64,000 bases of DNA from an uncultured delta proteobacterium (GCA_963771465.1 CAVYTU010000018.1:1-64000); one strand, 5' to 3'; positions 1-64,000 are shown, numbered from the stretch's first letter. A program made the numbers and translations. The notes: generated by a model not told the origin, from the sequence alone.

Positions 1-25
1 AAGAAAAACGATGCCGCGCGCACCA

Positions 26-130
26 AACAGGCATGAGGCGCGAGGCAACCCGAATGGGCAACAGGCGTCAGGCATCAGGCAATAGTAAGATAAAAACTCG
101 TTCAACCGTTTCTCTCCGTTCAAGACGTTA
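26..130 (+). repeat. AGGCRNN heptamer array followed by CGTTCAANN-type 9-mer repeats
   Basis: aggcatg aggcgcg aggcaac ... aggcgtc aggcatc aggcaat agtaa, then cgttcaaccgtttctctccgttcaagacgtt; near-copies at 2358-2449 and 22800-22843. Confidence 0.8.
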
Positions 131-233
131 TGCATCTGAAGGGCGGTTCCAGGCCGAATTGGAAATCGCGAAATAGCTGCACCAGACGAGAGTATGTTGG
201 CCTTCTAGCTGGTTCACCTCGAGGAGACGTGAA

Positions 234-1320
234 ATGATCCATAAACTGGTGATAATTGCACTGCTGATATTGCCCCATGCGGCCTACGGACAGGCGAAGG
301 GTTGGGAAAAGGAATGGACCGATACACTGGAAGGCGCAAAGAAAGAAGGCAAGTTGGTGGTCGCCACGTCGCCGGACCCGGTCATGCGTGAGATTGCGGC
401 TAAGTTTAAGGCGCGCTATGGCATCACGGTGGAGCATTTGGCCGGGTCGTCCACTAAACTCGCTGACCGTTTAGGAATCGAACGCCGCTCGGGCGTAAAT
501 ACGGTGGATGTTTTTCTCGGTGGAGTTCAGTCCGTGGCGAATACGCTTTACCCGGAAAAGATGCTCGATCCGCTCAAGCCGGCATTGATCCTTCCGGAAG
601 TCGTGGAGGCAAAAAAATGGAAGGGTGGTAAACCTTGGTTCATTGATCCGGAGGAACGATACGTCCTAAGGGTCTATAGCACGATTACCAGTTTACTGAG
701 CATCAACACGGATCACGTAAAGCCGGGCGACTTGGTCAAGGCGGCGGACTTATTACAAGCCAAATGGCACGGCAAGATTGCTACCGAAGATCCGACAGTG
801 GCTGGCAGCGGCAGCAACACCGCGGCGCGGATCTACGTTCAAATGGGGGAGGAGTACGTCAAGAAACTGTATCTTGGCCAAAAAGTGGTCATCACCCGCG
901 AGCGGCGCCAATTGACGGATTGGCTGGCTCGCGGAACTCACCCGATTGTCTTCGGCGCGCAAAGCTCCGACGTGGAGAAGATGACCAAGGAGGGGTTTCC
1001 ACTTAAAGACGTTTACGGCTTTTACGGATATGCCCCCGGCTTTAACCGGCTCGCCGTGGCTGTTGGCGCTGATGAACAAAGCGCCACATCCGAATGCGGC
1101 GCGGGTGTTTGTGAACTGGATCGTCTCAAAGGAAGGCTTAGAGATCTATGCCCGCGCGGAGGGCCGAGTCGCGTTGCGAACGGATACCGACGAGTCGTTC
1201 ATCTCGGTGGAGGAAAGGCCAAAAGATGGGATCAAATATTTCGACACTTACGATTGGCAGTTTACCGTAACGGAAAAAGAAAAAATCCGGCTGCGGATTA
1301 AGGAACTGCTCGGGCGCTGA
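234..1320 (+). CDS. ABC substrate-binding protein (Fe/thiamine/polyamine-like), split by a +1 frameshift at about 1020-1023
   Basis: Signal peptide, AKKEGKLVV, then APHPNAARVFVNWIVSKEG in the 1030..1320 frame; removing one T from ggcttttacgg joins the frames. Confidence 0.8.
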
Positions 1321-1329
1321 GGTAATATT

Positions 1330-2327
1330 ATGGCTATCCTTCTAATGCGGCCCGAAAGCGATGATCCTTCGCCGATCGATCAGTCTCTCGGCGCTCGTTT
1401 ATCGGCGCAGACGCTGGCCAATCACGAGGAGATGTTGTTCAGGAAGAGGTCTTCCAGCGCGACGACCAGGCCGATCTTGAGGCAAAGCTCGCCCATTGGC
1501 GAGACAAGATTTCCGCCGTGATCGGGACGACCAGCGTTCCAGAGTCGACGCGCCTCGGCGAACTAGCCGCAAAGCTCAATCTCCTGTGTTTCGTGGCCAA
1601 CAACAACCCGGTGGTTTGGCAAGGACGGAGGCAGGTATTTCATATCGGACTTCCGACCAGCCAGACGACTGCTGCGGTGGCGGCGCTCATTGCGAAAACC
1701 AATCGACGAGAGATTCTTCTCCTGCATGACCAGACGGAGTTTCAAAGCCGGGTTGCTGCTACCATGCGAGACGCGCTGAGAACGCACGGGATGAACGGGC
1801 GATCCCAGCCGGTTTCGTTCGCAGAAGGCGTTCAGATCCCAAGCGAGTGGAAGCCCGAATTGATTTACGTAATTTTCTCCAGCGAGCCCAAAGCTCTGCG
1901 CCTTTTGCAGATGATCAGAAATATCTCGTTGGAAATTCCGCTTCTATTTGGACGCTCGCTCTTGAGAGAGAGTTTCTTGGAGAAGCTGGGCGATCAGCCC
2001 GGTGAGTGCTGGTTTGTCGACATGTTTCATCGCAACGGTCATGAGACACCGGCGCAGAGTAAGTTTTTTCAAACGATGGCAGCGAACGGGGTGAAGGTAC
2101 CGACGGCGAATCATGCCTTTGGCTGGGACGGCGTGGCACACTGCGCCGCGGCGCTAGACGCGGCGGGCGGCAATCCGTTACGGGCCATCGACTATCTCGA
2201 ATCTGGCGTGCGGCTAGAAGGCGCAAGCGGCACCTGTTGTTTCAACCGCGAGAACCACAACGGGCGATTCGAGCCGGGACCGCATACTATTACCCGGTGG
2301 CACAGCCGTCAGCTTGGAGACGTGTAG
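1330..2327 (+). pseudogene. Branched-chain amino-acid-type (LivJ-like) periplasmic-binding-fold protein, frameshifted near 1365-1437
   Basis: SAVIGTTS, HAFGWDG and LEGASG..F motifs in the 1518..2327 frame, which is open back to 1365; N-terminus in a different frame; no signal peptide. Confidence 0.55.
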
Positions 2328-2357
2328 TTGGCAAGCAATCGAGAGCTACCTTCGAAA

Positions 2358-2449
2358 TAGGCATCAGCCGTGAGGCAACAGACCACCCGAGTAGGCGCGA
2401 GGCAACAGGCAACAGTAAATGGGCGATCGTTCAACCGGTTCACTCCGTG
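2358..2449 (+). repeat. Heptamer array plus 9-mer repeat remnant
   Basis: aggcatc agccgtg aggcaac ... aggcgcg aggcaac aggcaac agtaa ... cgttcaaccggttcactccgt. Confidence 0.75.
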
Positions 2450-2553
2450 CTGCGCCCCTACGACGCTGCTGAAAAAAAGTAAGTTGACACAAACTCCGAT
2501 CTACGGCTAGCTACTTGCGTCCGGTTACGACGACTGAAAATAGGAGAATCAAG

Positions 2554-3540
2554 ATGAACAAACGAATTCAAACGGCGGTCTTCAGCTTGTTTCTGATCGC
2601 GGCGTTGCCGGGTTTGACACTGGCGCGGGATCGGTTGGCGCACGGCTATTCCAGCGCGAGCGGAGTTTTCGCCGGCCTGTGGGTAGCGGAAGAAGGGCGG
2701 ATTTTCGAGAAATACGACATCGATTCCCATCTGGTATTGATCGCTTCGGGATCGCTGATGGTGCAGGCGATGTTGGGCGGCGAACTGCCGATCGCCGGTG
2801 CGGCGGGCAGTGCCGCTGTCGATGCCAGCCTGGGCGGGGCGGATATCGTGATGTTCGGATCGATGGTCAAAGTTCCGGCTTTCTACATCATGGCTTTGCC
2901 GGAGATCAAAACCATCGAGGACCTACGCGGCAAGACGGTGGGGGTAACCCGCTTCGGTTCATCGACCGATTTCACGATGCGCTATGTTTTGCGCAAGCAT
3001 GGGCTCGAACCCGGAAAGGACGTGACCCTCCTTCAAACAGGGGATCTCTCTGCCGCTGCAGCCATGTTGCGCAGCCGCACCATCGTCTCTGCGCCGTTCT
3101 CCAGCCCAACCAATCTTCGGGCCGAAGAGGCGGGGGCGCGAGTATTGATGAATATGGGTAAGGCCGGTGTCTACTTTCCCCACGATGCCTTTATGGCGCG
3201 CCGATCTTTTATCAGCGCCAATACGGATCTCGTGCGGCGGTTTCTGAAGGCCTACTCGGAGGCGGTGCATCGGTTGTTTACGGATAAGGAGCTTAGCCGG
3301 CGCGCGATTGCGAGATACACCCGCGCCACGGATGCTAAAACCCTCGATACCGTTTACCAGTACGCGACGGATTACGTGGACAAGATTCCCTACAACACGC
3401 GCGAGGGTATCCAGGAAGTCCTCAATCAGGCGGCGGCAAGAAATCCCAAAGCCAAGGACGCGAAGCCCGAAGCTTTCTACGACGATCGCTTCGTTAAAGA
3501 ACTGGATAGCCAGGGGTTCTACAAGCAATTGTGGAAATGA
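2554..3540 (+). CDS. ABC substrate-binding protein, SsuA/NMT1/TauA family
   Basis: Signal peptide, DLRGKTVGVTRFGSSTDF, RFLKAYSEA; RBS aggag before ATG 2554. Confidence 0.85.
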   Translation: MNKRIQTAVFSLFLIAALPGLTLARDRLAHGYSSASGVFAGLWVAEEGRIFEKYDIDSHLVLIASGSLMVQAMLGGELPIAGAAGSAAVDASLGGADIVMFGSMVKVPAFYIMALPEIKTIEDLRGKTVGVTRFGSSTDFTMRYVLRKHGLEPGKDVTLLQTGDLSAAAAMLRSRTIVSAPFSSPTNLRAEEAGARVLMNMGKAGVYFPHDAFMARRSFISANTDLVRRFLKAYSEAVHRLFTDKELSRRAIARYTRATDAKTLDTVYQYATDYVDKIPYNTREGIQEVLNQAAARNPKAKDAKPEAFYDDRFVKELDSQGFYKQLWK

Positions 3541-3661
3541 AACGCAAAAGCCGTGTTCGTGGCTCGTGATCGTGTCGGACGATTAGCGTGCTGGTGGTTC
3601 GCTTCTTAACGGCCAATTCGTGCGACAATTTGAAAACGTCGAGATCTTCTACGCTGTTCAT
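3541..3661 (-). mobile_element. Internally deleted copy of the four-helix-bundle repeat element
   Basis: 3541-3590 matches the 5325-5375 arm; 3612-3661 matches 5767-5816 (gene 5' end). Confidence 0.8.
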
Positions 3662-3741
3662 GTGACGGCGGGGTGATTTCTTGATTCGGCGTAAATGGAA
3701 AAACTCAGCGACTCACTAACCAGCATCTGGAGGAAGTAAGA

Positions 3742-4788
3742 ATGAAAAAAACACGCATCTTAAGTATTTTCTTGGGGCTGATTTTTCTATTGCCTGCCGT
3801 TGGTCCGGCGCAAACGCCTTTCTATGAGGGAAAGACTTTGACGGTAGTCCTCAGCACCGATCCCGCGGGAACGTCGTCGGTTCGCCTCAGACCCTTGATT
3901 CCCTATCTGCGCAAACACATTCCCGGCAATCCAACGATCGTGGTCGATTATATGGAGGGCGGCGGAGGTCGTAAGGGGGCGAACCATGTTTTTAGAAGCG
4001 CTCGCCCCGACGGTTTGACCGTGGGCGCCTTGAGCAGTTCGATAATCGCGCTGAGCATTCTAGGCGAGAGCGGCATCATGTACGATATCAACAAGTTCAT
4101 TTATCTCGGCGCGACTGAAGGCATCGCTCATCAAGTCTTTTATACGAGAAAAGAACTGGGTCTGGACAGCTTGGAAAAGCTGCGGGCGGCGAGCGGGATC
4201 AGATTGGGCGCCCAGTCCGTGGGCCATGCCGGATACATCGCCGGACGGGTGTTTGCCTACTTGATGGGATTAAAGGAGCCGAAATTTGCCACCGGCTATA
4301 CCGGTCCCGAACTCGACGTGGCGCTGCTCAGCGGAGAGATCGATGCCCGGTCGAATCTGGCGACTTCGATTTTGATGCGCAACTCGGACTGGCTGGACAA
4401 GGGGACAATGAATTTTCACGCCATCGTGGAAATTCCCAAGGGATCGAAGCATCCTCGATTCGCCAAACTTGCGGAGCTCGAGAGCTTCGCCAAATCCGAT
4501 ACAGATCGCAAGCTCGTTACCGTATTCCGCTCCTTCAGAAACGCGGGGTCGCCGTTCGTTGTGCCTCCCGGGACGCCCAAAGACCGGGTCGAGATACTGC
4601 GGGAGGCGATGCGGCGGACATTTAAAGATCCCGAATTTCTGGCCGAGTACAAGAAAATCATCCGGGAGGATTTCGAACCGGTGATGCCGGAAGAGGTCGA
4701 CAAGGCGATTCGGGAGATCCCGCGCGACCCCGAGGTCAACGAATTGGTCAAGAAACTCACCGGGCCGGGTCCTATGCCGTTGCGATGA
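3742..4788 (+). CDS. Tripartite tricarboxylate transporter substrate-binding protein (TctC/Bug-like)
   Basis: FYEGKTL, HIPGNPTIVV, ARPDGLT, PPGTPKDRV motifs. Confidence 0.85.
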   Translation: MKKTRILSIFLGLIFLLPAVGPAQTPFYEGKTLTVVLSTDPAGTSSVRLRPLIPYLRKHIPGNPTIVVDYMEGGGGRKGANHVFRSARPDGLTVGALSSSIIALSILGESGIMYDINKFIYLGATEGIAHQVFYTRKELGLDSLEKLRAASGIRLGAQSVGHAGYIAGRVFAYLMGLKEPKFATGYTGPELDVALLSGEIDARSNLATSILMRNSDWLDKGTMNFHAIVEIPKGSKHPRFAKLAELESFAKSDTDRKLVTVFRSFRNAGSPFVVPPGTPKDRVEILREAMRRTFKDPEFLAEYKKIIREDFEPVMPEEVDKAIREIPRDPEVNELVKKLTGPGPMPLR

Positions 4789-4939
4789 CGACCGTGGCTC
4801 GATCGCTAAGCGTCGGGTCGGACGAGCGGCAGCGGCTTGATGGCGTAGCTAAGGAACAGTTCAAAACATCCAGAAGCGACCATCAACGAGAGAGTTAGGT
4901 TGTCAAAGTTTTTGAACGAACTTCGATTCAGGAGACCTG

Positions 4940-5353
4940 ATGCCTAAGAAAGAAGTTATTCAAGTGAATCTTGCTGCGGCGAATCCAAATCTCTCACCGG
5001 CCACGCGGTTCGGAGATCTGGTGTTCGTCGCCGGTCAAACCGGCCGACACCCAGTCACCGGGGAAGTCGGCAGAGACGTTCGCGAGCAGACTCAGTACGC
5101 CATCGAACGGATCAAGATGATTTTGGCAACCGCGGGGACATCTCTCGACAATGTTCTGACGGTGCTGACGCATCTGACCAGACGTGAGGATCTTGCGGCG
5201 TACAACGAGGAATACGCCAAGTTTTTCCCGACTAATAAACCAGCCAGGACCACCGTGGAAGTGATGTTGAACGCTCCCGAGCTCCTTGTGGAGATAACCG
5301 TCACGGCTGGCATTTCCGAGGCGGAACGCAAAAGCCGTGTTCGTGGCTCGTGA
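4940..5353 (+). CDS. RidA/YjgF family enamine deaminase
   Basis: LVFVAGQ, AGTSLDNV, KPARTTV, LLVEI; last codons run into the repeat arm. Confidence 0.9.
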   Translation: MPKKEVIQVNLAAANPNLSPATRFGDLVFVAGQTGRHPVTGEVGRDVREQTQYAIERIKMILATAGTSLDNVLTVLTHLTRREDLAAYNEEYAKFFPTNKPARTTVEVMLNAPELLVEITVTAGISEAERKSRVRGS

Positions 5354-5962
5354 TCGTGTCGGACTATTAGCGTGCTCGTGGTGCGGAGAAAGGCCGTGGG
5401 CGTTTGGGGGAGAACTGCCGTGTTCGTGAGCGTGGGTAGTAAAGACTTCACCGTGATCGTCATTTGCGATTGAGCGTTTGCGACAGCCTCGACAGCATCT
5501 GAACGACGCGATCGTAACCCGTGCGTAGTTCGCTATAGGCCTCTTGAGTAATATAAGGTAAATCTCTGGCCAACATCAGTTGGTAACATACTTCGCCCGC
5601 CGAACCCCTGGCGATACCGACAAATTGCCGATACTCCTTGGTGCCAAGCCTCATAGCGCCTTCCATGAGATTCATACCCACTGAAATCCCGGCCCGTCGC
5701 ATCTGGTCAACCAGGCTGTAGGTTTCTTCCCTGGGGAAACTTTTGGTCACCGAATAAATTTTCAGAGCCAATTCGTGCGCCAATTTGAAAACGTCGAGAT
5801 CTTCTACGCTGTTCATCGCCGCTCCTCCGATATCACGATCACGAAACACGACCACGATCTCCTCACATCCCCTCGACGAGCACGTATCACGATCACGCCC
5901 ATCACGTTCAACTGTTCCGCTCCGTTCAAGCCGTTTAGGAAAGCGGCGGTTCAAAGTTAAAG
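5317..5962. mobile_element. Putative panhandle element: four-helix-bundle gene flanked by inverted CGTGNT/ANCACG hexamer arrays
   Basis: Left arm cgtgtt cgtggc tcgtgat cgtgtc ... cgtgat cgt; right arm atcacg atcacg aaacacg accacg ... atcacg atcacg. Confidence 0.65.
5460..5816 (-). CDS. Four-helix-bundle protein (23S rRNA intervening-sequence / Avd-like family)
   Basis: MNSVEDLDVFKLAHEL, FPREETYSLVDQMRRA, NLMEG, ARGSAGE; RBS ggagga upstream of ATG 5816. Confidence 0.92.
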   Translation of the reverse strand: MNSVEDLDVFKLAHELALKIYSVTKSFPREETYSLVDQMRRAGISVGMNLMEGAMRLGTKEYRQFVGIARGSAGEVCYQLMLARDLPYITQEAYSELRTGYDRVVQMLSRLSQTLNRK

Positions 5963-5989
5963 TCGATTGCGGCGTCAAAGCCAAACATC

Positions 5990-6028
5990 GCCCAAGTCCT
6001 TGACGGTAATCACGCGGCTCTATACGGT
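5990..6028 (+). promoter_or_regulatory. Putative sigma70 promoter for 6140
   Basis: TTGACG-17 nt-TACGGT starting at about 6000. Confidence 0.4.
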
Positions 6029-6139
6029 AACTTCCGAAACGAAACGCTAGTCGTAACAGCGCGGTGAGCCGAAGGTAACGGCATTCATTGACCGCGATTG
6101 TTTTCTGCAAATTGCTCAAATCGGGAGGCGGAATAAATC

Positions 6140-7204
6140 ATGCGGCTAACTAAATTGATAAAGTTGGTTTTCAACCTGGCCGTTGGTTTCGGCATGTCAT
6201 GGATGATTCCGTGCGCGGCCTATTCTCAAGCCGTTAAAATTGGCCGAAACCTGGCTGAGATTACTACACTCGCCAATCAGGAAGGACGGGTTCGTATGGC
6301 GAGCGGCCTGGAGGCGGACGTCGAACCGTTGGTGCTGCAAGGGTTCCGACAGAAATTTCCGCGGATCAAAGTGGAGCATGCAGAGCTCAATCCTCCTGAC
6401 AGAGAACGTATCTTGAACGAGGCTTTGGCGGGCATGGTCGAATCTGATGTCGTCGACGTATCGACCAATCTGCACAGTAATTATCTCAAGGCAAACATTT
6501 TAGCGGGACCCTTTGAGTTCAAAAAACTCTTCCCCGACGTTCCCGAGAATCACTTGAGTCCCAATGGCTACTTTGTCGGGGTTGGATTCACGGCAAACGT
6601 TCTCGCGTACAACACCTCGGTGGTAGCTCCAAAGCGGATTCCGAAAGAGTGGCAGGACTGCCTTGATCCCCAGTGGAGAGGAAAGCTTATCGTACCGGCT
6701 CGTCCCAAACCCTTTGTCGGCTTGTCCTTTGGCTGGGGCGAAGCGCGAGTTCTCGAATACGTTTCTCAGCTCAAACAAAACCAACCTTCCTGGAAGACAT
6801 CCCAGGCAGAGAGCTTTACGCAGCTCGCGGCCGGCGAATATCAAATGATTTGTGGAGCTTACTATTTTACTTATAACGCCCTGTTGAGAAAAGATCCCGG
6901 CGTCAAGATCGCTGTTTCGTTTCCGTCTGAAATCCCGGTGCTCCTCAGTGAGACACTGGCGATCATGAAAGGTACGAAGAACCCCAATGCCAGCTTGCTC
7001 CTGGCGAGCTGGCTTGCATCTGCCGAAGGTCAAAAGGGCTACGATCAAATCGGCAGAGGTTCGCCATTTGTTAAGGGTGGGGATATGGCAAAAATCTTAC
7101 AGAAGAATGGCTCCAAAGTTATTTACGGAGGGTGGGATCTGCCAGACTATGAACCAGTCATTACGGCAAAAATTATTAGCGCTTGGGGTTTTCGCAACAA
7201 GTAA
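6140..7204 (+). CDS. ABC substrate-binding protein (Fe/thiamine-like)
   Basis: AYNTSVV, WQDCLDPQWRGK, KNPNASLLLASWLAS. Confidence 0.8.
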   Translation: MRLTKLIKLVFNLAVGFGMSWMIPCAAYSQAVKIGRNLAEITTLANQEGRVRMASGLEADVEPLVLQGFRQKFPRIKVEHAELNPPDRERILNEALAGMVESDVVDVSTNLHSNYLKANILAGPFEFKKLFPDVPENHLSPNGYFVGVGFTANVLAYNTSVVAPKRIPKEWQDCLDPQWRGKLIVPARPKPFVGLSFGWGEARVLEYVSQLKQNQPSWKTSQAESFTQLAAGEYQMICGAYYFTYNALLRKDPGVKIAVSFPSEIPVLLSETLAIMKGTKNPNASLLLASWLASAEGQKGYDQIGRGSPFVKGGDMAKILQKNGSKVIYGGWDLPDYEPVITAKIISAWGFRNK

Positions 7205-7351
7205 ATTGCAGAGTTATCAAACCGGAAATAGTTCGGGCCTAAGATCGAGCATTGACCAACCCTACGATGCTCTCGCTCTCGACAGAGCGTTCGTGGGTGC
7301 CGCAACCGGCAAAGCAGCAGCGCTGGCCGAGTCATTCCATACGAGGAAATA

Positions 7352-8428
7352 ATGCTTCTTTTGACGGATGAAATCATCAACTCGCTTTTATCGGTTCGCG
7401 ATTGCGTGGGAGATATGGAATTGGCTTACCAGCAGCTCGCCGCGGACCAAGCCGCCGAAGTGGGACGAGAACGAATGTTCTTGGACGACCGCAAGACGGG
7501 GATTGTCTACCGGCTCGGCCGTCAGTGTGGCGCCGTATCGGCTTTAGGCGTAGCGGCCCTGCGCGTCAATTCGACGAGGAAGGGATTCCGCAAGGGAATC
7601 GACAAAATGAAGACATCGAACGATCCCAAAGATCATCACCTGGTGCTGCTGTTCAGCTTGGAAAGCGGTGAACTGTTGGCGATCCTCCATGGCTTTACGC
7701 TCTCCGCATTACGGTTAGGGGCCACTACTGCGGTAGCGACAAAATATTTGGCTCGCGAGGGAGCTGACCAGGTCGGGGTTTATGGTTCCGGCAAGCAGGC
7801 GAGAGCGAACTTGGAGGGAATCGCCGCCGTCGCTAAGCTGAGGCTGGTAAAAGTTTATAGCCCAAATCGGGTGCACCGCGAGATGTTTGCAAAGGATATG
7901 GAAGAGAAACTCGATATTTCCGTACGGCCTGTTGAGGATCCGAGGGAAGTTCTCCGCGAATCCTCGATCGTTTTATGCGCGACCAGTGCCTGGGAGCCGA
8001 TATTTGACGGAGGCGAGGTGGAGGACGGTGCGTTGGTCATTTCGCTTCGCAATAGCGATCATGAAAAGACTCCTCGCGAATTTGATGAAACGATACTGCG
8101 GCGCAGTCCGTTTATCGTAGTGTGTTCGAAGCCTCAAATAAACCAGGACAATCAGCGGGAGCTTCTCGATCATATCGAAACGGGCGTCATTTCCTGGGAG
8201 AACATTTATGAGCTTAGCGATCTGGTCGCAGGCAAGGTCAAAAGGCGATCACCGACGGATATTCTTTTTTATCACAGTAATACCGGCATGGGCATCCAGT
8301 TTGCCGCTGTAGGGTATCGAACGTATCAAGTCGCGCGGGAAAAAGGTTTGGGGAATGACCTGCCGAACGAATGGTTTCATGCAGATCTGACCCCCTGGTT
8401 TGAACTTGGCTTTCGACCGACATCTTAA
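7352..8428 (+). CDS. Ornithine cyclodeaminase / mu-crystallin family protein
   Basis: LRLGATTAVATKYLAR, GVYGSGKQA, GMGIQFAA. Confidence 0.9.
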   Translation: MLLLTDEIINSLLSVRDCVGDMELAYQQLAADQAAEVGRERMFLDDRKTGIVYRLGRQCGAVSALGVAALRVNSTRKGFRKGIDKMKTSNDPKDHHLVLLFSLESGELLAILHGFTLSALRLGATTAVATKYLAREGADQVGVYGSGKQARANLEGIAAVAKLRLVKVYSPNRVHREMFAKDMEEKLDISVRPVEDPREVLRESSIVLCATSAWEPIFDGGEVEDGALVISLRNSDHEKTPREFDETILRRSPFIVVCSKPQINQDNQRELLDHIETGVISWENIYELSDLVAGKVKRRSPTDILFYHSNTGMGIQFAAVGYRTYQVAREKGLGNDLPNEWFHADLTPWFELGFRPTS

Positions 8429-8488
8429 TGCGGCGGTTCAAAGTTCGAAAACAGAAGTCCGACGCCCACACCGGCGCGATGGAGAATG

Positions 8489-8740
8489 CTACGACCGCTG
8501 CCGTTGTTTTCGCTCGCCTCCTTTGAACCTTTCTCGGCAATTCTTGAGCGCATCGGGATTGTTCGCCGCCTGAACGCAGCTTTTTTGGGTTTGTAGGTGG
8601 TTGAGGCGCTGATCGATCCGCTGCAATCTTTCGGCCTTTCTTTGGGTAAAGCTTTCGGATGACGCACTGGCGGCGAAGCCAGTCCCAACATTGAGAGTCA
8701 GTAATGCGAACAAAACCGCCAAGGACAATCTAGTGTTCAT
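8489..8740 (-). CDS. Small secreted helical protein with two Cys
   Basis: Signal peptide, RBS aggagg, SCVQAA..LKNCR. Confidence 0.75.
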   Translation of the reverse strand: MNTRLSLAVLFALLTLNVGTGFAASASSESFTQRKAERLQRIDQRLNHLQTQKSCVQAANNPDALKNCRERFKGGERKQRQRS

Positions 8741-8777
8741 GATTCCTCCTGATAGAGAATTACCGCCGTTATCTCAG

Positions 8778-8807
8778 TTAGACGTCGGCAGCAAGAATCG
8801 GTTGACA
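8778..8807 (-). promoter_or_regulatory. Putative ECF-sigma promoter
   Basis: Minus strand TGTCAAC-16 nt-CGTCTAA about 40 nt upstream of ATG 8740. Confidence 0.55.
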
Positions 8808-8851
8808 CCAGGGCAGCTAAAATGATGACGGCAGAGAAGTGGGCTTTCGCG

Positions 8852-9595
8852 CTAGTCCAAAGCCAGGAGCCGCACATAGCCGGGGATGGGTTGCCACAAC
8901 CCTAGCAACTGGAGGCGGTGTCGAACGTAGGCGGGCGAGTTGCTGAAAACCGGTTTGCCAAACTCTTCTTCCAGGCGAACTGCGCCAGGCAGGCCCAACC
9001 ATGAACCGCCGCCGATGTATAGGCCATCGGCTTCGGGGAATTTTTTAAATGCCGTGGCACCAAGCTGGTAGGACAGGTCGAGTCCCTGTTGCAAACCCAT
9101 GCCCTCGAATTCCTTTGGGGTCATCACATGGGTCGACCAGCCGGCGACATTGATCCCTTCGCGGGCGAAAAACTTTGCCAGGTTCTGGTTCATCGGATCG
9201 GTCCACTTGTTGGCCAGCGCGATGTTCTTCAATCCGAGCCGTTTCGCGCCGGCGACCATGCTCAGCACGTTGGCGGTGGTTGGTATCCCCGACGCCGCCT
9301 GCATCCGGCCCAGCAGTTCATCCAAGAAGTCCGGGCCCATTACGCAAGGCAGCGGCACGCCGCTTTGCACGATAAGATCGACATTGTGCTTGGCCAAGGT
9401 CCTGGCGTATTCCGCCGCGGGCGCGAATACGCGCTGGATCTCCTTGGGCGTAAACTCTTCCATGCCTACCGGCATCGCCACCGTCGATACGCCGCGCGGG
9501 ATCGAGAAGTAGTACCACTCATATTCGGTGACCGTGTTAGTCGGCGATAGCGAACCCAATGTTTTTTTCGGCCAGTAGGACTCCGGTAATGTCAT
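8852..9595 (-). CDS. Maleate isomerase / arylmalonate decarboxylase (Asp/Glu racemase fold) family protein
   Basis: GSLSP, GIPTT, ADGLYI, LEEEFGKPV, PIPGYVRLL; RBS gaggagg. Confidence 0.8.
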   Translation of the reverse strand: MTLPESYWPKKTLGSLSPTNTVTEYEWYYFSIPRGVSTVAMPVGMEEFTPKEIQRVFAPAAEYARTLAKHNVDLIVQSGVPLPCVMGPDFLDELLGRMQAASGIPTTANVLSMVAGAKRLGLKNIALANKWTDPMNQNLAKFFAREGINVAGWSTHVMTPKEFEGMGLQQGLDLSYQLGATAFKKFPEADGLYIGGGSWLGLPGAVRLEEEFGKPVFSNSPAYVRHRLQLLGLWQPIPGYVRLLALD

Positions 9596-9808
9596 GACAG
9601 ACCTCCTCAATGCGATTGCGGCAGGCGCGGCGCGGCGGCGCTAGCTCTTTGGGCTCGGTGGCACATGGCGTTTACTTACGGCTTCTGGAAACGATCGGGA
9701 TCGAAGGACGCGCCGGTGAAACCCGATCAGCTCACTCCGACCTTCGCTATCCATATACAGTTGCCTGGGCCCTCTTGGCAAACCGTTCATTCACTTTTTT
9801 CTAGAAGA

Positions 9809-9957
9809 CGAGGCGGAACGCAAAAGCCGTGTTCGTGGCTCGTGATCGTGTCGGACGATTACCGTGCTCGTGGTTCGCTTGCTAACGACTGGGACAAACG
9901 GGAGAGCATCTGAACGACGCGATCGTAACCCGTGCGTAGTTCGCTATAGGCCTCTTG
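9809..9957 (-). mobile_element. 3'-terminal fragment of a second allele of the four-helix-bundle element
   Basis: Arm as 5317-5380; 9905-9957 identical to 5494-5546; minus strand reads QEAYSELRTGYDRVVQMLSRLSQSLASEPRAR*. Confidence 0.85.
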
Positions 9958-10010
9958 TTCGAGCCTTTTCGGTGGTTTTCCACGCAAAGCAGAATGTTAC
10001 AATAGGATCG

Positions 10011-11588
10011 GTGAACTTTACCGATTTTGCTTCGCTCTGCTACGAGCTGGAAAAGACGCCGAGCCGGCTCGCCAAGGTCGGCGCGGCGGCGAACTACCTG
10101 CGGCGCCTCGAGCCGGATGAAATTCGTGCTGGCGTAGCGTTTCTCTCGGGCCGCGCCTTTGCTATTTCAGATCCGCGAACACTGGACGTGGGTCCCAGTG
10201 TGTTCGCTCACATCGCCGAGATTCCGCAACAGGAGACGACCGTCCTACCCCATCTTACGATTAGGGATGTCGCTAATTGCTTCGCCAAGATCGCCGAGGC
10301 CGGCGGCAAAGGCTCGCGTGAACAGAAATCTACGCGGCTGAGAGAGCTCACGGAGATGGCTTCGGCGCAGGAGCGGCCGATCTTGTTTCGTCTGCTGCAT
10401 AACGAGCTGCGCATCGGCTTGCACGACGGCCTGATTCAAGAAGCGATCGCCCGCGCTTCGGGCAGCGAACTGAAAAAAGTGCGGCGCGCGGCGCTCTTTC
10501 TCTCGGATCTCGCTGAGGTTGCGGTCATTGCGTTGACCGGAGGCGCCGAAGGGTTAGCGCAAGTCGATATCAAGTTGTTCGTGCCGCTGCTGCCGATGCT
10601 TTCGGAGCTTTCTCAAGACTTCGACGCGATCTTAAAGACCCACAACGGGAAAACCTCGCTCGAGTATAAATACGATGGCGCGCGGGTGCAAATTCATAAG
10701 GATCGCGAGCACATCCGCATTTGGAGCCGGCGCTTAACGGAAGTCACTGCGAGTCTGCCGGATATCGCCGAGATTGCACGGAACCAATTACAGGGCGAGT
10801 CCTTTATCCTCGATGCCGAGGTGGTGGCGACCGGCAAGGACGGCCGCCCGTTTCCGTTTCAGGAACTCATGCGCCGTTTCCGGCGTGTGCACGGCATCGA
10901 AAGCGCAGCGGATGAAATCCCACTTTCCCTTTACCTTTTCGACTGCCTCTATTTGGACGGGCACTCTCTCATCGACGAGACCTATGAGGTGCGTTGGCAA
11001 AAACTAAACAAGATCTCCGCCGGCAAACATCTGGCAGCGCAGACCCTTGTCAGCGACAAAGCCTCAGCGGAGTCGTTTTTGACGGCGTCACTCGCCGCGG
11101 GGCACGAGGGACTGATGGCGAAGGCGTTGGACAGCGCATACATGCCGGGCAACCGCGGCAAGCTTTGGTTCAAGGTAAAGCCGGCCGAAACGATCGACTG
11201 CATTATCGTCGCCGCCGACCGCGGCTCCGGCAGACGGCGCGGCTGGCTTTCGAACTATCATCTTGCGGTCGCCGACGAAGCCGGTGGCTACGCTCCGGTC
11301 GGCAAGACGTTTAAAGGACTTACCGACAAACAGTTCATCGAGATGACTGCCAGACTGCAGGCAATCCAATTAAGCGATGACGGCTACACGGTCGCCGTGC
11401 GACCCGAGGTTGTGGTCGAGGTAACCTACAACGAAATCCAACGCAGTCCGCAGTACAGCTCGGAGTTCGCCCTGCGTTTTGCTCGGATCACCAAGATCCG
11501 CGAGGATAAAAATCACAGCCAAATCACCACGCTCGCCGAGCTTCGATCACTTTACGAACGCCAGTTTCTCACCAAAAGCCGGCGTTAG
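10011..11588 (+). CDS. lig: ATP-dependent DNA ligase
   Basis: EYKYDGAR adenylation motif, ILDAE, LFDCL, EGLMAK, WFKVK, ALRFAR. Confidence 0.95.
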   Translation: MNFTDFASLCYELEKTPSRLAKVGAAANYLRRLEPDEIRAGVAFLSGRAFAISDPRTLDVGPSVFAHIAEIPQQETTVLPHLTIRDVANCFAKIAEAGGKGSREQKSTRLRELTEMASAQERPILFRLLHNELRIGLHDGLIQEAIARASGSELKKVRRAALFLSDLAEVAVIALTGGAEGLAQVDIKLFVPLLPMLSELSQDFDAILKTHNGKTSLEYKYDGARVQIHKDREHIRIWSRRLTEVTASLPDIAEIARNQLQGESFILDAEVVATGKDGRPFPFQELMRRFRRVHGIESAADEIPLSLYLFDCLYLDGHSLIDETYEVRWQKLNKISAGKHLAAQTLVSDKASAESFLTASLAAGHEGLMAKALDSAYMPGNRGKLWFKVKPAETIDCIIVAADRGSGRRRGWLSNYHLAVADEAGGYAPVGKTFKGLTDKQFIEMTARLQAIQLSDDGYTVAVRPEVVVEVTYNEIQRSPQYSSEFALRFARITKIREDKNHSQITTLAELRSLYERQFLTKSRR

Positions 11589-11613
11589 ATTGCGCGCGCC
11601 GGATCTTCTTTTC

Positions 11614-11862
11614 TCACTTGGGGTCACGGGCATGGTTCTCTGCTTTTCCTTTTTGAAACGTACTTTTGAGTTTGGTTAACAATTTCCTTGCCCAGACCAA
11701 TTCAGTCGCAAGGACACCCAAGCCGACTGGTATAACAAGAAAGGCGGGACCGGGCAGCACGATCAATGCCACCCCAATCAAGAGAATTGTAAAACCGGCC
11801 ACGATTACGATGAGTCTCTTTGCCTGTTGTAACGTCTTCAGCATCAGCAGTTCATTGATCAA
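11614..11862 (-). CDS. PGPGW-family small membrane protein
   Basis: GVALIVLPGPAFLVIPVGLGVLATELVWAR. Confidence 0.85.
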   Translation of the reverse strand: MINELLMLKTLQQAKRLIVIVAGFTILLIGVALIVLPGPAFLVIPVGLGVLATELVWARKLLTKLKSTFQKGKAENHARDPK

Positions 11863-11960
11863 AATGATAGAGACTATGATGGGTGATGAAAAGGGGATTG
11901 GCTATTTTTCGATTGAAAGGCTGAAGGCCGCTGTGGTCGAAGCCCAGCGTGCCGCGAATA

Positions 11961-12135
11961 AAAACCGTGTTCGTGATCGTGGTTCGTGATCGACGCAACA
12001 GGCATGAGGTGCGAGGCGGCCGGCCAAGCCGGCCGGCAGCCAATCACCGGGAGGTCGGCAGAGACGTTCGCGAGCAGACTCGGTATGCCGGATCAAGATG
12101 ATACTGGAAACCGGAGGAACGTTGCTCGATAATGT
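11961..12135 (+). pseudogene. Mosaic spacer: hexamer arm, heptamer repeat and degenerate RidA fragment
   Basis: aaaccgtgttcgtgatcgtggttcgtgatcg; aacaggcatgaggtgcgaggc; 12030-12135 resembles 5040-5155. Confidence 0.75.
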
Positions 12136-14114
12136 CATGCTCGCAATGCAGCGGCATTCGCGATGTGTTTATTACGCTGTTCGTCTACGAGCTGCTTGGC
12201 TTCTTCTTCCGACAATGCCTCCAATTCGTTGATTAGTTTCGTCATCGCTTGTTCGTCTAAAGTATTTTCCTGATGAGCGTCGATTAATGTTGCCATAGCC
12301 GCAATGGTCGGTGATTCAAATAGTGATCGTAGCGGAATATCTAGCTGAAACTGCTGGATAACCCGTGACACAACTCGAGTCGCTGTTAATGAGTGACCGC
12401 CGAGGTCAAAGAAATTGTCACTGATCCCAACTTGCTTGACAGACAACACTTCTGCCCAGATCTGCGCAAGCATCTTCTCCACAGGCGTTCGCGGCGCGAT
12501 GATCGGACCCGTGCCGGTCCGTTCGATTTGTCCGCCAGGTTCAGGGAGCGCGCGGCGATTGACTTTGCCGTTGCTCAGCATGGGAAGCTCATCCAGAAAA
12601 ACAAACCTGGTAGGAATCATAAAGCCCCGAAGTTTGTCTTTCAAAAAGGCTCGCAACGCCGTGCCGTCGAGCCCGGTTTTTTGCCGCGTGGCGATATAAG
12701 CGACAAGGATTGTGTTGTCCGACTGGTCGGTTCGTCCGGCAACCGCGACGCGATGAATGTCACGGTGCTCCATGAGTGCCGTTTCCACTTCCGTCACATC
12801 GACTCTAAAATTTCGGATCTTAACCTGGAAGTCTTTTCGCCCGGATAGATGCACGCAACCATTCGACGACAACCGCCCAAGGTCACCGGTGCGGTAGGTG
12901 TACGTCGGAGGGGCGTCCGACGGGACAAGGGTTTCTTGCCGAGTGAGATCGGGTTTGCCCCAATGTCCAGCGGAAAAGAACTTGCTGAGCACGGCAACTT
13001 CACCCAGTTGCTCGTGGTCCAAGGGATGGCCGTCGTCATCGAGTATCCCGACGTCAAGGCCCGGCAGTGGATAACCGACCGGCACTCTTTCGCTCGGCAT
13101 CGGGGCTTTGGGGTCAACGAAGAACATGCTGACGCTGCCAGTCTCGCTGGATGACAACGTGTTCACCAAAATACAGTCGCGGGAAACATGGCGTGCGACA
13201 AGTTCAACGTCGTTCCTATAAACTGGTTCGCCTTCCAATTGGATGAGCCGCAAATCGGGTAGGACTTCCGAGTCGGGAAGACTGTTCAAGAAGTAGCGTA
13301 GCACCGTCGGAAAAGAATGATACACGGTCGTGCGCTCCTTTCGTAGCCAATCCCGGAGCAGAACCAAGCCTTCCTTTTGAACATTCCACGGGCAGAAGGA
13401 AGCGCCGCAGAGCAATGGTCCGAGAAGATGTTTGCCGAGCGATGCGGGACTAAGAGTGGTCAGAACATCCGCAAAGCCCAAATGCAATTGATTGATCAAA
13501 CCCATCGCGTCCCGGAGTACGTGACGGTGGGTCCACGTCGCTCCTTTGGCGCTGCCCGTGGATCCCGACGTGTAACGAAGAAAAGCCATCGTCTCGGGCG
13601 AGATTTGAATCCCCGGGTTCGTCTGCGAAAGCTCAGAGCGAAGCGGAGTCAAGCTGACGATCGTACATTCATCGGCAGCCAATTTTGCGCCGGCGTCGCT
13701 GCTGTCTTGGTCGACGATCATTATGCGAGCGCCGCAGTCTTTGACGATATGGGTCGATCGGTTGGCGTCCGCCAGCGGGTCGAGAGCGATAGTAAACTTG
13801 CCGGCCTTCAATACGGCCATGTGAGCGACGACGACGTCGCTCCGCTCGCCAAGATAAAGGATCACAGGCTCTGCTACCGAGCCTCGGCGCGCTATCAGTT
13901 CGTGAGCCAAACGATTCGCGCGCCCATTGAGTTCATCGTAAGTAAGCGCGTCGGCTCTCGTTTTAACTGCGATTCTATCGGGATACTGCCGGGCGATTTC
14001 CTCGAACCGCTCAGGAATCGATTTCTCGGCATCCGCTTCGGGAAACTCAACGAAGGTTCCCGATGGGTGAAAGGCCTTGGCCCGTATCGCTTGTTGTTCT
14101 GGCGGCAAATTCAT
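12135..14114 (-). CDS. Standalone NRPS-like adenylation-PCP didomain with acidic C-terminal helix
   Basis: YTSGSTGSAKG, YRTGDLG, GRKDFQVKIR, NGKVNR, FFDLGGHSL, tail LINELEALSEEEAKQL. Confidence 0.92.
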   Translation of the reverse strand: MNLPPEQQAIRAKAFHPSGTFVEFPEADAEKSIPERFEEIARQYPDRIAVKTRADALTYDELNGRANRLAHELIARRGSVAEPVILYLGERSDVVVAHMAVLKAGKFTIALDPLADANRSTHIVKDCGARIMIVDQDSSDAGAKLAADECTIVSLTPLRSELSQTNPGIQISPETMAFLRYTSGSTGSAKGATWTHRHVLRDAMGLINQLHLGFADVLTTLSPASLGKHLLGPLLCGASFCPWNVQKEGLVLLRDWLRKERTTVYHSFPTVLRYFLNSLPDSEVLPDLRLIQLEGEPVYRNDVELVARHVSRDCILVNTLSSSETGSVSMFFVDPKAPMPSERVPVGYPLPGLDVGILDDDGHPLDHEQLGEVAVLSKFFSAGHWGKPDLTRQETLVPSDAPPTYTYRTGDLGRLSSNGCVHLSGRKDFQVKIRNFRVDVTEVETALMEHRDIHRVAVAGRTDQSDNTILVAYIATRQKTGLDGTALRAFLKDKLRGFMIPTRFVFLDELPMLSNGKVNRRALPEPGGQIERTGTGPIIAPRTPVEKMLAQIWAEVLSVKQVGISDNFFDLGGHSLTATRVVSRVIQQFQLDIPLRSLFESPTIAAMATLIDAHQENTLDEQAMTKLINELEALSEEEAKQLVDEQRNKHIANAAALRA

Positions 14115-14460
14115 ATTGAGTCTCCTCGAATCAGCAGGGATTACCTTGCTATTTTCTGCCTACAACCCTATTGGACGGTCGGTTATATACGCTTTTCTTG
14201 AGGCGAGCTCAAGGCTGTGAGCATTGGCTCGGTGCGGAATTTGAGCTCGACAAAATCCGCAATCCAACGAAGCCGTTCACCGTTGGGACTGTAACAATTG
14301 GAGGATCCGGGTTGCATTAGTTTTGGAAGGATGAATTCGTAGCCAAAGCTACCGCAAGCTCTCAAAGGTTCCTCTGAAATCGCCTCGGCGCTTCTTCCCG
14401 CGATACGTTCTCGATATCGTAGCTACCCATGATACGGCGGATGAGGTAGGTGCTACAGCC

Positions 14461-14599
14461 AATTGGGTGTCGGCCGGTTAGCAGACTCAGTACGCCCTTT
14501 ACGTCAAGATGATTTTGGAAACCGCGAGGACATCTCTCGACAATGTTCTGACGATGCTGACGCATCTGACCCGACGTGAGGATCTTGCGGCGTACAACG
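14461..14599 (+). pseudogene. RidA gene fragment
   Basis: 14480-14599 matches 5085-5207 (MILETARTSLDNVLTMLTHLTRREDLAAYN); 14461-14479 is an inverted piece of 5038-5055. Confidence 0.85.
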
Positions 14600-14757
14600 G
14601 GCCGGTCAAATGCTTTAGCGCATTTAAAACAAAGTCGGGAGCTTCTCACGTTTCGGGAATTCTCGAAACGTCGAAACGTTGGCTGAAGGTTACGATGATT
14701 GACGACGGCGGCGTGGAGAGCGCGAAATGAGCCGGTAGCGACGAACTGCACCAATGC

Positions 14758-14798
14758 CAAAAAAAAAGCCCAGCTGAATCTAATCCAGACTGGGCTTT
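14758..14798 (-). terminator. Intrinsic terminator of the CsgG-like gene
   Basis: AAAGCCCAG...CTGGGCTTT hairpin with an A-run on + (U-tract on -). Confidence 0.75.
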
Positions 14799-14816
14799 GT
14801 AGTTGGCGTCAACTGA

Positions 14817-15713
14817 TTATTTTTTTTGAAGAACCGGTTTCGGCAAAGGCTTAGCTGCTGGTTTCGCCGCAGGCGTGATCGCCTCGGACGCCGGGGTCGA
14901 TCCACCCTGCACGCCTAAAGCACCGCCCGTGCCTAATCCACCTGCGACTTCTTGGGCTTTGTAGTTCCGAACCGATTGCACCAGGCGATTGTAGGCGTCG
15001 GCGAATGCACCAGCGAGCACTTTACCTTCAGGTGTGTTGGTATAACCACCCAAACTACCACCTCCGCCTGACCCAAAGACTCCACCCCAAGCGTTAAAAT
15101 CCGTGGCAGCGGCAGACCCTTCGGCGGCTGCAAGTTGCACCCCGGAACGATTATCAACCAGCGTCAAAGTTGTCGAAGCCTCGCGCGTACGAATGTTGCC
15201 CGCCAAAGCTCCCAGCACTCCGGCATAGCCCGGCAGCATATGAAGTGCGCTACCAACGCCACTGGTGTTCCCCTGACTGAACGTAATCATCGGACTCATT
15301 CCGTAGTCGGCTGCGACTAATTGTCCTTGGCCGAAGTTACTGTTCTGGCGGAGTTCACCGGATTGCTGCAATGCACGTTCGGTTTGAATCTGGCCGAAGC
15401 CTCGGCCTCTCTCAACGACGACAAAACAATTAGATTGTTGCACCAGCAACCGAATGAGAGGTACGGTGGACGGCAATTTGTATTCATGCTGAAGGCGGTA
15501 ATACCAAGGCGACGCCTGATCTTCAGTGACTGCTAAAGTCCCTAGCGATTTCTCGCAACGTTCTAGCTGCGCCATTGCGCCTTTAGCTGTTTCTCCGCCC
15601 GCCGACCCAGTTATCGGCGTTCGCGCGGAATCAGAACCAACTTGAACTCCGCATCCCGTTACCAGAACGCCTACAAGTAAATTGACGACCGGTCTGAAAA
15701 TCTTTTGCGCCAT
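14817..15713 (-). CDS. CsgG/HfaB family lipoprotein
   Basis: Lipobox VTGC, QQSNCFVVVERGR, LVDNRSGVQLAAAEG, YTNTPEGK. Confidence 0.88.
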   Translation of the reverse strand: MAQKIFRPVVNLLVGVLVTGCGVQVGSDSARTPITGSAGGETAKGAMAQLERCEKSLGTLAVTEDQASPWYYRLQHEYKLPSTVPLIRLLVQQSNCFVVVERGRGFGQIQTERALQQSGELRQNSNFGQGQLVAADYGMSPMITFSQGNTSGVGSALHMLPGYAGVLGALAGNIRTREASTTLTLVDNRSGVQLAAAEGSAAATDFNAWGGVFGSGGGGSLGGYTNTPEGKVLAGAFADAYNRLVQSVRNYKAQEVAGGLGTGGALGVQGGSTPASEAITPAAKPAAKPLPKPVLQKK

Positions 15714-15924
15714 AGTTCCTCCCTGTGTTTAATTTGTCCATAAACCGCTATTGGAGTCGCCTTATATATCGTTTGGCATAGAAACGTCAATAGCCGTCAA
15801 ATAAGGGGAAAAACAGTAATCTAGGTAAATTTGGTGCAAAGTAATATCCGTTAGTGTTTGTGATGAGGTACCCCGTTTTCAGGTTAACATTCTCGTATGG
15901 GGCGCAGAAATATGCTGGAATTTG

Positions 15925-16215
15925 ACCGTCAACGCTGTGGCCTATGCCGCCGAGCTGGCTCGGGAAAACGTCTGGAAGATCACGGCATAGTGAAGCTCAA
16001 ACTAGACGAAAATCTTTCGCGACAGTTGGAAGGCCCCATTTCGCAGCAGGGTCACGACGTATCGACCGCCCTCGAAGAGGGTCTGCTGGGAAAAGTGGAT
16101 GTTGAAGTCGGAGCGGCGGCCAAAAGCGAAGATCGCATGAATTTCACTCTTGCAGACCTTCGAAAGTTTCCGCCTGGATCACACCCCGGAGTTATCTTGT
16201 TTCGGCCGCGAGAAG
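15925..16215 (+). pseudogene. Decayed DUF433 antitoxin tail plus truncated DUF5615 PIN-like toxin
   Basis: YAAELARENVWKITA* overlapping GTG 15990, then KLKLDENL..GHDV..FPPGSHPGVILFRP; similarity lost afterwards. Confidence 0.75.
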
Positions 16216-16322
16216 AACTTCTTCGGGTCCCGATAATGTTCCGGCGCCGCGCCAATAGGACAGGCAACATTAAGAACCGCTCCGTTCAAATCCAAACCGC
16301 AATATTCACCTAACACACGCGC

Positions 16323-16370
16323 TTGACGACTCGCCGGTGCGGCGATATAGCTCGCGGCAGAAAAATAGCT
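16323..16370 (+). promoter_or_regulatory. Repeated sigma70-like promoter module, copy 1
   Basis: TTGACG-17-TATAGC; shares ccggtgcggcgata..gctcg with 19127 and 22114. Confidence 0.6.
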
Positions 16371-16424
16371 CGTTTAAATTTCCTATACGTATTGGTTGCT
16401 CGCATATCGTTGGGGAGATATCCG

Positions 16425-16970
16425 ATGACACGCATTGCTATTCTGACGCCCGATGACATGACCGATGAACAGCGCGCCGTGATCGACGCATCCAAGGCCA
16501 ACGGCAAGCCGCATGGCGGACCGTTCTGGGCCTATATCCGCAATCCCAAATTGATGCAGAGCGTCCAGAACACGGCAACCTGTATCGCCGATACCACCCT
16601 GTCCGCCCGCGAGCAGCAGATCGTCACCTTGACGGTGGCGCGGTTCTGGGGCGCCAACTATCCGTGGGCTGCTCAGTGCCGCAACGGTCTTAAAGTTGGA
16701 CTCACGCAGAAAGAGATCGACGCCATCAACGCCCGCAGCGCGCTGCCGATCGATGACAAGCGCGAATTGCTCGCGCATCAGGTCGCCAACGAACTGCTCG
16801 CCGACAAGGGACTCAGCAATGCCACCTATGCATCTGCCGAAGCAACCTTTAGCACTGAAGAGCTGGTAGCTCTGGTTGCGCGGGTCGGTTCGTTCTCGAT
16901 GACGTGTTGCACCGCCAACGCGTTTGATATCACGCCTCCCGATGACGCACCTGACCGCCTTAAGGCATAG
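16425..16970 (+). CDS. Carboxymuconolactone decarboxylase / AhpD-like family protein
   Basis: GGPFWAYIRNPKL, LSAREQQIVTL, LVALVARVG. Confidence 0.8.
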   Translation: MTRIAILTPDDMTDEQRAVIDASKANGKPHGGPFWAYIRNPKLMQSVQNTATCIADTTLSAREQQIVTLTVARFWGANYPWAAQCRNGLKVGLTQKEIDAINARSALPIDDKRELLAHQVANELLADKGLSNATYASAEATFSTEELVALVARVGSFSMTCCTANAFDITPPDDAPDRLKA

Positions 16971-16986
16971 AAAACGACAGAAACTT

Positions 16987-17053
16987 TGTTCAAGACGTTC
17001 CAGTCGTTCAATCCTCCGGATCGCGTCCGGGGTCCGCTCAAAACGCTCAAAGC
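16987..17053 (+). repeat. 9-mer GTTCAA repeats with a REP-like hairpin
   Basis: gttcaagac gttccagtc gttcaatcc; ccggatcgcgtccggggtccg, also at about 22849. Confidence 0.75.
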
Positions 17054-17118
17054 AGGCACTCCGAGGCGAAACCAAAGATTTGTCCTCGTCAGCTTTCACT
17101 TCTCGTGGAATAACACCC

Positions 17119-17328
17119 TTACATCGTTACCACGCGATCCTTTATTTTCCCTTTGGCTGCTCGTGCCAGCAACTTGTCGATTCTAGTTTGAGCCTGATGT
17201 CCGATCTGCTCAAAGTCGCATTCTTGGCAAATGGTGCAGGGCACGTTGCGGATCTCAAGCAGGTCGGCGTGTATCGTTGTCCGGCCTAGATAGGTCTTCG
17301 AGCCACACTGGGCGCATTTTCCAGCCAT
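17119..17328 (-). CDS. YgiT/MqsA-type zinc-finger protein
   Basis: CAQC...IRNVPCTICQEC. Confidence 0.7.
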   Translation of the reverse strand: MAGKCAQCGSKTYLGRTTIHADLLEIRNVPCTICQECDFEQIGHQAQTRIDKLLARAAKGKIKDRVVTM

Positions 17329-17381
17329 CGCTCTATTTCGCTCTTGCAACTCTGCGGCAGATTAGGAACAGGGAATTATTT

Positions 17382-18002
17382 TCAACTCTTCGAAATATAG
17401 AAACCGATTCTTCTTTCCGGTAAGTAGCCATCGGCATCTTCATAATGCAGCAACAACCTCAGGTTTTCATCGCGCTGATCTTTTTCCCAACAGACGGTGA
17501 CGTCATTTTGGATTGGATCATGATTTTGCCTTAAATGAACCTCGATGATTTTGTCGCCGATCATCTCGACATTATAAAACTCATAGGTTCCGGCCAGGTT
17601 TTTCAGTACGTCGGGGAACGTTCTGATTTGGTTCACGACCTTCCATTGAGAGAACTTATATAAAGGCGCGTTGGCGCGCCGTGAGCCTTCGACACAGTTA
17701 AGTTGGACGCCGTTGCGGTCATAGTCGATACTCAAATGGCGCCCCTTGAAAACCTCGCACCAAAAATAACCCGGCGGCACGGCGGTGGAATCTGCCGGCG
17801 TCAACCACTTCACCTCGGCGCCGACGCCCATGCCGTAGAGATTCATGACCGGCCTGACAACGTAGAAATCGGCTTTGGGCACAGGGACGCAACCGGGAGC
17901 GCACAGGTAGTTGAACTTCTTGCTCAACAATAGTTTATCAAAAATCCACAGATCATCCGGATGGCAATTATTCCAGGCGCAAACCTCCGGATCTTCAGTC
18001 AT
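17382..18002 (-). CDS. Hypothetical ATP-grasp-like protein resembling a T4-like phage family
   Basis: LWIFDKLLLSKK.NYLCAP, YVVRPVMNLYGMG, YFWCEVFKGRHLSIDY, NVEMIGDKIIEVHLR. Confidence 0.6.
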   Translation of the reverse strand: MTEDPEVCAWNNCHPDDLWIFDKLLLSKKFNYLCAPGCVPVPKADFYVVRPVMNLYGMGVGAEVKWLTPADSTAVPPGYFWCEVFKGRHLSIDYDRNGVQLNCVEGSRRANAPLYKFSQWKVVNQIRTFPDVLKNLAGTYEFYNVEMIGDKIIEVHLRQNHDPIQNDVTVCWEKDQRDENLRLLLHYEDADGYLPERRIGFYISKS

Positions 18003-18027
18003 GGGTGACGATTCGCTTCAGGCTTTG

Positions 18028-18276
18028 TTGGGGCTCGAGTGCTCGGTATCGGGCCAGAAAGTTGAGGCTGTGCAAAGCGTCGCGAATTGGCTGGAGCAGT
18101 TTGGGTTGCGGCCCAGGCATGCCTTCTTCCTCGGCGACTTCCAGCGCCGTGGCGTCCTGTTCCCAGTGCTGCAGGATCTCAATCTTTTGTTCGCGCGACA
18201 ATTCTTGGTTCGAAACGACTTCTTGAGGGCTCTTAAAACTGGCGGCGGGATTGAGTTTGGCTTTTTCGAAATCCAT
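18028..18276 (-). CDS. Small hypothetical protein (paralog of 28633..28890), +1 frameshift at about 18058-18060
   Basis: MDFEKAKLNPAASFKSPQEV; nucleotide near-identity with the intact copy. Confidence 0.75.
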
Positions 18277-18426
18277 TTTTACTTCCTCCGGCTTTTTTCC
18301 ATGCCATGATACCGCCGAGAGAAACAATCCAGACTCGGCTATTGATCCATGGATACGCAACGGCGGCCAAGTCTTTGACCGCCACGCTCGCATTCAGGAT
18401 CGGCAGGAATGCTATTCTTTCATTCT

Positions 18427-18897
18427 CTATGACATTGATTTTTGCCCTTCCCTGATCGTGCCGCGCCACGCGCCGCTTTCGTGGCCGCGGTTTTCGATGA
18501 ATTCTTTGAAGTGCTCAAGATCGTTTTCGATGCGTCTGGAAACCAAGCCAACCGCGTCGCCGACGTTTTCGATAAATCCCTGAGGATCGTAAGAAATCTC
18601 TAATGTCACCCGGGTGCGATCTTCCCCTAGTTTGGCGAAATCGACTTTACCCGAAGTGTACTCGCCGGACTCGGAGGTCCAGGTGATGCGGTCATCGGGG
18701 ATTTGTTCGGTGATCTTGGCGGTCCATTCTTTATCCACTCCGGCGATCTCCGCGCGCCAGTGAAGGCGCTGATCGTCGAGCTGTCGGACCTCTTTCACGC
18801 CATCCATGAACTTGGGAAATTCCTCGAACTGGGTCCATTGATTGTAGACGTGGCTGAGCGGGCAATCGACCTCAATCGATTTTTTAATGCGTTCCAT
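18427..18897 (-). CDS. SRPBCC / polyketide-cyclase family protein, copy 1
   Basis: VYNQWTQFEEFPKFMDGV, ITEQIPDDRI. Confidence 0.9.
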   Translation of the reverse strand: MERIKKSIEVDCPLSHVYNQWTQFEEFPKFMDGVKEVRQLDDQRLHWRAEIAGVDKEWTAKITEQIPDDRITWTSESGEYTSGKVDFAKLGEDRTRVTLEISYDPQGFIENVGDAVGLVSRRIENDLEHFKEFIENRGHESGAWRGTIREGQKSMS

Positions 18898-18944
18898 AAA
18901 ACATCCCTCCTGTGCAAGTCATCGGACTTCAAAAGGTCTAATAC

Positions 18945-18959
18945 GCAAGTGGTATGCCC
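18945..18959 (-). promoter_or_regulatory. sigma54 -24/-12 motif
   Basis: GGGCAT-ACCAC-TTGC upstream of 18897. Confidence 0.6.
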
Positions 18960-19096
18960 GCGTCACGCTCGAGTTTCCATTACGCTTTTTTGCGTGGGAC
19001 GTCTGCAACAGTCAGGGATTGTCGTACTGTGTCGGAAATACACTTGTCCGAAAGGAACCTAGGCAGATGGCGCGAAGCTCGGGCGAGGTGACGTGT

Positions 19097-19170
19097 CACA
19101 GGGATTTTCATCAAACAGAAAGGCAATTGACAGCTACCCGGTGCGGCGATATTGCTCGGGCTAGAAAGAT
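19097..19170 (+). promoter_or_regulatory. Repeated promoter module, copy 2
   Basis: gggattttcatcaaacag..aaTTGACAgctacccggtgcggcgaTATTGCtcgggct. Confidence 0.65.
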
Positions 19171-19199
19171 CAACGGGCGGCGTCATTCAGGAGGGAAGC

Positions 19200-20339
19200 A
19201 TGAAAAGAAAAGCTTGCTGCGTACCGGTTCTATTGCTTGTCTGGTTGGCTTTTGAGTTGGCCGGCGCGCGCGTCGATGGAGCATCGAGCGGTTTGGCCGC
19301 TGCAAAGAAGCAGTCCGAGGCCCAGGGATTCATCTTCGAGGAAAACCGCGCGGGTATCATTGCCAAGGCAAAGCAGGAGGGAGGGAAAATCCGCGTGCTC
19401 AGTTCCCTTGACCCAGAGTTGTTTCCTCATATGACCGCCGGCTTCAAGAAAAAGTACCCGTTTCTCGACGTGAACATGGTGGAGATTACCGGCCTGGACG
19501 CCAACGAGCGTTTTCTTCTAGAACTGAAGGCCGGTGTGGTAAGAGACGTCGACGTGGTTCAACTGGCGCCCGAAAGATATCCCGAATATTTACCCTACCT
19601 CAAAAAGTTCGACATCTTGGCCATGGCCGAACAGGGCGTGCTGGCGATCGAACCGAAGATGATCGATCCGAAAAACCGCGCCATTGTGAGTTTGGCCACC
19701 GTGCTGTTCGTCGGCGCCTACAACAAAAACATGCTGCCCGCTGACAAAGTGCCAACCACCTGGGATGGCTTTTTAAAGCCTGAGTTTAACGGCAGAAAGA
19801 TGATGGTGGATATACGGCCGATCATGTATTCAACTTTTGCTGCCTGCCCGGATCAGGGTATGGGGGTTGAATGGATGGTCAACTATGCGCGTAAGATCCG
19901 CGCCCAACAACCCGTCTGGGTGCGCGGTTACAGCCGGACGTTGACGGCCATGAACGCGGGTGAGTACGCGCTTCATTCCGGGGTTTATTATCACACCGTA
20001 GTGAGAATGATGCAAAAAACGCCGCAGAATAACTTGGAGCTCAAATTTATCGAGCCGGTGCCGGCGACTCTGTTCGAAGCGGAAATGGTGTTGAACTCGA
20101 GCCGCAACCCCTATGCGGGCCTGCTGTTCTTAGAGTATCAGGCCAGTGCGGAAGGGCAAAAGATCATCGATGAGCGCGAGCCGCTGAAAGCGTCTCTGTA
20201 CACTCCCGGCAGTGTGGCAGCGAAGCAACTCAAGGGGAAAAAAGTTTGCTTGAATGGCTACGACACTCTGCAACAGAGCAGCAGTTGGGAAAAAATGGCG
20301 GTCGACGCATTCGGATTTCCCGGGGCAGAGGTGAAATAG
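19200..20339 (+). CDS. ABC substrate-binding protein (Fe/thiamine-like)
   Basis: AKAKQEGG, AYNKNML, NPYAGLLFLEY. Confidence 0.8.
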   Translation: MKRKACCVPVLLLVWLAFELAGARVDGASSGLAAAKKQSEAQGFIFEENRAGIIAKAKQEGGKIRVLSSLDPELFPHMTAGFKKKYPFLDVNMVEITGLDANERFLLELKAGVVRDVDVVQLAPERYPEYLPYLKKFDILAMAEQGVLAIEPKMIDPKNRAIVSLATVLFVGAYNKNMLPADKVPTTWDGFLKPEFNGRKMMVDIRPIMYSTFAACPDQGMGVEWMVNYARKIRAQQPVWVRGYSRTLTAMNAGEYALHSGVYYHTVVRMMQKTPQNNLELKFIEPVPATLFEAEMVLNSSRNPYAGLLFLEYQASAEGQKIIDEREPLKASLYTPGSVAAKQLKGKKVCLNGYDTLQQSSSWEKMAVDAFGFPGAEVK

Positions 20340-20364
20340 TTCCGCATTTAATTGCGGCGGCGAA

Positions 20365-20550
20365 CGAACTACCCCGCAGCAAGCTGTGAGGTATCCGAAT
20401 AACGCGATGAGAATTTTAGCAAAAGCGTCACCCCCGAATGTTTTTATCGGGGGTCCAGTTCCAGACTCGCCTGGATTCCCGCTTAAGGCATGCGGGAATG
20501 ACGGAGTTCGAAAAGACGGTTAGATTAACGCAGTAATCTGCGGGGAATTA
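20365..20550. mobile_element. Nested palindromic MITE/REP-like element
   Basis: aactaccccgcagcaagctgtgaggtatc; gtcacccccga..tcgggggtccag; ctggattcccgc..gcgggaatgacg; cgcagtaatctgcggggaatt. Confidence 0.7.
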
Positions 20551-20692
20551 GTCCCAGAGCGATTGAAAAATTGTCAGCTGAATCATTTTCATTGAGTTAA
20601 CGTGCGCCGCAGGGTTCAAAGCAAATTCTTAGCATCGTTTGAAGGGGAGAGAACTATGAAAACCGAAAAATCCCTCGTGAAGGAGAGTCTTA

Positions 20693-21880
20693 ATGAAGCG
20701 CAGTAGCGACCGCATCTTGACGACCCACGTCGGCAGCCTGCCGCGCCCGGACGATCTCATACCGCTGCTGCAGGGCAGGGACGCGGGCCAACCCTACGAC
20801 CAGGCGGTGCTTGATGCGCGGGTGGCGCGGGCGGTCGATGAGGTGGCGCGGAAACAGGCCGAGCTCGGCGTCGACATCATCAACGATGGCGAGCACAACA
20901 AGTCAGTGTACTCCGGGTATCTCTGGACCCGCCTCGCCGGGTTCGAGCTGCGCGCAGCGCGTTCGCCTGAGCGTGCACCGACCCGTGACATGCTTGCCTT
21001 TCCTGCGGTCTACGCGGAGCGCCGGCTGATGTCATCCGTGCGGCCGAGGAAAACCTCCGGCGGGACGTCGCGGCCCCGAATGGTCTGCACCGGACCGGTC
21101 AGCTACGTCGGGCAGAAACACATTCTCGCCGATATAAAAAACCTTAAGGCATCCCTCGAGCGCTGCGGGGCGCAAGAGGGTTTCATGACGGCGATCTCGC
21201 CGACGCATCCGGCTAACTCCATTCCGAACGAGTACTATCGCACGGCGGAGGAGTTTCAAACGGCGCTCGCAGATGCCCTGCGGGAAGAGTACCGCGCCAT
21301 CGTCGACGCGGGTCTGGTGCTGCAAGTGGACGACCCGCTGATCGCGAACTATTATGACCATGCTCCAACGGCGACCATGGAAGAGTGCCGGAGCTACATC
21401 GCCAGCCAGGTGGAGGTCATCAACTATGCGCTGCGCGGTATTCCCCAAGAGCGCGTCCGCTTTCATACCTGCTACGGCGTAAACATCGCGCCGCGGGTCC
21501 ACGACCTCGAGCTAAAGAACTACGTCGACCTGATGCTGAAGATCAATGCCGGCGGCTATTCCATCGAGGCGTCGAATCCCCGCCACGAACACGAGTGGCA
21601 GGTATGGCAGCAGGTCAAGCTCCCGGAATCGAAGGTGTTGATTCCGGGTGTGGTGTCACACTGCATCGAGCTGGTCGAGCACCCTGAGCTGGTGGCCCAG
21701 CGCATCGTGCGCTTCGCGGGTGTGCTCGGTCGGGAGCGGGTGATTGCGTCGAACGATTGCGGCTTCGGTACGGCGAGCTCGGGTGATCAGGTGCACGAGG
21801 ACGTAGCGTGGGCCAAGCTCCAATCGCTCGCCGAAGGCGCGCGCCTGGCCTCAAAGCAGCTCTGGGGCCGCTCGGACTAG
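20693..21880 (+). CDS. Cobalamin-independent methionine synthase II family (MetE2-like)
   Basis: ILTTHVGSLPRP, INDGE, LQVDDP, HTCYG, SNDCGFG. Confidence 0.92.
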   Translation: MKRSSDRILTTHVGSLPRPDDLIPLLQGRDAGQPYDQAVLDARVARAVDEVARKQAELGVDIINDGEHNKSVYSGYLWTRLAGFELRAARSPERAPTRDMLAFPAVYAERRLMSSVRPRKTSGGTSRPRMVCTGPVSYVGQKHILADIKNLKASLERCGAQEGFMTAISPTHPANSIPNEYYRTAEEFQTALADALREEYRAIVDAGLVLQVDDPLIANYYDHAPTATMEECRSYIASQVEVINYALRGIPQERVRFHTCYGVNIAPRVHDLELKNYVDLMLKINAGGYSIEASNPRHEHEWQVWQQVKLPESKVLIPGVVSHCIELVEHPELVAQRIVRFAGVLGRERVIASNDCGFGTASSGDQVHEDVAWAKLQSLAEGARLASKQLWGRSD

Positions 21881-21902
21881 TGACGGGGAGGCCAGGGTCT
21901 GA

Positions 21903-22080
21903 CCGCTCCGTTCAAAACGTTCAAGTCGTTCAATTGCTTCGCTCAGTTCAAATTGTTCAAATAAATACAGCGACCCGTTCCAATCGTTTAATGATTCGCC
22001 AGGCTCACCACGGCGGGCTCGATCTTCCGCTCGTCCTGAGACTTGTCGAAGGATGTGCTCCGTCCAAACGTTCAAAGTCG
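21903..22080 (+). repeat. 9-mer GTTCAA array with embedded REP fragments
   Basis: cgttcaaaa cgttcaagt cgttcaatt; ttcgccaggctcacc; gtcctgagacttgtcgaagga. Confidence 0.75.
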
Positions 22081-22084
22081 AATT

Positions 22085-22160
22085 CACGGGATTTTCATCA
22101 AAACAGCAAGGGAATTGACAGCTACCCGGTCCGGCGTTATTGCTCGGGCTGGAAAAAAAA
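22085..22160 (+). promoter_or_regulatory. Repeated promoter module, copy 3
   Basis: Near-identical to 19097-19170. Confidence 0.65.
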
Positions 22161-22202
22161 ATTTCTATAGATATAATCGGCACAAGTTTAGGAGGTAAGA
22201 TC

Positions 22203-22799
22203 ATGACAACCACAATGGAGCGCCCGCTCGATGACGCGCTCACTGCAATCAAGACGCGCCGCTCAGTGAAAGAGTACCTTCCCACCGAGGTTCCTCGGGA
22301 ATGGATCGAAGAGCTGCTCGACGCCGCCCACTGGGCGCCTAACCACAAATTGACCCATCCCTGGCGTTTCCACGTGTTCTCCGGCGAGGGGCGCGAGCGC
22401 TTGGTCGGCGCCCGACAGGCGGCAGTACGTTGGTCCGCGGAGAAAAAGGGCGAGCAGGCGAGCGAAGAAGCTCTCAACTTCGCTCGGGCGAAGTGTTTTT
22501 CATCCCCCGTGCTGATCATCGTTTCCATGGTGGGCGATGATAAAAAAATAACTGACCAGGAAAACTACGCCGCCTGCTGGTGCGCGATTGAGAATCTGCT
22601 GGTCGCCGCGACCGCGCGAGGCCTGGGCAGCTATCCCAGCACGGGCGACTGGATCGACCAAAACTTCGTTGGCCCAATTCTCGGACTCACAGAGAAAGAG
22701 CGGCCGGTGGCGTGCATTTTCTTGGGGTACTCCGAGCAACAGACGATGGCCAAGCGCCTGCCGGTGGAGCGCCATACGACTTGGTACACCGAGGCTTAG
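22203..22799 (+). CDS. Nitroreductase family protein (YdjA-like)
   Basis: IKTRRSVK, AAHWAPNHKLTHPWRF, ATARGLGS. Confidence 0.9.
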   Translation: MTTTMERPLDDALTAIKTRRSVKEYLPTEVPREWIEELLDAAHWAPNHKLTHPWRFHVFSGEGRERLVGARQAAVRWSAEKKGEQASEEALNFARAKCFSSPVLIIVSMVGDDKKITDQENYAACWCAIENLLVAATARGLGSYPSTGDWIDQNFVGPILGLTEKERPVACIFLGYSEQQTMAKRLPVERHTTWYTEA

Positions 22800-22886
22800 G
22801 AAGATAAAACACGTTCAACCGTTTCACTCCGTTCAAGCCGTTCAACCCCCCGGACCTCGTCCGGGGTCCGTTAAAAACGTTTAACG
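22800..22886 (+). repeat. 9-mer GTTCAA array with hairpin
   Basis: acgttcaaccgtttcactccgttcaagccgttcaacc; ccggacctcgtccgggg. Confidence 0.75.
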
Positions 22887-22968
22887 GAATCAAAAAACTG
22901 CGCGCGCTTTGATATCTCGCTTGGCAGCATCGCGAACACATGCAGGCCGGCTGAATGTATGCGCTGCG

Positions 22969-23954
22969 CTAACGGTAGAGGTCGGCTGGGTCGTATAGCA
23001 CTTTTTCTAATTGCAGCGCGAGCCCTTCGATTTGCTCCTGCCAATAGTGCTCGGTACCGAAGTCAGGAAACGCCAGTTTGAAAGCGCTGTCTTCCCAGCG
23101 GCGCGCGATCCAGGCGGAAAAGTGAATCATGCGCAGCGCCCGCAACGGTTCGATGAGCTGCATCGTCGTCATGTCGAAAGTTCTGATCTGTTCATAGGCC
23201 TCGAGCAAGATATCGCCTTCGCTCTTTCCCGTAGTCGTCGTCTCCGCCCGTGAGCATCCAGATGTCTTGAACGGGAGGTGCGTAGAGCATGTCGTCGAAA
23301 TCGATGAAGTACGGATCGTCTCTATTCCACAAAATATTTCCGGAGTGGCAATCGCCGTGGAGCAGAACGTACTTGGACGTCCGCGAAACGAGGAGTAATC
23401 GCGTCGCAAATTTGCGTTACGATGGTTTCGAAGCGACTTGCGAGCTCCATCGGAACGAAGTGTCCGTCTTTTAAAAACTTCAAAGGGTCTCGCCCATAGG
23501 TTTGCGGATCAAGCCGTAACCGGGGAGCGGCTTTTACCGTCGCTCCGACGTTATGAAGGCGAGCCATGAACCTTCCCAGGCGCGTGAGCTGTTCCGTCGT
23601 CAGTTCCGCCTCGAGTCGCCCCGGACGCTTCGGGAAGATGGTGAACATCACTTTGTTAATTTCGAAAATACTTTGTCCCTTGTCGTCCGTGAGCGGGCAG
23701 ACGACGGGAATTTCGCTGGCTTCGAGGGCCTTCAGAAAATCGTGCTCGGCCTGAATCGTGGCGCGGCTCCAGCGGCCGGGGCGGTAAAATTTGATGATGA
23801 CGTGCGGGCCTTCTTCCATCTCGATGTCGTACACGCGGTTTTCCAGCGCATTGAGCGCGTAGAAGCGGCCCGTGCAACGGCCGCCCAATTTCTCGGCGGC
23901 GTCGAAAATGACCTCTGGAAGAATCTGCAGGAAGTTGTCTAGCATAGCCTTCAT
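22969..23954 (-). pseudogene. srkA: SrkA/RdoA-type Ser/Thr kinase with two +1 frameshifts (about 23375 and about 23220)
   Basis: LNALENRVY, KFYRPGRWS, hidden middle frame HGDCHSGNILW..IDFDD..PPVQDIWML, LRMIHFSAWIARRWED. Confidence 0.85.
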
Positions 23955-24452
23955 CCTAGACGAGCGTACTCTGCTTGTACACTCCCGTTTCGCGAATGAT
24001 TTACCGATGGTGACGTTGGCGCCTTCAACTCCGCGAAGAGCATCATGACTAACGGATTTTGAACTTGAAGCTGATTTTAAAGTTGCTCACGTTGTTTATT
24101 TCTATCACCGCGACGTGCGGCGTCTCGACGGCAGGAGCGGATTGTAAAAATATTGACCTGCCGGGTGCTCTACGCTACAAATCGTACTTAAGCTTTGGGT
24201 GGTTGCGTGAACTGGGAAGAAATACCGGGTGGTTTGGCTGGCGCTCCGCGCAAGAGGAAGTCGCGCACCGCTTCCCCACGGCAGCCGCTTTGTCGCGACA
24301 TGGGACTGGCCGCCGCCTATGCCGGATGGAAAATAAATTACGAGTTACTCGCACAGCTTGGCTCCTTGATTCACCATGGGGGCGGAGGCCCAAAAGAAGC
24401 GTGACCCGGGCGCGATTTACTTGTGTTAGCAAGGCTGGAGAGGGAGATTTCT

Positions 24453-25421
24453 ATGGCTAAGATCGTGTTCGCCTTCGGGAGTTCGCACGGGCCAACCATC
24501 GAGACGCGTCCGGAAAATTGGGACGACATCGTCGCCCGCGACATGAAAGATCCCAGATACCGGTATGAGGACTTGCTGCGCAAGGCCAGCCCTGCGATCC
24601 AAAAGGAGATTACGTTTGAGCAAAAACAACGCCGCTGGAACGCTTGCCAGGCTGCCATTGCCAAGATCACGACGATGCTGGCCGAGGCCAAACCTGATGT
24701 CGCGGTGGTTATCAGCAACCCGCACAGCATCTTGCCCGACGACACCATCGCCGTCTTCGGCGTTTTTCGCGGCGAGACTCTGGCGGGCCGAACCGCGCCC
24801 GCCGCTGAACGTCAGAGCCAAACGCGCTATTCCGGAGTCGCGCATCCACCCAAAGAACGTCACAGCCGCAGCCACAAGGGATATCCGTCTTTGGCCGAAC
24901 ATCTAATCGTCAGCCTGGTTGACGAGGGGTTCGATATCGCGTCGATGGAAAATTACCGGCCGGAGCTTGGCATCGATGATGCGTTCACCTGTTTTTACAC
25001 GCACTACCAGACCGACGCCAGCGTGCCGATGGTGCCGGTCATCGTGAGCCGTTATCCGCCCAGTCAGGCGACGCCGCGCCGCTGCTTTCAATTCGGGCAA
25101 GCCCTGCGGCGCGCTATTGACGGGTGGCCGGAGAACAAACGGGTGGCGCTCATGGCCTCGGGCGGCTTGAGCCATCAAATCCTCGACGAAGACTTTGATC
25201 ACATCGTAATTGACGCGCTCGAGAAGAAAGACTTCGAACGTCTACGCACGCTGCCGCGCGACCGATTGAACCTGGGCCCCGGGACTCCGGAGACGCTCAA
25301 CTGGGTGGCACTCGCGGCGGCGATGGATCCGGTCCCAATGACCCTGCTGGAATATCAGCCTTGCTATCGCTCGCCGGCGGGCACCGGCCACGGCATTACG
25401 TTCGGGGTATGGAAGAGTTAA
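24453..25421 (+). CDS. LigB-like class III extradiol dioxygenase subunit family
   Basis: FGSSHGP, ASGGLSHQ, YQPCYRSPAGTG. Confidence 0.85.
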   Translation: MAKIVFAFGSSHGPTIETRPENWDDIVARDMKDPRYRYEDLLRKASPAIQKEITFEQKQRRWNACQAAIAKITTMLAEAKPDVAVVISNPHSILPDDTIAVFGVFRGETLAGRTAPAAERQSQTRYSGVAHPPKERHSRSHKGYPSLAEHLIVSLVDEGFDIASMENYRPELGIDDAFTCFYTHYQTDASVPMVPVIVSRYPPSQATPRRCFQFGQALRRAIDGWPENKRVALMASGGLSHQILDEDFDHIVIDALEKKDFERLRTLPRDRLNLGPGTPETLNWVALAAAMDPVPMTLLEYQPCYRSPAGTGHGITFGVWKS

Positions 25422-25494
25422 CCCGGATGACCAGGTGCGACGTTGCTATGCATTGCGTAGCAATCTGTAATCATTCTGGTGCCGGCAAATTAGC

Positions 25495-25620
25495 AAATTC
25501 GCCACGCCGTGCGTGGCGAATCTTGGAAGCTCGCCCGTTTTAAGAAATCGAATCGCTCGAGAACAACTGGGCTGCACGCGAGCTGGAGCGGCAAATCAAC
25601 GGTCTGCTGTACGAGCGGGA
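25495..25620 (+). pseudogene. Fragment of a DUF1016/YhcG nuclease gene
   Basis: 25544-25618 reads EIESLENNWAARELERQINGLLYER. Confidence 0.7.
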
Positions 25621-25627
25621 GAAGATA

Positions 25628-25876
25628 ATGAGTATCGAGATGATACGCAAAGCACTTCTGTGGTGTGGCGTAATCAACTACGGGATACTTTTCGTGTGGT
25701 TTTTGTTTTTTATCCTGGCGCACGATGGGATGCATCTATTGCACGGCCGATGGTTTCATCTTTCACTTGAGCAGTTCGACATGCTTCACTACGCCGGGAT
25801 GTCGATCTACAAGATCGGCATTCTGCTCTTGAACGTCGTTCCCTACATTGCCCTGGACATCGCTCGTCGAGCATGA
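25628..25876 (+). CDS. Small membrane protein (DUF6868-like)
   Basis: LLWCGVINYGIL..HGRWFHLS.EQFD..HYAGM..YKIGI. Confidence 0.8.
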   Translation: MSIEMIRKALLWCGVINYGILFVWFLFFILAHDGMHLLHGRWFHLSLEQFDMLHYAGMSIYKIGILLLNVVPYIALDIARRA

Positions 25877-26006
25877 ACACGCAGCTATAAAGTTAGAGCG
25901 CACGATCAGGCATGCAAGCTCCTGCCCGACGTCCGGATTGAATGTGGCGTTTCTCCGAGCTGCTTAAAGTGCTCCCTGCACCTTCGGCATGACAATCCCG
26001 TTATTC

Positions 26007-26243
26007 TTAGTCGTTATTGCGATCTCTATCTCCACTGCGCCTTGGGTAGCGATTGTCGTCGTAGCGACCGTAACGCCAATCGTCGCGGCGATCGTAATAA
26101 CGATCATCAGCTCTATTATAGCGATCCCCACGCCGTGCGTAGTCGGAGCGATCATAGCCGTCGTAGTAACAGCCGGCGGCGAACGATGTGAGCGACGCTA
26201 AAACCGCCATCACGGCAATTGATTTAATATTATAACGTTTCAT
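26007..26243 (-). CDS. Small R/D/Y-rich lipoprotein, copy 1
   Basis: Lipobox AAGC followed by YDR-type repeats; RBS aaggag. Confidence 0.8.
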   Translation of the reverse strand: MKRYNIKSIAVMAVLASLTSFAAGCYYDGYDRSDYARRGDRYNRADDRYYDRRDDWRYGRYDDNRYPRRSGDRDRNND

Positions 26244-26287
26244 AAAAACACTCCTTGCTTATGAATTGGTGCTTGCCATGAAGTTAC

Positions 26288-26302
26288 GCAAGGCTCGTGC
26301 CG
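26288..26302 (-). promoter_or_regulatory. sigma54 -24/-12 motif
   Basis: CGGCAC-GAGCC-TTGC upstream of 26243. Confidence 0.7.
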
Positions 26303-26503
26303 ATGACGGTTAACATTCGGTAGGCTGAATATGAACTACGGTGTGCAAAAGCACAGAGTAAAAAGTATGGAGCAGTTCCCCAGTGGGAGTAGATCGTTTG
26401 GTTCGACCTTTTGGTCGAAACTGCCGACGCTTTTGACGAGCTCGGCGTTCCGCGCTGACAGGCCAAAACTCAATTTAAAGGAGAGAACTAGGGATGGCCT
26501 TAT

Positions 26504-27769
26504 TCAAGGGCGCGGCCGAAAGTATCTCAGAGCATATTCTTTATTTTCCGGATACCAGAGGTTGCCGAGATGGCCGCCGTATGGATAAAGCGTCACTTGG
26601 TCGCCCAACGCTTCTTTGAGCGCTTCGATGGATTTTCTTTCGGCCATGAAATCATCGGCGTTGTGGATGATCTGTACTTTAGGATTGCCGCGCAGCCGCG
26701 CAACGATGCGTGCTAAGGAACCACCCTGAATGAACTTTTCCAGATCGGCATCGGTGTTCCCCGCTTGCTTTTGCCATAGAGGCAAAGCGATCTTTTCGTT
26801 ATAATCCGTAAACGTGAAAGCTTTAGCTTCCTCCAGCCGTTTTCTCTTGTCGTGTTTCGGCGCGGTAAAAATCTTTTGATCGTGCATGACTTGGGTCACG
26901 TAGATCAGCTCGGGAAGCTGGCTGTGCAAATTCTCGGCGATGAGAAATTGGAGTTCTTCCGTCGTGAAGCTGGCAAACTTCTTTGCCAATCGGTCGAAGA
27001 CCGCGGGGTTGTCGCGCCCTACGTCGGAAAAGGAATCGACGACGGCAACCGCTTTCGATACGATTTGCTGGGATTTCGCACGGCCGAATTTGCTTGCCAA
27101 GGCGTTCCATTGATCGATTTTTTTGACGGCGTAAGCGAGATCGACGGGCGGGTTTACCAAAAGAAACTTATCGATGCCGATCTTTCCCTCGTCAGCGTCG
27201 ATAACGCTTAGATACGCGCCTTCAAGCCCGCCCAGACTGACCGCCATGAAATTGATCGCCGTGGGCTTGATGCCATGCCGATCTCTCAACACCGTGAGGG
27301 TTTCTTGCATGACTTCATATAAGTCCCGGGCGTCTTCCGGCGCGTACCCTGGCGCGCCCCTGCGGCTGGCCGATAATGCAAAGTTCCAGCTCATGGGCGA
27401 GGGCAAAATGACCACATGGGAGCCATCTTTATAGAACAGGCTCGCTAAGTAGGGGGCGACCCCGAAGTAGGGGTTGGATCCAAGTCCAGCGAGGATAAAA
27501 AGCAACGGCGCCGGACGGTGTTGGCGATAAAGAGCAAGACCTACGTCGCCGCGGCCTTCGAGAGCAGGCAAATTATTTCTGCCGGGGAGCCCAGGCACAT
27601 GGACGATGGTCGACGTGACGCTCGCCGTGGCGCCGTCATCGCTCAAAATAGCGGTCGTCGCAGTCGCTAAGTAGGGGTCATGATAGGGATACTTATAATC
27701 CGCGGCGTCGATTGAATGGGTCAAAAGACCCAACGTGGCCAGTGCCGCCAGCGCGAAATGAAAGCGCAT
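26504..27769 (-). CDS. Secreted alpha/beta hydrolase, copy 1
   Basis: Signal peptide, AVSLGG elbow, HNADD, GGHLGN. Confidence 0.8.
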   Translation of the reverse strand: MRFHFALAALATLGLLTHSIDAADYKYPYHDPYLATATTAILSDDGATASVTSTIVHVPGLPGRNNLPALEGRGDVGLALYRQHRPAPLLFILAGLGSNPYFGVAPYLASLFYKDGSHVVILPSPMSWNFALSASRRGAPGYAPEDARDLYEVMQETLTVLRDRHGIKPTAINFMAVSLGGLEGAYLSVIDADEGKIGIDKFLLVNPPVDLAYAVKKIDQWNALASKFGRAKSQQIVSKAVAVVDSFSDVGRDNPAVFDRLAKKFASFTTEELQFLIAENLHSQLPELIYVTQVMHDQKIFTAPKHDKRKRLEEAKAFTFTDYNEKIALPLWQKQAGNTDADLEKFIQGGSLARIVARLRGNPKVQIIHNADDFMAERKSIEALKEALGDQVTLYPYGGHLGNLWYPENKEYALRYFRPRP

Positions 27770-27868
27770 GTGAAAAACTCCTTGCTGCTTGTTTCGGTTC
27801 CATGTTAGCGCCGAGAGAAGGGGCGGATAGGGGATCAGACTATTGTTTCTCGACTTTCTTTCAAATGA

Positions 27869-28054
27869 TTATTCCCGGGGCAGAAACATTTTGATTTTAG
27901 CGACGGTGTCGTCAAAGGCATTCTTGATTTTTCCCAGAGCGCTGTCGTCTGGCTTTGGTTTCATGGCGACTTTCGTCCGGATTGAATCGCGCTTCCTGGC
28001 GCGTGATTTCTTCGGGCTGGCCTTTTTCGGCGTGGTCTTGGTTTTGTTTCGCAT
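27869..28054 (-). CDS. Small Lys/Arg-rich protein
   Basis: RBS aaggag; KTTPKKASPKKSRARK. Confidence 0.6.
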   Translation of the reverse strand: MRNKTKTTPKKASPKKSRARKRDSIRTKVAMKPKPDDSALGKIKNAFDDTVAKIKMFLPRE

Positions 28055-28162
28055 CTATTCGGTCTCCTTCATCTTACGTCAAACGATCATCATCAGGCCA
28101 AGCGAGGGTGAAGGGAATCAGATTTGATGAGAGCGTGTTATGTCAGAACTCCAAATCTTCGC

Positions 28163-28357
28163 CTAGTAAAGGGTAACTGCTATCTCTACCGGTCTTTTGC
28201 GGCGCTCGTAGTCAGTGCGGGTTATTCTTTGTTCGCGATGAACGTCTTCCAGCTGGTTCAGCTGGTAATAGGTGTTAGAGTCGTCGCTTCCATGGAATTG
28301 GCAACCCCATTGACCGAGTGCGATTACGAGCGCTAATAGGACCATTAATTTTCGCAT
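28163..28357 (-). CDS. Small lipoprotein
   Basis: MRK..LLALVIALGQWGC; RBS aaggagg. Confidence 0.7.
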   Translation of the reverse strand: MRKLMVLLALVIALGQWGCQFHGSDDSNTYYQLNQLEDVHREQRITRTDYERRKRPVEIAVTLY

Positions 28358-28632
28358 CTCAACCTCCTTTGGTTGGACCGATTAGGAGGGGAATTGGATA
28401 TCCCATGCCTAGAATCGCTTAAACTCTACGCTGACTGGAGAGGGATTACTGTCTAATAGGGGACCGAGTCTTGAAAAGAATTATCGAGTCTTCTAGCTAA
28501 AAGGCGCGTGGTGAAGCGGGATTCACAGGGTCGCATCGTTCAAATAACCACTTTAGCCTCTCTTGGCCGCCTACCACGGGAATCGATGTGGCTAGACTGA
28601 AATAGTCATCTTGGAGGATCGCGCTCCCGTTC

Positions 28633-28890
28633 TTAGGCTTTGTTGGGGCTCGAGTGCTCGGTATCGGGCCAAAAATTGAGGCTATGCAAAGCTTCGCGAA
28701 TGGGCTGGAGCAGTTTGGGTTGTGGGCCGGGCATGCCTTCTTCTTCCGCGACTTCCATGGCCGTCGCGTCCTGTTCCCATCGTTGCAGGATTTCAATTTT
28801 TTGTTCGCGCGACAATTCTCGCTTTGAAGCGACTTCTTGAGGGCTCTTAAAAGTGGCTGCGGGGTTGAGTTTGGCTTTTTCGAAATCCAT
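28633..28890 (-). CDS. Small hypothetical protein, intact copy
   Basis: RBS ggagg; duplicate of 18028..18276. Confidence 0.8.
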   Translation of the reverse strand: MDFEKAKLNPAATFKSPQEVASKRELSREQKIEILQRWEQDATAMEVAEEEGMPGPQPKLLQPIREALHSLNFWPDTEHSSPNKA

Positions 28891-29037
28891 TTTACTTCCT
28901 CCGGTTTTTTTCTATTCCATGATACCGCTGGGAAAAAATAATAATCACGACTTTGAGCCGGCTACGATCCATGGGATACTTTACACTCTAAGCATGGTCC
29001 GAGAGGACTTCAGTTCAATATGAGACAAAGTCACCCC

Positions 29038-29395
29038 CTAGTGCGCCATGCTCGGATCGAGCGCCTCGGCAAAGGCGATGTGATTGCCATCCAAGTCGGT
29101 AATCATCAACGGTCTTCACCGTTTGCCCTGAAGTTCTTGCCAACGTATTGATTCCAAGGCCGCTGAGGTGCGCGATTTGTTCATCAATATTCTGCACCGC
29201 CAACGTGAAGGATCCGGAGCCTGCGCGTTCGGGGAGTTGGTAGACCTGTAGCCAACCACCGCGCGTGAACTTCCACTCCGCTACCTCCGGCATAGGCCGT
29301 GAATCCGGCGGCCGGCCAAAAACTTTTTCATACCACGCAATCGCAGTGACCAAGTCCTTGACCGCCACGCTCGCCAATGCATTCAAGATCGGCAT
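29038..29395 (-). CDS. VOC/glyoxalase family protein, +1 frameshift at about 29108
   Basis: AVKDLVTAIAWYEKVFGR; C-terminus ITDLDGNHIAFAE in an adjacent frame. Confidence 0.8.
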
Positions 29396-29482
29396 AGATT
29401 CTGTTAGCCCGCCAAAGCTCGGCCAGCTGGATACGACGACCGGCGAGATGTCGCGGGCCGATCGACATCCAGCCTTTTAATC

Positions 29483-29965
29483 CTATCGCTCTCTTACCGC
29501 GTCGATTTTTTGTCCTTCTCTGATCGTACCGCGCCACGCGCCGCTTTCGTAGCCGCGGTTTTCGATAAATTCTTTGAAGTGCTCAAGATCGTTTTCGATG
29601 CGTCTGGAAACGAAGCCGGCCGCGTCGCCGGCGTTTTCGATAAATCCCTGAGGATCGTAAGAAATCTCTAATGTCACCCGGGTGCGATCCTCCCCTAGTT
29701 TCGCGAAATCTACCATCCCAGAAGTGTACTCGCCGGACTCAGACGTCCAGGCGATGCGATCATCGGGGATTTGTTCGGTGATCTTGGCGGTCCATTCTTT
29801 ATCCACTCCGGCGATCTCCGCGCGCCAGTGAAGGCGCTGATCGTCGAGCTGTCGGACTTCTTTCACGCCATCCATGAACCTGGGAAATTCTTCAAACTGC
29901 GTCCATTGATTGTAGACGTGGCTGAGCGGACAATCGACCTTAATCGATTTTTTTATACGTACCAT
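29483..29965 (-). CDS. SRPBCC family protein, copy 2
   Basis: Near-identical to 18427..18897. Confidence 0.9.
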   Translation of the reverse strand: MVRIKKSIKVDCPLSHVYNQWTQFEEFPRFMDGVKEVRQLDDQRLHWRAEIAGVDKEWTAKITEQIPDDRIAWTSESGEYTSGMVDFAKLGEDRTRVTLEISYDPQGFIENAGDAAGFVSRRIENDLEHFKEFIENRGYESGAWRGTIREGQKIDAVRER

Positions 29966-30101
29966 GGAACATTCCTCCCTCCCGTGATATTCGGACTTCA
30001 GCCGAGTAACAGCGCAACCGGCCGCGGCCGTCCTGTGAAGCGGTAATAACCGTCAAAAGTTTTGCGGCTGCTCACGTCATAGGGCAGCCGTCGACGCCGC
30101 A

Positions 30102-30728
30102 CTAAGCCGCCTTCTGATGCACTTTGTGCAATCGTTCTTCTATGGCTTGCCAATTCATATTCGCGAAAAACGCGTCGATGTATTTCGCCCGTTCGGCCGG
30201 TTTGTAGTCGAGCAGGAACGCGTGTTCCCAGACGTCCATCACCAGCACCGGGTTGTAACCGGCGACGTTGCCGATTTCGTGCAAAGAGATCCAGTGATTG
30301 GATAGCCGGTCGTTGGACGGATCCTGGTAACAGATTGCCCAGCCAACGCCGCGCATTTTGCCGATGCCGGAAAAGTCGGCTTTCCACACGTCATAGTCAC
30401 CGAAGCTCGACGTCGCCGCTTTGGCGAATGATGATTTTGCTGGTGGTTGTCCGCCGCCGTCTCGTTTGAGGTTGCCGAAATAGTATTCATGCAACACCAT
30501 ACCGTTGTACTCAAAACCGAGGCGGCGTTTGAGTTCCGAATAAGCCGGCATTTCCTCTTGATCGACTTTGCCGTCTTTCAAGATCGCGGCGATCTTTTCT
30601 TGAAGGTTATTGGTTTCTTTGACGTAGCCTTCATATAACTTAAAATGCATCTCCAATGTTTGATCGGAAATGCCCTTCAGGCCGCTCAGATTGAATTGCT
30701 TGGGTCGATAGATTCGATTGCTTTCCAT
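30102..30728 (-). CDS. sod: Fe/Mn superoxide dismutase family protein
   Basis: EMHFKLYEGYV, LHEYYF, GVGWA, MDVWEHAF. Confidence 0.9.
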   Translation of the reverse strand: MESNRIYRPKQFNLSGLKGISDQTLEMHFKLYEGYVKETNNLQEKIAAILKDGKVDQEEMPAYSELKRRLGFEYNGMVLHEYYFGNLKRDGGGQPPAKSSFAKAATSSFGDYDVWKADFSGIGKMRGVGWAICYQDPSNDRLSNHWISLHEIGNVAGYNPVLVMDVWEHAFLLDYKPAERAKYIDAFFANMNWQAIEERLHKVHQKAA

Positions 30729-30831
30729 GATTACCTCTCCTTAATTTGGTTTGCTTATAGCAAATCAAAGCCCGGCCTTTGATCTGCAAGTTGCTCCCCT
30801 GGTTTTTCGTCGCCCTGATACTATTTTAACT

Positions 30832-30846
30832 ACAAACGACGTGCCA
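30832..30846 (-). promoter_or_regulatory. sigma54-like motif
   Basis: TGGCAC-GTCGT-TTGT (one mismatch at -12) upstream of sod. Confidence 0.45.
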
Positions 30847-31134
30847 AAAACGTTTCGTCCACGCATTCGCTTTAATTCAAGCAATTTAGAACTGTACTGA
30901 TCTTGCTTAGATGATGTTTGTCGGCTTTTTCCCAACGCGGAGGCAGGAAAATCCAACTTCAAGGACAGATTCGGAAGGAACTTTCATATTTCGGTCGAAA
31001 CGTTCGACGATATGCTCAGTTGTTGAATCGCAAATGAGGCTAGCTCTCCTAACGGACGAAAGCCTCGAGCACGCAGGGACGGAGCTCGCCGAGCCGGCAA
31101 ACAGGCTACGACGAAGTTCACCTGCGCGGCACAC

Positions 31135-31854
31135 TCACACGTTAGTGCCGTAACCAAGGTCCGCATACCAATCACCCCGCCCCTGGGGAGTGAGATCGAG
31201 GACATGGTAAACCGGACACAGCAGATCAAGGCCGCGCTCTTTAATGTCGTTCGATAGAGACGGATGCGCTGTGTAGAAGTGGCGCAGGGTGCCGTCATGG
31301 TCTCGAGTAAATACCGAAACCGTCGAGTCCTGATTCCCCTCGCGGTCTTCGCTACCGAGATCGTATTTGAACGTATTGTCGCCGCAACTGAGGAGCCGCA
31401 GTCGGTGCCAACCGCGCGCGCGTGCATGGAGTCGCAGCGCCTTCGGATCGGCGGCGGCGACGATGGCAAGGTCGACGTTCTGAGCCAAATGGTGCGCGAC
31501 ACCATTCCAACCGTCGATAACGAGTGTGCACATTGGGCATGGGGTGGTCTTCTTCTTGCCGAACATAAAGTGATAGACGACCAGCGATCGATCAGGCGCA
31601 CTGAACAGTTCGCTCAGGTGGACGGTGCGGATCGGCGTGTCGCCGCCATCGAGGTTGGACGGACCTTCTTGGAATGCGTAGTCCTGAATCGACGCGCCTT
31701 GCGGCAGCCCACGGCGAAGCTCTGCTATTCGCTCACGCTGGCGCATCAGCTCAATTTCCGCCAGCCGTAGTTCCTCGCGCTTTGACAAATATCCGTCGGA
31801 TTCGTTGGACAAATTGGTTTGTCGAAACGTAGCATTGGTCTTCTCGTGGGCCAT
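31135..31854 (-). CDS. DUF899 thioredoxin-like protein
   Basis: ELRRGLP, VYHFMF..CPMCT, LDLTPQGR. Confidence 0.88.
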   Translation of the reverse strand: MAHEKTNATFRQTNLSNESDGYLSKREELRLAEIELMRQRERIAELRRGLPQGASIQDYAFQEGPSNLDGGDTPIRTVHLSELFSAPDRSLVVYHFMFGKKKTTPCPMCTLVIDGWNGVAHHLAQNVDLAIVAAADPKALRLHARARGWHRLRLLSCGDNTFKYDLGSEDREGNQDSTVSVFTRDHDGTLRHFYTAHPSLSNDIKERGLDLLCPVYHVLDLTPQGRGDWYADLGYGTNV

Positions 31855-32200
31855 CGGTCATACCTCCTTAGAGTTTAATCAAAATATTTGTGTCAACATT
31901 TGGTAGTGCGTTTGTCCGCCTGACACCCTAAAGCAGATGTTTTTTGCTGCTTATGAAAATTATGCCGGATTGTAAGGAGATTTGAAGTATGCACCATAAG
32001 ATTATTGCGCCAACAGCTCGGTGTCTGCATGCGCGAAAGCAAGATTGATAATGTCTGAGAATGGACGGCGTTATGAATTCAATTGTCGCGGCTGAGGGCT
32101 CATGTGGGTTTTGCTTGATGCGCAATTTGAACTGCTTGACATACGCCTAGCGGACAAACTAGCTTCCAGCCACGACGGCCAAATCACACGGAGGTGGCGC

Positions 32201-33232
32201 ATGGCGAATGCACTTGGCGTATTTTTGCTCCCGATCTTTATCGCGGTATCGTTGGTCTCGGCGCTGGCTGCTTCGGTGGAGGACTTCTACAAGGGCAAAA
32301 CCATCCAGTTCGTCGTCGGGAGCACGGCAGGTGGAGGCTACGATACCTACACTCGGCTGTTAGCGCGCCACTTCGCTCAATACGTTCCGGGCAAACCCTC
32401 CACGATCGTCCAGAATATGCCGGGAGCGGCCATGCTGATCGCGGCCAATTACATCTTTAATAGCGCTCCTCGTGATGGAACGGTCATCGGGCACTGGTCT
32501 GGCCCTCTGATTCTACAGCACATGATGGGAAACTCCGCGGTGCAATTTGACGGGCGTAAGTTTGGTTGGGTCGGTATGCCTACGGCGGATTCCCTAATAT
32601 GTATAACCACCGAACGCAGCGGCATCAAGACGGCAGAGGATTGGCGCAAGGCCAAAACGCGAGTCAAACTGGGGGCGATTGGCCCGGGTACCAGCGGAAC
32701 CGATGATACCAAACTGCTGGCCGCGGCCACGGATTTCCCCCTGCAGCTCGTCGAGGGCTATAAGGGTACAGCCGACATCAGGGTTGCAGTGGACACAGGG
32801 GAACTCGATGGTACCTGCGCCTTTGGTTGGCAGTCGGCGAAAGTGACATGGGCCGGCGCGCTGCGGGAACGACAAGTTCATGTTGTGCTGCAGACGACGC
32901 TTGATGCTCATCCCGAGCTGAAAGGCGTCCCTCTCGCTGTCGATTACGCAAAGACCGAGGAAGGAAAAAAACTCTTGCGGATAGCGGGTGATTTGTACGG
33001 CAAACAAAGACTCTATTCTCTGCCGCCACAAGTTCCCGAACAGCGCCTGCGGACACTGCAGCAAGCCTTCATCGCTACTCTGAAAGATGCTCAGCTTCTG
33101 GCCGAGGCGGACAAGGCCAAGCTCGAGATCGAACCTGTCGATGGACCCGGCATAGAAAAGATGGTGCATGGCTTGTATGAAATCGAGCCCGCCATCGTGA
33201 ATCGAGTGAAACAGTTACTGGCATCAAAATAA
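32201..33232 (+). CDS. TctC/Bug-like substrate-binding protein
   Basis: FYKGKTI, AGGGYDTYTR, NMPGA, GYKGT; upstream TTGACA-18-TAGCTT. Confidence 0.88.
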   Translation: MANALGVFLLPIFIAVSLVSALAASVEDFYKGKTIQFVVGSTAGGGYDTYTRLLARHFAQYVPGKPSTIVQNMPGAAMLIAANYIFNSAPRDGTVIGHWSGPLILQHMMGNSAVQFDGRKFGWVGMPTADSLICITTERSGIKTAEDWRKAKTRVKLGAIGPGTSGTDDTKLLAAATDFPLQLVEGYKGTADIRVAVDTGELDGTCAFGWQSAKVTWAGALRERQVHVVLQTTLDAHPELKGVPLAVDYAKTEEGKKLLRIAGDLYGKQRLYSLPPQVPEQRLRTLQQAFIATLKDAQLLAEADKAKLEIEPVDGPGIEKMVHGLYEIEPAIVNRVKQLLASK

Positions 33233-33297
33233 GTTCGGGTCTGCGGATCGTAGAGCTATACGGGTGTCAGTTTACCCAAGCAGTAGAGGAATGACTC

Positions 33298-33888
33298 ATG
33301 AAACGGAATCTTGCTTTGCTGCTGGGAATTCACTGTGCGGCATGTACGATCGGAGGTCGTGAGCGGCCACCGGCTATTTTCGTCAATCCAGTCACCCAAC
33401 ATATCATCGACTGCGAATCCGAGGGACGACGGGCTGGCAATACTGCCGAGGCGAATTGCATAGTAAAAGGGCAGCAGTCTGCGGGTTATGTTTCGCTAAA
33501 AGACTTGGAAGCGTCAGCATCAAAGCCAATACCGTCTCAGCCATTGCCAGCGTTAGACCATCAAGCTAAGACAAAACCGCCGGAGGTGAAGTCAGGAGTT
33601 GAAAAAAGTCGCGCTGAAGTCATGGAGAAAATGGCGGAGACCCGCGCGGGCGCCGAAAGGCTTCTGGCGCTCCGCATCGAGGAAGTGATGGGACTGACGA
33701 AAAATTATCGCCAGCGCCGCCTGCTTTATGACGGCGGAGAGATTTCGCTGGGTGATCTAGAGCAGACGGAGCGTGATCTCGCTGTGGCCGTCGAGCGGGT
33801 CGAAGCGGACAAACGCTGGATCGTCGAGGCTGACAGGACGCTGAAAGAGATGAGCATGCGCGATGAACTGCTACGGAGCCCGAAATAA
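33298..33888 (+). CDS. Hypothetical lipoprotein with coiled-coil C-terminus
   Basis: Lipobox-like CAAC; RBS agagga. Confidence 0.6.
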   Translation: MKRNLALLLGIHCAACTIGGRERPPAIFVNPVTQHIIDCESEGRRAGNTAEANCIVKGQQSAGYVSLKDLEASASKPIPSQPLPALDHQAKTKPPEVKSGVEKSRAEVMEKMAETRAGAERLLALRIEEVMGLTKNYRQRRLLYDGGEISLGDLEQTERDLAVAVERVEADKRWIVEADRTLKEMSMRDELLRSPK

Positions 33889-33980
33889 CATTAAATATAG
33901 ACGTACATATACCGGCCCACATAAGGACAATGCTGGCGTTTCTGTCGGCGCGTGAAAATCAAGGGCATTGAGAGTTTGTC

Positions 33981-34877
33981 ATGATGGGCATGCCTGACGT
34001 CGGCGTCGTATTGAAGCATCCGGGTACTTTCGCGGTCCAGACGCTAAAAAACTTTCGTGCCAATCAGGGACTGCTTCTGGCGGGCGCCGTCGCTTACTAC
34101 GCGCTGCTCTCTATTGTTCCGCTGCTCATTCTTACCGTCATCGGGCTCTCCTACGTTATCGATCAGGCGGAGTTGCTCGTTACGCTCGGCCGCTATCTGG
34201 AATGGCTAATTCCGGGGCAATCCGAATTGATCGTGGCTGAGCTGACGAACTTTCTTGATCATCGCGACGTCATTGGCTGGGTGCTATTGGCGACAATGAT
34301 ATTTTTCAGCTCCCTCGCATTCACGGTTCTGGAGAACGCGATGTCGGTAATTTTTATTCACCGGATCGCCATCCGCAGGCGCCATTTTCTCGTCTCTGCG
34401 CTACTTCCTTATTGTTACATCGTGTTCCTGGGAGTCGGTGTGTTATTGGTAACGCTGGTCTCCGGCAGCCTGCAGGCGATGGGGCAGGAAAGCGTTGATT
34501 TTTTGGGGCGTAACTGGTCCCTTGGCGGCGTTTCTGGCGTGCTTCTCTATCTGCTCGGATTGGGCGGAGAAATCTTCGTAATCACATCCGTCTACCTGGT
34601 CATGCCGGTGGGACGGCTGTCGCTGCGCCACGCGCTGATCGGCGGCGTCACGGCGGCACTGCTTTGGGAGCTCACTCGCCATGTGCTCGTCTGGTACTTC
34701 GCCACTCTGTCACAGGTCGGTCTAGTCTACGGATCACTGACGACGGCAATCGCGGTACTGCTGAGCTTGGATCTCGCGGCGACATTGCTGTTGCTGGGCG
34801 CCCAAGTCATCTCCGAATATGAGCGCGCATTAAGAGCCAATCAAGAAGGAGCGCCACAGCGCTTGCGCACCAAGTGA
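33981..34877 (+). CDS. YihY/BrkB family membrane protein
   Basis: AGAVAYYALLSIVP, VYGSL, LLGAQV. Confidence 0.9.
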   Translation: MMGMPDVGVVLKHPGTFAVQTLKNFRANQGLLLAGAVAYYALLSIVPLLILTVIGLSYVIDQAELLVTLGRYLEWLIPGQSELIVAELTNFLDHRDVIGWVLLATMIFFSSLAFTVLENAMSVIFIHRIAIRRRHFLVSALLPYCYIVFLGVGVLLVTLVSGSLQAMGQESVDFLGRNWSLGGVSGVLLYLLGLGGEIFVITSVYLVMPVGRLSLRHALIGGVTAALLWELTRHVLVWYFATLSQVGLVYGSLTTAIAVLLSLDLAATLLLLGAQVISEYERALRANQEGAPQRLRTK

Positions 34878-35106
34878 GAGCGTTTTTGTTATCGGCGAGC
34901 TTGAGCGGATGGGAAGCGAATGAGATCTGCCTGATTGCTATTTTGTCTTTGCGCCAATCGGTCAATTTAGCAGGATCGATGCAAGCCATTCGTGAGTGTC
35001 TTGCTTGAAGGCGGTAAAAAAGGGCCTTCCGTTGCGGGTCTATACCCGAAAGAGCTAATATCAACACAGACGATGTTTGCGGAGATTTACTGTAGGGAGC
35101 AATTCT

Positions 35107-36945
35107 TTGAGTCAATCATCAAAACGTATTGCACTTGGATTGGTCTTGGCGCTGGTTTTATTCGGGATTGTCAGCGTTTTTAATAACCAATACCGGCGTG
35201 AACCGGAAATTGTTTTTAGCGAATTTCTCGCCAGTGTCGAGCGCGGCGACGTTCGAGAAGTCGTGATCCAGGGATATAATATTACCGGCCAATACAAGAA
35301 CGGCGGACAATTTAGAACTTATGCGCCCGATGATCCAGAGCTGGTGAAGTCATTACGAGCGCAGGAAGTAAAGGTCGCAGCAAAGCCCGAGGATGAATCG
35401 CCGTGGTACATGATGCTCTTGCTGAACTGGTTTCCCATGCTGCTTCTCATCGGCGTGTGGATATTTTTTATGCGCCAGATCCAGGTGGGCGGCGGTAAGG
35501 CGATGTCTTTTGGCAAGAGCCGCGCAAAATTGCTGACTGAGAATCAACATCGCATCACCTTTAGCGATGTCGCCGGTGTGGACGAGGCCAAAGATGATTT
35601 GCAAGAGATCATCGCATTCCTGAAAGACCCAAAAAAATTCACCAAACTTGGCGGCAGAATTCCCAAAGGGTGTTTGCTCGTCGGCGCCCCGGGAACTGGC
35701 AAGACACTGTTGGCTCGTGCCATCGCGGGCGAAGCCAAAGTCCCGTTCTTCAGCATCAGTGGTTCCGATTTCGTAGAAATGTTCGTCGGGGTCGGTGCCT
35801 CTCGTGTTCGTGATCTCTTCGTTCAGGGTAAAAAGCAGGCGCCTTGCATCATCTTTATCGACGAAATCGACGCCGTCGGACGCCACCGCGGCGCTGGCTT
35901 CGGTGGCGGCAATGACGAGCGAGAACAGACGTTGAACCAGCTGCTGGTGGAAATGGATGGATTCGAGTCCAACGAGGGAGTTATTCTGATCGCCGCAACC
36001 AACCGGCCCGACGTATTGGATCCCGCGTTGCTCCGTCCGGGGCGGTTCGATCGGCAAGTTGTCGTACCACGGCCGGACATCAGAGGGCGAGAAGGTATCT
36101 TGCAGGTGCACACCCGCAAGGTTCCCTTGGCAGCGGACGTGGATGTGAACGTTTTGGCGCGATCCACCCCCGGGCTTACCGGCGCGGACTTGGAGAGTCT
36201 CGTCAATGAAGCAGCTTTGTTGGCAGCACGGAATGACAAGGAAAATGTCAACATGCTCGACTTGGAGATGGCCAAAGACAAAGTCATGATGGGCGCCGAA
36301 CGGCGCAGCATGATCATCAGTGACGAAGAAAAGCGCAATACGGCCTATCATGAGGCGGGGCATGCCTTGGTGGCGAAACTACTGCCGGGCGCCGATCCGA
36401 TCCACAAAGTGACGATCATTCCCCGCGGCATGGCTTTGGGTCTGACGCAGCAACTGCCCGTGGACGAAATGCATACCTATCCCAGGGAATATCTGCTCAA
36501 TAAATTGGTCATCCTATTTGGCGGCCGCGTGGCCGAAGAGCTCGTGCTCGAGCACGTGACGACGGGCGCGGGGAACGATATCGAAAAAGCCACGGATTTG
36601 GTGCGCCGGATGGTGTGCGAGTGGGGAATGAGCGAAAAACTAGGGCCAATGACTTTCGGTAAGAAAGAAGAAGAGATTTTTCTAGGAAGAGATTTTACCC
36701 AGAAAACAGACTATTCCAAGACAACGGCGATTGAGATCGACGCTGAAATCAGGCGCATTATCCAGGAGAGCTACCATCGGGCGAAGGACCTATTAACGAC
36801 GAATCTCCGTCTGCTCCATAAAGTCGCGGAGCAGTTGCTCGAAAAAGAAGTTCTGGACGGTTCGGAGGTTGACGCCATCGTCAAAGCCTTCAGCCTTAAC
36901 GGTGGAGATCCGTTCGTACCGACCTGTGCGGCGGTCGTTGTTTGA
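35107..36945 (+). CDS. ftsH: ATP-dependent zinc metalloprotease FtsH
   Basis: Two TM helices, [26 protein letters not shown]. Confidence 0.97.
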
Positions 36946-37098
36946 GTAGACCCGTATACCTAAACCAACTTGATGAAAGGCCAGTCTGAGCTGGCCCGAG
37001 TACAGCGCATGCGATTGTGCGTACCGCGGTAGGCCTACCCATTGTTTTGAATGCATCCCACCGAAATATGCCAGGTTTCAGGGGAAGTGCGTAATCTT

Positions 37099-37845
37099 AT
37101 GACTCGCTGGAAAAAGGAAAACATCGGCCTCATCGCGAGAAAATGTGGACGGCTCGTCAAATATCTCGAAGCAAAGAATCACATCTTGCTGCTCACGACG
37201 AGCACTCGATACCAGGAGCATCCCTGGGATATCCCAAAGACTACACAACTCGCACTTCAAATCGAAAAGCATTTGAAGCAAAAAGGAAAGTACGTGACGG
37301 TAATCGATGTTGCGAATCTCAGGATCCATACCTGCGAGGGAAATATTAGCGCGAAGCGGGGCAACAATTGCGGCGTGCTCGAAGCTAAGCTGCGCGACAA
37401 GAACAAGAACCCAACGGGCCAGCATCGGTGCTGGGCCTCGATCAATAACAAGGATGACCAACTCTACAAGATCAGCCGCGAATTATTCAAATCGCAGGCG
37501 GTGGTCTTTTTCGTCTCCGTGCGATGGGGACAAACGAACAGCGTGTATCAACGCCTCTTCGAACGCCTAAGCTGGATCGAGAACAGGGTTACCTCACTTG
37601 GAGAAAAGCCTATACCCCAGTTAAAGAAGCTCGAGGCCGGAATCATTCTGTTCGGTCACAACTGGAACGACCAACAAGTTCTGAAGACTCAGAAACAGAA
37701 CTTCGAATGGTTTGGATGGAAAACGCCCGAGGCGCTTAGCTTCAACTGGCAATACACCAAAGATGCGGATGAGGAATCCCCGGAGTCCTACAATGATGCT
37801 GTAGCGGAATTCGGAGTGCTGCTACAGTTAGCGCTCCCACGCTAA
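37099..37845 (+). CDS. Flavodoxin / NADPH-FMN-reductase-fold protein with three Cys
   Basis: LLLTTSTR, CEGNIS..NNC..HRCWAS, VFFVSVRWG. Confidence 0.7.
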   Translation: MTRWKKENIGLIARKCGRLVKYLEAKNHILLLTTSTRYQEHPWDIPKTTQLALQIEKHLKQKGKYVTVIDVANLRIHTCEGNISAKRGNNCGVLEAKLRDKNKNPTGQHRCWASINNKDDQLYKISRELFKSQAVVFFVSVRWGQTNSVYQRLFERLSWIENRVTSLGEKPIPQLKKLEAGIILFGHNWNDQQVLKTQKQNFEWFGWKTPEALSFNWQYTKDADEESPESYNDAVAEFGVLLQLALPR

Positions 37846-37944
37846 TCCGCCCGGTCTCCTCGAGTCAAGGTCAGGCACGGGGCGGAGTGAGCTAGCTCGG
37901 GTTTGAATCCACGGAGCCTAAAGATTTTTCAACGAGGAGGAGAC

Positions 37945-38205
37945 GTGAAGCTTTCTGTAAAATCCTTAATGATCGCAGCAGCCCTCCTCAAGGCGCTTTG
38001 TTTTCTCTTCGTCTCTCTGTGTAATTTAATCTTGCCTCCTTATGGTGGGGCGTTTCTCGCACTGCTGACTTCTTTGTATCTAGGCTATGATCCCACGGCG
38101 GGTCCCGTCAGCGTGCTCCTCGGTACTCTGTACTCGCTGATTGCCGGCGCCGTTGCTGGCGCACTCTTCGGCTGGCTTTATAATAGTTTTGTTGAAAGAT
38201 TCTGA
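37945..38205 (+). CDS. Small two-TM membrane protein
   Basis: RBS gaggagg; hydrophobic; ends GALFGWLYN. Confidence 0.75.
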   Translation: MKLSVKSLMIAAALLKALCFLFVSLCNLILPPYGGAFLALLTSLYLGYDPTAGPVSVLLGTLYSLIAGAVAGALFGWLYNSFVERF

Positions 38206-38333
38206 CGTTAGTTCTGTAGGGGACGGCGCTCGGTGCGGTGTGTGCGGATGCTTTTACATCTTGATGAGTCAAATCGACCGAGGGAGACACCGAAGGTGGC
38301 CGTCTGTCTCACGAAGCAATAAGAAGTTTGTTT

Positions 38334-38736
38334 CTAACGCCCGAGCACTTCAACAGTTCCTTTGCCTTCGCGGCGATTGATGCTCTTGTAATTGAAATCG
38401 ATTCGCTTGATGGTTCGACGTTCGCCGGGGAGATCGATAATACGGCTGGCGGATTTTTCAGTGAATTTATGCCGTAATTTGGGTGTGAAGGTTGTATCGT
38501 TGCCAAAGGTCACTGACCATATTAGAGACTTCGATGGGCGCATTCTTGGCCCTAATCTGAAGCTGTTTAAACCGGCCCTCGCTACGGCCCACATCGATCT
38601 GGTCGTGATCAGCTTTGAAATCCACCTCACGTTGACCTAGAAGTTCCCAACGACCCGGCGACTGAGCGGCCTCAACCATACAGGCCGTTAATAGAATAAG
38701 AGTAACTAGCGTTAGTCCACTAATAATAGTTTTCAT
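38334..38736 (-). CDS. DUF2541/YaaI-like lipoprotein, +1 frameshift at about 38513
   Basis: LTAC, WELLGQREVDFKADHD.I.V, continued by VTFGN..SRIIDLPG..RIDF.Y in the next frame. Confidence 0.75.
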
Positions 38737-39248
38737 GTTCTCCCTCTTTCCTGGGTTGTGCATGTCTCGAATGTTTAACTTCCTTTGAAATGCCTTGTAT
38801 AGACACATGCTCTTCGATGCACATCGTGCACTGAACCGGGGACGATTACCGACCAATACTGGACGGTCTCAAAAAGAATTAGCTGATTTCAGACAAGCAT
38901 ACCGGCATCTGCAAGAAAGAATTTCGCATCGTCAGTCCTTCCGATCGGGTGTCAGGGAAGCGCCAATGGCAGCGGACCTTGCCATCACAACTCGGGTTGA
39001 TGCGATGAATGAAAATTTCTCGTAGAGCTTTGCGGCCGTCCCTTTATACGACGAGCCGATTGCTTGAATCCCTCCGTGGCTGTGTCACTTTCTGGCATTC
39101 CCGGGCGGCTGACATTCGAATCCCTCGCGCAGCATCCGCCGGAGGTTCGGACGCGCCTCGCGCCGCGAACCTCGAGTCGAGCAGAGAGACGGCGAAAATG
39201 CCCTGTCATCGCCAGGGACTCCTAGACTGGGCAATTGCGGTCTGCCAG

Positions 39249-39274
39249 CAATTTTGTCAATCGTGACGAAATTG
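39249..39274. promoter_or_regulatory. Palindromic candidate enhancer (bEBP site)
   Basis: CAATTTTGTCA-atcg-TGACGAAATTG, about 150 nt upstream of the sigma54 motif. Confidence 0.5.
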
Positions 39275-39424
39275 ACGCAGTGGCAAAAGTATGGCTGGAA
39301 TCGTTGATAACGTTTACCCCGTGACGACGTTTCTTGGAGCTCATGCTCCGAATCATCCCTTTCGGAAATTTTGCAACGGACCGGCGCGTGGCGATATTGT
39401 GCCACTACTAACGCCTTAACTTTC

Positions 39425-39439
39425 TGGCACAGCGGTTGC
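39425..39439 (+). promoter_or_regulatory. sigma54 promoter of the NRPS/PKS operon
   Basis: Perfect TGGCAC-AGCGG-TTGC. Confidence 0.8.
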
Positions 39440-39500
39440 CCTTTGCAACTATCCACTAGGTTTCGACGACCACGACTAGGGCCGAAACCGAACGGACATT

Positions 39501-42500
39501 ATGGAAAAGGCGACGTGTAACACTATCCAGTGCGACGAATTGCTTGAAGCTAAAGCAGCGGTCGCCGAGAACTCGCTTGAAACGACGATCCTCGCGTCCG
39601 GTCGAGAACGGCGGGTCACCGACGCGGAGACCTTCGGTTCGTCGTGTTCGGCAAATCCCCAGACGAGCGCGCGAGTCGAATCCTACGGCCTGTCTCCAAT
39701 CCAAAAAGGGATGCTGTTTCATCATCTCGATGCGCGCGATTCAGGCGTCGACGTCGAGCAAGTCATCTGTGCTCTCGATGAAGCGCTACACAAAGAAGCG
39801 TTTGGCAGCGCTTGGCAAGGCGTAATCAATCGCCATGCGATTCTGCGGACGTGCTTTCGCTGGCAAGCTGGCGAAGCCCAGCAAGACGTTCACGATAGTG
39901 CCACGATTGAGTTGGAAGAAATTGACTGGTTAGGAGTGCGGTCGGAGGAACAGGATGAGCGTTGGTCTCGATTGCTCGTAACTGATCGACGGCGCGGCTT
40001 CGACTTGTCCGTAATGCCGTTGATGCGCCTCACACTCATCGCGCTGGCGCCAAATCGCTTTCGAGTACTCTGGACGTTTCATCACATACTGCTTGATGGT
40101 CGCTCTTTCCCGATCATTCTCCGCGAAGTCTTCGATGCCTATTCGGCCATTCGTGAGGGCAAACGGATCTCACTCTCTGAACCGAAGCCCTATCGCGAAT
40201 ACATCGACTGGCTAAGTCAACAAGACTTTGCGCGCTCGGAGGAATATTGGCGCGAAGCATTAAGAGGGTTTCGCACGCCTGTCGAGATCAGTTTGCCGAA
40301 CACACCAGAGGACCCGGCCGAAATTAGAGGGGCAAAGGACTTCCGTGAGCTGCGCTTTTCGCGCGCGTTAACGGATAAACTGAGAGCTTTCGCCAAAAAA
40401 CATCAACTCACGCTAAACACGCTCCTCCAGGGTGCCTGGGCTTTGCTGCTGCATCATTACAGCGGCGAAGAGGATATCGTTTTTGGCGCTACTCGAGCGT
40501 GTCGTCGTTCTGCTCTCGAAGGCGCCGACGACAGGGTCGGCCTATTTATCAATACTCTCCCGATGCGGGTTTGCGTGAGTTCTGACGGAATGCTTGCCGA
40601 TTTGTTTCACGCGTTACGTGAACAACAAACCTCTATGCGGGATTACGAGCATACGCCTTTGTCCCAGGTCCAGCGTTGGAGCGAGGTGCCACGCGGAAGA
40701 CAGTTGTTTGAGAGCATCATCGTATTCGAAAACTATCATCTGGATACGTTGTTGCGGGCCCAGGGCGGCGAATGGCTGAACCGGCATTTCGACTATTTCG
40801 GACAGACCAACTATCCGTTGACGGTGATCGCTTACGCCGATCCTGAATTTTTGCTGCGCATCGAATACGATTGCAGGCGTTTCAACGGCGGTTCGATTAC
40901 CAGAATGGCCGGTCATTTAGCTAACCTACTGGAAGGGTTGTGCGGCGAAGGCATGCAGCGCGTTCACGACGTGCCGCTGGCAACGCGTGAAGAACAAGAG
41001 CAGTTGCTCGAAGCTCCGATGAGTGATTCGATTAATGCCGCGAGCGATACGTGTCTGCACCAACTTTTCGAAGCGCAAGTCGAGAAGACGCCGCATGCGG
41101 TAGCAGTCGTGTGCCAAGGGAAATCCCTCACGTATGGGGAGTTGAACCGAGAGGCGGAGAAGATCGCTTATCGGCTGCGACGATCGGGCGTGGGGCCGGA
41201 GGTTCTCGTCGGACTGTGCGTTGATCGCTCCGTGGAGCTGGTGATCGGTATTGTCGGTATCCTCAAAGCCGGCGGCGCGTATCTGCCGCTCGATCCGAGT
41301 TACCCTAAAGAGCGGCTTGCGTTCATGCTCGACGACGCCAGTGTTTCGGTCCTGCTCACGCAAGCCCATCTGACCGGTTGTTTACCCGATCATCAGGCCG
41401 CCGTCATCCATTTTGATCATGACGACGAAACAACTTGCCCCGAGCCATTATCGGCGGAAACCGAACTTGCCGGCGTAAACCCCGACAATCTTGCCTACGT
41501 GATCTACACTTCGGGTTCCACGGGCAAGCCCAAGGGCGTGCTGATTACCCACCGCAACGTCGCGCGCCTGTTCCCAGCGACTGCGCCTTGGTTTGGATTT
41601 GACCCTAGCGACGTCTGGACGCTGTTCCACTCCTACGCGTTCGATTTTTCCGTCTGGGAGATGTGGGGTGCGCTATTGCACGGCGGACGATTGGTCATCG
41701 TGCCCCATGACGTGAGCCGTTCGCCGGAAGAGTTCGCCGCTCTCATCGCAAGAGAGCAGGTAACCGTTCTTAACCAGACGCCTTCAGCCTTCCGTCAACT
41801 GTTGCCGTACCTGGCCGCCTCCATTGAGCCCGACGCATTATCCCTGCGCTACGTGATTTTCGGCGGCGAAGCGTTGGATGTCAAAACGTTAAAGCCTTGG
41901 TTTGACCGTTATGGTGAAAGAACGCCACGGCTCGTCAACATGTATGGGATCACCGAAACCACCGTGCATGTTACTTACCGACCGATCACTCGAGCCGATC
42001 TGGATGGCCACGTTGGCAGCGTGATCGGCAGCCCGATACCGGATCTGGGGCTTTATCTACTCAATTCACATCGCCAGCCTGTTCCCGTCGGCGTTGCCGG
42101 CGAGATTTACGTCGGCGGAGCCGGAGTTGCGCGCGGCTACCTTCAGCGACCGGAACTGACGGCAGAGCGATTTATCGTCGATCCATTCAGCCGTGATGCG
42201 CAGGCTAGGCTTTATCGAACCGGTGATCGCGCTCGGCGATTGCCCAACGGCGATCTCGAATATCTTGGCAGAATCGATCAGCAAGTTAAAATTCGCGGCT
42301 TTCGCATTGAGCTCGGTGAGATCGAGTCGGAACTTAGTCGGCATCCTGCGGTAAAACAAACTGTCGTCGTTGCCAGGGAAGACCTACCCGGAGACAAGCG
42401 TTTGGTGGCTTACTTTGTCGCGGATCGAGATCTGGACCTGGCCGATCTTCGCGCCGGTCTCTGCGCTCAGCTTCCGGCGCACATGGTGCCCGCCGCCTTT

Positions 42501-45500
42501 GTAAGAATGGCGACTTTGCCGCTCACGAGCAACGGTAAAATCGATCGCGCCGCCCTGCCAAAACCGGATCGAGGTCGGTGCGAGCTTGGCCGGCGCCGCG
42601 CCGCACCTCGGTCCATCGAGGAAGAAAAGCTCTGGCAAATCTGGAGCGGGGTTCTCGGCATTGACGACCTTGGAATCGAGGACAACTTCTTCGAGCTCGG
42701 CGGCGATTCGATCTTGGCCATCCAAGTGATCAGTAAGGCTCGACAGATGGGATTGCAACTTGCGCCCAAAGATTTATTTCAGCATCCAACGATTGCCGAT
42801 TTGGCTGCCGTGCCGGCTACAAGCTCGCCAACGAAAGCCAACGAAGGTGTTACCGTCGGACGAGTTGATCTCACACCGATTCAGCGCTGGTTCTTTGAGC
42901 AGAATCTCGCGGAAATGCATCACTGGAATCAGGCCTTCCTGTTTGAAACCGTGCAACCGTTGGCTGCCGACGTTTTAGAGGATGCGCTGAATGAAGTCGT
43001 GCGCCACCACGACGTATTTCGTCTCGGCTTCACGCGCTGCGGGACGACTTGGGAACAAGCCTATGGGGACGAACAACGGCCGTTTTCCCTTTTGCGTATC
43101 GACCTGTCGATGGTCGCTGAGTCCGAGCAGGAAAACGAGATCGAATCGAGCGCTGCCAAACTTCAGGGATCTCTAGATCTTGCGTCGGGCAAGCTTGTCC
43201 GCGCCGCCTACTTCGATCTCGGCGAACATCGCTCTCCAAGGCTACTATGGATCGTGCATCATCTGATCGTCGACGGCGTCTCGTGGCGCATTCTGCTTGA
43301 GGATCTCGAAACCGCGTACGTGAAATTCCTTGCTAAGCAGCCGGTCTTGTTGCCGGCCAGAACGAGCTCCTACCAGACCTGGGCTGCGACGTTGAACAAA
43401 TACGCAGAGAGGCCTGAGGCGCAGGACGAGCTCAATTACTGGAGCCGGGTACTGGACGGTCCGACGACGGAATTGCCGTGCGATTCGGCGGCGGATTCGA
43501 TGAATTTAGAAAACCGCGCCGAAACCGTTACGGTGCGGCTCAGCCGCGCGGAAACGCGCGCGCTCCTTCAGCAGGTTCCGGCTGCCCAACATGCAGAAAT
43601 CAACGATATTTTGTTGGCCGCGCTTGCCGACTGTTTGAAAACCTGGACGAGAGCCGATTCGTTGCTGGTGGATTTAGAAGGGCATGGTCGAACTGAGATC
43701 GCTGAAAATATCGACGTATCCCGTACCGTCGGTTGGTTTACGACTATTCATCCGCTGCGACTCGATCTGTGTCGGGGCGCGACGCTGGCCGAGAGGGTCA
43801 AAACTACCAGAGACCGCCTTCGTGCTGTTCCCGATAAGGGTTTAGGTTTCGGTATTCTGCGCTACGGAATTGCCAACCCGCAAGCGCGCGCCGCGCTCGC
43901 TGCGTTAGCTCAGCCGGAGATTTCGTTCAATTACCTCGGTCAATTCGACCAAGTGGTCGCCGGTTCTTCGTTGTTTCGGTTCGCCAAAGAATCCTGCGGT
44001 CCTTGGCATAGCCCTTTGGCGCAGCGACGCTATCTTCTGGAAATACTTTCGCTGGTTGCCAACGGCTGCTTCGAAGTCCGGTGGATATTCAACTCCAATC
44101 GACACCGACGAACTACCATCGAAGCCCTTGCGCAAGGATATCTGACGGCGCTGCGTTCGCTGATCAGCGATCGTGCCACGGTTCATCCGGTCGAGGTCGT
44201 TCCAGCCGACTTCCCGCTCGCGCTATTAGATCAGCCAACGCTCGATCGCGTGGCGCGCGATTATCCCAATCTCGAGGATGTCTACCCGCTGTCCTCGATG
44301 CAAAAACTATTTCTCTCGATGGATGCGGTGGGCTCGAAACTAGGACTCGAACAATGGCATTACCAACTGTGCGGCCGGCTCAACATTGACGCTTTCAAAT
44401 GCGCGTGGCAGCGAGTGATTCAGCGTCACCCGATTTTGCGCAGCGCATTTCTCGCGGATGGATTGAGCGAACCGTTGCAGGTGGTGTCACGCCACGTCGA
44501 GCTGTCGTGGGATAACCTCGATTGGCGAACACAACCCGCCGAGGAACAGAAACTGCGCTGGCAAAGCTTGCTCCAGTCTGACCGCCATCGCGGCTTCGAC
44601 CTGCACCGAGCGCCGCTGCTGCGCCTCATACTTATCCGGACTACAGACGACATCTATGATTTCCTTTGGACCACCCATCATATGCTGATCGATGGCTGGT
44701 CATGGCCGGTGCTCTTCAGCGAGCTGGCGCAATTCTACGAAGAGGCTTGCGTCGGGCGGGAAGCGGAGATCGAACCACCTTGCCCGTACCGTAATTACAT
44801 CGCTTGGTTGGGACAGTGCGACGCCAAAAAGGCCGAAGCGTTTTGGCGCGGCGAGCTCAAAGGCATCAATGCTCCGACCCGTATCGGCCTCGATGGTCGG
44901 CGCGATGAATTATCGTCCCGCGCAGACGAGTTTGGCGATGCGAGCATCCATTTGTCGAGCGAAACCACTTTGGCACTGCAGACGCTTGGCCGCTGCGAAC
45001 ACTTAACTCTCAACACCTTGATGCAAGGCGCTTGGGCCTTGCTTCTCAGCCGATATAGCGGACAGCGGGATATTCTTTTCGGCGCTGCTTGTTCCGGTCG
45101 CTCGGCCGAAATTACGGGAATCCACGCCATGGTCGGCCCGTGCGTCAACGACCTCCCGGTCCGAGTGCAAATTGTGCCGCGTTCGACGCTGGGCGGTTGG
45201 TTGAGAAATTTTCAGGCAAGACAATTCGCCGCCAGCGAATTCCAATACAGCTCGGTAATCGAAGTTCATGGGTGGAGCGAAGTTCCGATGCGTCAGCAGC
45301 TGTTCGAGAGTTTGCTCGTGTTTCAAAACTATGCGACGGGTAGCGCCTGCCAACAGCTCGGCCCCGAGATCCAAATCCGCATGGTAGCGGCTCCGGAAAC
45401 GACAAACTATCCGTTGACGTTGACAATCGTGCCCGGAAACCAATTGGGCGTGAAAATTCTTTACCGGGCGGACCGATTCTCCAGCGTGTCTATTCGATCC

Positions 45501-45989
45501 GTTGTGCAAGATCTCCAACGCTTGATCGAAGCGATGGTTCGTAACCCGCAACGGACGACTGCCGAAATTCTCGCCGACTTGCCACCGCTCCAGCACCGAG
45601 GGCCAGAGGAGCTTGCCGCGGCCACGAACATTCATACCGCCGTCCGTATGCTGAGCTCGGCCGGCCCGGCGCCGCAAACGAATTCAGAAAAAATCGTATC
45701 GGCCATTTGGCGTGGTCTCTTCGAGGTGCCTCAGGTCAATCTTGACAGCAATTTTTTTGACCTGGGCGGTCATTCCTTGCTGCTCGTCGAAATGCACAAA
45801 CAACTGGAAAATTCACTCGGTCGCCGCTTGCCGATTGTACAATTATTTCAGCATGCGACGGTGCGCTCGTTGGCTCGCTACCTGACTGCCGAGTCGCCGC
45901 GGAAAACGAATCTCGAGGAGTACCGCAATCGTGCACAACGCCAGCAACGCGCCTTGCCCCAGCGGTCGCGTGCGGGACGGAAAAACTGA
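39501..45989 (+). CDS. NRPS C-A(Thr)-PCP-E-C-PCP
   Basis: HHILLDG; YTSGSTGKPKG, DFSVWE, NMYGITETTVH; GGDSI; HHLIVDGVSW, EGHGR, FNYLGQ; HHMLIDG; GGHSL. Confidence 0.95.
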   Translation: MEKATCNTIQCDELLEAKAAVAENSLETTILASGRERRVTDAETFGSSCSANPQTSARVESYGLSPIQKGMLFHHLDARDSGVDVEQVICALDEALHKEAFGSAWQGVINRHAILRTCFRWQAGEAQQDVHDSATIELEEIDWLGVRSEEQDERWSRLLVTDRRRGFDLSVMPLMRLTLIALAPNRFRVLWTFHHILLDGRSFPIILREVFDAYSAIREGKRISLSEPKPYREYIDWLSQQDFARSEEYWREALRGFRTPVEISLPNTPEDPAEIRGAKDFRELRFSRALTDKLRAFAKKHQLTLNTLLQGAWALLLHHYSGEEDIVFGATRACRRSALEGADDRVGLFINTLPMRVCVSSDGMLADLFHALREQQTSMRDYEHTPLSQVQRWSEVPRGRQLFESIIVFENYHLDTLLRAQGGEWLNRHFDYFGQTNYPLTVIAYADPEFLLRIEYDCRRFNGGSITRMAGHLANLLEGLCGEGMQRVHDVPLATREEQEQLLEAPMSDSINAASDTCLHQLFEAQVEKTPHAVAVVCQGKSLTYGELNREAEKIAYRLRRSGVGPEVLVGLCVDRSVELVIGIVGILKAGGAYLPLDPSYPKERLAFMLDDASVSVLLTQAHLTGCLPDHQAAVIHFDHDDETTCPEPLSAETELAGVNPDNLAYVIYTSGSTGKPKGVLITHRNVARLFPATAPWFGFDPSDVWTLFHSYAFDFSVWEMWGALLHGGRLVIVPHDVSRSPEEFAALIAREQVTVLNQTPSAFRQLLPYLAASIEPDALSLRYVIFGGEALDVKTLKPWFDRYGERTPRLVNMYGITETTVHVTYRPITRADLDGHVGSVIGSPIPDLGLYLLNSHRQPVPVGVAGEIYVGGAGVARGYLQRPELTAERFIVDPFSRDAQARLYRTGDRARRLPNGDLEYLGRIDQQVKIRGFRIELGEIESELSRHPAVKQTVVVAREDLPGDKRLVAYFVADRDLDLADLRAGLCAQLPAHMVPAAFVRMATLPLTSNGKIDRAALPKPDRGRCELGRRRAAPRSIEEEKLWQIWSGVLGIDDLGIEDNFFELGGDSILAIQVISKARQMGLQLAPKDLFQHPTIADLAAVPATSSPTKANEGVTVGRVDLTPIQRWFFEQNLAEMHHWNQAFLFETVQPLAADVLEDALNEVVRHHDVFRLGFTRCGTTWEQAYGDEQRPFSLLRIDLSMVAESEQENEIESSAAKLQGSLDLASGKLVRAAYFDLGEHRSPRLLWIVHHLIVDGVSWRILLEDLETAYVKFLAKQPVLLPARTSSYQTWAATLNKYAERPEAQDELNYWSRVLDGPTTELPCDSAADSMNLENRAETVTVRLSRAETRALLQQVPAAQHAEINDILLAALADCLKTWTRADSLLVDLEGHGRTEIAENIDVSRTVGWFTTIHPLRLDLCRGATLAERVKTTRDRLRAVPDKGLGFGILRYGIANPQARAALAALAQPEISFNYLGQFDQVVAGSSLFRFAKESCGPWHSPLAQRRYLLEILSLVANGCFEVRWIFNSNRHRRTTIEALAQGYLTALRSLISDRATVHPVEVVPADFPLALLDQPTLDRVARDYPNLEDVYPLSSMQKLFLSMDAVGSKLGLEQWHYQLCGRLNIDAFKCAWQRVIQRHPILRSAFLADGLSEPLQVVSRHVELSWDNLDWRTQPAEEQKLRWQSLLQSDRHRGFDLHRAPLLRLILIRTTDDIYDFLWTTHHMLIDGWSWPVLFSELAQFYEEACVGREAEIEPPCPYRNYIAWLGQCDAKKAEAFWRGELKGINAPTRIGLDGRRDELSSRADEFGDASIHLSSETTLALQTLGRCEHLTLNTLMQGAWALLLSRYSGQRDILFGAACSGRSAEITGIHAMVGPCVNDLPVRVQIVPRSTLGGWLRNFQARQFAASEFQYSSVIEVHGWSEVPMRQQLFESLLVFQNYATGSACQQLGPEIQIRMVAAPETTNYPLTLTIVPGNQLGVKILYRADRFSSVSIRSVVQDLQRLIEAMVRNPQRTTAEILADLPPLQHRGPEELAAATNIHTAVRMLSSAGPAPQTNSEKIVSAIWRGLFEVPQVNLDSNFFDLGGHSLLLVEMHKQLENSLGRRLPIVQLFQHATVRSLARYLTAESPRKTNLEEYRNRAQRQQRALPQRSRAGRKN

Positions 45990-45991
45990 TC

Positions 45992-48900
45992 ATGTCCCAT
46001 AGCGAGCACTACGATCCAAAGGCCGGCATCGCCATCGTCGGCATGGCCGGACGTTTTCCCGGCGCGAACAACATCGACGAGTTTTGGCGAAATCTCGTCG
46101 CTGGGGTGGAGAGCATCTCGCATTTTACCGAAGCCGAGTTGGAGTTCTCGCCGCTGGAAGATGCCGGCCTGCGCAGGGATTCAAATTATGTGAAGGCGCG
46201 CGGCACGATCGACAATGCCGACTTATTCGACGCCGCGTTTTTCGGTATCAATCCGCGCGAGGCGGAAACGATGGATCCGCAACAACGAGTGTTTCTCGAG
46301 ACCGCTTGGGTGGCGCTCGAACACGCCGGTTACGACGCACGAATGTTTAAAGGCCTGATCGGCATTTTCGCGGGCATGAGCAACAACAGTTACTTTCCAT
46401 TACTGACGGCGGCGGGCGGAGTCGATAGAGCGGCATCCCTGCAAGCCATGCTAGGAAACGAAAAAGATTATCTTACGACGCGAGTGTCCTATCATCTTAA
46501 CCTGCGCGGACCGAGCATTAGCGTGCAAACCGCATGCTCGAGCTCGCTGGTGGCGGTTTACCAGGCGTTTCAGAGCTTGCTCGGCTATCAGTGCGATATG
46601 GCGCTCGCCGGCGGCGTCTCCGTTGTCGTGCCGCAGAAACGCGGTTATCTCCACTATGAAGGCGCAATCACATCTCCGGACGGCCATTGTCGGGCCTTTG
46701 ATGCCGCGGCGCAGGGAACGGTGTTTAGCAACGGCGCCGGCATTGTCGTCCTGAAGCGCCTGCAGGACGCGCTTGACGATGGCGATCAAATCTTCGCGGT
46801 AATCAAGGGCGCGGCGGTAAACAACGATGGCTCCGATCGAGTCAGTTTCGCTGCGCCCAACGTGAACGGCCAAAGCGAAGCGATCGCTATGGCTCAAGCC
46901 TTGGCTGGTTTCGACCCGGAAACGATTTCCTACATTGAAGCTCATGGCACGGCAACGCCCCTCGGCGATCCGATTGAAATAGCCGGACTGACGCAGGCGT
47001 TTCGTCTCGGCACGGACGGCAACGGATTTTGCGCCATCGGGTCGGTGAAGACCAATATCGGACATCTCGACGTCGCCGCCGGTGTGGCGGGATTGATCAA
47101 GACCGCGCTGGCGCTCAAGCACAAGAAGATTCCGGCAAGCCTGCACTACAAAAGTCCCAATCCGAAAATTGACTTCGCCAACACGCCCTTTTACGTCAAT
47201 GCCGAGTTGAGCGATTGGCCGGCAGGAACAACGCCCCGCCGGGCCGGCGTCAGCTCATTCGGCTCCGGCGGCACCAACGCCCATGTGCTTCTCGAAGAAG
47301 CGCCGGCGCTGGAACCTTCCGCCGCGGCGCGATCGGCGGAGTTGATCGTGCTTTCTGCGAAGACCGCAGAAGCGCTCGATCGGACAACGAAAGATTTGGC
47401 AGAACACTTGGCGAACCATCCCGAGCTCAACTTGGGTGATGTCGCGCACACGCTGCACTGCGGTCGGTCGGCGTTTGCCCATCGACGTATGGTCGTCTGT
47501 CGCGATCTTGCTGACGGCGCGGATGCTCTTCGCAGCATGAACCCCAAGCGCGTCGTCACGAACCATAACGAACACAAAGCGCCGTCCATCGCTTTCATGT
47601 TTCCCGGCCAAGGCGCTCAGTACGTCAACATGGGCCGCGGACTCTATGAAGAAAGTTCCTTTTTCCGCAACCAAGTGGCCGAGTGCGCCGAATCGCTCGC
47701 CGCCAAGTTAGGGCTGGACATCCGGACGGTTTTGTATCCAGCAGCCGCTCACCGAGAGCGCGCGGAAGAGCTCCTGTCGCAAGCTTCAATCACACAGCCG
47801 GCGCTGTTCGTCGTCGAGTATGCGCTCGCCAGGTTGTGGATCGAGTGGGGTATTGAGCCGAGTTTCGTGGTTGGCCACAGCTTGGGCGAGTACGTCGCGG
47901 CGTGCCTAGCTGGGGTGTTCTCGCGCGACGATGCATTGAACTTGGTCGTTGAGCGCGCTCGTCTTGTGCAGTCGCTTCCCAGCGGCTCCATGCTCGCGAT
48001 CCGTTTATCCGCTTCTGAAGTTGAACGGAGCTTGAGCAAAGAGCTTTCGATCGCAGCGATCAACAGCCCGACGCTGACCGTCGTTTCCGGGCTCGTCGAA
48101 GCCATTCAAACGTTAGAGAATGAGCTAACAACCGAGAAGATTCCCTGCCGCCGTCTCGTGACATCCCACGCGTTTCACTCGGCGATGCTCGATCCCATCC
48201 TGCCGCCTTTTCGAGAAATCGTGCGCGGCATTCGCCTTGGCGAGCCGCGCTTACCCTGGGTTTCCACGCTGACCGGCGCCATCATCACCGTCGCGGAGGC
48301 GATGGATCCGGAATACTGGGTGAGACAGTTGCGCGAGCCGGTTCACTTCGCCGACAGCGTTGGCGTTCTGCTCAAGGATGAAGTCCACGCTTTGCTCGAA
48401 GTAGGGCCGGGTCAAGGGTTGGCCACGCTCGCACGCCAACACCCGAGCAAACGCCCAGACCAAGAAATTTTCCTCTCTTTACTATCCAGTCAGACTGCCG
48501 GCGGGGATTTAGACGGCATGCTCAATTCATTGGGTCGTTTGTGGTTGGCGGGCGCGGAAGTTGATGGGTCGCGGATGGACGATGAAAAACGACGTCTGCG
48601 CGTAGCCTTGCCCAGCTATCCATTCGACCGCAAGCGCTTCTGGCCGTCGGTGCGAAGGCTTGCCGGTGACGAAAAGAATCCGCCGCCGGAAGCGAGGAAT
48701 GGAAAAATTTCATTACCTGTGGTTGCCCCGCCCGCTGCAGCGATGATCGCAGAGCCGAATGATGTAAGCGCGTTTCACGACTTGAACGGGGTAGCGCCGA
48801 CACGCTGTCACCGCGAGGACGTCTTGGAGCGGCTGCAAACGCTTTTTAGCGAGATCTCGGGCATCGCCGCTGAAGATCTGCTGCCACACGCTTCGTTTCT

Positions 48901-51900
48901 GGAACTCGGGCTCGATTCGCTCCTGCTGACGCAAGCAAGCGCTGCGCTACTCAAGCGCTTCGGCGTGAAAGTGTCGTTCCGCCAGCTCCTCGAGGAATTG
49001 TCGAGCTTGGAAACCTTGGCCGACCATCTCGCAGCTTCTATCCCACAAAGCGAGGAAATGCACAAACGCGTCGCTCGGCCACCGGTCTGCAACCAGCGGG
49101 AAATGAACGACCAACCTTCGGTTGTCGGAAGCCCAGCCGTGTTCGGCGCGCTCCCGGCGGATCTGTTTAGCTTGGCACAGATAGCCAACTCTGACGGCAC
49201 GGCGCTCGAGCGAATCTTCGCCAGGCAATTGGATCTGATGCAGCAACAACTCGATATGCTAAAGACGAGCGGCGGTGTAAATCCAGGCGGCAATATAGCT
49301 GTCAACTCTGCGCCGAAAGCTTCGTCGAGCAAGATCGAACCGATTGCGACATTAGCCGCGGCAGGGGAAGTCGGAAGGAGACCTATCGGGGAAAAAGGTT
49401 TTGGACCGTACAAACCGATCCAGACGGGCAAACAGCATCAACTGACCGAGCGCCAGCAGCAATATCTAAACGACTTCATCGCACGCTACACGACGCTCAC
49501 GCGCAAATCGAAGATACTTACCGCTGAGCACCGGGCTCATCTCGCCGATCCGCGCACGGTTGCGGGATTCCGCTCGACGTGGAAGGAGCTTATCTATCCG
49601 GTCGTGACCGAACGTTCCGCCGGCTCGAAACTTTGGGACGTGGACGGCAACGAATACATCGATTTGACCAATGGTTTCGGCGCGATTCTCTTTGGTCACG
49701 GGCCGGAGTTCGTGACGACGGCGCTTCAAGAGCAAATCAAAAAGGGTATGGAGATCGGTCCGCAATCGCCGCTCGCGGGTGAAGTTGCGGCGCTACTCTG
49801 TGAGCTCACCGGCATGGAGCGGGCAGCGTTCTGCAATACCGGCTCGGAGGCCGTGCTGGCGGCGCTACGTATTGCTCGCACGGTAACCGGGCGCGATAAG
49901 ATCGCCATGTTCACCGGTGATTACCATGGCATTTTTGATGAGGTGGTCGTGCGCGCGGTCGGCGGCACAAAGTCGCGTCCAGCGGCGCCCGGCATACCGT
50001 CGAGCATGGCCGAAAACGTCATCGTGCTCGAGTACGGTGATCCGGCGTCCTTGCCAATTCTACGCGACCACGCTCATGAGTTGGCGGCGGTCATCGTCGA
50101 GCCGGTGCAAAGTCGCCGACTGGACCTGCAACCGAAGGAATTCTTGCGGGAGCTTCGTGAGCTCACGGCACGAGCGGGAACAGCGCTGATTTTCGACGAA
50201 ATCGTCACCGGTTTTCGCTCGCATCTCGGTGGCGCGCAGGCGATCTTCGACGTGCGCGCGGATATCGCGACCTACGGCAAGGTCATCGGCGGCGGACTGC
50301 CGATCGGTATCGTCGCCGGCAAAGCGGAGTTCATGGACGCCCTCGACGGCGGCCCATGGATGTTTGGCGACGACTCGGCGCCCGAAGTCGGAATGACGTT
50401 TTTTGCCGGAACGTTTATGCGTCACCCGCTGGCACTCGCCGCGACCAAAGCGTGCCTGACGCACCTCAAAGAGAAGAGCCCGGAGCTGCAGGAACGATTA
50501 AGTCACCGAACCAAAAACTTGGTCGACGGCCTGCTCGCACACGCCAAGGAACTTCAGATACCGGTACGCATCACGCACTTTAGCTCTTTGTTCGCCTTCG
50601 AATTTCCACCCGAGCTCCCTTTGGCGAGTCTCTTTTATCCGATGATGCGCGCGCGCGGGATTCACATCTGGGAAGGCCGCCTCGGCATACTCACTACGGC
50701 GCATACGGATCAGGATATCGATCGCATCCTCGTCGCTTTCAGAGATTGCCTGGCGGAAATGCAGCACGCCGAATTCTTGCCGATAGCTGCAGTCGGGGAG
50801 AACAGCGATGATCGAGCGGACGCGGACGAGGATGGCGCCGATTCGGTCATCGCGGCCACCGACGGCCAGCGCGAAATTTGGCTCGCCGCGCAAATGAGCG
50901 ACGATGCGTCTCGGGCGTTTACCGACTGCTTGACCGTGGAGTTGCGTGGACCGCTGCAAATCGTCGCGCTGAACCGCGCCATTCAGGAGCTAGTAACGCG
51001 CCATGATTCGTTGCGGATGACCTTCAGCGACGACGGCGAATCCCTGTGGGTGACGCCGCAAGTCGAGATCGATCTACCCGTAATCGATCTCGGCCCCGTC
51101 AACCTGGAAGAACGATCGCAGCGATTGGCGCAGATCGTAACCGAGCAGCGCACGAAAACATTCGACTTGAGCCGAGAATTCATGTTGCGCAGCGTCGTCT
51201 TACGAATGGCGGCCGACCATCACGTATTGGTTATGACGACTCACCATGCCGCCGTCGATGGTTGGTCTTTCGGCGTGTTGTTGGCGGAGCTTGGCAGACT
51301 TTATTCGGCAAAGTGTCGCAGTGAGGTATCCGCGCTACCGTCGGCTCCGCAATTCGCCACGTATGCCCGCCGCGAGATCGCAGCACGGCGATCTGAAGAG
51401 TGGAACGCAACGGAAAAATTTTGGCTCGATCAATTCACGACTCTGCCGCCGCCGCTGGAGCTGCCACTCGATCGACCACGGGCCAATGTGAAGAGTTACC
51501 TGGCCCGGCGACGCCACGTCGTTTTGCCGAGCGCGCGCGGCCGGGAGCTACGCCGGTTCGCGGCGCAACATGGTGCCACACTGTTCTCGACTTTGCTGGC
51601 CGCCTTCAACGTTCTGCTCCACCGTCTGAGCGGTCAGGATGACATCGTTGTCGGAATCTCCGTGGCAGGACAGTTGGCCGGCGATACGCCGGACCTGGTC
51701 GGCCACTGCGTGAATTTCCTGCCGTTGCGCCATCGAATCGATGCCAACCGGAGCTTTACAACCTATCTTTCGGCGGTAAAGAGTTTGGTTTTAGACGCCC
51801 ACGATCATCAAAGCTATACCTACGGCAGTTTGTTGCGGAAGCTCAAGCTACCGCGCGACGGCGGCCGCGCGCCGCTGATGTCGGCGAGCTTCAATTTGGA

Positions 51901-54900
51901 CCGGGCGATCGAAAAACCATTCCTTGACGGTCTCGATGTCGAGGTTGAAATTCAAGAGCGGTCGGCGATCAATTTCGACTGCAGCTTGAATATTGTCGAT
52001 GATGGCGAAGATCTGTCGATCAATTGGCAGTACAACGCCGATCTTTTCGATGATGAAACGATCGAGCGCTGGCTGGATCATTATCAAACTCTATTGGCGG
52101 AAATCACCGCTGATCCGAAACGCTCATTGGCGGACCTGCCGTTGTTGACAGACGCCGAACAACACCGGCTGCTCGTGGAGTGGAACGACACCCACCGCGA
52201 ATATCCTGAAGGCCGGTGCCTCCACCAGCTATTTGAGGAGCAGGTGACACGCACACCCGAAGTGGTTGCTGTCGTTATTGACGACCAACAGCTTACCTAC
52301 GGAGAGCTCAATAGACAGGCCAACCAGCTCGCCCATCACCTACGCAAGCTAGGGGTAGGACGGGATATATTAGTCGGCCTTTGCTTAGAGCGATCCTTAG
52401 ATCTGGTCGTAGCTTGTTTGGCAATACTCAAAGCAGGTGGAGCCTACGTTCCCTTGGACTCGGAGTATCCAAAGGATCGACTGGCTTACATGATAAAGGA
52501 TACCCGAGCGCCAGTGTTGCTAACCCAACAGCACCTGGTAGAAAAACTTCCCGTGCAGAGTTCTCGGATCCTGTGTATCGACTCGGATTGTAAAGCCGTC
52601 GGTAAGGAAAGCGGGGATAACCCTGTTAACTTTTCCACACCCGAGAGCCTCGCCTACGTGATCTACACCTCTGGATCTACCGGGAGTCCGAAGGGAGTGA
52701 TGGTCTCCCACAGCGCTATCGTCAATTTCATGCTGTGGACGCAGGAGACATTTCCCCTGAACGAAACCGACCGCGTGCTGCAAAAGACACCGATCAGCTT
52801 CGACGCATCGGTGTGGGAATGCTACGCGCCACTTCTTGTCGGTGCCCGACTCGTGATGGCCCGCCCTGGTGGAAATCAGGACGGTGGTTATTTGGCCAAA
52901 CTCATTGGCGAACAAAAAATCACCGCATTGAAAGTTGTTCCCTCGCTGCTGCGTATGCTTCTCGATGAGCCGGCGCTATCCGATGCCACGAGCCTACGGC
53001 GAGTTTTCTGCGGAGGAGAGGCGTTAACGATAGAGCTTCAGCAAAAGTTTCATGCGCGGCTAACGGCCGAATTATGGAACCTTTATGGTCCCACCGAGAC
53101 GACGGTTGACGTCGTGTTTTACGAGTGTAAGCGCGACGCCCGTAGCGATCTAGTGCCCATTGGACGTCCGATAGCGAACACAGAGGTTTATATCCTGGAC
53201 TCAGAGCTAAGGCCTACTGCTGTTGGGCTTGCGGGGGAGCTCTATGTTGGAGGAACCAGCTTGGCGCGTGGCTATCTCAATCGCCCGGATTTAACCGCAG
53301 AGAAATTCATTCGCAATCCTTTCAGTGACGACCCTGGTGCGCGGCTGTATAGGACCGGAGATTTGGTCCGCTATCGATCCGATGGGAACATCGTGTATCT
53401 TGGTCGTATCGACAATCAAATCAAGCTGCGTGGCTTCCGCATCGAGCCGGGCGAGATCGAAGCGATTCTTAGTGAGCATCAGGCAGTGCGCGAGGCGATC
53501 GTCATCGCGCGTGAGGATACGGCTGGGAATAAGCGTCTGGTTGCTTATCTCGTCATGAAGGTTGGCTCTACGATCGCCGAGAACGATCTCCGGGTCCATC
53601 TGAAAAAGAAATTGCCTCAGTACATGATGCCCGCTGCATTCGTTGTGCTCCCACGTCTTCCACTTACCGCAAACGGAAAGTTAGACCGCAGAGCCTTGCC
53701 GGCGCCCGACAATCCGACTCTGTCGGCAAATACGCCATGTGTCGCGCCACGCAACGATGTCGAGCGCCTCATCGAGCGCATCTGGTGCGACGTGCTCGGG
53801 ATCCAGCGGCTCGGCATTGAAGAAAATTTCTTTGACATCGGCGGGCATTCTATTCTCGCAACTCGAGCCATGGCTCGACTGCGGCAAGAGTGCCAAATAA
53901 ATCTGCCGCTCAGAGCGCTGTTTGAATGTCCGACCATCGCCGAACTTGGTGCCAGACTCTTAGCGGAACTTGGAGCGAATGATGCGGCGGCCGCCAAAGC
54001 AGACCAGATGTACTCCCATCTATTCGAACTTAAATCCGGCGATCCGAAGAAGCCTGTGTTTTTTCTGCCCGGCGGTATCGGTGGCGACGAAGAATTCCTG
54101 GTGTATGCCAGGTTCCTGCATCATGTCGATACGGATCACAAATTTTACGGGATGCGGTCGCGGAGCGCGAACGGAATCCTTAAGTGTCAGTCGAGCGTCG
54201 CCCAGATGGCCGCAGACTACATTCGCGAGATTCAAAAGCTTCAACCTCGCGGGCCGTACTCCATCGTCGGGAATTGCATCGGTGGCATCGTCGCGTACGA
54301 GATCGCCCGTCAGCTGGAGGCGCAAGGACAGAAAATCGCTTTGCTAGCTCTGATGGATACCAATAGACCGTCGTTAAGTCTCTATCTAAGTTACCGCTGG
54401 AAGCGCATCGGCGAAATTAAAATGCTGATCGCCCCTTGGCATCGCTTCAAGAATTCTTATTATCTGGCACGGGCCCGCTATCATGGGCGCAAGATATGTG
54501 GCCTGCGTTGGCACGACCTGTTGCCGTATTCATGCTCACGGCTGGCAACGGTGATCCAAGCGGTGCAACAGCCGCATGCGCAAAAAAAGGCCGAGCCGTA
54601 TCGTGATATGGATCTTCCCACTAAATGCAGACCTGCAATTCAGGATACCTATGAACGAGCGCTGCGTCGTTATCGGCCTGGACCCTTCCATGGACGAATG
54701 ACGCTGATCGTGAACCAGGAAGCTCACCGCCGAAATCCGGACCTCGGCTGGTCGAATCTCGTTTCGGAAGGAATCGAAATTTACAAAGCGCGCGGTGATC
54801 ACGAGAGCTATATCCGAGAACACGTACAGGCGGTGGCCGAACAACTAGAATCAATTCTGGCAAAGTCGGAAATAGACCCTCCGGGCCGCGTCGGCAATAA

Positions 54901-54979
54901 GTCAATTCCTCAGGACGCGATACGGAAAGGGTTGGGCTGGAGTCAATTTGATCCGGCGACGAGTTGGTTTATGCTTTAG
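45992..54979 (+). CDS. Hybrid PKS/NRPS KS-AT-ACP-aminotransferase-C-A-PCP-TE
   Basis: TACSSS/HGT/NIGH; GHSLG, HAFH; LGLDSL; FDEIVTGFR..TYGK; HHAAVDG; YTSGSTGSPKG; GGHSI; GNCIGG. Confidence 0.95.
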   Translation: MSHSEHYDPKAGIAIVGMAGRFPGANNIDEFWRNLVAGVESISHFTEAELEFSPLEDAGLRRDSNYVKARGTIDNADLFDAAFFGINPREAETMDPQQRVFLETAWVALEHAGYDARMFKGLIGIFAGMSNNSYFPLLTAAGGVDRAASLQAMLGNEKDYLTTRVSYHLNLRGPSISVQTACSSSLVAVYQAFQSLLGYQCDMALAGGVSVVVPQKRGYLHYEGAITSPDGHCRAFDAAAQGTVFSNGAGIVVLKRLQDALDDGDQIFAVIKGAAVNNDGSDRVSFAAPNVNGQSEAIAMAQALAGFDPETISYIEAHGTATPLGDPIEIAGLTQAFRLGTDGNGFCAIGSVKTNIGHLDVAAGVAGLIKTALALKHKKIPASLHYKSPNPKIDFANTPFYVNAELSDWPAGTTPRRAGVSSFGSGGTNAHVLLEEAPALEPSAAARSAELIVLSAKTAEALDRTTKDLAEHLANHPELNLGDVAHTLHCGRSAFAHRRMVVCRDLADGADALRSMNPKRVVTNHNEHKAPSIAFMFPGQGAQYVNMGRGLYEESSFFRNQVAECAESLAAKLGLDIRTVLYPAAAHRERAEELLSQASITQPALFVVEYALARLWIEWGIEPSFVVGHSLGEYVAACLAGVFSRDDALNLVVERARLVQSLPSGSMLAIRLSASEVERSLSKELSIAAINSPTLTVVSGLVEAIQTLENELTTEKIPCRRLVTSHAFHSAMLDPILPPFREIVRGIRLGEPRLPWVSTLTGAIITVAEAMDPEYWVRQLREPVHFADSVGVLLKDEVHALLEVGPGQGLATLARQHPSKRPDQEIFLSLLSSQTAGGDLDGMLNSLGRLWLAGAEVDGSRMDDEKRRLRVALPSYPFDRKRFWPSVRRLAGDEKNPPPEARNGKISLPVVAPPAAAMIAEPNDVSAFHDLNGVAPTRCHREDVLERLQTLFSEISGIAAEDLLPHASFLELGLDSLLLTQASAALLKRFGVKVSFRQLLEELSSLETLADHLAASIPQSEEMHKRVARPPVCNQREMNDQPSVVGSPAVFGALPADLFSLAQIANSDGTALERIFARQLDLMQQQLDMLKTSGGVNPGGNIAVNSAPKASSSKIEPIATLAAAGEVGRRPIGEKGFGPYKPIQTGKQHQLTERQQQYLNDFIARYTTLTRKSKILTAEHRAHLADPRTVAGFRSTWKELIYPVVTERSAGSKLWDVDGNEYIDLTNGFGAILFGHGPEFVTTALQEQIKKGMEIGPQSPLAGEVAALLCELTGMERAAFCNTGSEAVLAALRIARTVTGRDKIAMFTGDYHGIFDEVVVRAVGGTKSRPAAPGIPSSMAENVIVLEYGDPASLPILRDHAHELAAVIVEPVQSRRLDLQPKEFLRELRELTARAGTALIFDEIVTGFRSHLGGAQAIFDVRADIATYGKVIGGGLPIGIVAGKAEFMDALDGGPWMFGDDSAPEVGMTFFAGTFMRHPLALAATKACLTHLKEKSPELQERLSHRTKNLVDGLLAHAKELQIPVRITHFSSLFAFEFPPELPLASLFYPMMRARGIHIWEGRLGILTTAHTDQDIDRILVAFRDCLAEMQHAEFLPIAAVGENSDDRADADEDGADSVIAATDGQREIWLAAQMSDDASRAFTDCLTVELRGPLQIVALNRAIQELVTRHDSLRMTFSDDGESLWVTPQVEIDLPVIDLGPVNLEERSQRLAQIVTEQRTKTFDLSREFMLRSVVLRMAADHHVLVMTTHHAAVDGWSFGVLLAELGRLYSAKCRSEVSALPSAPQFATYARREIAARRSEEWNATEKFWLDQFTTLPPPLELPLDRPRANVKSYLARRRHVVLPSARGRELRRFAAQHGATLFSTLLAAFNVLLHRLSGQDDIVVGISVAGQLAGDTPDLVGHCVNFLPLRHRIDANRSFTTYLSAVKSLVLDAHDHQSYTYGSLLRKLKLPRDGGRAPLMSASFNLDRAIEKPFLDGLDVEVEIQERSAINFDCSLNIVDDGEDLSINWQYNADLFDDETIERWLDHYQTLLAEITADPKRSLADLPLLTDAEQHRLLVEWNDTHREYPEGRCLHQLFEEQVTRTPEVVAVVIDDQQLTYGELNRQANQLAHHLRKLGVGRDILVGLCLERSLDLVVACLAILKAGGAYVPLDSEYPKDRLAYMIKDTRAPVLLTQQHLVEKLPVQSSRILCIDSDCKAVGKESGDNPVNFSTPESLAYVIYTSGSTGSPKGVMVSHSAIVNFMLWTQETFPLNETDRVLQKTPISFDASVWECYAPLLVGARLVMARPGGNQDGGYLAKLIGEQKITALKVVPSLLRMLLDEPALSDATSLRRVFCGGEALTIELQQKFHARLTAELWNLYGPTETTVDVVFYECKRDARSDLVPIGRPIANTEVYILDSELRPTAVGLAGELYVGGTSLARGYLNRPDLTAEKFIRNPFSDDPGARLYRTGDLVRYRSDGNIVYLGRIDNQIKLRGFRIEPGEIEAILSEHQAVREAIVIAREDTAGNKRLVAYLVMKVGSTIAENDLRVHLKKKLPQYMMPAAFVVLPRLPLTANGKLDRRALPAPDNPTLSANTPCVAPRNDVERLIERIWCDVLGIQRLGIEENFFDIGGHSILATRAMARLRQECQINLPLRALFECPTIAELGARLLAELGANDAAAAKADQMYSHLFELKSGDPKKPVFFLPGGIGGDEEFLVYARFLHHVDTDHKFYGMRSRSANGILKCQSSVAQMAADYIREIQKLQPRGPYSIVGNCIGGIVAYEIARQLEAQGQKIALLALMDTNRPSLSLYLSYRWKRIGEIKMLIAPWHRFKNSYYLARARYHGRKICGLRWHDLLPYSCSRLATVIQAVQQPHAQKKAEPYRDMDLPTKCRPAIQDTYERALRRYRPGPFHGRMTLIVNQEAHRRNPDLGWSNLVSEGIEIYKARGDHESYIREHVQAVAEQLESILAKSEIDPPGRVGNKSIPQDAIRKGLGWSQFDPATSWFML

Positions 54980-54997
54980 ACACAATCGAGTTTTTCA

Positions 54998-55081
54998 TGG
55001 CAGCGGGGAGGGACTTCAACCCTCACAGAATTACCTACCCGATTTTGAGTCCGTGCGCGTCTGTCATTCCACCACTCCGGC
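54998..55081 (-). pseudogene. Degenerate tRNA-Leu(CAA)
   Basis: Minus strand GCCGGAGTGGTGGAATGACAGACGCGCACGGA-CTCAAAA-TCGGG...GAGGG-TTGAAGT-CCCTC-CCCGCTGCCA; acceptor and anticodon stems mispaired. Confidence 0.75.
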
Positions 55082-55240
55082 ATGGAATTAGGGGTAGCCA
55101 ACCATTAATTATGGCATTCGAGTCATCCCCGTCGCGGCGTCCCCGGCCAGATCGTAAACCCCTCCTGAGGGATGGGAGTTTGTTGCTGGATAGTGCTATT
55201 GATAGGTGAGTTCAGAAACGTATCGCATGGAGGAACTAAA

Positions 55241-55372
55241 ATGAATCAGAATGCTAAACGTAACTTGCAGCACCGTAAGCGCCAAGTGGCGCGGCTGGCT
55301 AAACGCGAGTATTTTAGAAAAAAGAAGGAAGCCCTCAATGTGCCAGCTGCCGGGAAGGATAAATCGGCCTAA
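55241..55372 (+). CDS. Small highly basic peptide (43 aa)
   Basis: RBS ggagg; MNQNAKRNLQHRKRQVARLAKREYFRKKK. Confidence 0.55.
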   Translation: MNQNAKRNLQHRKRQVARLAKREYFRKKKEALNVPAAGKDKSA

Positions 55373-55438
55373 ACAGGTCTTCGAGCAGAAAAAGCAAGGC
55401 TACGTTGAATTGAAACAGCGCTACGGACTGGCGCTTTT

Positions 55439-55666
55439 TCAGAGCTCCCTCAACAGCCCATTTTCAACCTTCTCAAAGTCGCCTTTGGAAATTCCACAGG
55501 CATCGAGAACGCGCTGTAATTTACCGGAACGACTAAATACAAAACCAAGTTTGCTCTCTGCTCGTATCAGGCGACAGATCATGCCGCATATTTGAAGGGC
55601 ATCTCTGTTGTCCCCTGACTTCGGGTAATATTCCGCCCAAACCCGCCCTATCTCTTTGTCATTCAT
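55439..55666 (-). CDS. Small hypothetical protein
   Basis: RBS gagggag before MNDKEIG. Confidence 0.5.
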   Translation of the reverse strand: MNDKEIGRVWAEYYPKSGDNRDALQICGMICRLIRAESKLGFVFSRSGKLQRVLDACGISKGDFEKVENGLLREL

Positions 55667-55809
55667 TGTTTCTCCCTCGGGTTTGACCCCGTCGCCGAGA
55701 AATTTGGTGCGGTAGCAGGACAAAAGCAAGGAGCAGAAAGCAAAGCGCGATACCCGGGACTTCTATACGCTATGCTCCTGCTCCTTGGGGATCACAATCC
55801 TGTTACTTG

Positions 55810-56061
55810 TTAGTCGGCATCGCGATCGCTATCTCCACTGCGCCGTGCGTAGCGATTGTCGTAGTAGCGACCATAACGCCAATCGTAACGGCGATCATCG
55901 CGCCGATCGTAATCACGATCATAAGCTCGATCATAGCGGTCCCCACGCCGACCGTAGTCGTAACGATCATAGCGGTCGTAGTAGTAACAGCCGGCGACGA
56001 ACGATGTGAGCGACGCTAAAAGCGCCATCAGGGCAATTGATTGAATATTGTAACGTTTCAT
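55810..56061 (-). CDS. Small R/D/Y-rich lipoprotein, copy 2
   Basis: Paralog of 26007..26243; degenerate sigma54 motif at 56107-56121. Confidence 0.8.
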   Translation of the reverse strand: MKRYNIQSIALMALLASLTSFVAGCYYYDRYDRYDYGRRGDRYDRAYDRDYDRRDDRRYDWRYGRYYDNRYARRSGDSDRDAD

Positions 56062-56147
56062 AAAAACACCTCCTGGCATATGAATTGTTATCTGTCCTGA
56101 GGTTAGGCAGGGCTCATCCCTGAAAGCTTTGGCTCACCGCCGCGCCG

Positions 56148-56384
56148 TCACACCAACTGGTTAATATGCCGGCGGCCAATGACGAAAGCGCTTTTGAGCA
56201 TGTGGCGAAGGATCTCGCAGGTCTCTTCGCAGCCTTCGGAATTCTCCAATAACTGAAGTCCATTTTGAAGAACGGTCCCGAGCAAGGTTAACTCATAGGA
56301 AGCCGCTTGATTTTCAATGGGAGTATTCAACATCTCTTGGAGCTGTAAAACCGCAGCTTCAGTTGGCTCGTTAAGTTGTTCCAT
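56148..56384 (-). CDS. Small hypothetical protein
   Basis: RBS ggagg before MEQLNEP; sigma54 motif upstream. Confidence 0.6.
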   Translation of the reverse strand: MEQLNEPTEAAVLQLQEMLNTPIENQAASYELTLLGTVLQNGLQLLENSEGCEETCEILRHMLKSAFVIGRRHINQLV

Positions 56385-56413
56385 ATCGCACCTCCGTTCT
56401 ACGAGCTGATTGA

Positions 56414-56428
56414 GCAATGCACGTGCCT
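56414..56428 (-). promoter_or_regulatory. sigma54 -24/-12 motif
   Basis: AGGCAC-GTGCA-TTGC. Confidence 0.7.
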
Positions 56429-56763
56429 GTCCCTCTATCGGTGTAAAAAAATATAATTTCGACGAATTTGCTGGTCGTGCACTAAAAAATCTCATCAATG
56501 GCACACTGTGGCGATTAACCGAGGTTCGCTGTAGGAGTTTTTCTTCGTAGTTTTCTCCCACAGTGCAACACGCAGGCACGTTCCGATGGTTCGACAAGCT
56601 CAGCATTCATTTTTTAAACACGTCGGTCCTTTTCAAAACGTTGAAGACTTGCGGCACAAATTTTTTGGGCAGCGGTGCCGAGAAGAGAATCTTCGCTGGA
56701 AGGTTTTTCCATACAAGATTGCCTTATTCTTTCGATCCGCTTTGAAAAAACTACGGTTTTTTA

Positions 56764-56778
56764 TGGAACAGAACTTGC
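56764..56778 (+). promoter_or_regulatory. sigma54 -24/-12 motif
   Basis: TGGAAC-AGAAC-TTGC upstream of 56813. Confidence 0.65.
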
Positions 56779-56812
56779 GACTAGCCTAACTAGCTTTTTG
56801 AGGAGGTGTTTT

Positions 56813-57067
56813 ATGACTAACGTTTTGAAAAAACCGATCACGCGCGCGCTTATTGGCTTGTCGTTGGTGTCGGTTGTCGCGGGTTGCGGAACACTGACCG
56901 GGGCTACGCTTGGCGGCGCGGCGGGTGCGGGAATTGGCGCGGCGACTCATTCGAATGTTGGTAGAAGCGCAGCCATCGGCGCGGGCGTCGGCGGCGCGGC
57001 AGGCGCGATCTATGACCTTTCTTCGTACAACAACCGGCGTTACCGCGAACGCGATTATTACGATTAG
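56813..57067 (+). CDS. Glycine-zipper lipoprotein
   Basis: RBS gaggagg, lipobox VAGC, GGAAGAGIGA..AAIGAGVGGAAGA. Confidence 0.85.
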   Translation: MTNVLKKPITRALIGLSLVSVVAGCGTLTGATLGGAAGAGIGAATHSNVGRSAAIGAGVGGAAGAIYDLSSYNNRRYRERDYYD

Positions 57068-57208
57068 GGAAAACTTAGCACGTCAACTCTGCCGACATTG
57101 GGGCTTCCGTCGCTTGCGTCGTTGGAGCACAGCACATGTCGGCAGACCGGTGAGTTACGCCCATGGTCGACTGATCAGCGCCGACAACACGCTAAAGAGC
57201 AACAAATT

Positions 57209-58540
57209 ATGACGCACGAAGTTCAACCGAGACAGACACCTGGGGTTTTCACCAGGAGCTTTTATTTCGCCGTGGCGGTATTGATCGCGTTGAATCTTTT
57301 CGCGCGCTCGATCGAAGCTGCGGGCTATCAATATCCGTATCACGATCCTTACCTAGCGACGGCGACTAGTGCTATTTTAAACGACGATGGCGCCACCGCG
57401 CAGGTTGATTCCACCATCATTCATGTGCCCGGGCTCCCAGGCAGAAACCGTTTGCCAACTCTCGAAGGACGCGGTGACGTAAGTCTTGCTTTGTATCGCC
57501 AAAGCCGAGCAGCACCGCTGCTTTTTATTCTCGCGGGTCTCGGCTCCAGCCCCTATTTTGGCGTTGCGCCGTATTTAGCGAGCTTGTTCTATCGAGAAGG
57601 CTTCCATGTGGTGATTTTACCTTCGCCGATGAGTTGGAATTTTGCATTGTCGGCCAGCCGCAACGGCGCGCCGGGTTATGCGCCGGAGGACGCGCGTGAT
57701 TTATATGAAGTCATGCAAAAAACTCTGACGACCGTGAGATCACGGTATGCCGTCAAGACTAGCTCGATTAACTTCATAGGAGTTAGCCTGGGCGCACTCC
57801 AAGGCGCCTATCTCAGCGTGATCGATGCCGACGCGGGAAAGATCGGCGTCAATAAGTATCTCCTCGTCAACCCGCCGGTGGATCTCGCTTACGCCGTCAA
57901 GACAATTGATGAATGGGGCGGCTTGAAAGAAAAATTCGGCAGGGAGAAATCTCAGGGAATCGTCTCCAAAGCGCTTGCCATCGTCAATTCCTTTGCCGAG
58001 GAACGCCAGGACAAACCTGCGGTCTTCGAACGATTGGCCAAGAAGTTGCGTGGCTTCACGAAGGAAGAGTTCCAATACCTCATCGCCGAGAATTTACAGA
58101 GCCAACTGCCTGAGCTCATTTACGTGACCCAAATCATCCACGATCAGAAGTTGCTTACAGCGCCGAAAGACGACAAGAGAAAACGGCTGGAGGAAGCTAA
58201 GGATTTCACGTATACGAAATACAACCAGCTAATTGGCATGCCCTGGTGGCAAAAACAAATCGGCGATCCACAAGCCGATCTGGATGACTTCATGCAGCGC
58301 GGTTCTTTGGCAGCCATAGTCGATCGGCTGCGCGACAACCCCAAAGTGCACATCCTTCACAATGCCGATGATGTCTTGGGCGAGAGAAAATCCATCCAAG
58401 CGCTGAAAGATAACTTGGGCGACCGAGTGACGCTCTTCCCCTACGGCGGACATCTCGGCAACCTCTGGTACTCGGAAAATAAAGAATTCGCTGTCAGATA
58501 CTTCCAGCCGCAGGCTTACGCGCATACGCATAATAATTGA
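57209..58540 (+). CDS. Secreted alpha/beta hydrolase, copy 2
   Basis: Paralog of 26504..27769; GVSLG, HNADD, GGHLGN. Confidence 0.8.
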   Translation: MTHEVQPRQTPGVFTRSFYFAVAVLIALNLFARSIEAAGYQYPYHDPYLATATSAILNDDGATAQVDSTIIHVPGLPGRNRLPTLEGRGDVSLALYRQSRAAPLLFILAGLGSSPYFGVAPYLASLFYREGFHVVILPSPMSWNFALSASRNGAPGYAPEDARDLYEVMQKTLTTVRSRYAVKTSSINFIGVSLGALQGAYLSVIDADAGKIGVNKYLLVNPPVDLAYAVKTIDEWGGLKEKFGREKSQGIVSKALAIVNSFAEERQDKPAVFERLAKKLRGFTKEEFQYLIAENLQSQLPELIYVTQIIHDQKLLTAPKDDKRKRLEEAKDFTYTKYNQLIGMPWWQKQIGDPQADLDDFMQRGSLAAIVDRLRDNPKVHILHNADDVLGERKSIQALKDNLGDRVTLFPYGGHLGNLWYSENKEFAVRYFQPQAYAHTHNN

Positions 58541-58773
58541 CGCGTTGTCTTGACGCCGTCCACCGTTTCTTTTCCTTCCTCGAATATTGCAGCGTGCCAT
58601 CGCTGGCATCCCTGCCAGCCGGTAATTTGCCGTTGCAATAGCGTCGCAGCGCGTGAGCGTGCTCACCCGGTTGACGGACTCGGTGTCATTTCGTATGTTG
58701 CCATGAGTGATCTGCTGATCGTTAAGCAGCGGCGCGAAAACCTTTACTTTCCAACTCAAGAAGGGGAACTCCC

Positions 58774-60471
58774 ATGGCTTATGATCTCGTGATTCGCGGT
58801 GGGCGTGTAGTTGACGGTTCCGGTTTGCCGTCGTATGTGGCTGATGTCGGGGTCAAGGGCGGCAAGGTCGTCGAAGTAGGCAAGCTCAAAGACGGCGGGA
58901 CGAAATCCATCGAAGCCGACGGCTTGGCGGTGTCGCCGGGATTCATCGATCATCACACCCATCTCGACGCGCAGATGCTTTGGGATCCTTATGGCACCTG
59001 CGAGCCGCAGCATGGTGTGACCTCCGTGGTGATGGGTAATTGCGGGTTGTCCCTGGCGCCGGTCAGGCAAGGGATCGAAGACGCCATCGTCAAAAGCTTC
59101 ATCCGTGTGGAAGCGATTCCACGCATCGCTCTGGAACAGGGCGTGAAGTGGAACTGGCATAGCTATGGCGAGTATCTCGACAACTTCGAAGGCAAGGTCG
59201 GCATTAATGTCGGCGGCTTGGTCGGTCATATCGCCGTGCGCCATCATGCCATGGGCGAAGAAGCGGTGGAGCGCACAGCCACCGGCACGGAAGTGCAAAA
59301 GATGAAAGGCTTGGTGCTCGATGCGATGGAAGGCGGCGCCTTGGGCATGTCGACCAACCGCAACGACCGCCATATGCGCGAGGACGGCAAGCCGGTGTCG
59401 AGCCGCTTGGCGGACGACGATGAATTGTTTGCCCTTTGCGACGTGCTTGGCGAGCGCAACGCCGGCGTCATCGAAACAATTCTCGGCCGCAACAAGGTCG
59501 AACATTTTGCGTGGTACCATGAATTGGCCAAACGCACGCAACGGCCGATCCTGTGGCAAAGCCTGCAACATCGCTGGTCCGAGCCTAATCTGTGGCGCGA
59601 GCAGCTCGAAGCCGTCGAGCCGATTTTCAAAGCCGGCTACCAAGCCTACGGTTTGACCCACACGGTACCGCTGGTGCGCCACTTCACTTTGAAAGATTGC
59701 CAGATCTTCGACGAGTTCCCGACCTGGAAAAATCTCATGTTTCTGCCGGTGGAAGTGCGCAAACAAGCCTTTGCCGACGCCGACACGCGGATCAAGTTGC
59801 AGTATGAGATCGATAACTTGCGCTTGACTAACTACCACAAACGTTGGGATATTCCCAAAGTCGAGAAATGTTTCAAACCAGAAAATCAAAAATTTGTCGG
59901 CAAGACCATCGCCGAGATGGCGGCCATGCGCAATCAAGCGCCCATCGATGCTTTCCTCGATCTTGCCCTCGACGAAAACTTGGAGACGATTTTTTGGAAC
60001 GCTAACAACGGCGGCGACTGGAACGCCATGGGCGAGATTCTCCGCAGCCCCTATGTGTTGATCGGTACTTCGGACGCCGGCGCCCATGTGCTGTTCGGCG
60101 CCGACTTCGGTTATGGCACGATTCTCCTGGGTCTGTGGGTGCGCGAGCGCCAAGTGATGTCGTTGGAGCAGGCGATCCACAAACTGACGTTTCATCCGGC
60201 CTCGATTTTCGGTTTGCAAGGGCGCGGTTTGCTGCGGCCGGGCTACGCCGCCGACATCGCAATCTTCGATCCCAAGACCGTCCATGCCGAAGAGCCGGTG
60301 TGGGCCAATGATTTCCCGGCTAATACCAAACGCATGGTGCAGAAATCGATTGGCATGCACTACACCATCGTCAACGGCACCGTGATCCACGATCACGGCC
60401 ACATGACCGGCGATCTGCCGGGCCAGGTGATGCGCGGACCGCTTTATCGTCAACAGAAAGCGGCGGCGTAA
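58774..60471 (+). CDS. N-acyl-D-amino-acid deacylase family amidohydrolase
   Basis: PGFIDHHTHLD, GVTSVVMGNCG, SDAGAH, ADIAIFDP. Confidence 0.9.
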   Translation: MAYDLVIRGGRVVDGSGLPSYVADVGVKGGKVVEVGKLKDGGTKSIEADGLAVSPGFIDHHTHLDAQMLWDPYGTCEPQHGVTSVVMGNCGLSLAPVRQGIEDAIVKSFIRVEAIPRIALEQGVKWNWHSYGEYLDNFEGKVGINVGGLVGHIAVRHHAMGEEAVERTATGTEVQKMKGLVLDAMEGGALGMSTNRNDRHMREDGKPVSSRLADDDELFALCDVLGERNAGVIETILGRNKVEHFAWYHELAKRTQRPILWQSLQHRWSEPNLWREQLEAVEPIFKAGYQAYGLTHTVPLVRHFTLKDCQIFDEFPTWKNLMFLPVEVRKQAFADADTRIKLQYEIDNLRLTNYHKRWDIPKVEKCFKPENQKFVGKTIAEMAAMRNQAPIDAFLDLALDENLETIFWNANNGGDWNAMGEILRSPYVLIGTSDAGAHVLFGADFGYGTILLGLWVRERQVMSLEQAIHKLTFHPASIFGLQGRGLLRPGYAADIAIFDPKTVHAEEPVWANDFPANTKRMVQKSIGMHYTIVNGTVIHDHGHMTGDLPGQVMRGPLYRQQKAAA

Positions 60472-60475
60472 CCTG

Positions 60476-60799
60476 ATGGGGGTAAGTTACATACCCGTCG
60501 CGCGGGTCGGGGAGTTAAGTCCCGGTGCTATAAAAGAAGTCGACCTCGGCGGACGCCAAGTGCTCTTGGCGTTCGTCGAGGGAAAATACGTTGCCTTCTC
60601 ACGCCATTGCCCTCATGAAGAAGCGGACTTGAAGGAAGCCGGGCAATTGATTGGTGGCATGCAAATCCGCTGCAACAATCATAGTTATTGTTTCGATCTT
60701 CAGAGCGGTGAATGCACCTTGCCGAAAGGCGGCGCGCCGCTGACGGTGCTGCCAGCCGAAGAGCGCGGCGAAGAAGTTTGCATCCGGCTCGAGTGGTAA
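60476..60799 (+). CDS. Rieske 2Fe-2S ferredoxin
   Basis: CPH...CNNH. Confidence 0.85.
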   Translation: MGVSYIPVARVGELSPGAIKEVDLGGRQVLLAFVEGKYVAFSRHCPHEEADLKEAGQLIGGMQIRCNNHSYCFDLQSGECTLPKGGAPLTVLPAEERGEEVCIRLEW

Positions 60800-60875
60800 T
60801 AGCTTGCCCGTTAAGTTCTTTTAGTATCCTCAACCAATTTCTTTTCCTGCAGGCGATGGTATCCTGGGTTTTATC

Positions 60876-61778
60876 GTGAAATATCGCATGGGAAAATCAC
60901 TCGCCCGGTTTTATGCGCTGCATGTGCTGTTCGCCGTTGGGCTGCTGGCCGGCAGCTTCGATGCTTGGGCCCAAGAAAAAAGTTTTCTTTGGAAAGTGGC
61001 GTCCGACAAAGGCGCTGTTTACCTGCTCGGTTCGATCCATCTGCTAAAAAGTCAGGATGCGATGCTCAAACCGATCATCGATGAAACCTTCAAGAAGTCC
61101 AAACGGCTGGCCTTCGAGATCGACTTGACCGACGAGAATCCGGAAAAGATGCGCAAGCTGGTTTTGCAGAAGGGCGTCAATCTTGACGGCAAGACCTTGC
61201 AGCAGAAAGTGTCCGGCGAAACCTTCCAACGGGCGACGGTCTGGGCCAACGAACTCGGCATCGACATCAAAATGTTGACTGCGCTCAAACCCTGGTTGGC
61301 GGGCTTGACGCTGACGGTTATGACTTTGCAAAAGTTCGGCTTCGATCCCGATTCCGGTGTCGATCGCCAACTCGCTCGACGGGCGAAACTTGCCAACAAG
61401 CGGGTCAGCGGGCTGGAAACCGCCGAGGCGCAGTTCGAAATTTTCGATCGCCTACCGCCGGCATTGCAAGAGATGATGCTGCGCCAATCGCTCAAGGAAA
61501 TGGAGCAGATTGGCGGCATGATCGACGACATGATGCGCGCCTGGCGTGACGGCGACATTGTGGCGGCGGAGAAACTGTTTTTGGGAAGCATGACGGAGTT
61601 TCCGGAGATCCAAGAGAAATTGCTCGACGAGCGCAACCGCAATTGGCTGCCGCAAATCGAAAAATTCATCGGCAGCGGCGAAGACACCCTGGTGGTGGTT
61701 GGGGCGGCCCACTTGGTCGGCAAGAACGGTATTATCGAGTTACTCAAATCACGCGGCTATAAACTGGAGCAAATGTGA
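60876..61778 (+). CDS. TraB/GumN family protein
   Basis: FLWKV, YLLGSIH, GLET, RNRNW, VGAAHL. Confidence 0.9.
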   Translation: MKYRMGKSLARFYALHVLFAVGLLAGSFDAWAQEKSFLWKVASDKGAVYLLGSIHLLKSQDAMLKPIIDETFKKSKRLAFEIDLTDENPEKMRKLVLQKGVNLDGKTLQQKVSGETFQRATVWANELGIDIKMLTALKPWLAGLTLTVMTLQKFGFDPDSGVDRQLARRAKLANKRVSGLETAEAQFEIFDRLPPALQEMMLRQSLKEMEQIGGMIDDMMRAWRDGDIVAAEKLFLGSMTEFPEIQEKLLDERNRNWLPQIEKFIGSGEDTLVVVGAAHLVGKNGIIELLKSRGYKLEQM

Positions 61779-62272
61779 TGGTGCAGGGGAAAAACAATAT
61801 CAAATCGATTCGCGTCGCGGACTGGATGAGTGAAGGTGTTTTAGCGGTCGAGACTTTCGACAGTATTGCGATCGCACGCCAAGTGATGGCGAAGCATCGG
61901 GTCAACCAGTTGCCCGTGCTCGACAACGACCATCTCGTCGGCATCGTCACCGATCGCGATATTCGCGACGCCTATCCGACCAGCATGATGATCAACCACA
62001 CCGAAGCCATCGACGAGTTCGCCGAAAAGGTCACCGTCGAAGAAGTGATGACCCATGATATCTTCGTGGTCCAGCCGGAAACACCGTTGGCCAAGGCCGT
62101 CGGCTTATTGCGTAAACACCGCATCGGCGCCTTGCCGGTGGTCAAAAGCCGAGAGCTGGTCGGCATCATCACGCGCAGCGATGTTCTTGATTATGTCTTG
62201 AGCGGCGCCGGTCGTCGCAAACGCGCGGCGTCGAAAAAGAGTTCGACGACAGCTCAGGCGAAAAAGCAGTAG
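61775..62272 (+). CDS. CBS-domain protein (AcuB-like)
   Basis: Two CBS repeats LPV..LVGIVTDRD and LPV..LVGIITRSD. Confidence 0.9.
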   Translation: MMVQGKNNIKSIRVADWMSEGVLAVETFDSIAIARQVMAKHRVNQLPVLDNDHLVGIVTDRDIRDAYPTSMMINHTEAIDEFAEKVTVEEVMTHDIFVVQPETPLAKAVGLLRKHRIGALPVVKSRELVGIITRSDVLDYVLSGAGRRKRAASKKSSTTAQAKKQ

Positions 62273-62321
62273 TCGAATCGTTGGCATTTATATTCTTCAT
62301 CAAAGGGAAGGATTTCGCTCC

Positions 62322-62816
62322 ATGCCGTCATTCGATATCGTCAGCCGTATCGATCTCCAGGAAGTCGACAATGCGGTCAACATAACGACCAAGACGATTC
62401 TCACGCGCTACGATTTTCGTGGCTCGAAAACCGAGATCAGCTTGGATAAAAAAGAGAAAAAGATCCAAGTGACCACGGAAGACGACATGAAAATGCGCGC
62501 GATCCAGGACACCCTGATCGAAAATCTGGTCAAGCGCAAAGTTGACCGGCGTTGCTTGGACCCCAAGACGACCGAAGCGGCGGCGCTTGGCATGATCCGG
62601 CGCGACATCGCAATCAAAGAAGGGGTCGATTCGGATAATGCCCGGGCAATCGTTAAGATGATTAAAGAGAAAAAGCTCAAGGTCCAAGCGGCAATGCAGG
62701 ACGGGCAAGTGCGTGTGACCGGAAAAAAGATCGATGACTTGCAGCAAGTGATCCAAATGCTGCGCGAGGCTAAAATCGAGATCCCGTTGCAGTTTGTCAA
62801 CATGCAGGGCCGCTAA
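62322..62816 (+). CDS. yajQ: YajQ nucleotide/c-di-GMP-binding protein
   Basis: [27 protein letters not shown]. Confidence 0.95.
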
Positions 62817-62845
62817 CGCTATTTGCAGAACGATTGGAGACAATC

Positions 62846-63241
62846 ATGGAAAAGATCAAAAAATCTGACAGCGAATGGAAACAGCAATTAACCGACGAGC
62901 AATTCAATGTCGCGCGCAAGAAAGGCACGGAGCGGGCGTTCACCGGCGAGTACTGGGACAATCACGAGAAGGGGACATATCGCTGCATTTGTTGCGGCAA
63001 TGAACTGTTCAGCTCGGAAACCAAATTCGATTCGGGCACCGGCTGGCCGAGTTTTTGGGCGCCGGCGGCGCCGGAGAACGTCGAGACCGAGGACGATACC
63101 AGCTATGGCATGCGCCGCACCGAAGCGATGTGCGGCAAATGCGAAGCTCATCTCGGCCATGTCTTCGAGGACGGCCCCAAGCCGACGAACCTGCGCTATT
63201 GCATCAACTCCGCGTCGCTCAAGTTCGAGAAGGGCAAGTAG
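62846..63241 (+). CDS. msrB: Peptide methionine-(R)-S-oxide reductase
   Basis: [31 protein letters not shown]. Confidence 0.97.
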
Positions 63242-63254
63242 CCGATTCAGCGCC

Positions 63255-63710
63255 ATGGACGAGATCGCCTTTCAAGATCAAGGCTCGGTGCATCATTGCT
63301 ATGGTTGCGGCGCGGCCAACGAGAAAGGCTTGCGGCTAAAAAGTTACTGGGAGGGCGAAGAGGCGGTGGCGAGTTGGCGCGCCGAGCCGCACCATTGCGG
63401 CGGTACCAGAGAAAATCTCAACGGCGGCGTCATTGCCTCACTGATCGATTGCCACAGTCTGAATCTTGCCATCGCAGCCGCTTATCGCGCTGAAAAACGT
63501 CCCATCGGCAGCGCGCCGCGCATCGGCTATGTCTCGGCGAATTTGAACGTGTCTTATCTTAAGCCGACGCCGCTCAAAGAAGCGATTCAATTGCGCGCGC
63601 GGATCACGAAACTCGAAGGCCGAAAGGCGTGGGTCAATTGCACCCTCAGCGCAGCAGAAGAGATTCGCGCAACCGGCGAAGTGTTGGGCGTGCGGGTGGA
63701 GTGGGAATAA
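63255..63710 (+). CDS. PaaI/hotdog thioesterase family protein
   Basis: CYGCG..N.KGL, NGGVIASLIDCH, YLKPTP. Confidence 0.85.
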   Translation: MDEIAFQDQGSVHHCYGCGAANEKGLRLKSYWEGEEAVASWRAEPHHCGGTRENLNGGVIASLIDCHSLNLAIAAAYRAEKRPIGSAPRIGYVSANLNVSYLKPTPLKEAIQLRARITKLEGRKAWVNCTLSAAEEIRATGEVLGVRVEWE

Positions 63711-63717
63711 ACAAGAT

Positions 63718-63801
63718 CGTTCAAGCCGTTCAAAACGTTAAAATGGTTCAAACCGTTACGGATAATTTTCCGGCGACTTGACCGGCTTAAACAGTTTGAA
63801 C
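63718..63801 (+). repeat. 9-mer GTTCAA array with an inverted partner
   Basis: cgttcaagc cgttcaaaa cgttaaaat ggttcaaac cgtt ... ttaaacagtttgaac. Confidence 0.75.
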
Positions 63802-63813
63802 CAACAGGAAAAG

Positions 63814-64000
63814 ATGGAATATACGACTCTCGGAAAAACTGGATTGAAAATTAGCGTCGCTGGTCTTGGCTGTGGCGGGCCGAGCCGGCTTGGTATGCGC
63901 GGCGGTGCGGGGGCGGAAGAACGTGCGGTTCGCCTGGTCAAGCAAGCGCTCGATCTCGGCGTGAATATTCTCGATACGGCGCAGAATTACGGCACCGAAG
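63814..64000 (+). CDS. Aldo/keto reductase (5' part, runs off the window)
   Basis: MEYTTLGKTGLKISVAGLGCGG..ALDLGVNILDTAQNYGTE. Confidence 0.9.
   Translation, partial: MEYTTLGKTGLKISVAGLGCGGPSRLGMRGGAGAEERAVRLVKQALDLGVNILDTAQNYGTE

Follow-up and report, generated by a model that had tools for sequence, protein, structure and literature searches.

The question raised by this locus is what its two genes would make, and how unusual their assembly line is. The locus lies in a window of 64,000 nucleotides (the whole stretch of DNA analysed) from an uncultured delta proteobacterium. An initial annotation had proposed that it directs the synthesis of a vicinal-diamine peptide by means of an embedded aminotransferase (AMT).

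Layout of the two-gene line

ORF1 (39501-45989, + strand) encodes 2162 aa and ORF2 (45992-54979, + strand) 2995 aa, with 2 nt between them (TGA-tc-ATG). Pfam detected in gene 1 three Condensation stretches (one of which is the E domain), one AMP-binding and two PP-binding domains, and in gene 2 a KS, a KS-AT linker, an AT, two PP-binding, an Aminotran_3, a Condensation, an AMP-binding and a Thioesterase domain. The domain order put forward from the first reading was recovered with Pfam and NCBIfam, as follows.

39501..45989, +, gene 1, NRPS, C-A-T-E-C-T (ORF, Pfam/NCBIfam)
39681..41009, +, C1, first domain of the line, HHILLDG at residue 194 (Pfam, D-clade PDB matches, motif)
41067..42539, +, A1, code DFWNIGMVHK, Thr (Pfam, alignment)
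42627..42809, +, T1, GGDSI (Pfam, motif)
42843..44270, +, E, approximate bounds, HHLIVDG (1253), EGHGR, FNYLGQ (TIGR01720, motifs)
44271..45620, +, C2, approximate bounds, D-clade C after E, HHMLIDG (1726), no A domain behind (PDB matches, motif)
45729..45911, +, T2, GGHSL, carrier of the A-less module, predicted to hand over to the KS (Pfam, motif)
45992..54979, +, gene 2, PKS-NRPS, KS-AT-ACP-AMT-C-A-T-TE (ORF, Pfam/NCBIfam)
46025..47149, +, KS, Cys-His-His in TACSSS, EAHGT, GHLD (Pfam, motifs)
47594..48412, +, AT, GHSLGE and HAFH (Pfam, motifs)
48824..49036, +, ACP, approximate bounds, LGLDSL (Pfam, motif)
49433..50782, +, AMT, class-III PLP aminotransferase, Lys in YGKVIGGG (Pfam, MycA alignment, motif)
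50846..52174, +, C3, L-clade type, HHAAVDG (Pfam, PDB matches, context survey)
52232..53680, +, A2, code DAWKFGLVDK (Pfam, alignment)
53771..53959, +, T3, GGHSI (Pfam, motif)
54053..54856, +, TE, Cys2762 in GNCIGG, Asp in LMDT, His in GDHES (Pfam, PDB and relative alignments, motifs)

The catalytic motifs had been described as intact, and all those checked were indeed found in both genes. As for an inactive KS or AMT, named at the outset as what would count against the reading, the motif search located the Cys-His-His triad of the KS and the Lys of the AMT. The E domain displays HHxxxDG, EGHGR and FNYLGQ, a TIGR01720 match at residues 1429-1583 (NCBIfam) and a GGDSI carrier in front. The Thr code of A1 was reproduced by alignment, and the HAFH motif behind the malonyl assignment was located in the gene 2 AT; by this motif, the AT is presumably malonyl-type. 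The reported lack of a KR held at E 0.001 in Pfam, where no DH, ER or MT family was found in the two-gene line either, and neither the AT-ACP gap nor the ACP-AMT gap is long enough to conceal such a domain. We conclude that the two genes should form an intact hybrid NRPS-PKS assembly line.

The AMT matches that of MycA (6kfm) with an E-value of 3e-141 over query residues 49-498 of 521 aa, with the Lys aligned. In the Pfam order it sits between ACP and C, behind a condensing KS, without KR, DH or ER. As judged from its sequence, this is an in-line beta-aminating module of the MycA type. The second module of gene 1 consists of C-T without an A domain, with about 40 residues between C2 and T2. 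The initial annotation had written a residue at this place, but had not flagged the absence of the A domain.

Recurrence of the architecture

The same gene order, A-less C-T before the KS included, was found at 7 other genome loci (genome loci carry L numbers below); by their MAG titles these come from four phyla, and one is from a same-genus genome. The A-less C-T is kept at 8 of the 8 loci with this order. Of the 31 short gene 1 homologues from metagenomes, 29 also have it, in the same order, and most have all the HHxxxDG and GGxS motifs searched; 29 homologues are stand-alone proteins that begin with a C1-type C domain. A1 is of Thr type at 7 of 8 loci and in 28 of 31 homologues, and at all 8 loci its code specifies Thr or Ser, both beta-hydroxy amino acids, while the downstream A codes vary. 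Among 8000 candidates scored, at least 6584 proteins have the KS-AT-ACP-AMT-C-A-T order.

The rarity implied by the first reading is contradicted by these counts (7 other loci, at least 29 metagenomic protein clusters, thousands of KS-AT-ACP-AMT-C-A-T proteins), and amino-acid-primed AMT modules already appear in a 2013 survey (PMC3870968). Its other statement, that the architecture was not recognised as a characterised cluster, agrees with our search: none with this order was found in the open-access literature on AMT, A-less modules, vicinal diamines and CmodAA. The operon is an orphan member of a populous, unstudied family that is widespread in soil bacteria. Since the family is widespread, though unstudied, the operon is a reasonable discovery target, and no new kind of system.

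Proposed pathway and charging of the A-less module

From the domain content, we lean towards a functional, self-contained two-gene line, whose product would be a small peptide, probably N-acylated, that contains a vicinal diamine. Most likely it would be built from acyl-D-Thr-X (X being probably Thr) by malonate extension, beta-amination to a 3,4-diamino acid and coupling to one Glx-like residue. C1 would N-acylate Thr-S-T1, taking the acyl group from a donor external to the cluster, the E domain would convert Thr into D-Thr, and C2, of the D-clade, would link acyl-D-Thr to the residue on T2, most likely Thr charged by A1 of the same polypeptide. The KS would accept the acyl-dipeptide from T2 and condense it with malonyl-ACP. 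The AMT would then turn the beta-keto group into an amine, giving a 3,4-diamino-5-hydroxyhexanoyl unit with its 4-amine acylated, which C3 would couple to the residue selected by A2. The code of A2, DAWKFGLVDK, had no match in the open-access literature; it may be Gln/Glu-like. Malonate extension, transamination to a 3,4-diamino acid and a last residue had all been proposed before, and with an AMT so close to that of MycA they are the straightforward reading.

The charging of T2 by A1 is suggested by the related loci, in which T2 and A1 always share one protein, and no further amino-acid A domain was found in the flanking DNA covered at L003, L004, L072 and L088. Ferrichrome synthetases and AmbB/AmbE are known cases in which one A domain also serves an A-less module. 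Another is CmnI, with CmnA-A1 (PMC12400406). Alternatively, a trans-acting A domain whose gene lies elsewhere, or A2 of gene 2, could charge T2, with a residue other than Thr. Trans-acting A domains do serve A-less modules in WS9326A biosynthesis (PMC7539972), and AMP-binding domains are matched 43 times in the genome, often in stand-alone A-T frames, one of them in the window at 12135-14114. We nevertheless consider charging in trans unlikely, as the seven related loci have no additional A domain conserved next to them. The A-T at 12135-14114 was rejected as the T2 loader: in the alignment it lacks the Asp235 position of amino-acid A domains, it lies 25 kb off on the other strand, and it is a paralogue of the A-T array of contig C15, being 33-45% identical to 8 of the 9 compared members and 25% to the ninth.

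Types of the condensation domains

The best PDB matches of C1 and C2 were C domains of McyB, PvdL, bacitracin synthase 3, TycB and SrfA-C, and those of C3 were Txo1/2 and TycC. The matched domains of McyB, PvdL and bacitracin synthase 3 presumably follow E domains. In a context survey of 242 proteins, the best match of each C domain (C1-, C2- or C3-like) was compared with the domain preceding it. All 168 C domains that follow an E were C1- or C2-like, and all 108 that follow an AMT were C3-like. C1 scores about equally with the surfactin entries 2vsq (SrfA-C) and 8f7f, which we take to be the surfactin starter C domain; its matches are of the D-clade, and best match and context did not separate starter C from DCL. 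Judged by position, C1 is probably a starter C, as it opens the line, with no module ahead of it in the window, and likewise at L003, L004, L014 and L088.

Were C1 an ordinary DCL, gene 1 would receive a D-configured peptide from an NRPS encoded elsewhere, and the product would be larger. The matches to McyB, PvdL and bacitracin synthase 3, the 40 cases of the survey in which a C1-like domain follows E, and locus L073, which has further modules ahead of the A1 module, all point that way. This is improbable, however, given the four loci at which such a domain leads the line, the 29 stand-alone homologues that start with it, and upstream DNA in which, as far as examined, there is no NRPS gene.

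About equally improbable is that C2-T2 adds no residue, and either modifies Thr (for instance by a CmodAA-like dehydration) or passes the chain on, in which case the diamino unit would derive from a single (D-)Thr. The beta-hydroxy specificity of the donor module at 8 of 8 loci is in keeping with it. CmodAA domains belong to the same D-clade and have Ser or Thr as substrates (PMC11342130). However, the CmodAA of AmbE (7r9x) matches C2 with an E-value of only 5.7e-23, while McyB, bacitracin synthase 3 and PvdL match it at 4e-96 to 3e-74, the canonical E ahead of C2 fits a plain DCL, and C domains are not known to use a free thiol, such as that on T2, as acceptor. A dehydrating C2 was rejected as the main reading on the DCL context of the PDB matches and on the difference between AmbE and McyB (4.3e-96).

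Thioesterase and release

The TE nucleophile is a Cys (GNCIGG) where Ser is usual, a point absent from the first reading. Cys occupies this position in 8 of 10 aligned relatives. In five of the closest relatives (P0004-P0008) the aligned TE His position reads GKDSGDM, in a region where the alignment is uncertain. The best solved match is AB3403 (PDB 4zxh, E 4.8e-16), which has Cys at the same position (GWCFGG) and aligned DT and GDH motifs, but is a single C-A-T-TE module. The Cys-TE would release the product either hydrolytically or as a ring closed through the free 3-amine or a hydroxyl. ObiF and SulM are Cys-TEs that form rings. An ObiF/SulM-like TE was discarded, neither being among 35 PDB matches at E 0.01, and the A2 code is neither Thr- nor Dap-like, in contrast to the beta-hydroxy or beta-amino last residue of lines of that type.

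Genomic neighbourhood and expression

Upstream neighbours are FtsH, BrkB and ORFs without a Pfam match; downstream lie small ORFs without a Pfam match, an amidohydrolase and a Rieske protein. As first stated, Pfam on the flanking ORFs found no adjacent tailoring, transporter or PPTase gene. PPTase-family matches, including a 240-aa frame, are present on other contigs of the genome, and L003 has a PPTase gene immediately upstream. The 31 flanking ORFs of L003, L004, L072 and L014 contain no shared accessory genes by Pfam. Promoter and terminator scans of both flanks gave counts at or below shuffled expectation.

The G+C content of the operon is slightly above that of its flanks (0.56-0.59 versus 0.52-0.55). 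At more than 70% identity the cluster is in none of 18 same-genus genomes searched (a tally including the unpublished G005), which makes it accessory, and it could therefore be silent. Soil and rhizosphere metagenomes contain near-identical DNA: at least half of the sampled words are present in 10 runs, which come from 7 studies. Two soil metatranscriptome libraries gave contigs on both genes, in 27 of 30 bins for X19 and 11 of 30 for X20, uncovered bins being uninformative; contigs also lie on the non-coding flanks and may reflect DNA carry-over, so that this is a weak hint of transcription. That the operon is a silent or decaying acquisition without product would fit its accessory status, its G+C and the lack of an adjoining regulator, transporter or PPTase, but is highly improbable in view of 15.5 kb of open frame with every motif checked intact, the recurrence of near-identical DNA in soil, and this faint transcript signal.

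Implications

A bolder and rather unlikely proposal is that C-A(Thr)-T-E-C-T plus KS-AT-ACP-AMT is a dedicated machine, in which the single A(Thr) would charge two carriers flanking E-C, acyl-D-Thr-L-Thr would become a 3,4-diamino-5-hydroxy acid, and the family would make undescribed protease-inhibitor-like or metal-binding (lipo)peptides. If true, the diamino unit would represent an 'aminostatine' of natural origin, an amino counterpart of the transition-state mimic statine, and several soil phyla would share an undescribed class of small (lipo)peptides with variable C-terminal residues. If expressed, the operon should yield a compact peptide whose vicinal diamine is built on the assembly line, and we found no such product reported for this gene order. 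As the operon is just 15.5 kb long, requires no conserved helper genes and has relatives that differ in the last residue, the family is tractable for heterologous expression, and the operon would be a clean test case for the charging of an A-less module between E and KS. On the other hand, orphan NRPS-PKS clusters abound, and each domain here has well-studied relatives.

Comparison with known systems

MycA and ItuA (mycosubtilin, iturin) share the ACP-AMT-C-A-T order, with an AMT that is a close homologue. In MycA an acyl ligase-ACP supplies the fatty-acid primer and the AT acts in trans, and in iturin-family lipopeptides a seven-residue peptide is made by three synthetases. Here, in contrast, the KS is fed by a C-A-T-E-C-T NRPS with a Thr code in A1 and no fatty-acid priming unit, the AT is in cis, the Cys-TE is in the same protein, and one NRPS module stands behind the AMT. 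In MycA-type chemistry the beta-ketoacyl-S-ACP is transaminated before the NRPS condensation, with Gln as the amine donor of MycA (PMC3870968).

McyE (microcystin) and PuwE-type proteins hold KS-AT-ACP-AMT-C-A-T within one protein, as gene 2 does, and AMT identity is 56-59% at the cyanobacterial loci L007, L008, L011 and L013. McyE carries a C-methyltransferase between AT and ACP and extends a polyketide, whereas gene 2 has no methyltransferase family at E 0.001. The Puw line differs in its fatty-acid start, puwainaphycin being the product of a FAAL-primed NRPS/PKS hybrid (PMC4219810). Neither line has an upstream Thr-E-C-T unit.

The A-less modules of CmnI (capreomycin) and WS9326A are likewise C-T without their own A, served by another A domain (PMC12400406 and PMC7539972), and the loading A was shown experimentally there, whereas here the A-less module lies between E and KS and its loader is predicted. 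Finally, the uncharacterised amino-acid-primed A-T-KS-AT-ACP-AMT cassettes have the same KS-AT-ACP-AMT core acting on an aminoacyl chain in place of a fatty acyl one. Often a Thr-type A stands directly before T-KS, as at L021, L027, L049, L067 and L079, and such layouts are in the 2013 survey table (PMC3870968). The loader of these cassettes is a bare A-T, whereas here an N-terminal C and a T-E-C insert would make an acyl-dipeptide donor.

Domain organisation of the two genes

The window lies on contig C18 of a genome of 6.9 Mb in 19 contigs. Its 15.5-kb operon consists of two plus-strand genes, with 2 nt between the stop codon of gene 1 and the start codon (ATG) of gene 2:

39501-45989, plus strand: gene 1 (P0001), 2162 aa, C-A-T-E-C-T by Pfam and NCBIfam
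45992-54979, plus strand: gene 2 (P0002), 2995 aa, KS-AT-ACP-AMT-C-A-T-TE by Pfam and NCBIfam

The domain string read in the initial annotation was borne out by Pfam, NCBIfam and motif searches, and all core motifs searched were found. HHxxxDG occurs three times in gene 1 and once in gene 2, and three GGxS carrier motifs are spread over both genes. The E domain carries EGHGR and FNYLGQ and matches TIGR01720; in gene 2, the KS has an intact Cys-His-His, the AT has GHSLGE and HAFH, the ACP has LGLDSL, and the AMT lysine lies within YGKVIGGG. The annotated lack of a KR also held, as no KR, DH, ER or methyltransferase family matched either gene at E 0.001 (Pfam/NCBIfam). G+C is 0.56-0.59 within both genes, against 0.52-0.55 alongside. 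C2 ends about 40 residues ahead of T2; thus no A domain is hidden in the second module of gene 1, which is C-T only.

The A-less module is found in related loci

With P0002 residues 900-1700 as query, 6584 of 8000 scored candidates reached E ≤0.001; P0003 (95% identity), P0004 (68%) and P0005-P0009 (57-62%) were the nearest. A scan of one genome per species gave 637 relatives among 638 pattern matches; 79 loci, with titles across many phyla, were kept, and the window domains were mapped onto them with tblastn. Most have an A-T pair immediately before the KS. The order of the window, (C-)A-T-E-C-T-KS-AT-(ACP)-AMT, was found in 6 of the 79 (L003, L004, L014, L042, L072, L073), and a same-genus genome (G008, locus L088) has the complete C-A-T-E-C-T-KS-AT-ACP-AMT-C-A-T-TE, at 36-68% identity per domain. 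In all eight loci, window counted, the C domain preceding the KS is followed directly by a T. The E-C-T part of gene 1 served as a further query; of its 120 best protein matches, 31 were shorter than 2200 aa, and 29 of these had the full C-A-T-E-C-T, the last T being unmatched in P0147 and P0235. The A-less module is thus a conserved design rather than the result of decay. A T-E-C-T segment also devoid of an A domain is present in a cyanobacterial NRPS (Brasilonema sp. CT11, L081 1-3300); its first T shares 71% identity with T1 of the window, and the segment is followed by another C, not a KS.

Within the genus, an embedded AMT was detected in only two of 18 genomes (a tally that counts the unpublished genome G005), namely G008 (66% identity, AMT piece) and G014 (61% and 62%), where it sits in other architectures. 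The remaining matches were frames of ~430-480 aa, 34-40% identical, which we read as HemL.

Condensation, aminotransferase and thioesterase domains

Pairwise identity is 36% between C1 and C2 and 25-29% between either of them and C3. The best solved matches of C1 and C2 were C domains of McyB, PvdL, bacitracin synthase 3, TycB and SrfA-C, and those of C3 were Txo1, Txo2 and TycC. Across 242 proteins tabulated by domain context, the C domain directly behind an E was always C1- or C2-like (168 of 168) and that directly behind an AMT always C3-like (108 of 108); behind a T without E, 23 of 28 were C3-like. C2 is therefore predicted to be of the DCL type, as expected behind an E domain. AmbE, a solved dehydrating CmodAA domain, matched C2 at E 5.7e-23 only; the corallorazine paper treats CmodAA, dual E/C and DCL as distinct groups inside the D-clade (PMC11342130). 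C1 is likewise a D-clade member by sequence and, by its position in the line, a candidate starter C.

The AMT piece aligned with the crystallised MycA AMT (6kfm) over 450 residues (E 3e-141), the runners-up being glutamate-1-semialdehyde aminomutases (E 1e-60). According to PMC3870968, the MycA AMT transfers the amine of Gln to a beta-ketothioester on the ACP.

In the TE, Cys2762 occupies the position of the nucleophile (GNCIGG), and an Asp and a His lie in LMDT and GDHES, respectively. Among solved structures, the TE matches AB3403 best (4zxh, E 4.8e-16), where GWCFGG stands at that site; in 10 aligned relatives the residue is Cys in 8 and Ser in 2. Five of the closest relatives (P0004-P0008) keep the Cys and have GKDSGDM in place of GDHES, which reflects either a displaced catalytic His or a misalignment.

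Adenylation specificities

With A-domain code positions placed by GrsA numbering, alignment reproduced the Thr code annotated for A1, DFWNIGMVHK. This code, or one a single change away, is present in 7 of the 8 loci, L004 having the Ser-type DVWHISLVDK. In the 31 short homologues it was found 26 times, with two codes one change away and three different (DTSSIGAVTK, DVWHISLIDK, DLFNCALTYK). The window's A2, after the AMT, reads DAWKFGLVDK, a code absent from the literature searched; it is closest to Gln/Glu-type codes and is left unassigned here. A domains downstream of the AMT differ between loci, and L003 and L004 have one extra C-A-T module.

Codes of A domains downstream of the AMT in related loci
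L003, L004: DILQLGLIWK twice, presumably Gly-type
L088: DLFNNALTY-, presumably Ala-like
L072: DAFFLGITFK
L073: DVWHFSLVD-, presumably Ser-type

Genomic surroundings

No transporter, tailoring enzyme, regulator or PPTase adjoins the two genes; the PPTase-family frames of the genome are on contigs C14 (240 aa) and C10. Upstream are BrkB, FtsH and ORFs without Pfam match, and downstream small ORFs without Pfam match, a 480-aa ORF, an amidohydrolase and a Rieske protein. Other features of the window are:

5460-6119, minus strand: ORF with a 23S rRNA intervening-sequence protein domain (PF05635), amid several solute-binding protein genes
12135-14114, minus strand: stand-alone A-T gene, 659 aa, among unrelated genes 25 kb from the operon
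18427-18897 and 29483-29965, both minus strand: SRPBCC/polyketide-cyclase-family ORFs of ~156-160 aa, 11 kb apart, with nearly equal Pfam scores, possibly a duplicated pair
57098-58540, plus strand: the 480-aa ORF, situated 2 kb beyond the TE; it contains GVSLG, a GxSxG motif, and has no Pfam match

The 480-aa ORF looks like a hydrolase and is not conserved alongside related loci. Flanking genes common to L003, L004, L072 and L014 were not found: L003 has a PPTase immediately upstream and a separate TE with docking domain, L004 a glycosyltransferase, two hydrolases and an IS66 transposase, L072 secretion ATPases, and L014 a deacetylase and a glycosyltransferase. Thus the synthetase genes move as a self-sufficient unit.

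The stand-alone A-T protein was not counted as part of the operon's system, given its distance, its code without the Asp that binds the alpha-amine, and its status as a paralogue of a tandem array on contig C15 (33-45% identity to eight of the nine A-T proteins compared, 25% to the ninth). This array belongs to a minus-strand operon (~1084700-1118600; G000, L091, L092), in which an A-T-C-A-T protein (1734 aa) is followed by nine consecutive stand-alone A-T proteins of 626-676 aa, then a TPP enzyme, C-A-T and C-A-T-TE. Eight of the nine are mutually 34-58% identical and lack the FD motif that is usual in amino-acid A domains. Nine C-less A-T proteins in a row are unusual.

Loading of T2 and proposed product

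A1 is the preferred candidate for loading T2, because A1 and T2 always share a protein, because A1 is the sole constant specificity in the family, and because the neighbourhood has no other conserved amino-acid A domain. A-less modules are served by one A domain in ferrichrome synthetases and in AmbB/AmbE. Such service is also documented for capreomycin (PMC12400406). If A1 loads T2, the product would be a linear or cyclised acyl-D-Thr-[3,4-diamino-5-hydroxyhexanoyl]-Glx.

Loading of T2 by an A domain acting in trans, on which the third of these points bears, is unlikely. That an upstream partner NRPS feeds gene 1, C1 then receiving its chain rather than starting one, is quite improbable. Equally doubtful is a non-elongating C2-T2, and a silent cluster is very improbable.

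Occurrence in metagenomes

At least half of the 31-mers sampled from 44000-53900 were present in 10 runs from 7 studies (soil, rhizosphere, one urban metagenome), and the window may itself derive from the run that contains most of them. In run X1, a 4481-nt DNA contig with 2 differences covers 41615-46095, across the gene junction. Two soil metatranscriptome libraries contained contigs on both genes at 95-100% identity; these do not prove transcription, since the flanks were matched as well.

Comparison with known systems

Consistent with the initial annotation, which did not recognise a characterised cluster, no paper on this gene order or its product was found in the open-access literature, and as far as that literature goes the order is uncharacterised. 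A 2013 survey lists amino-acid-primed AMT modules, with no products assigned to them (PMC3870968). An iturin- or microcystin-type cluster was ruled out, because the operon lacks the fatty-acid ligase of the former and the C-methyltransferase of the latter, and has a single residue after the AMT, unlike iturin-type clusters. In its beta-amination, the system is predicted to follow the MycA, McyE and Puw modules, to whose domain family its AMT belongs.
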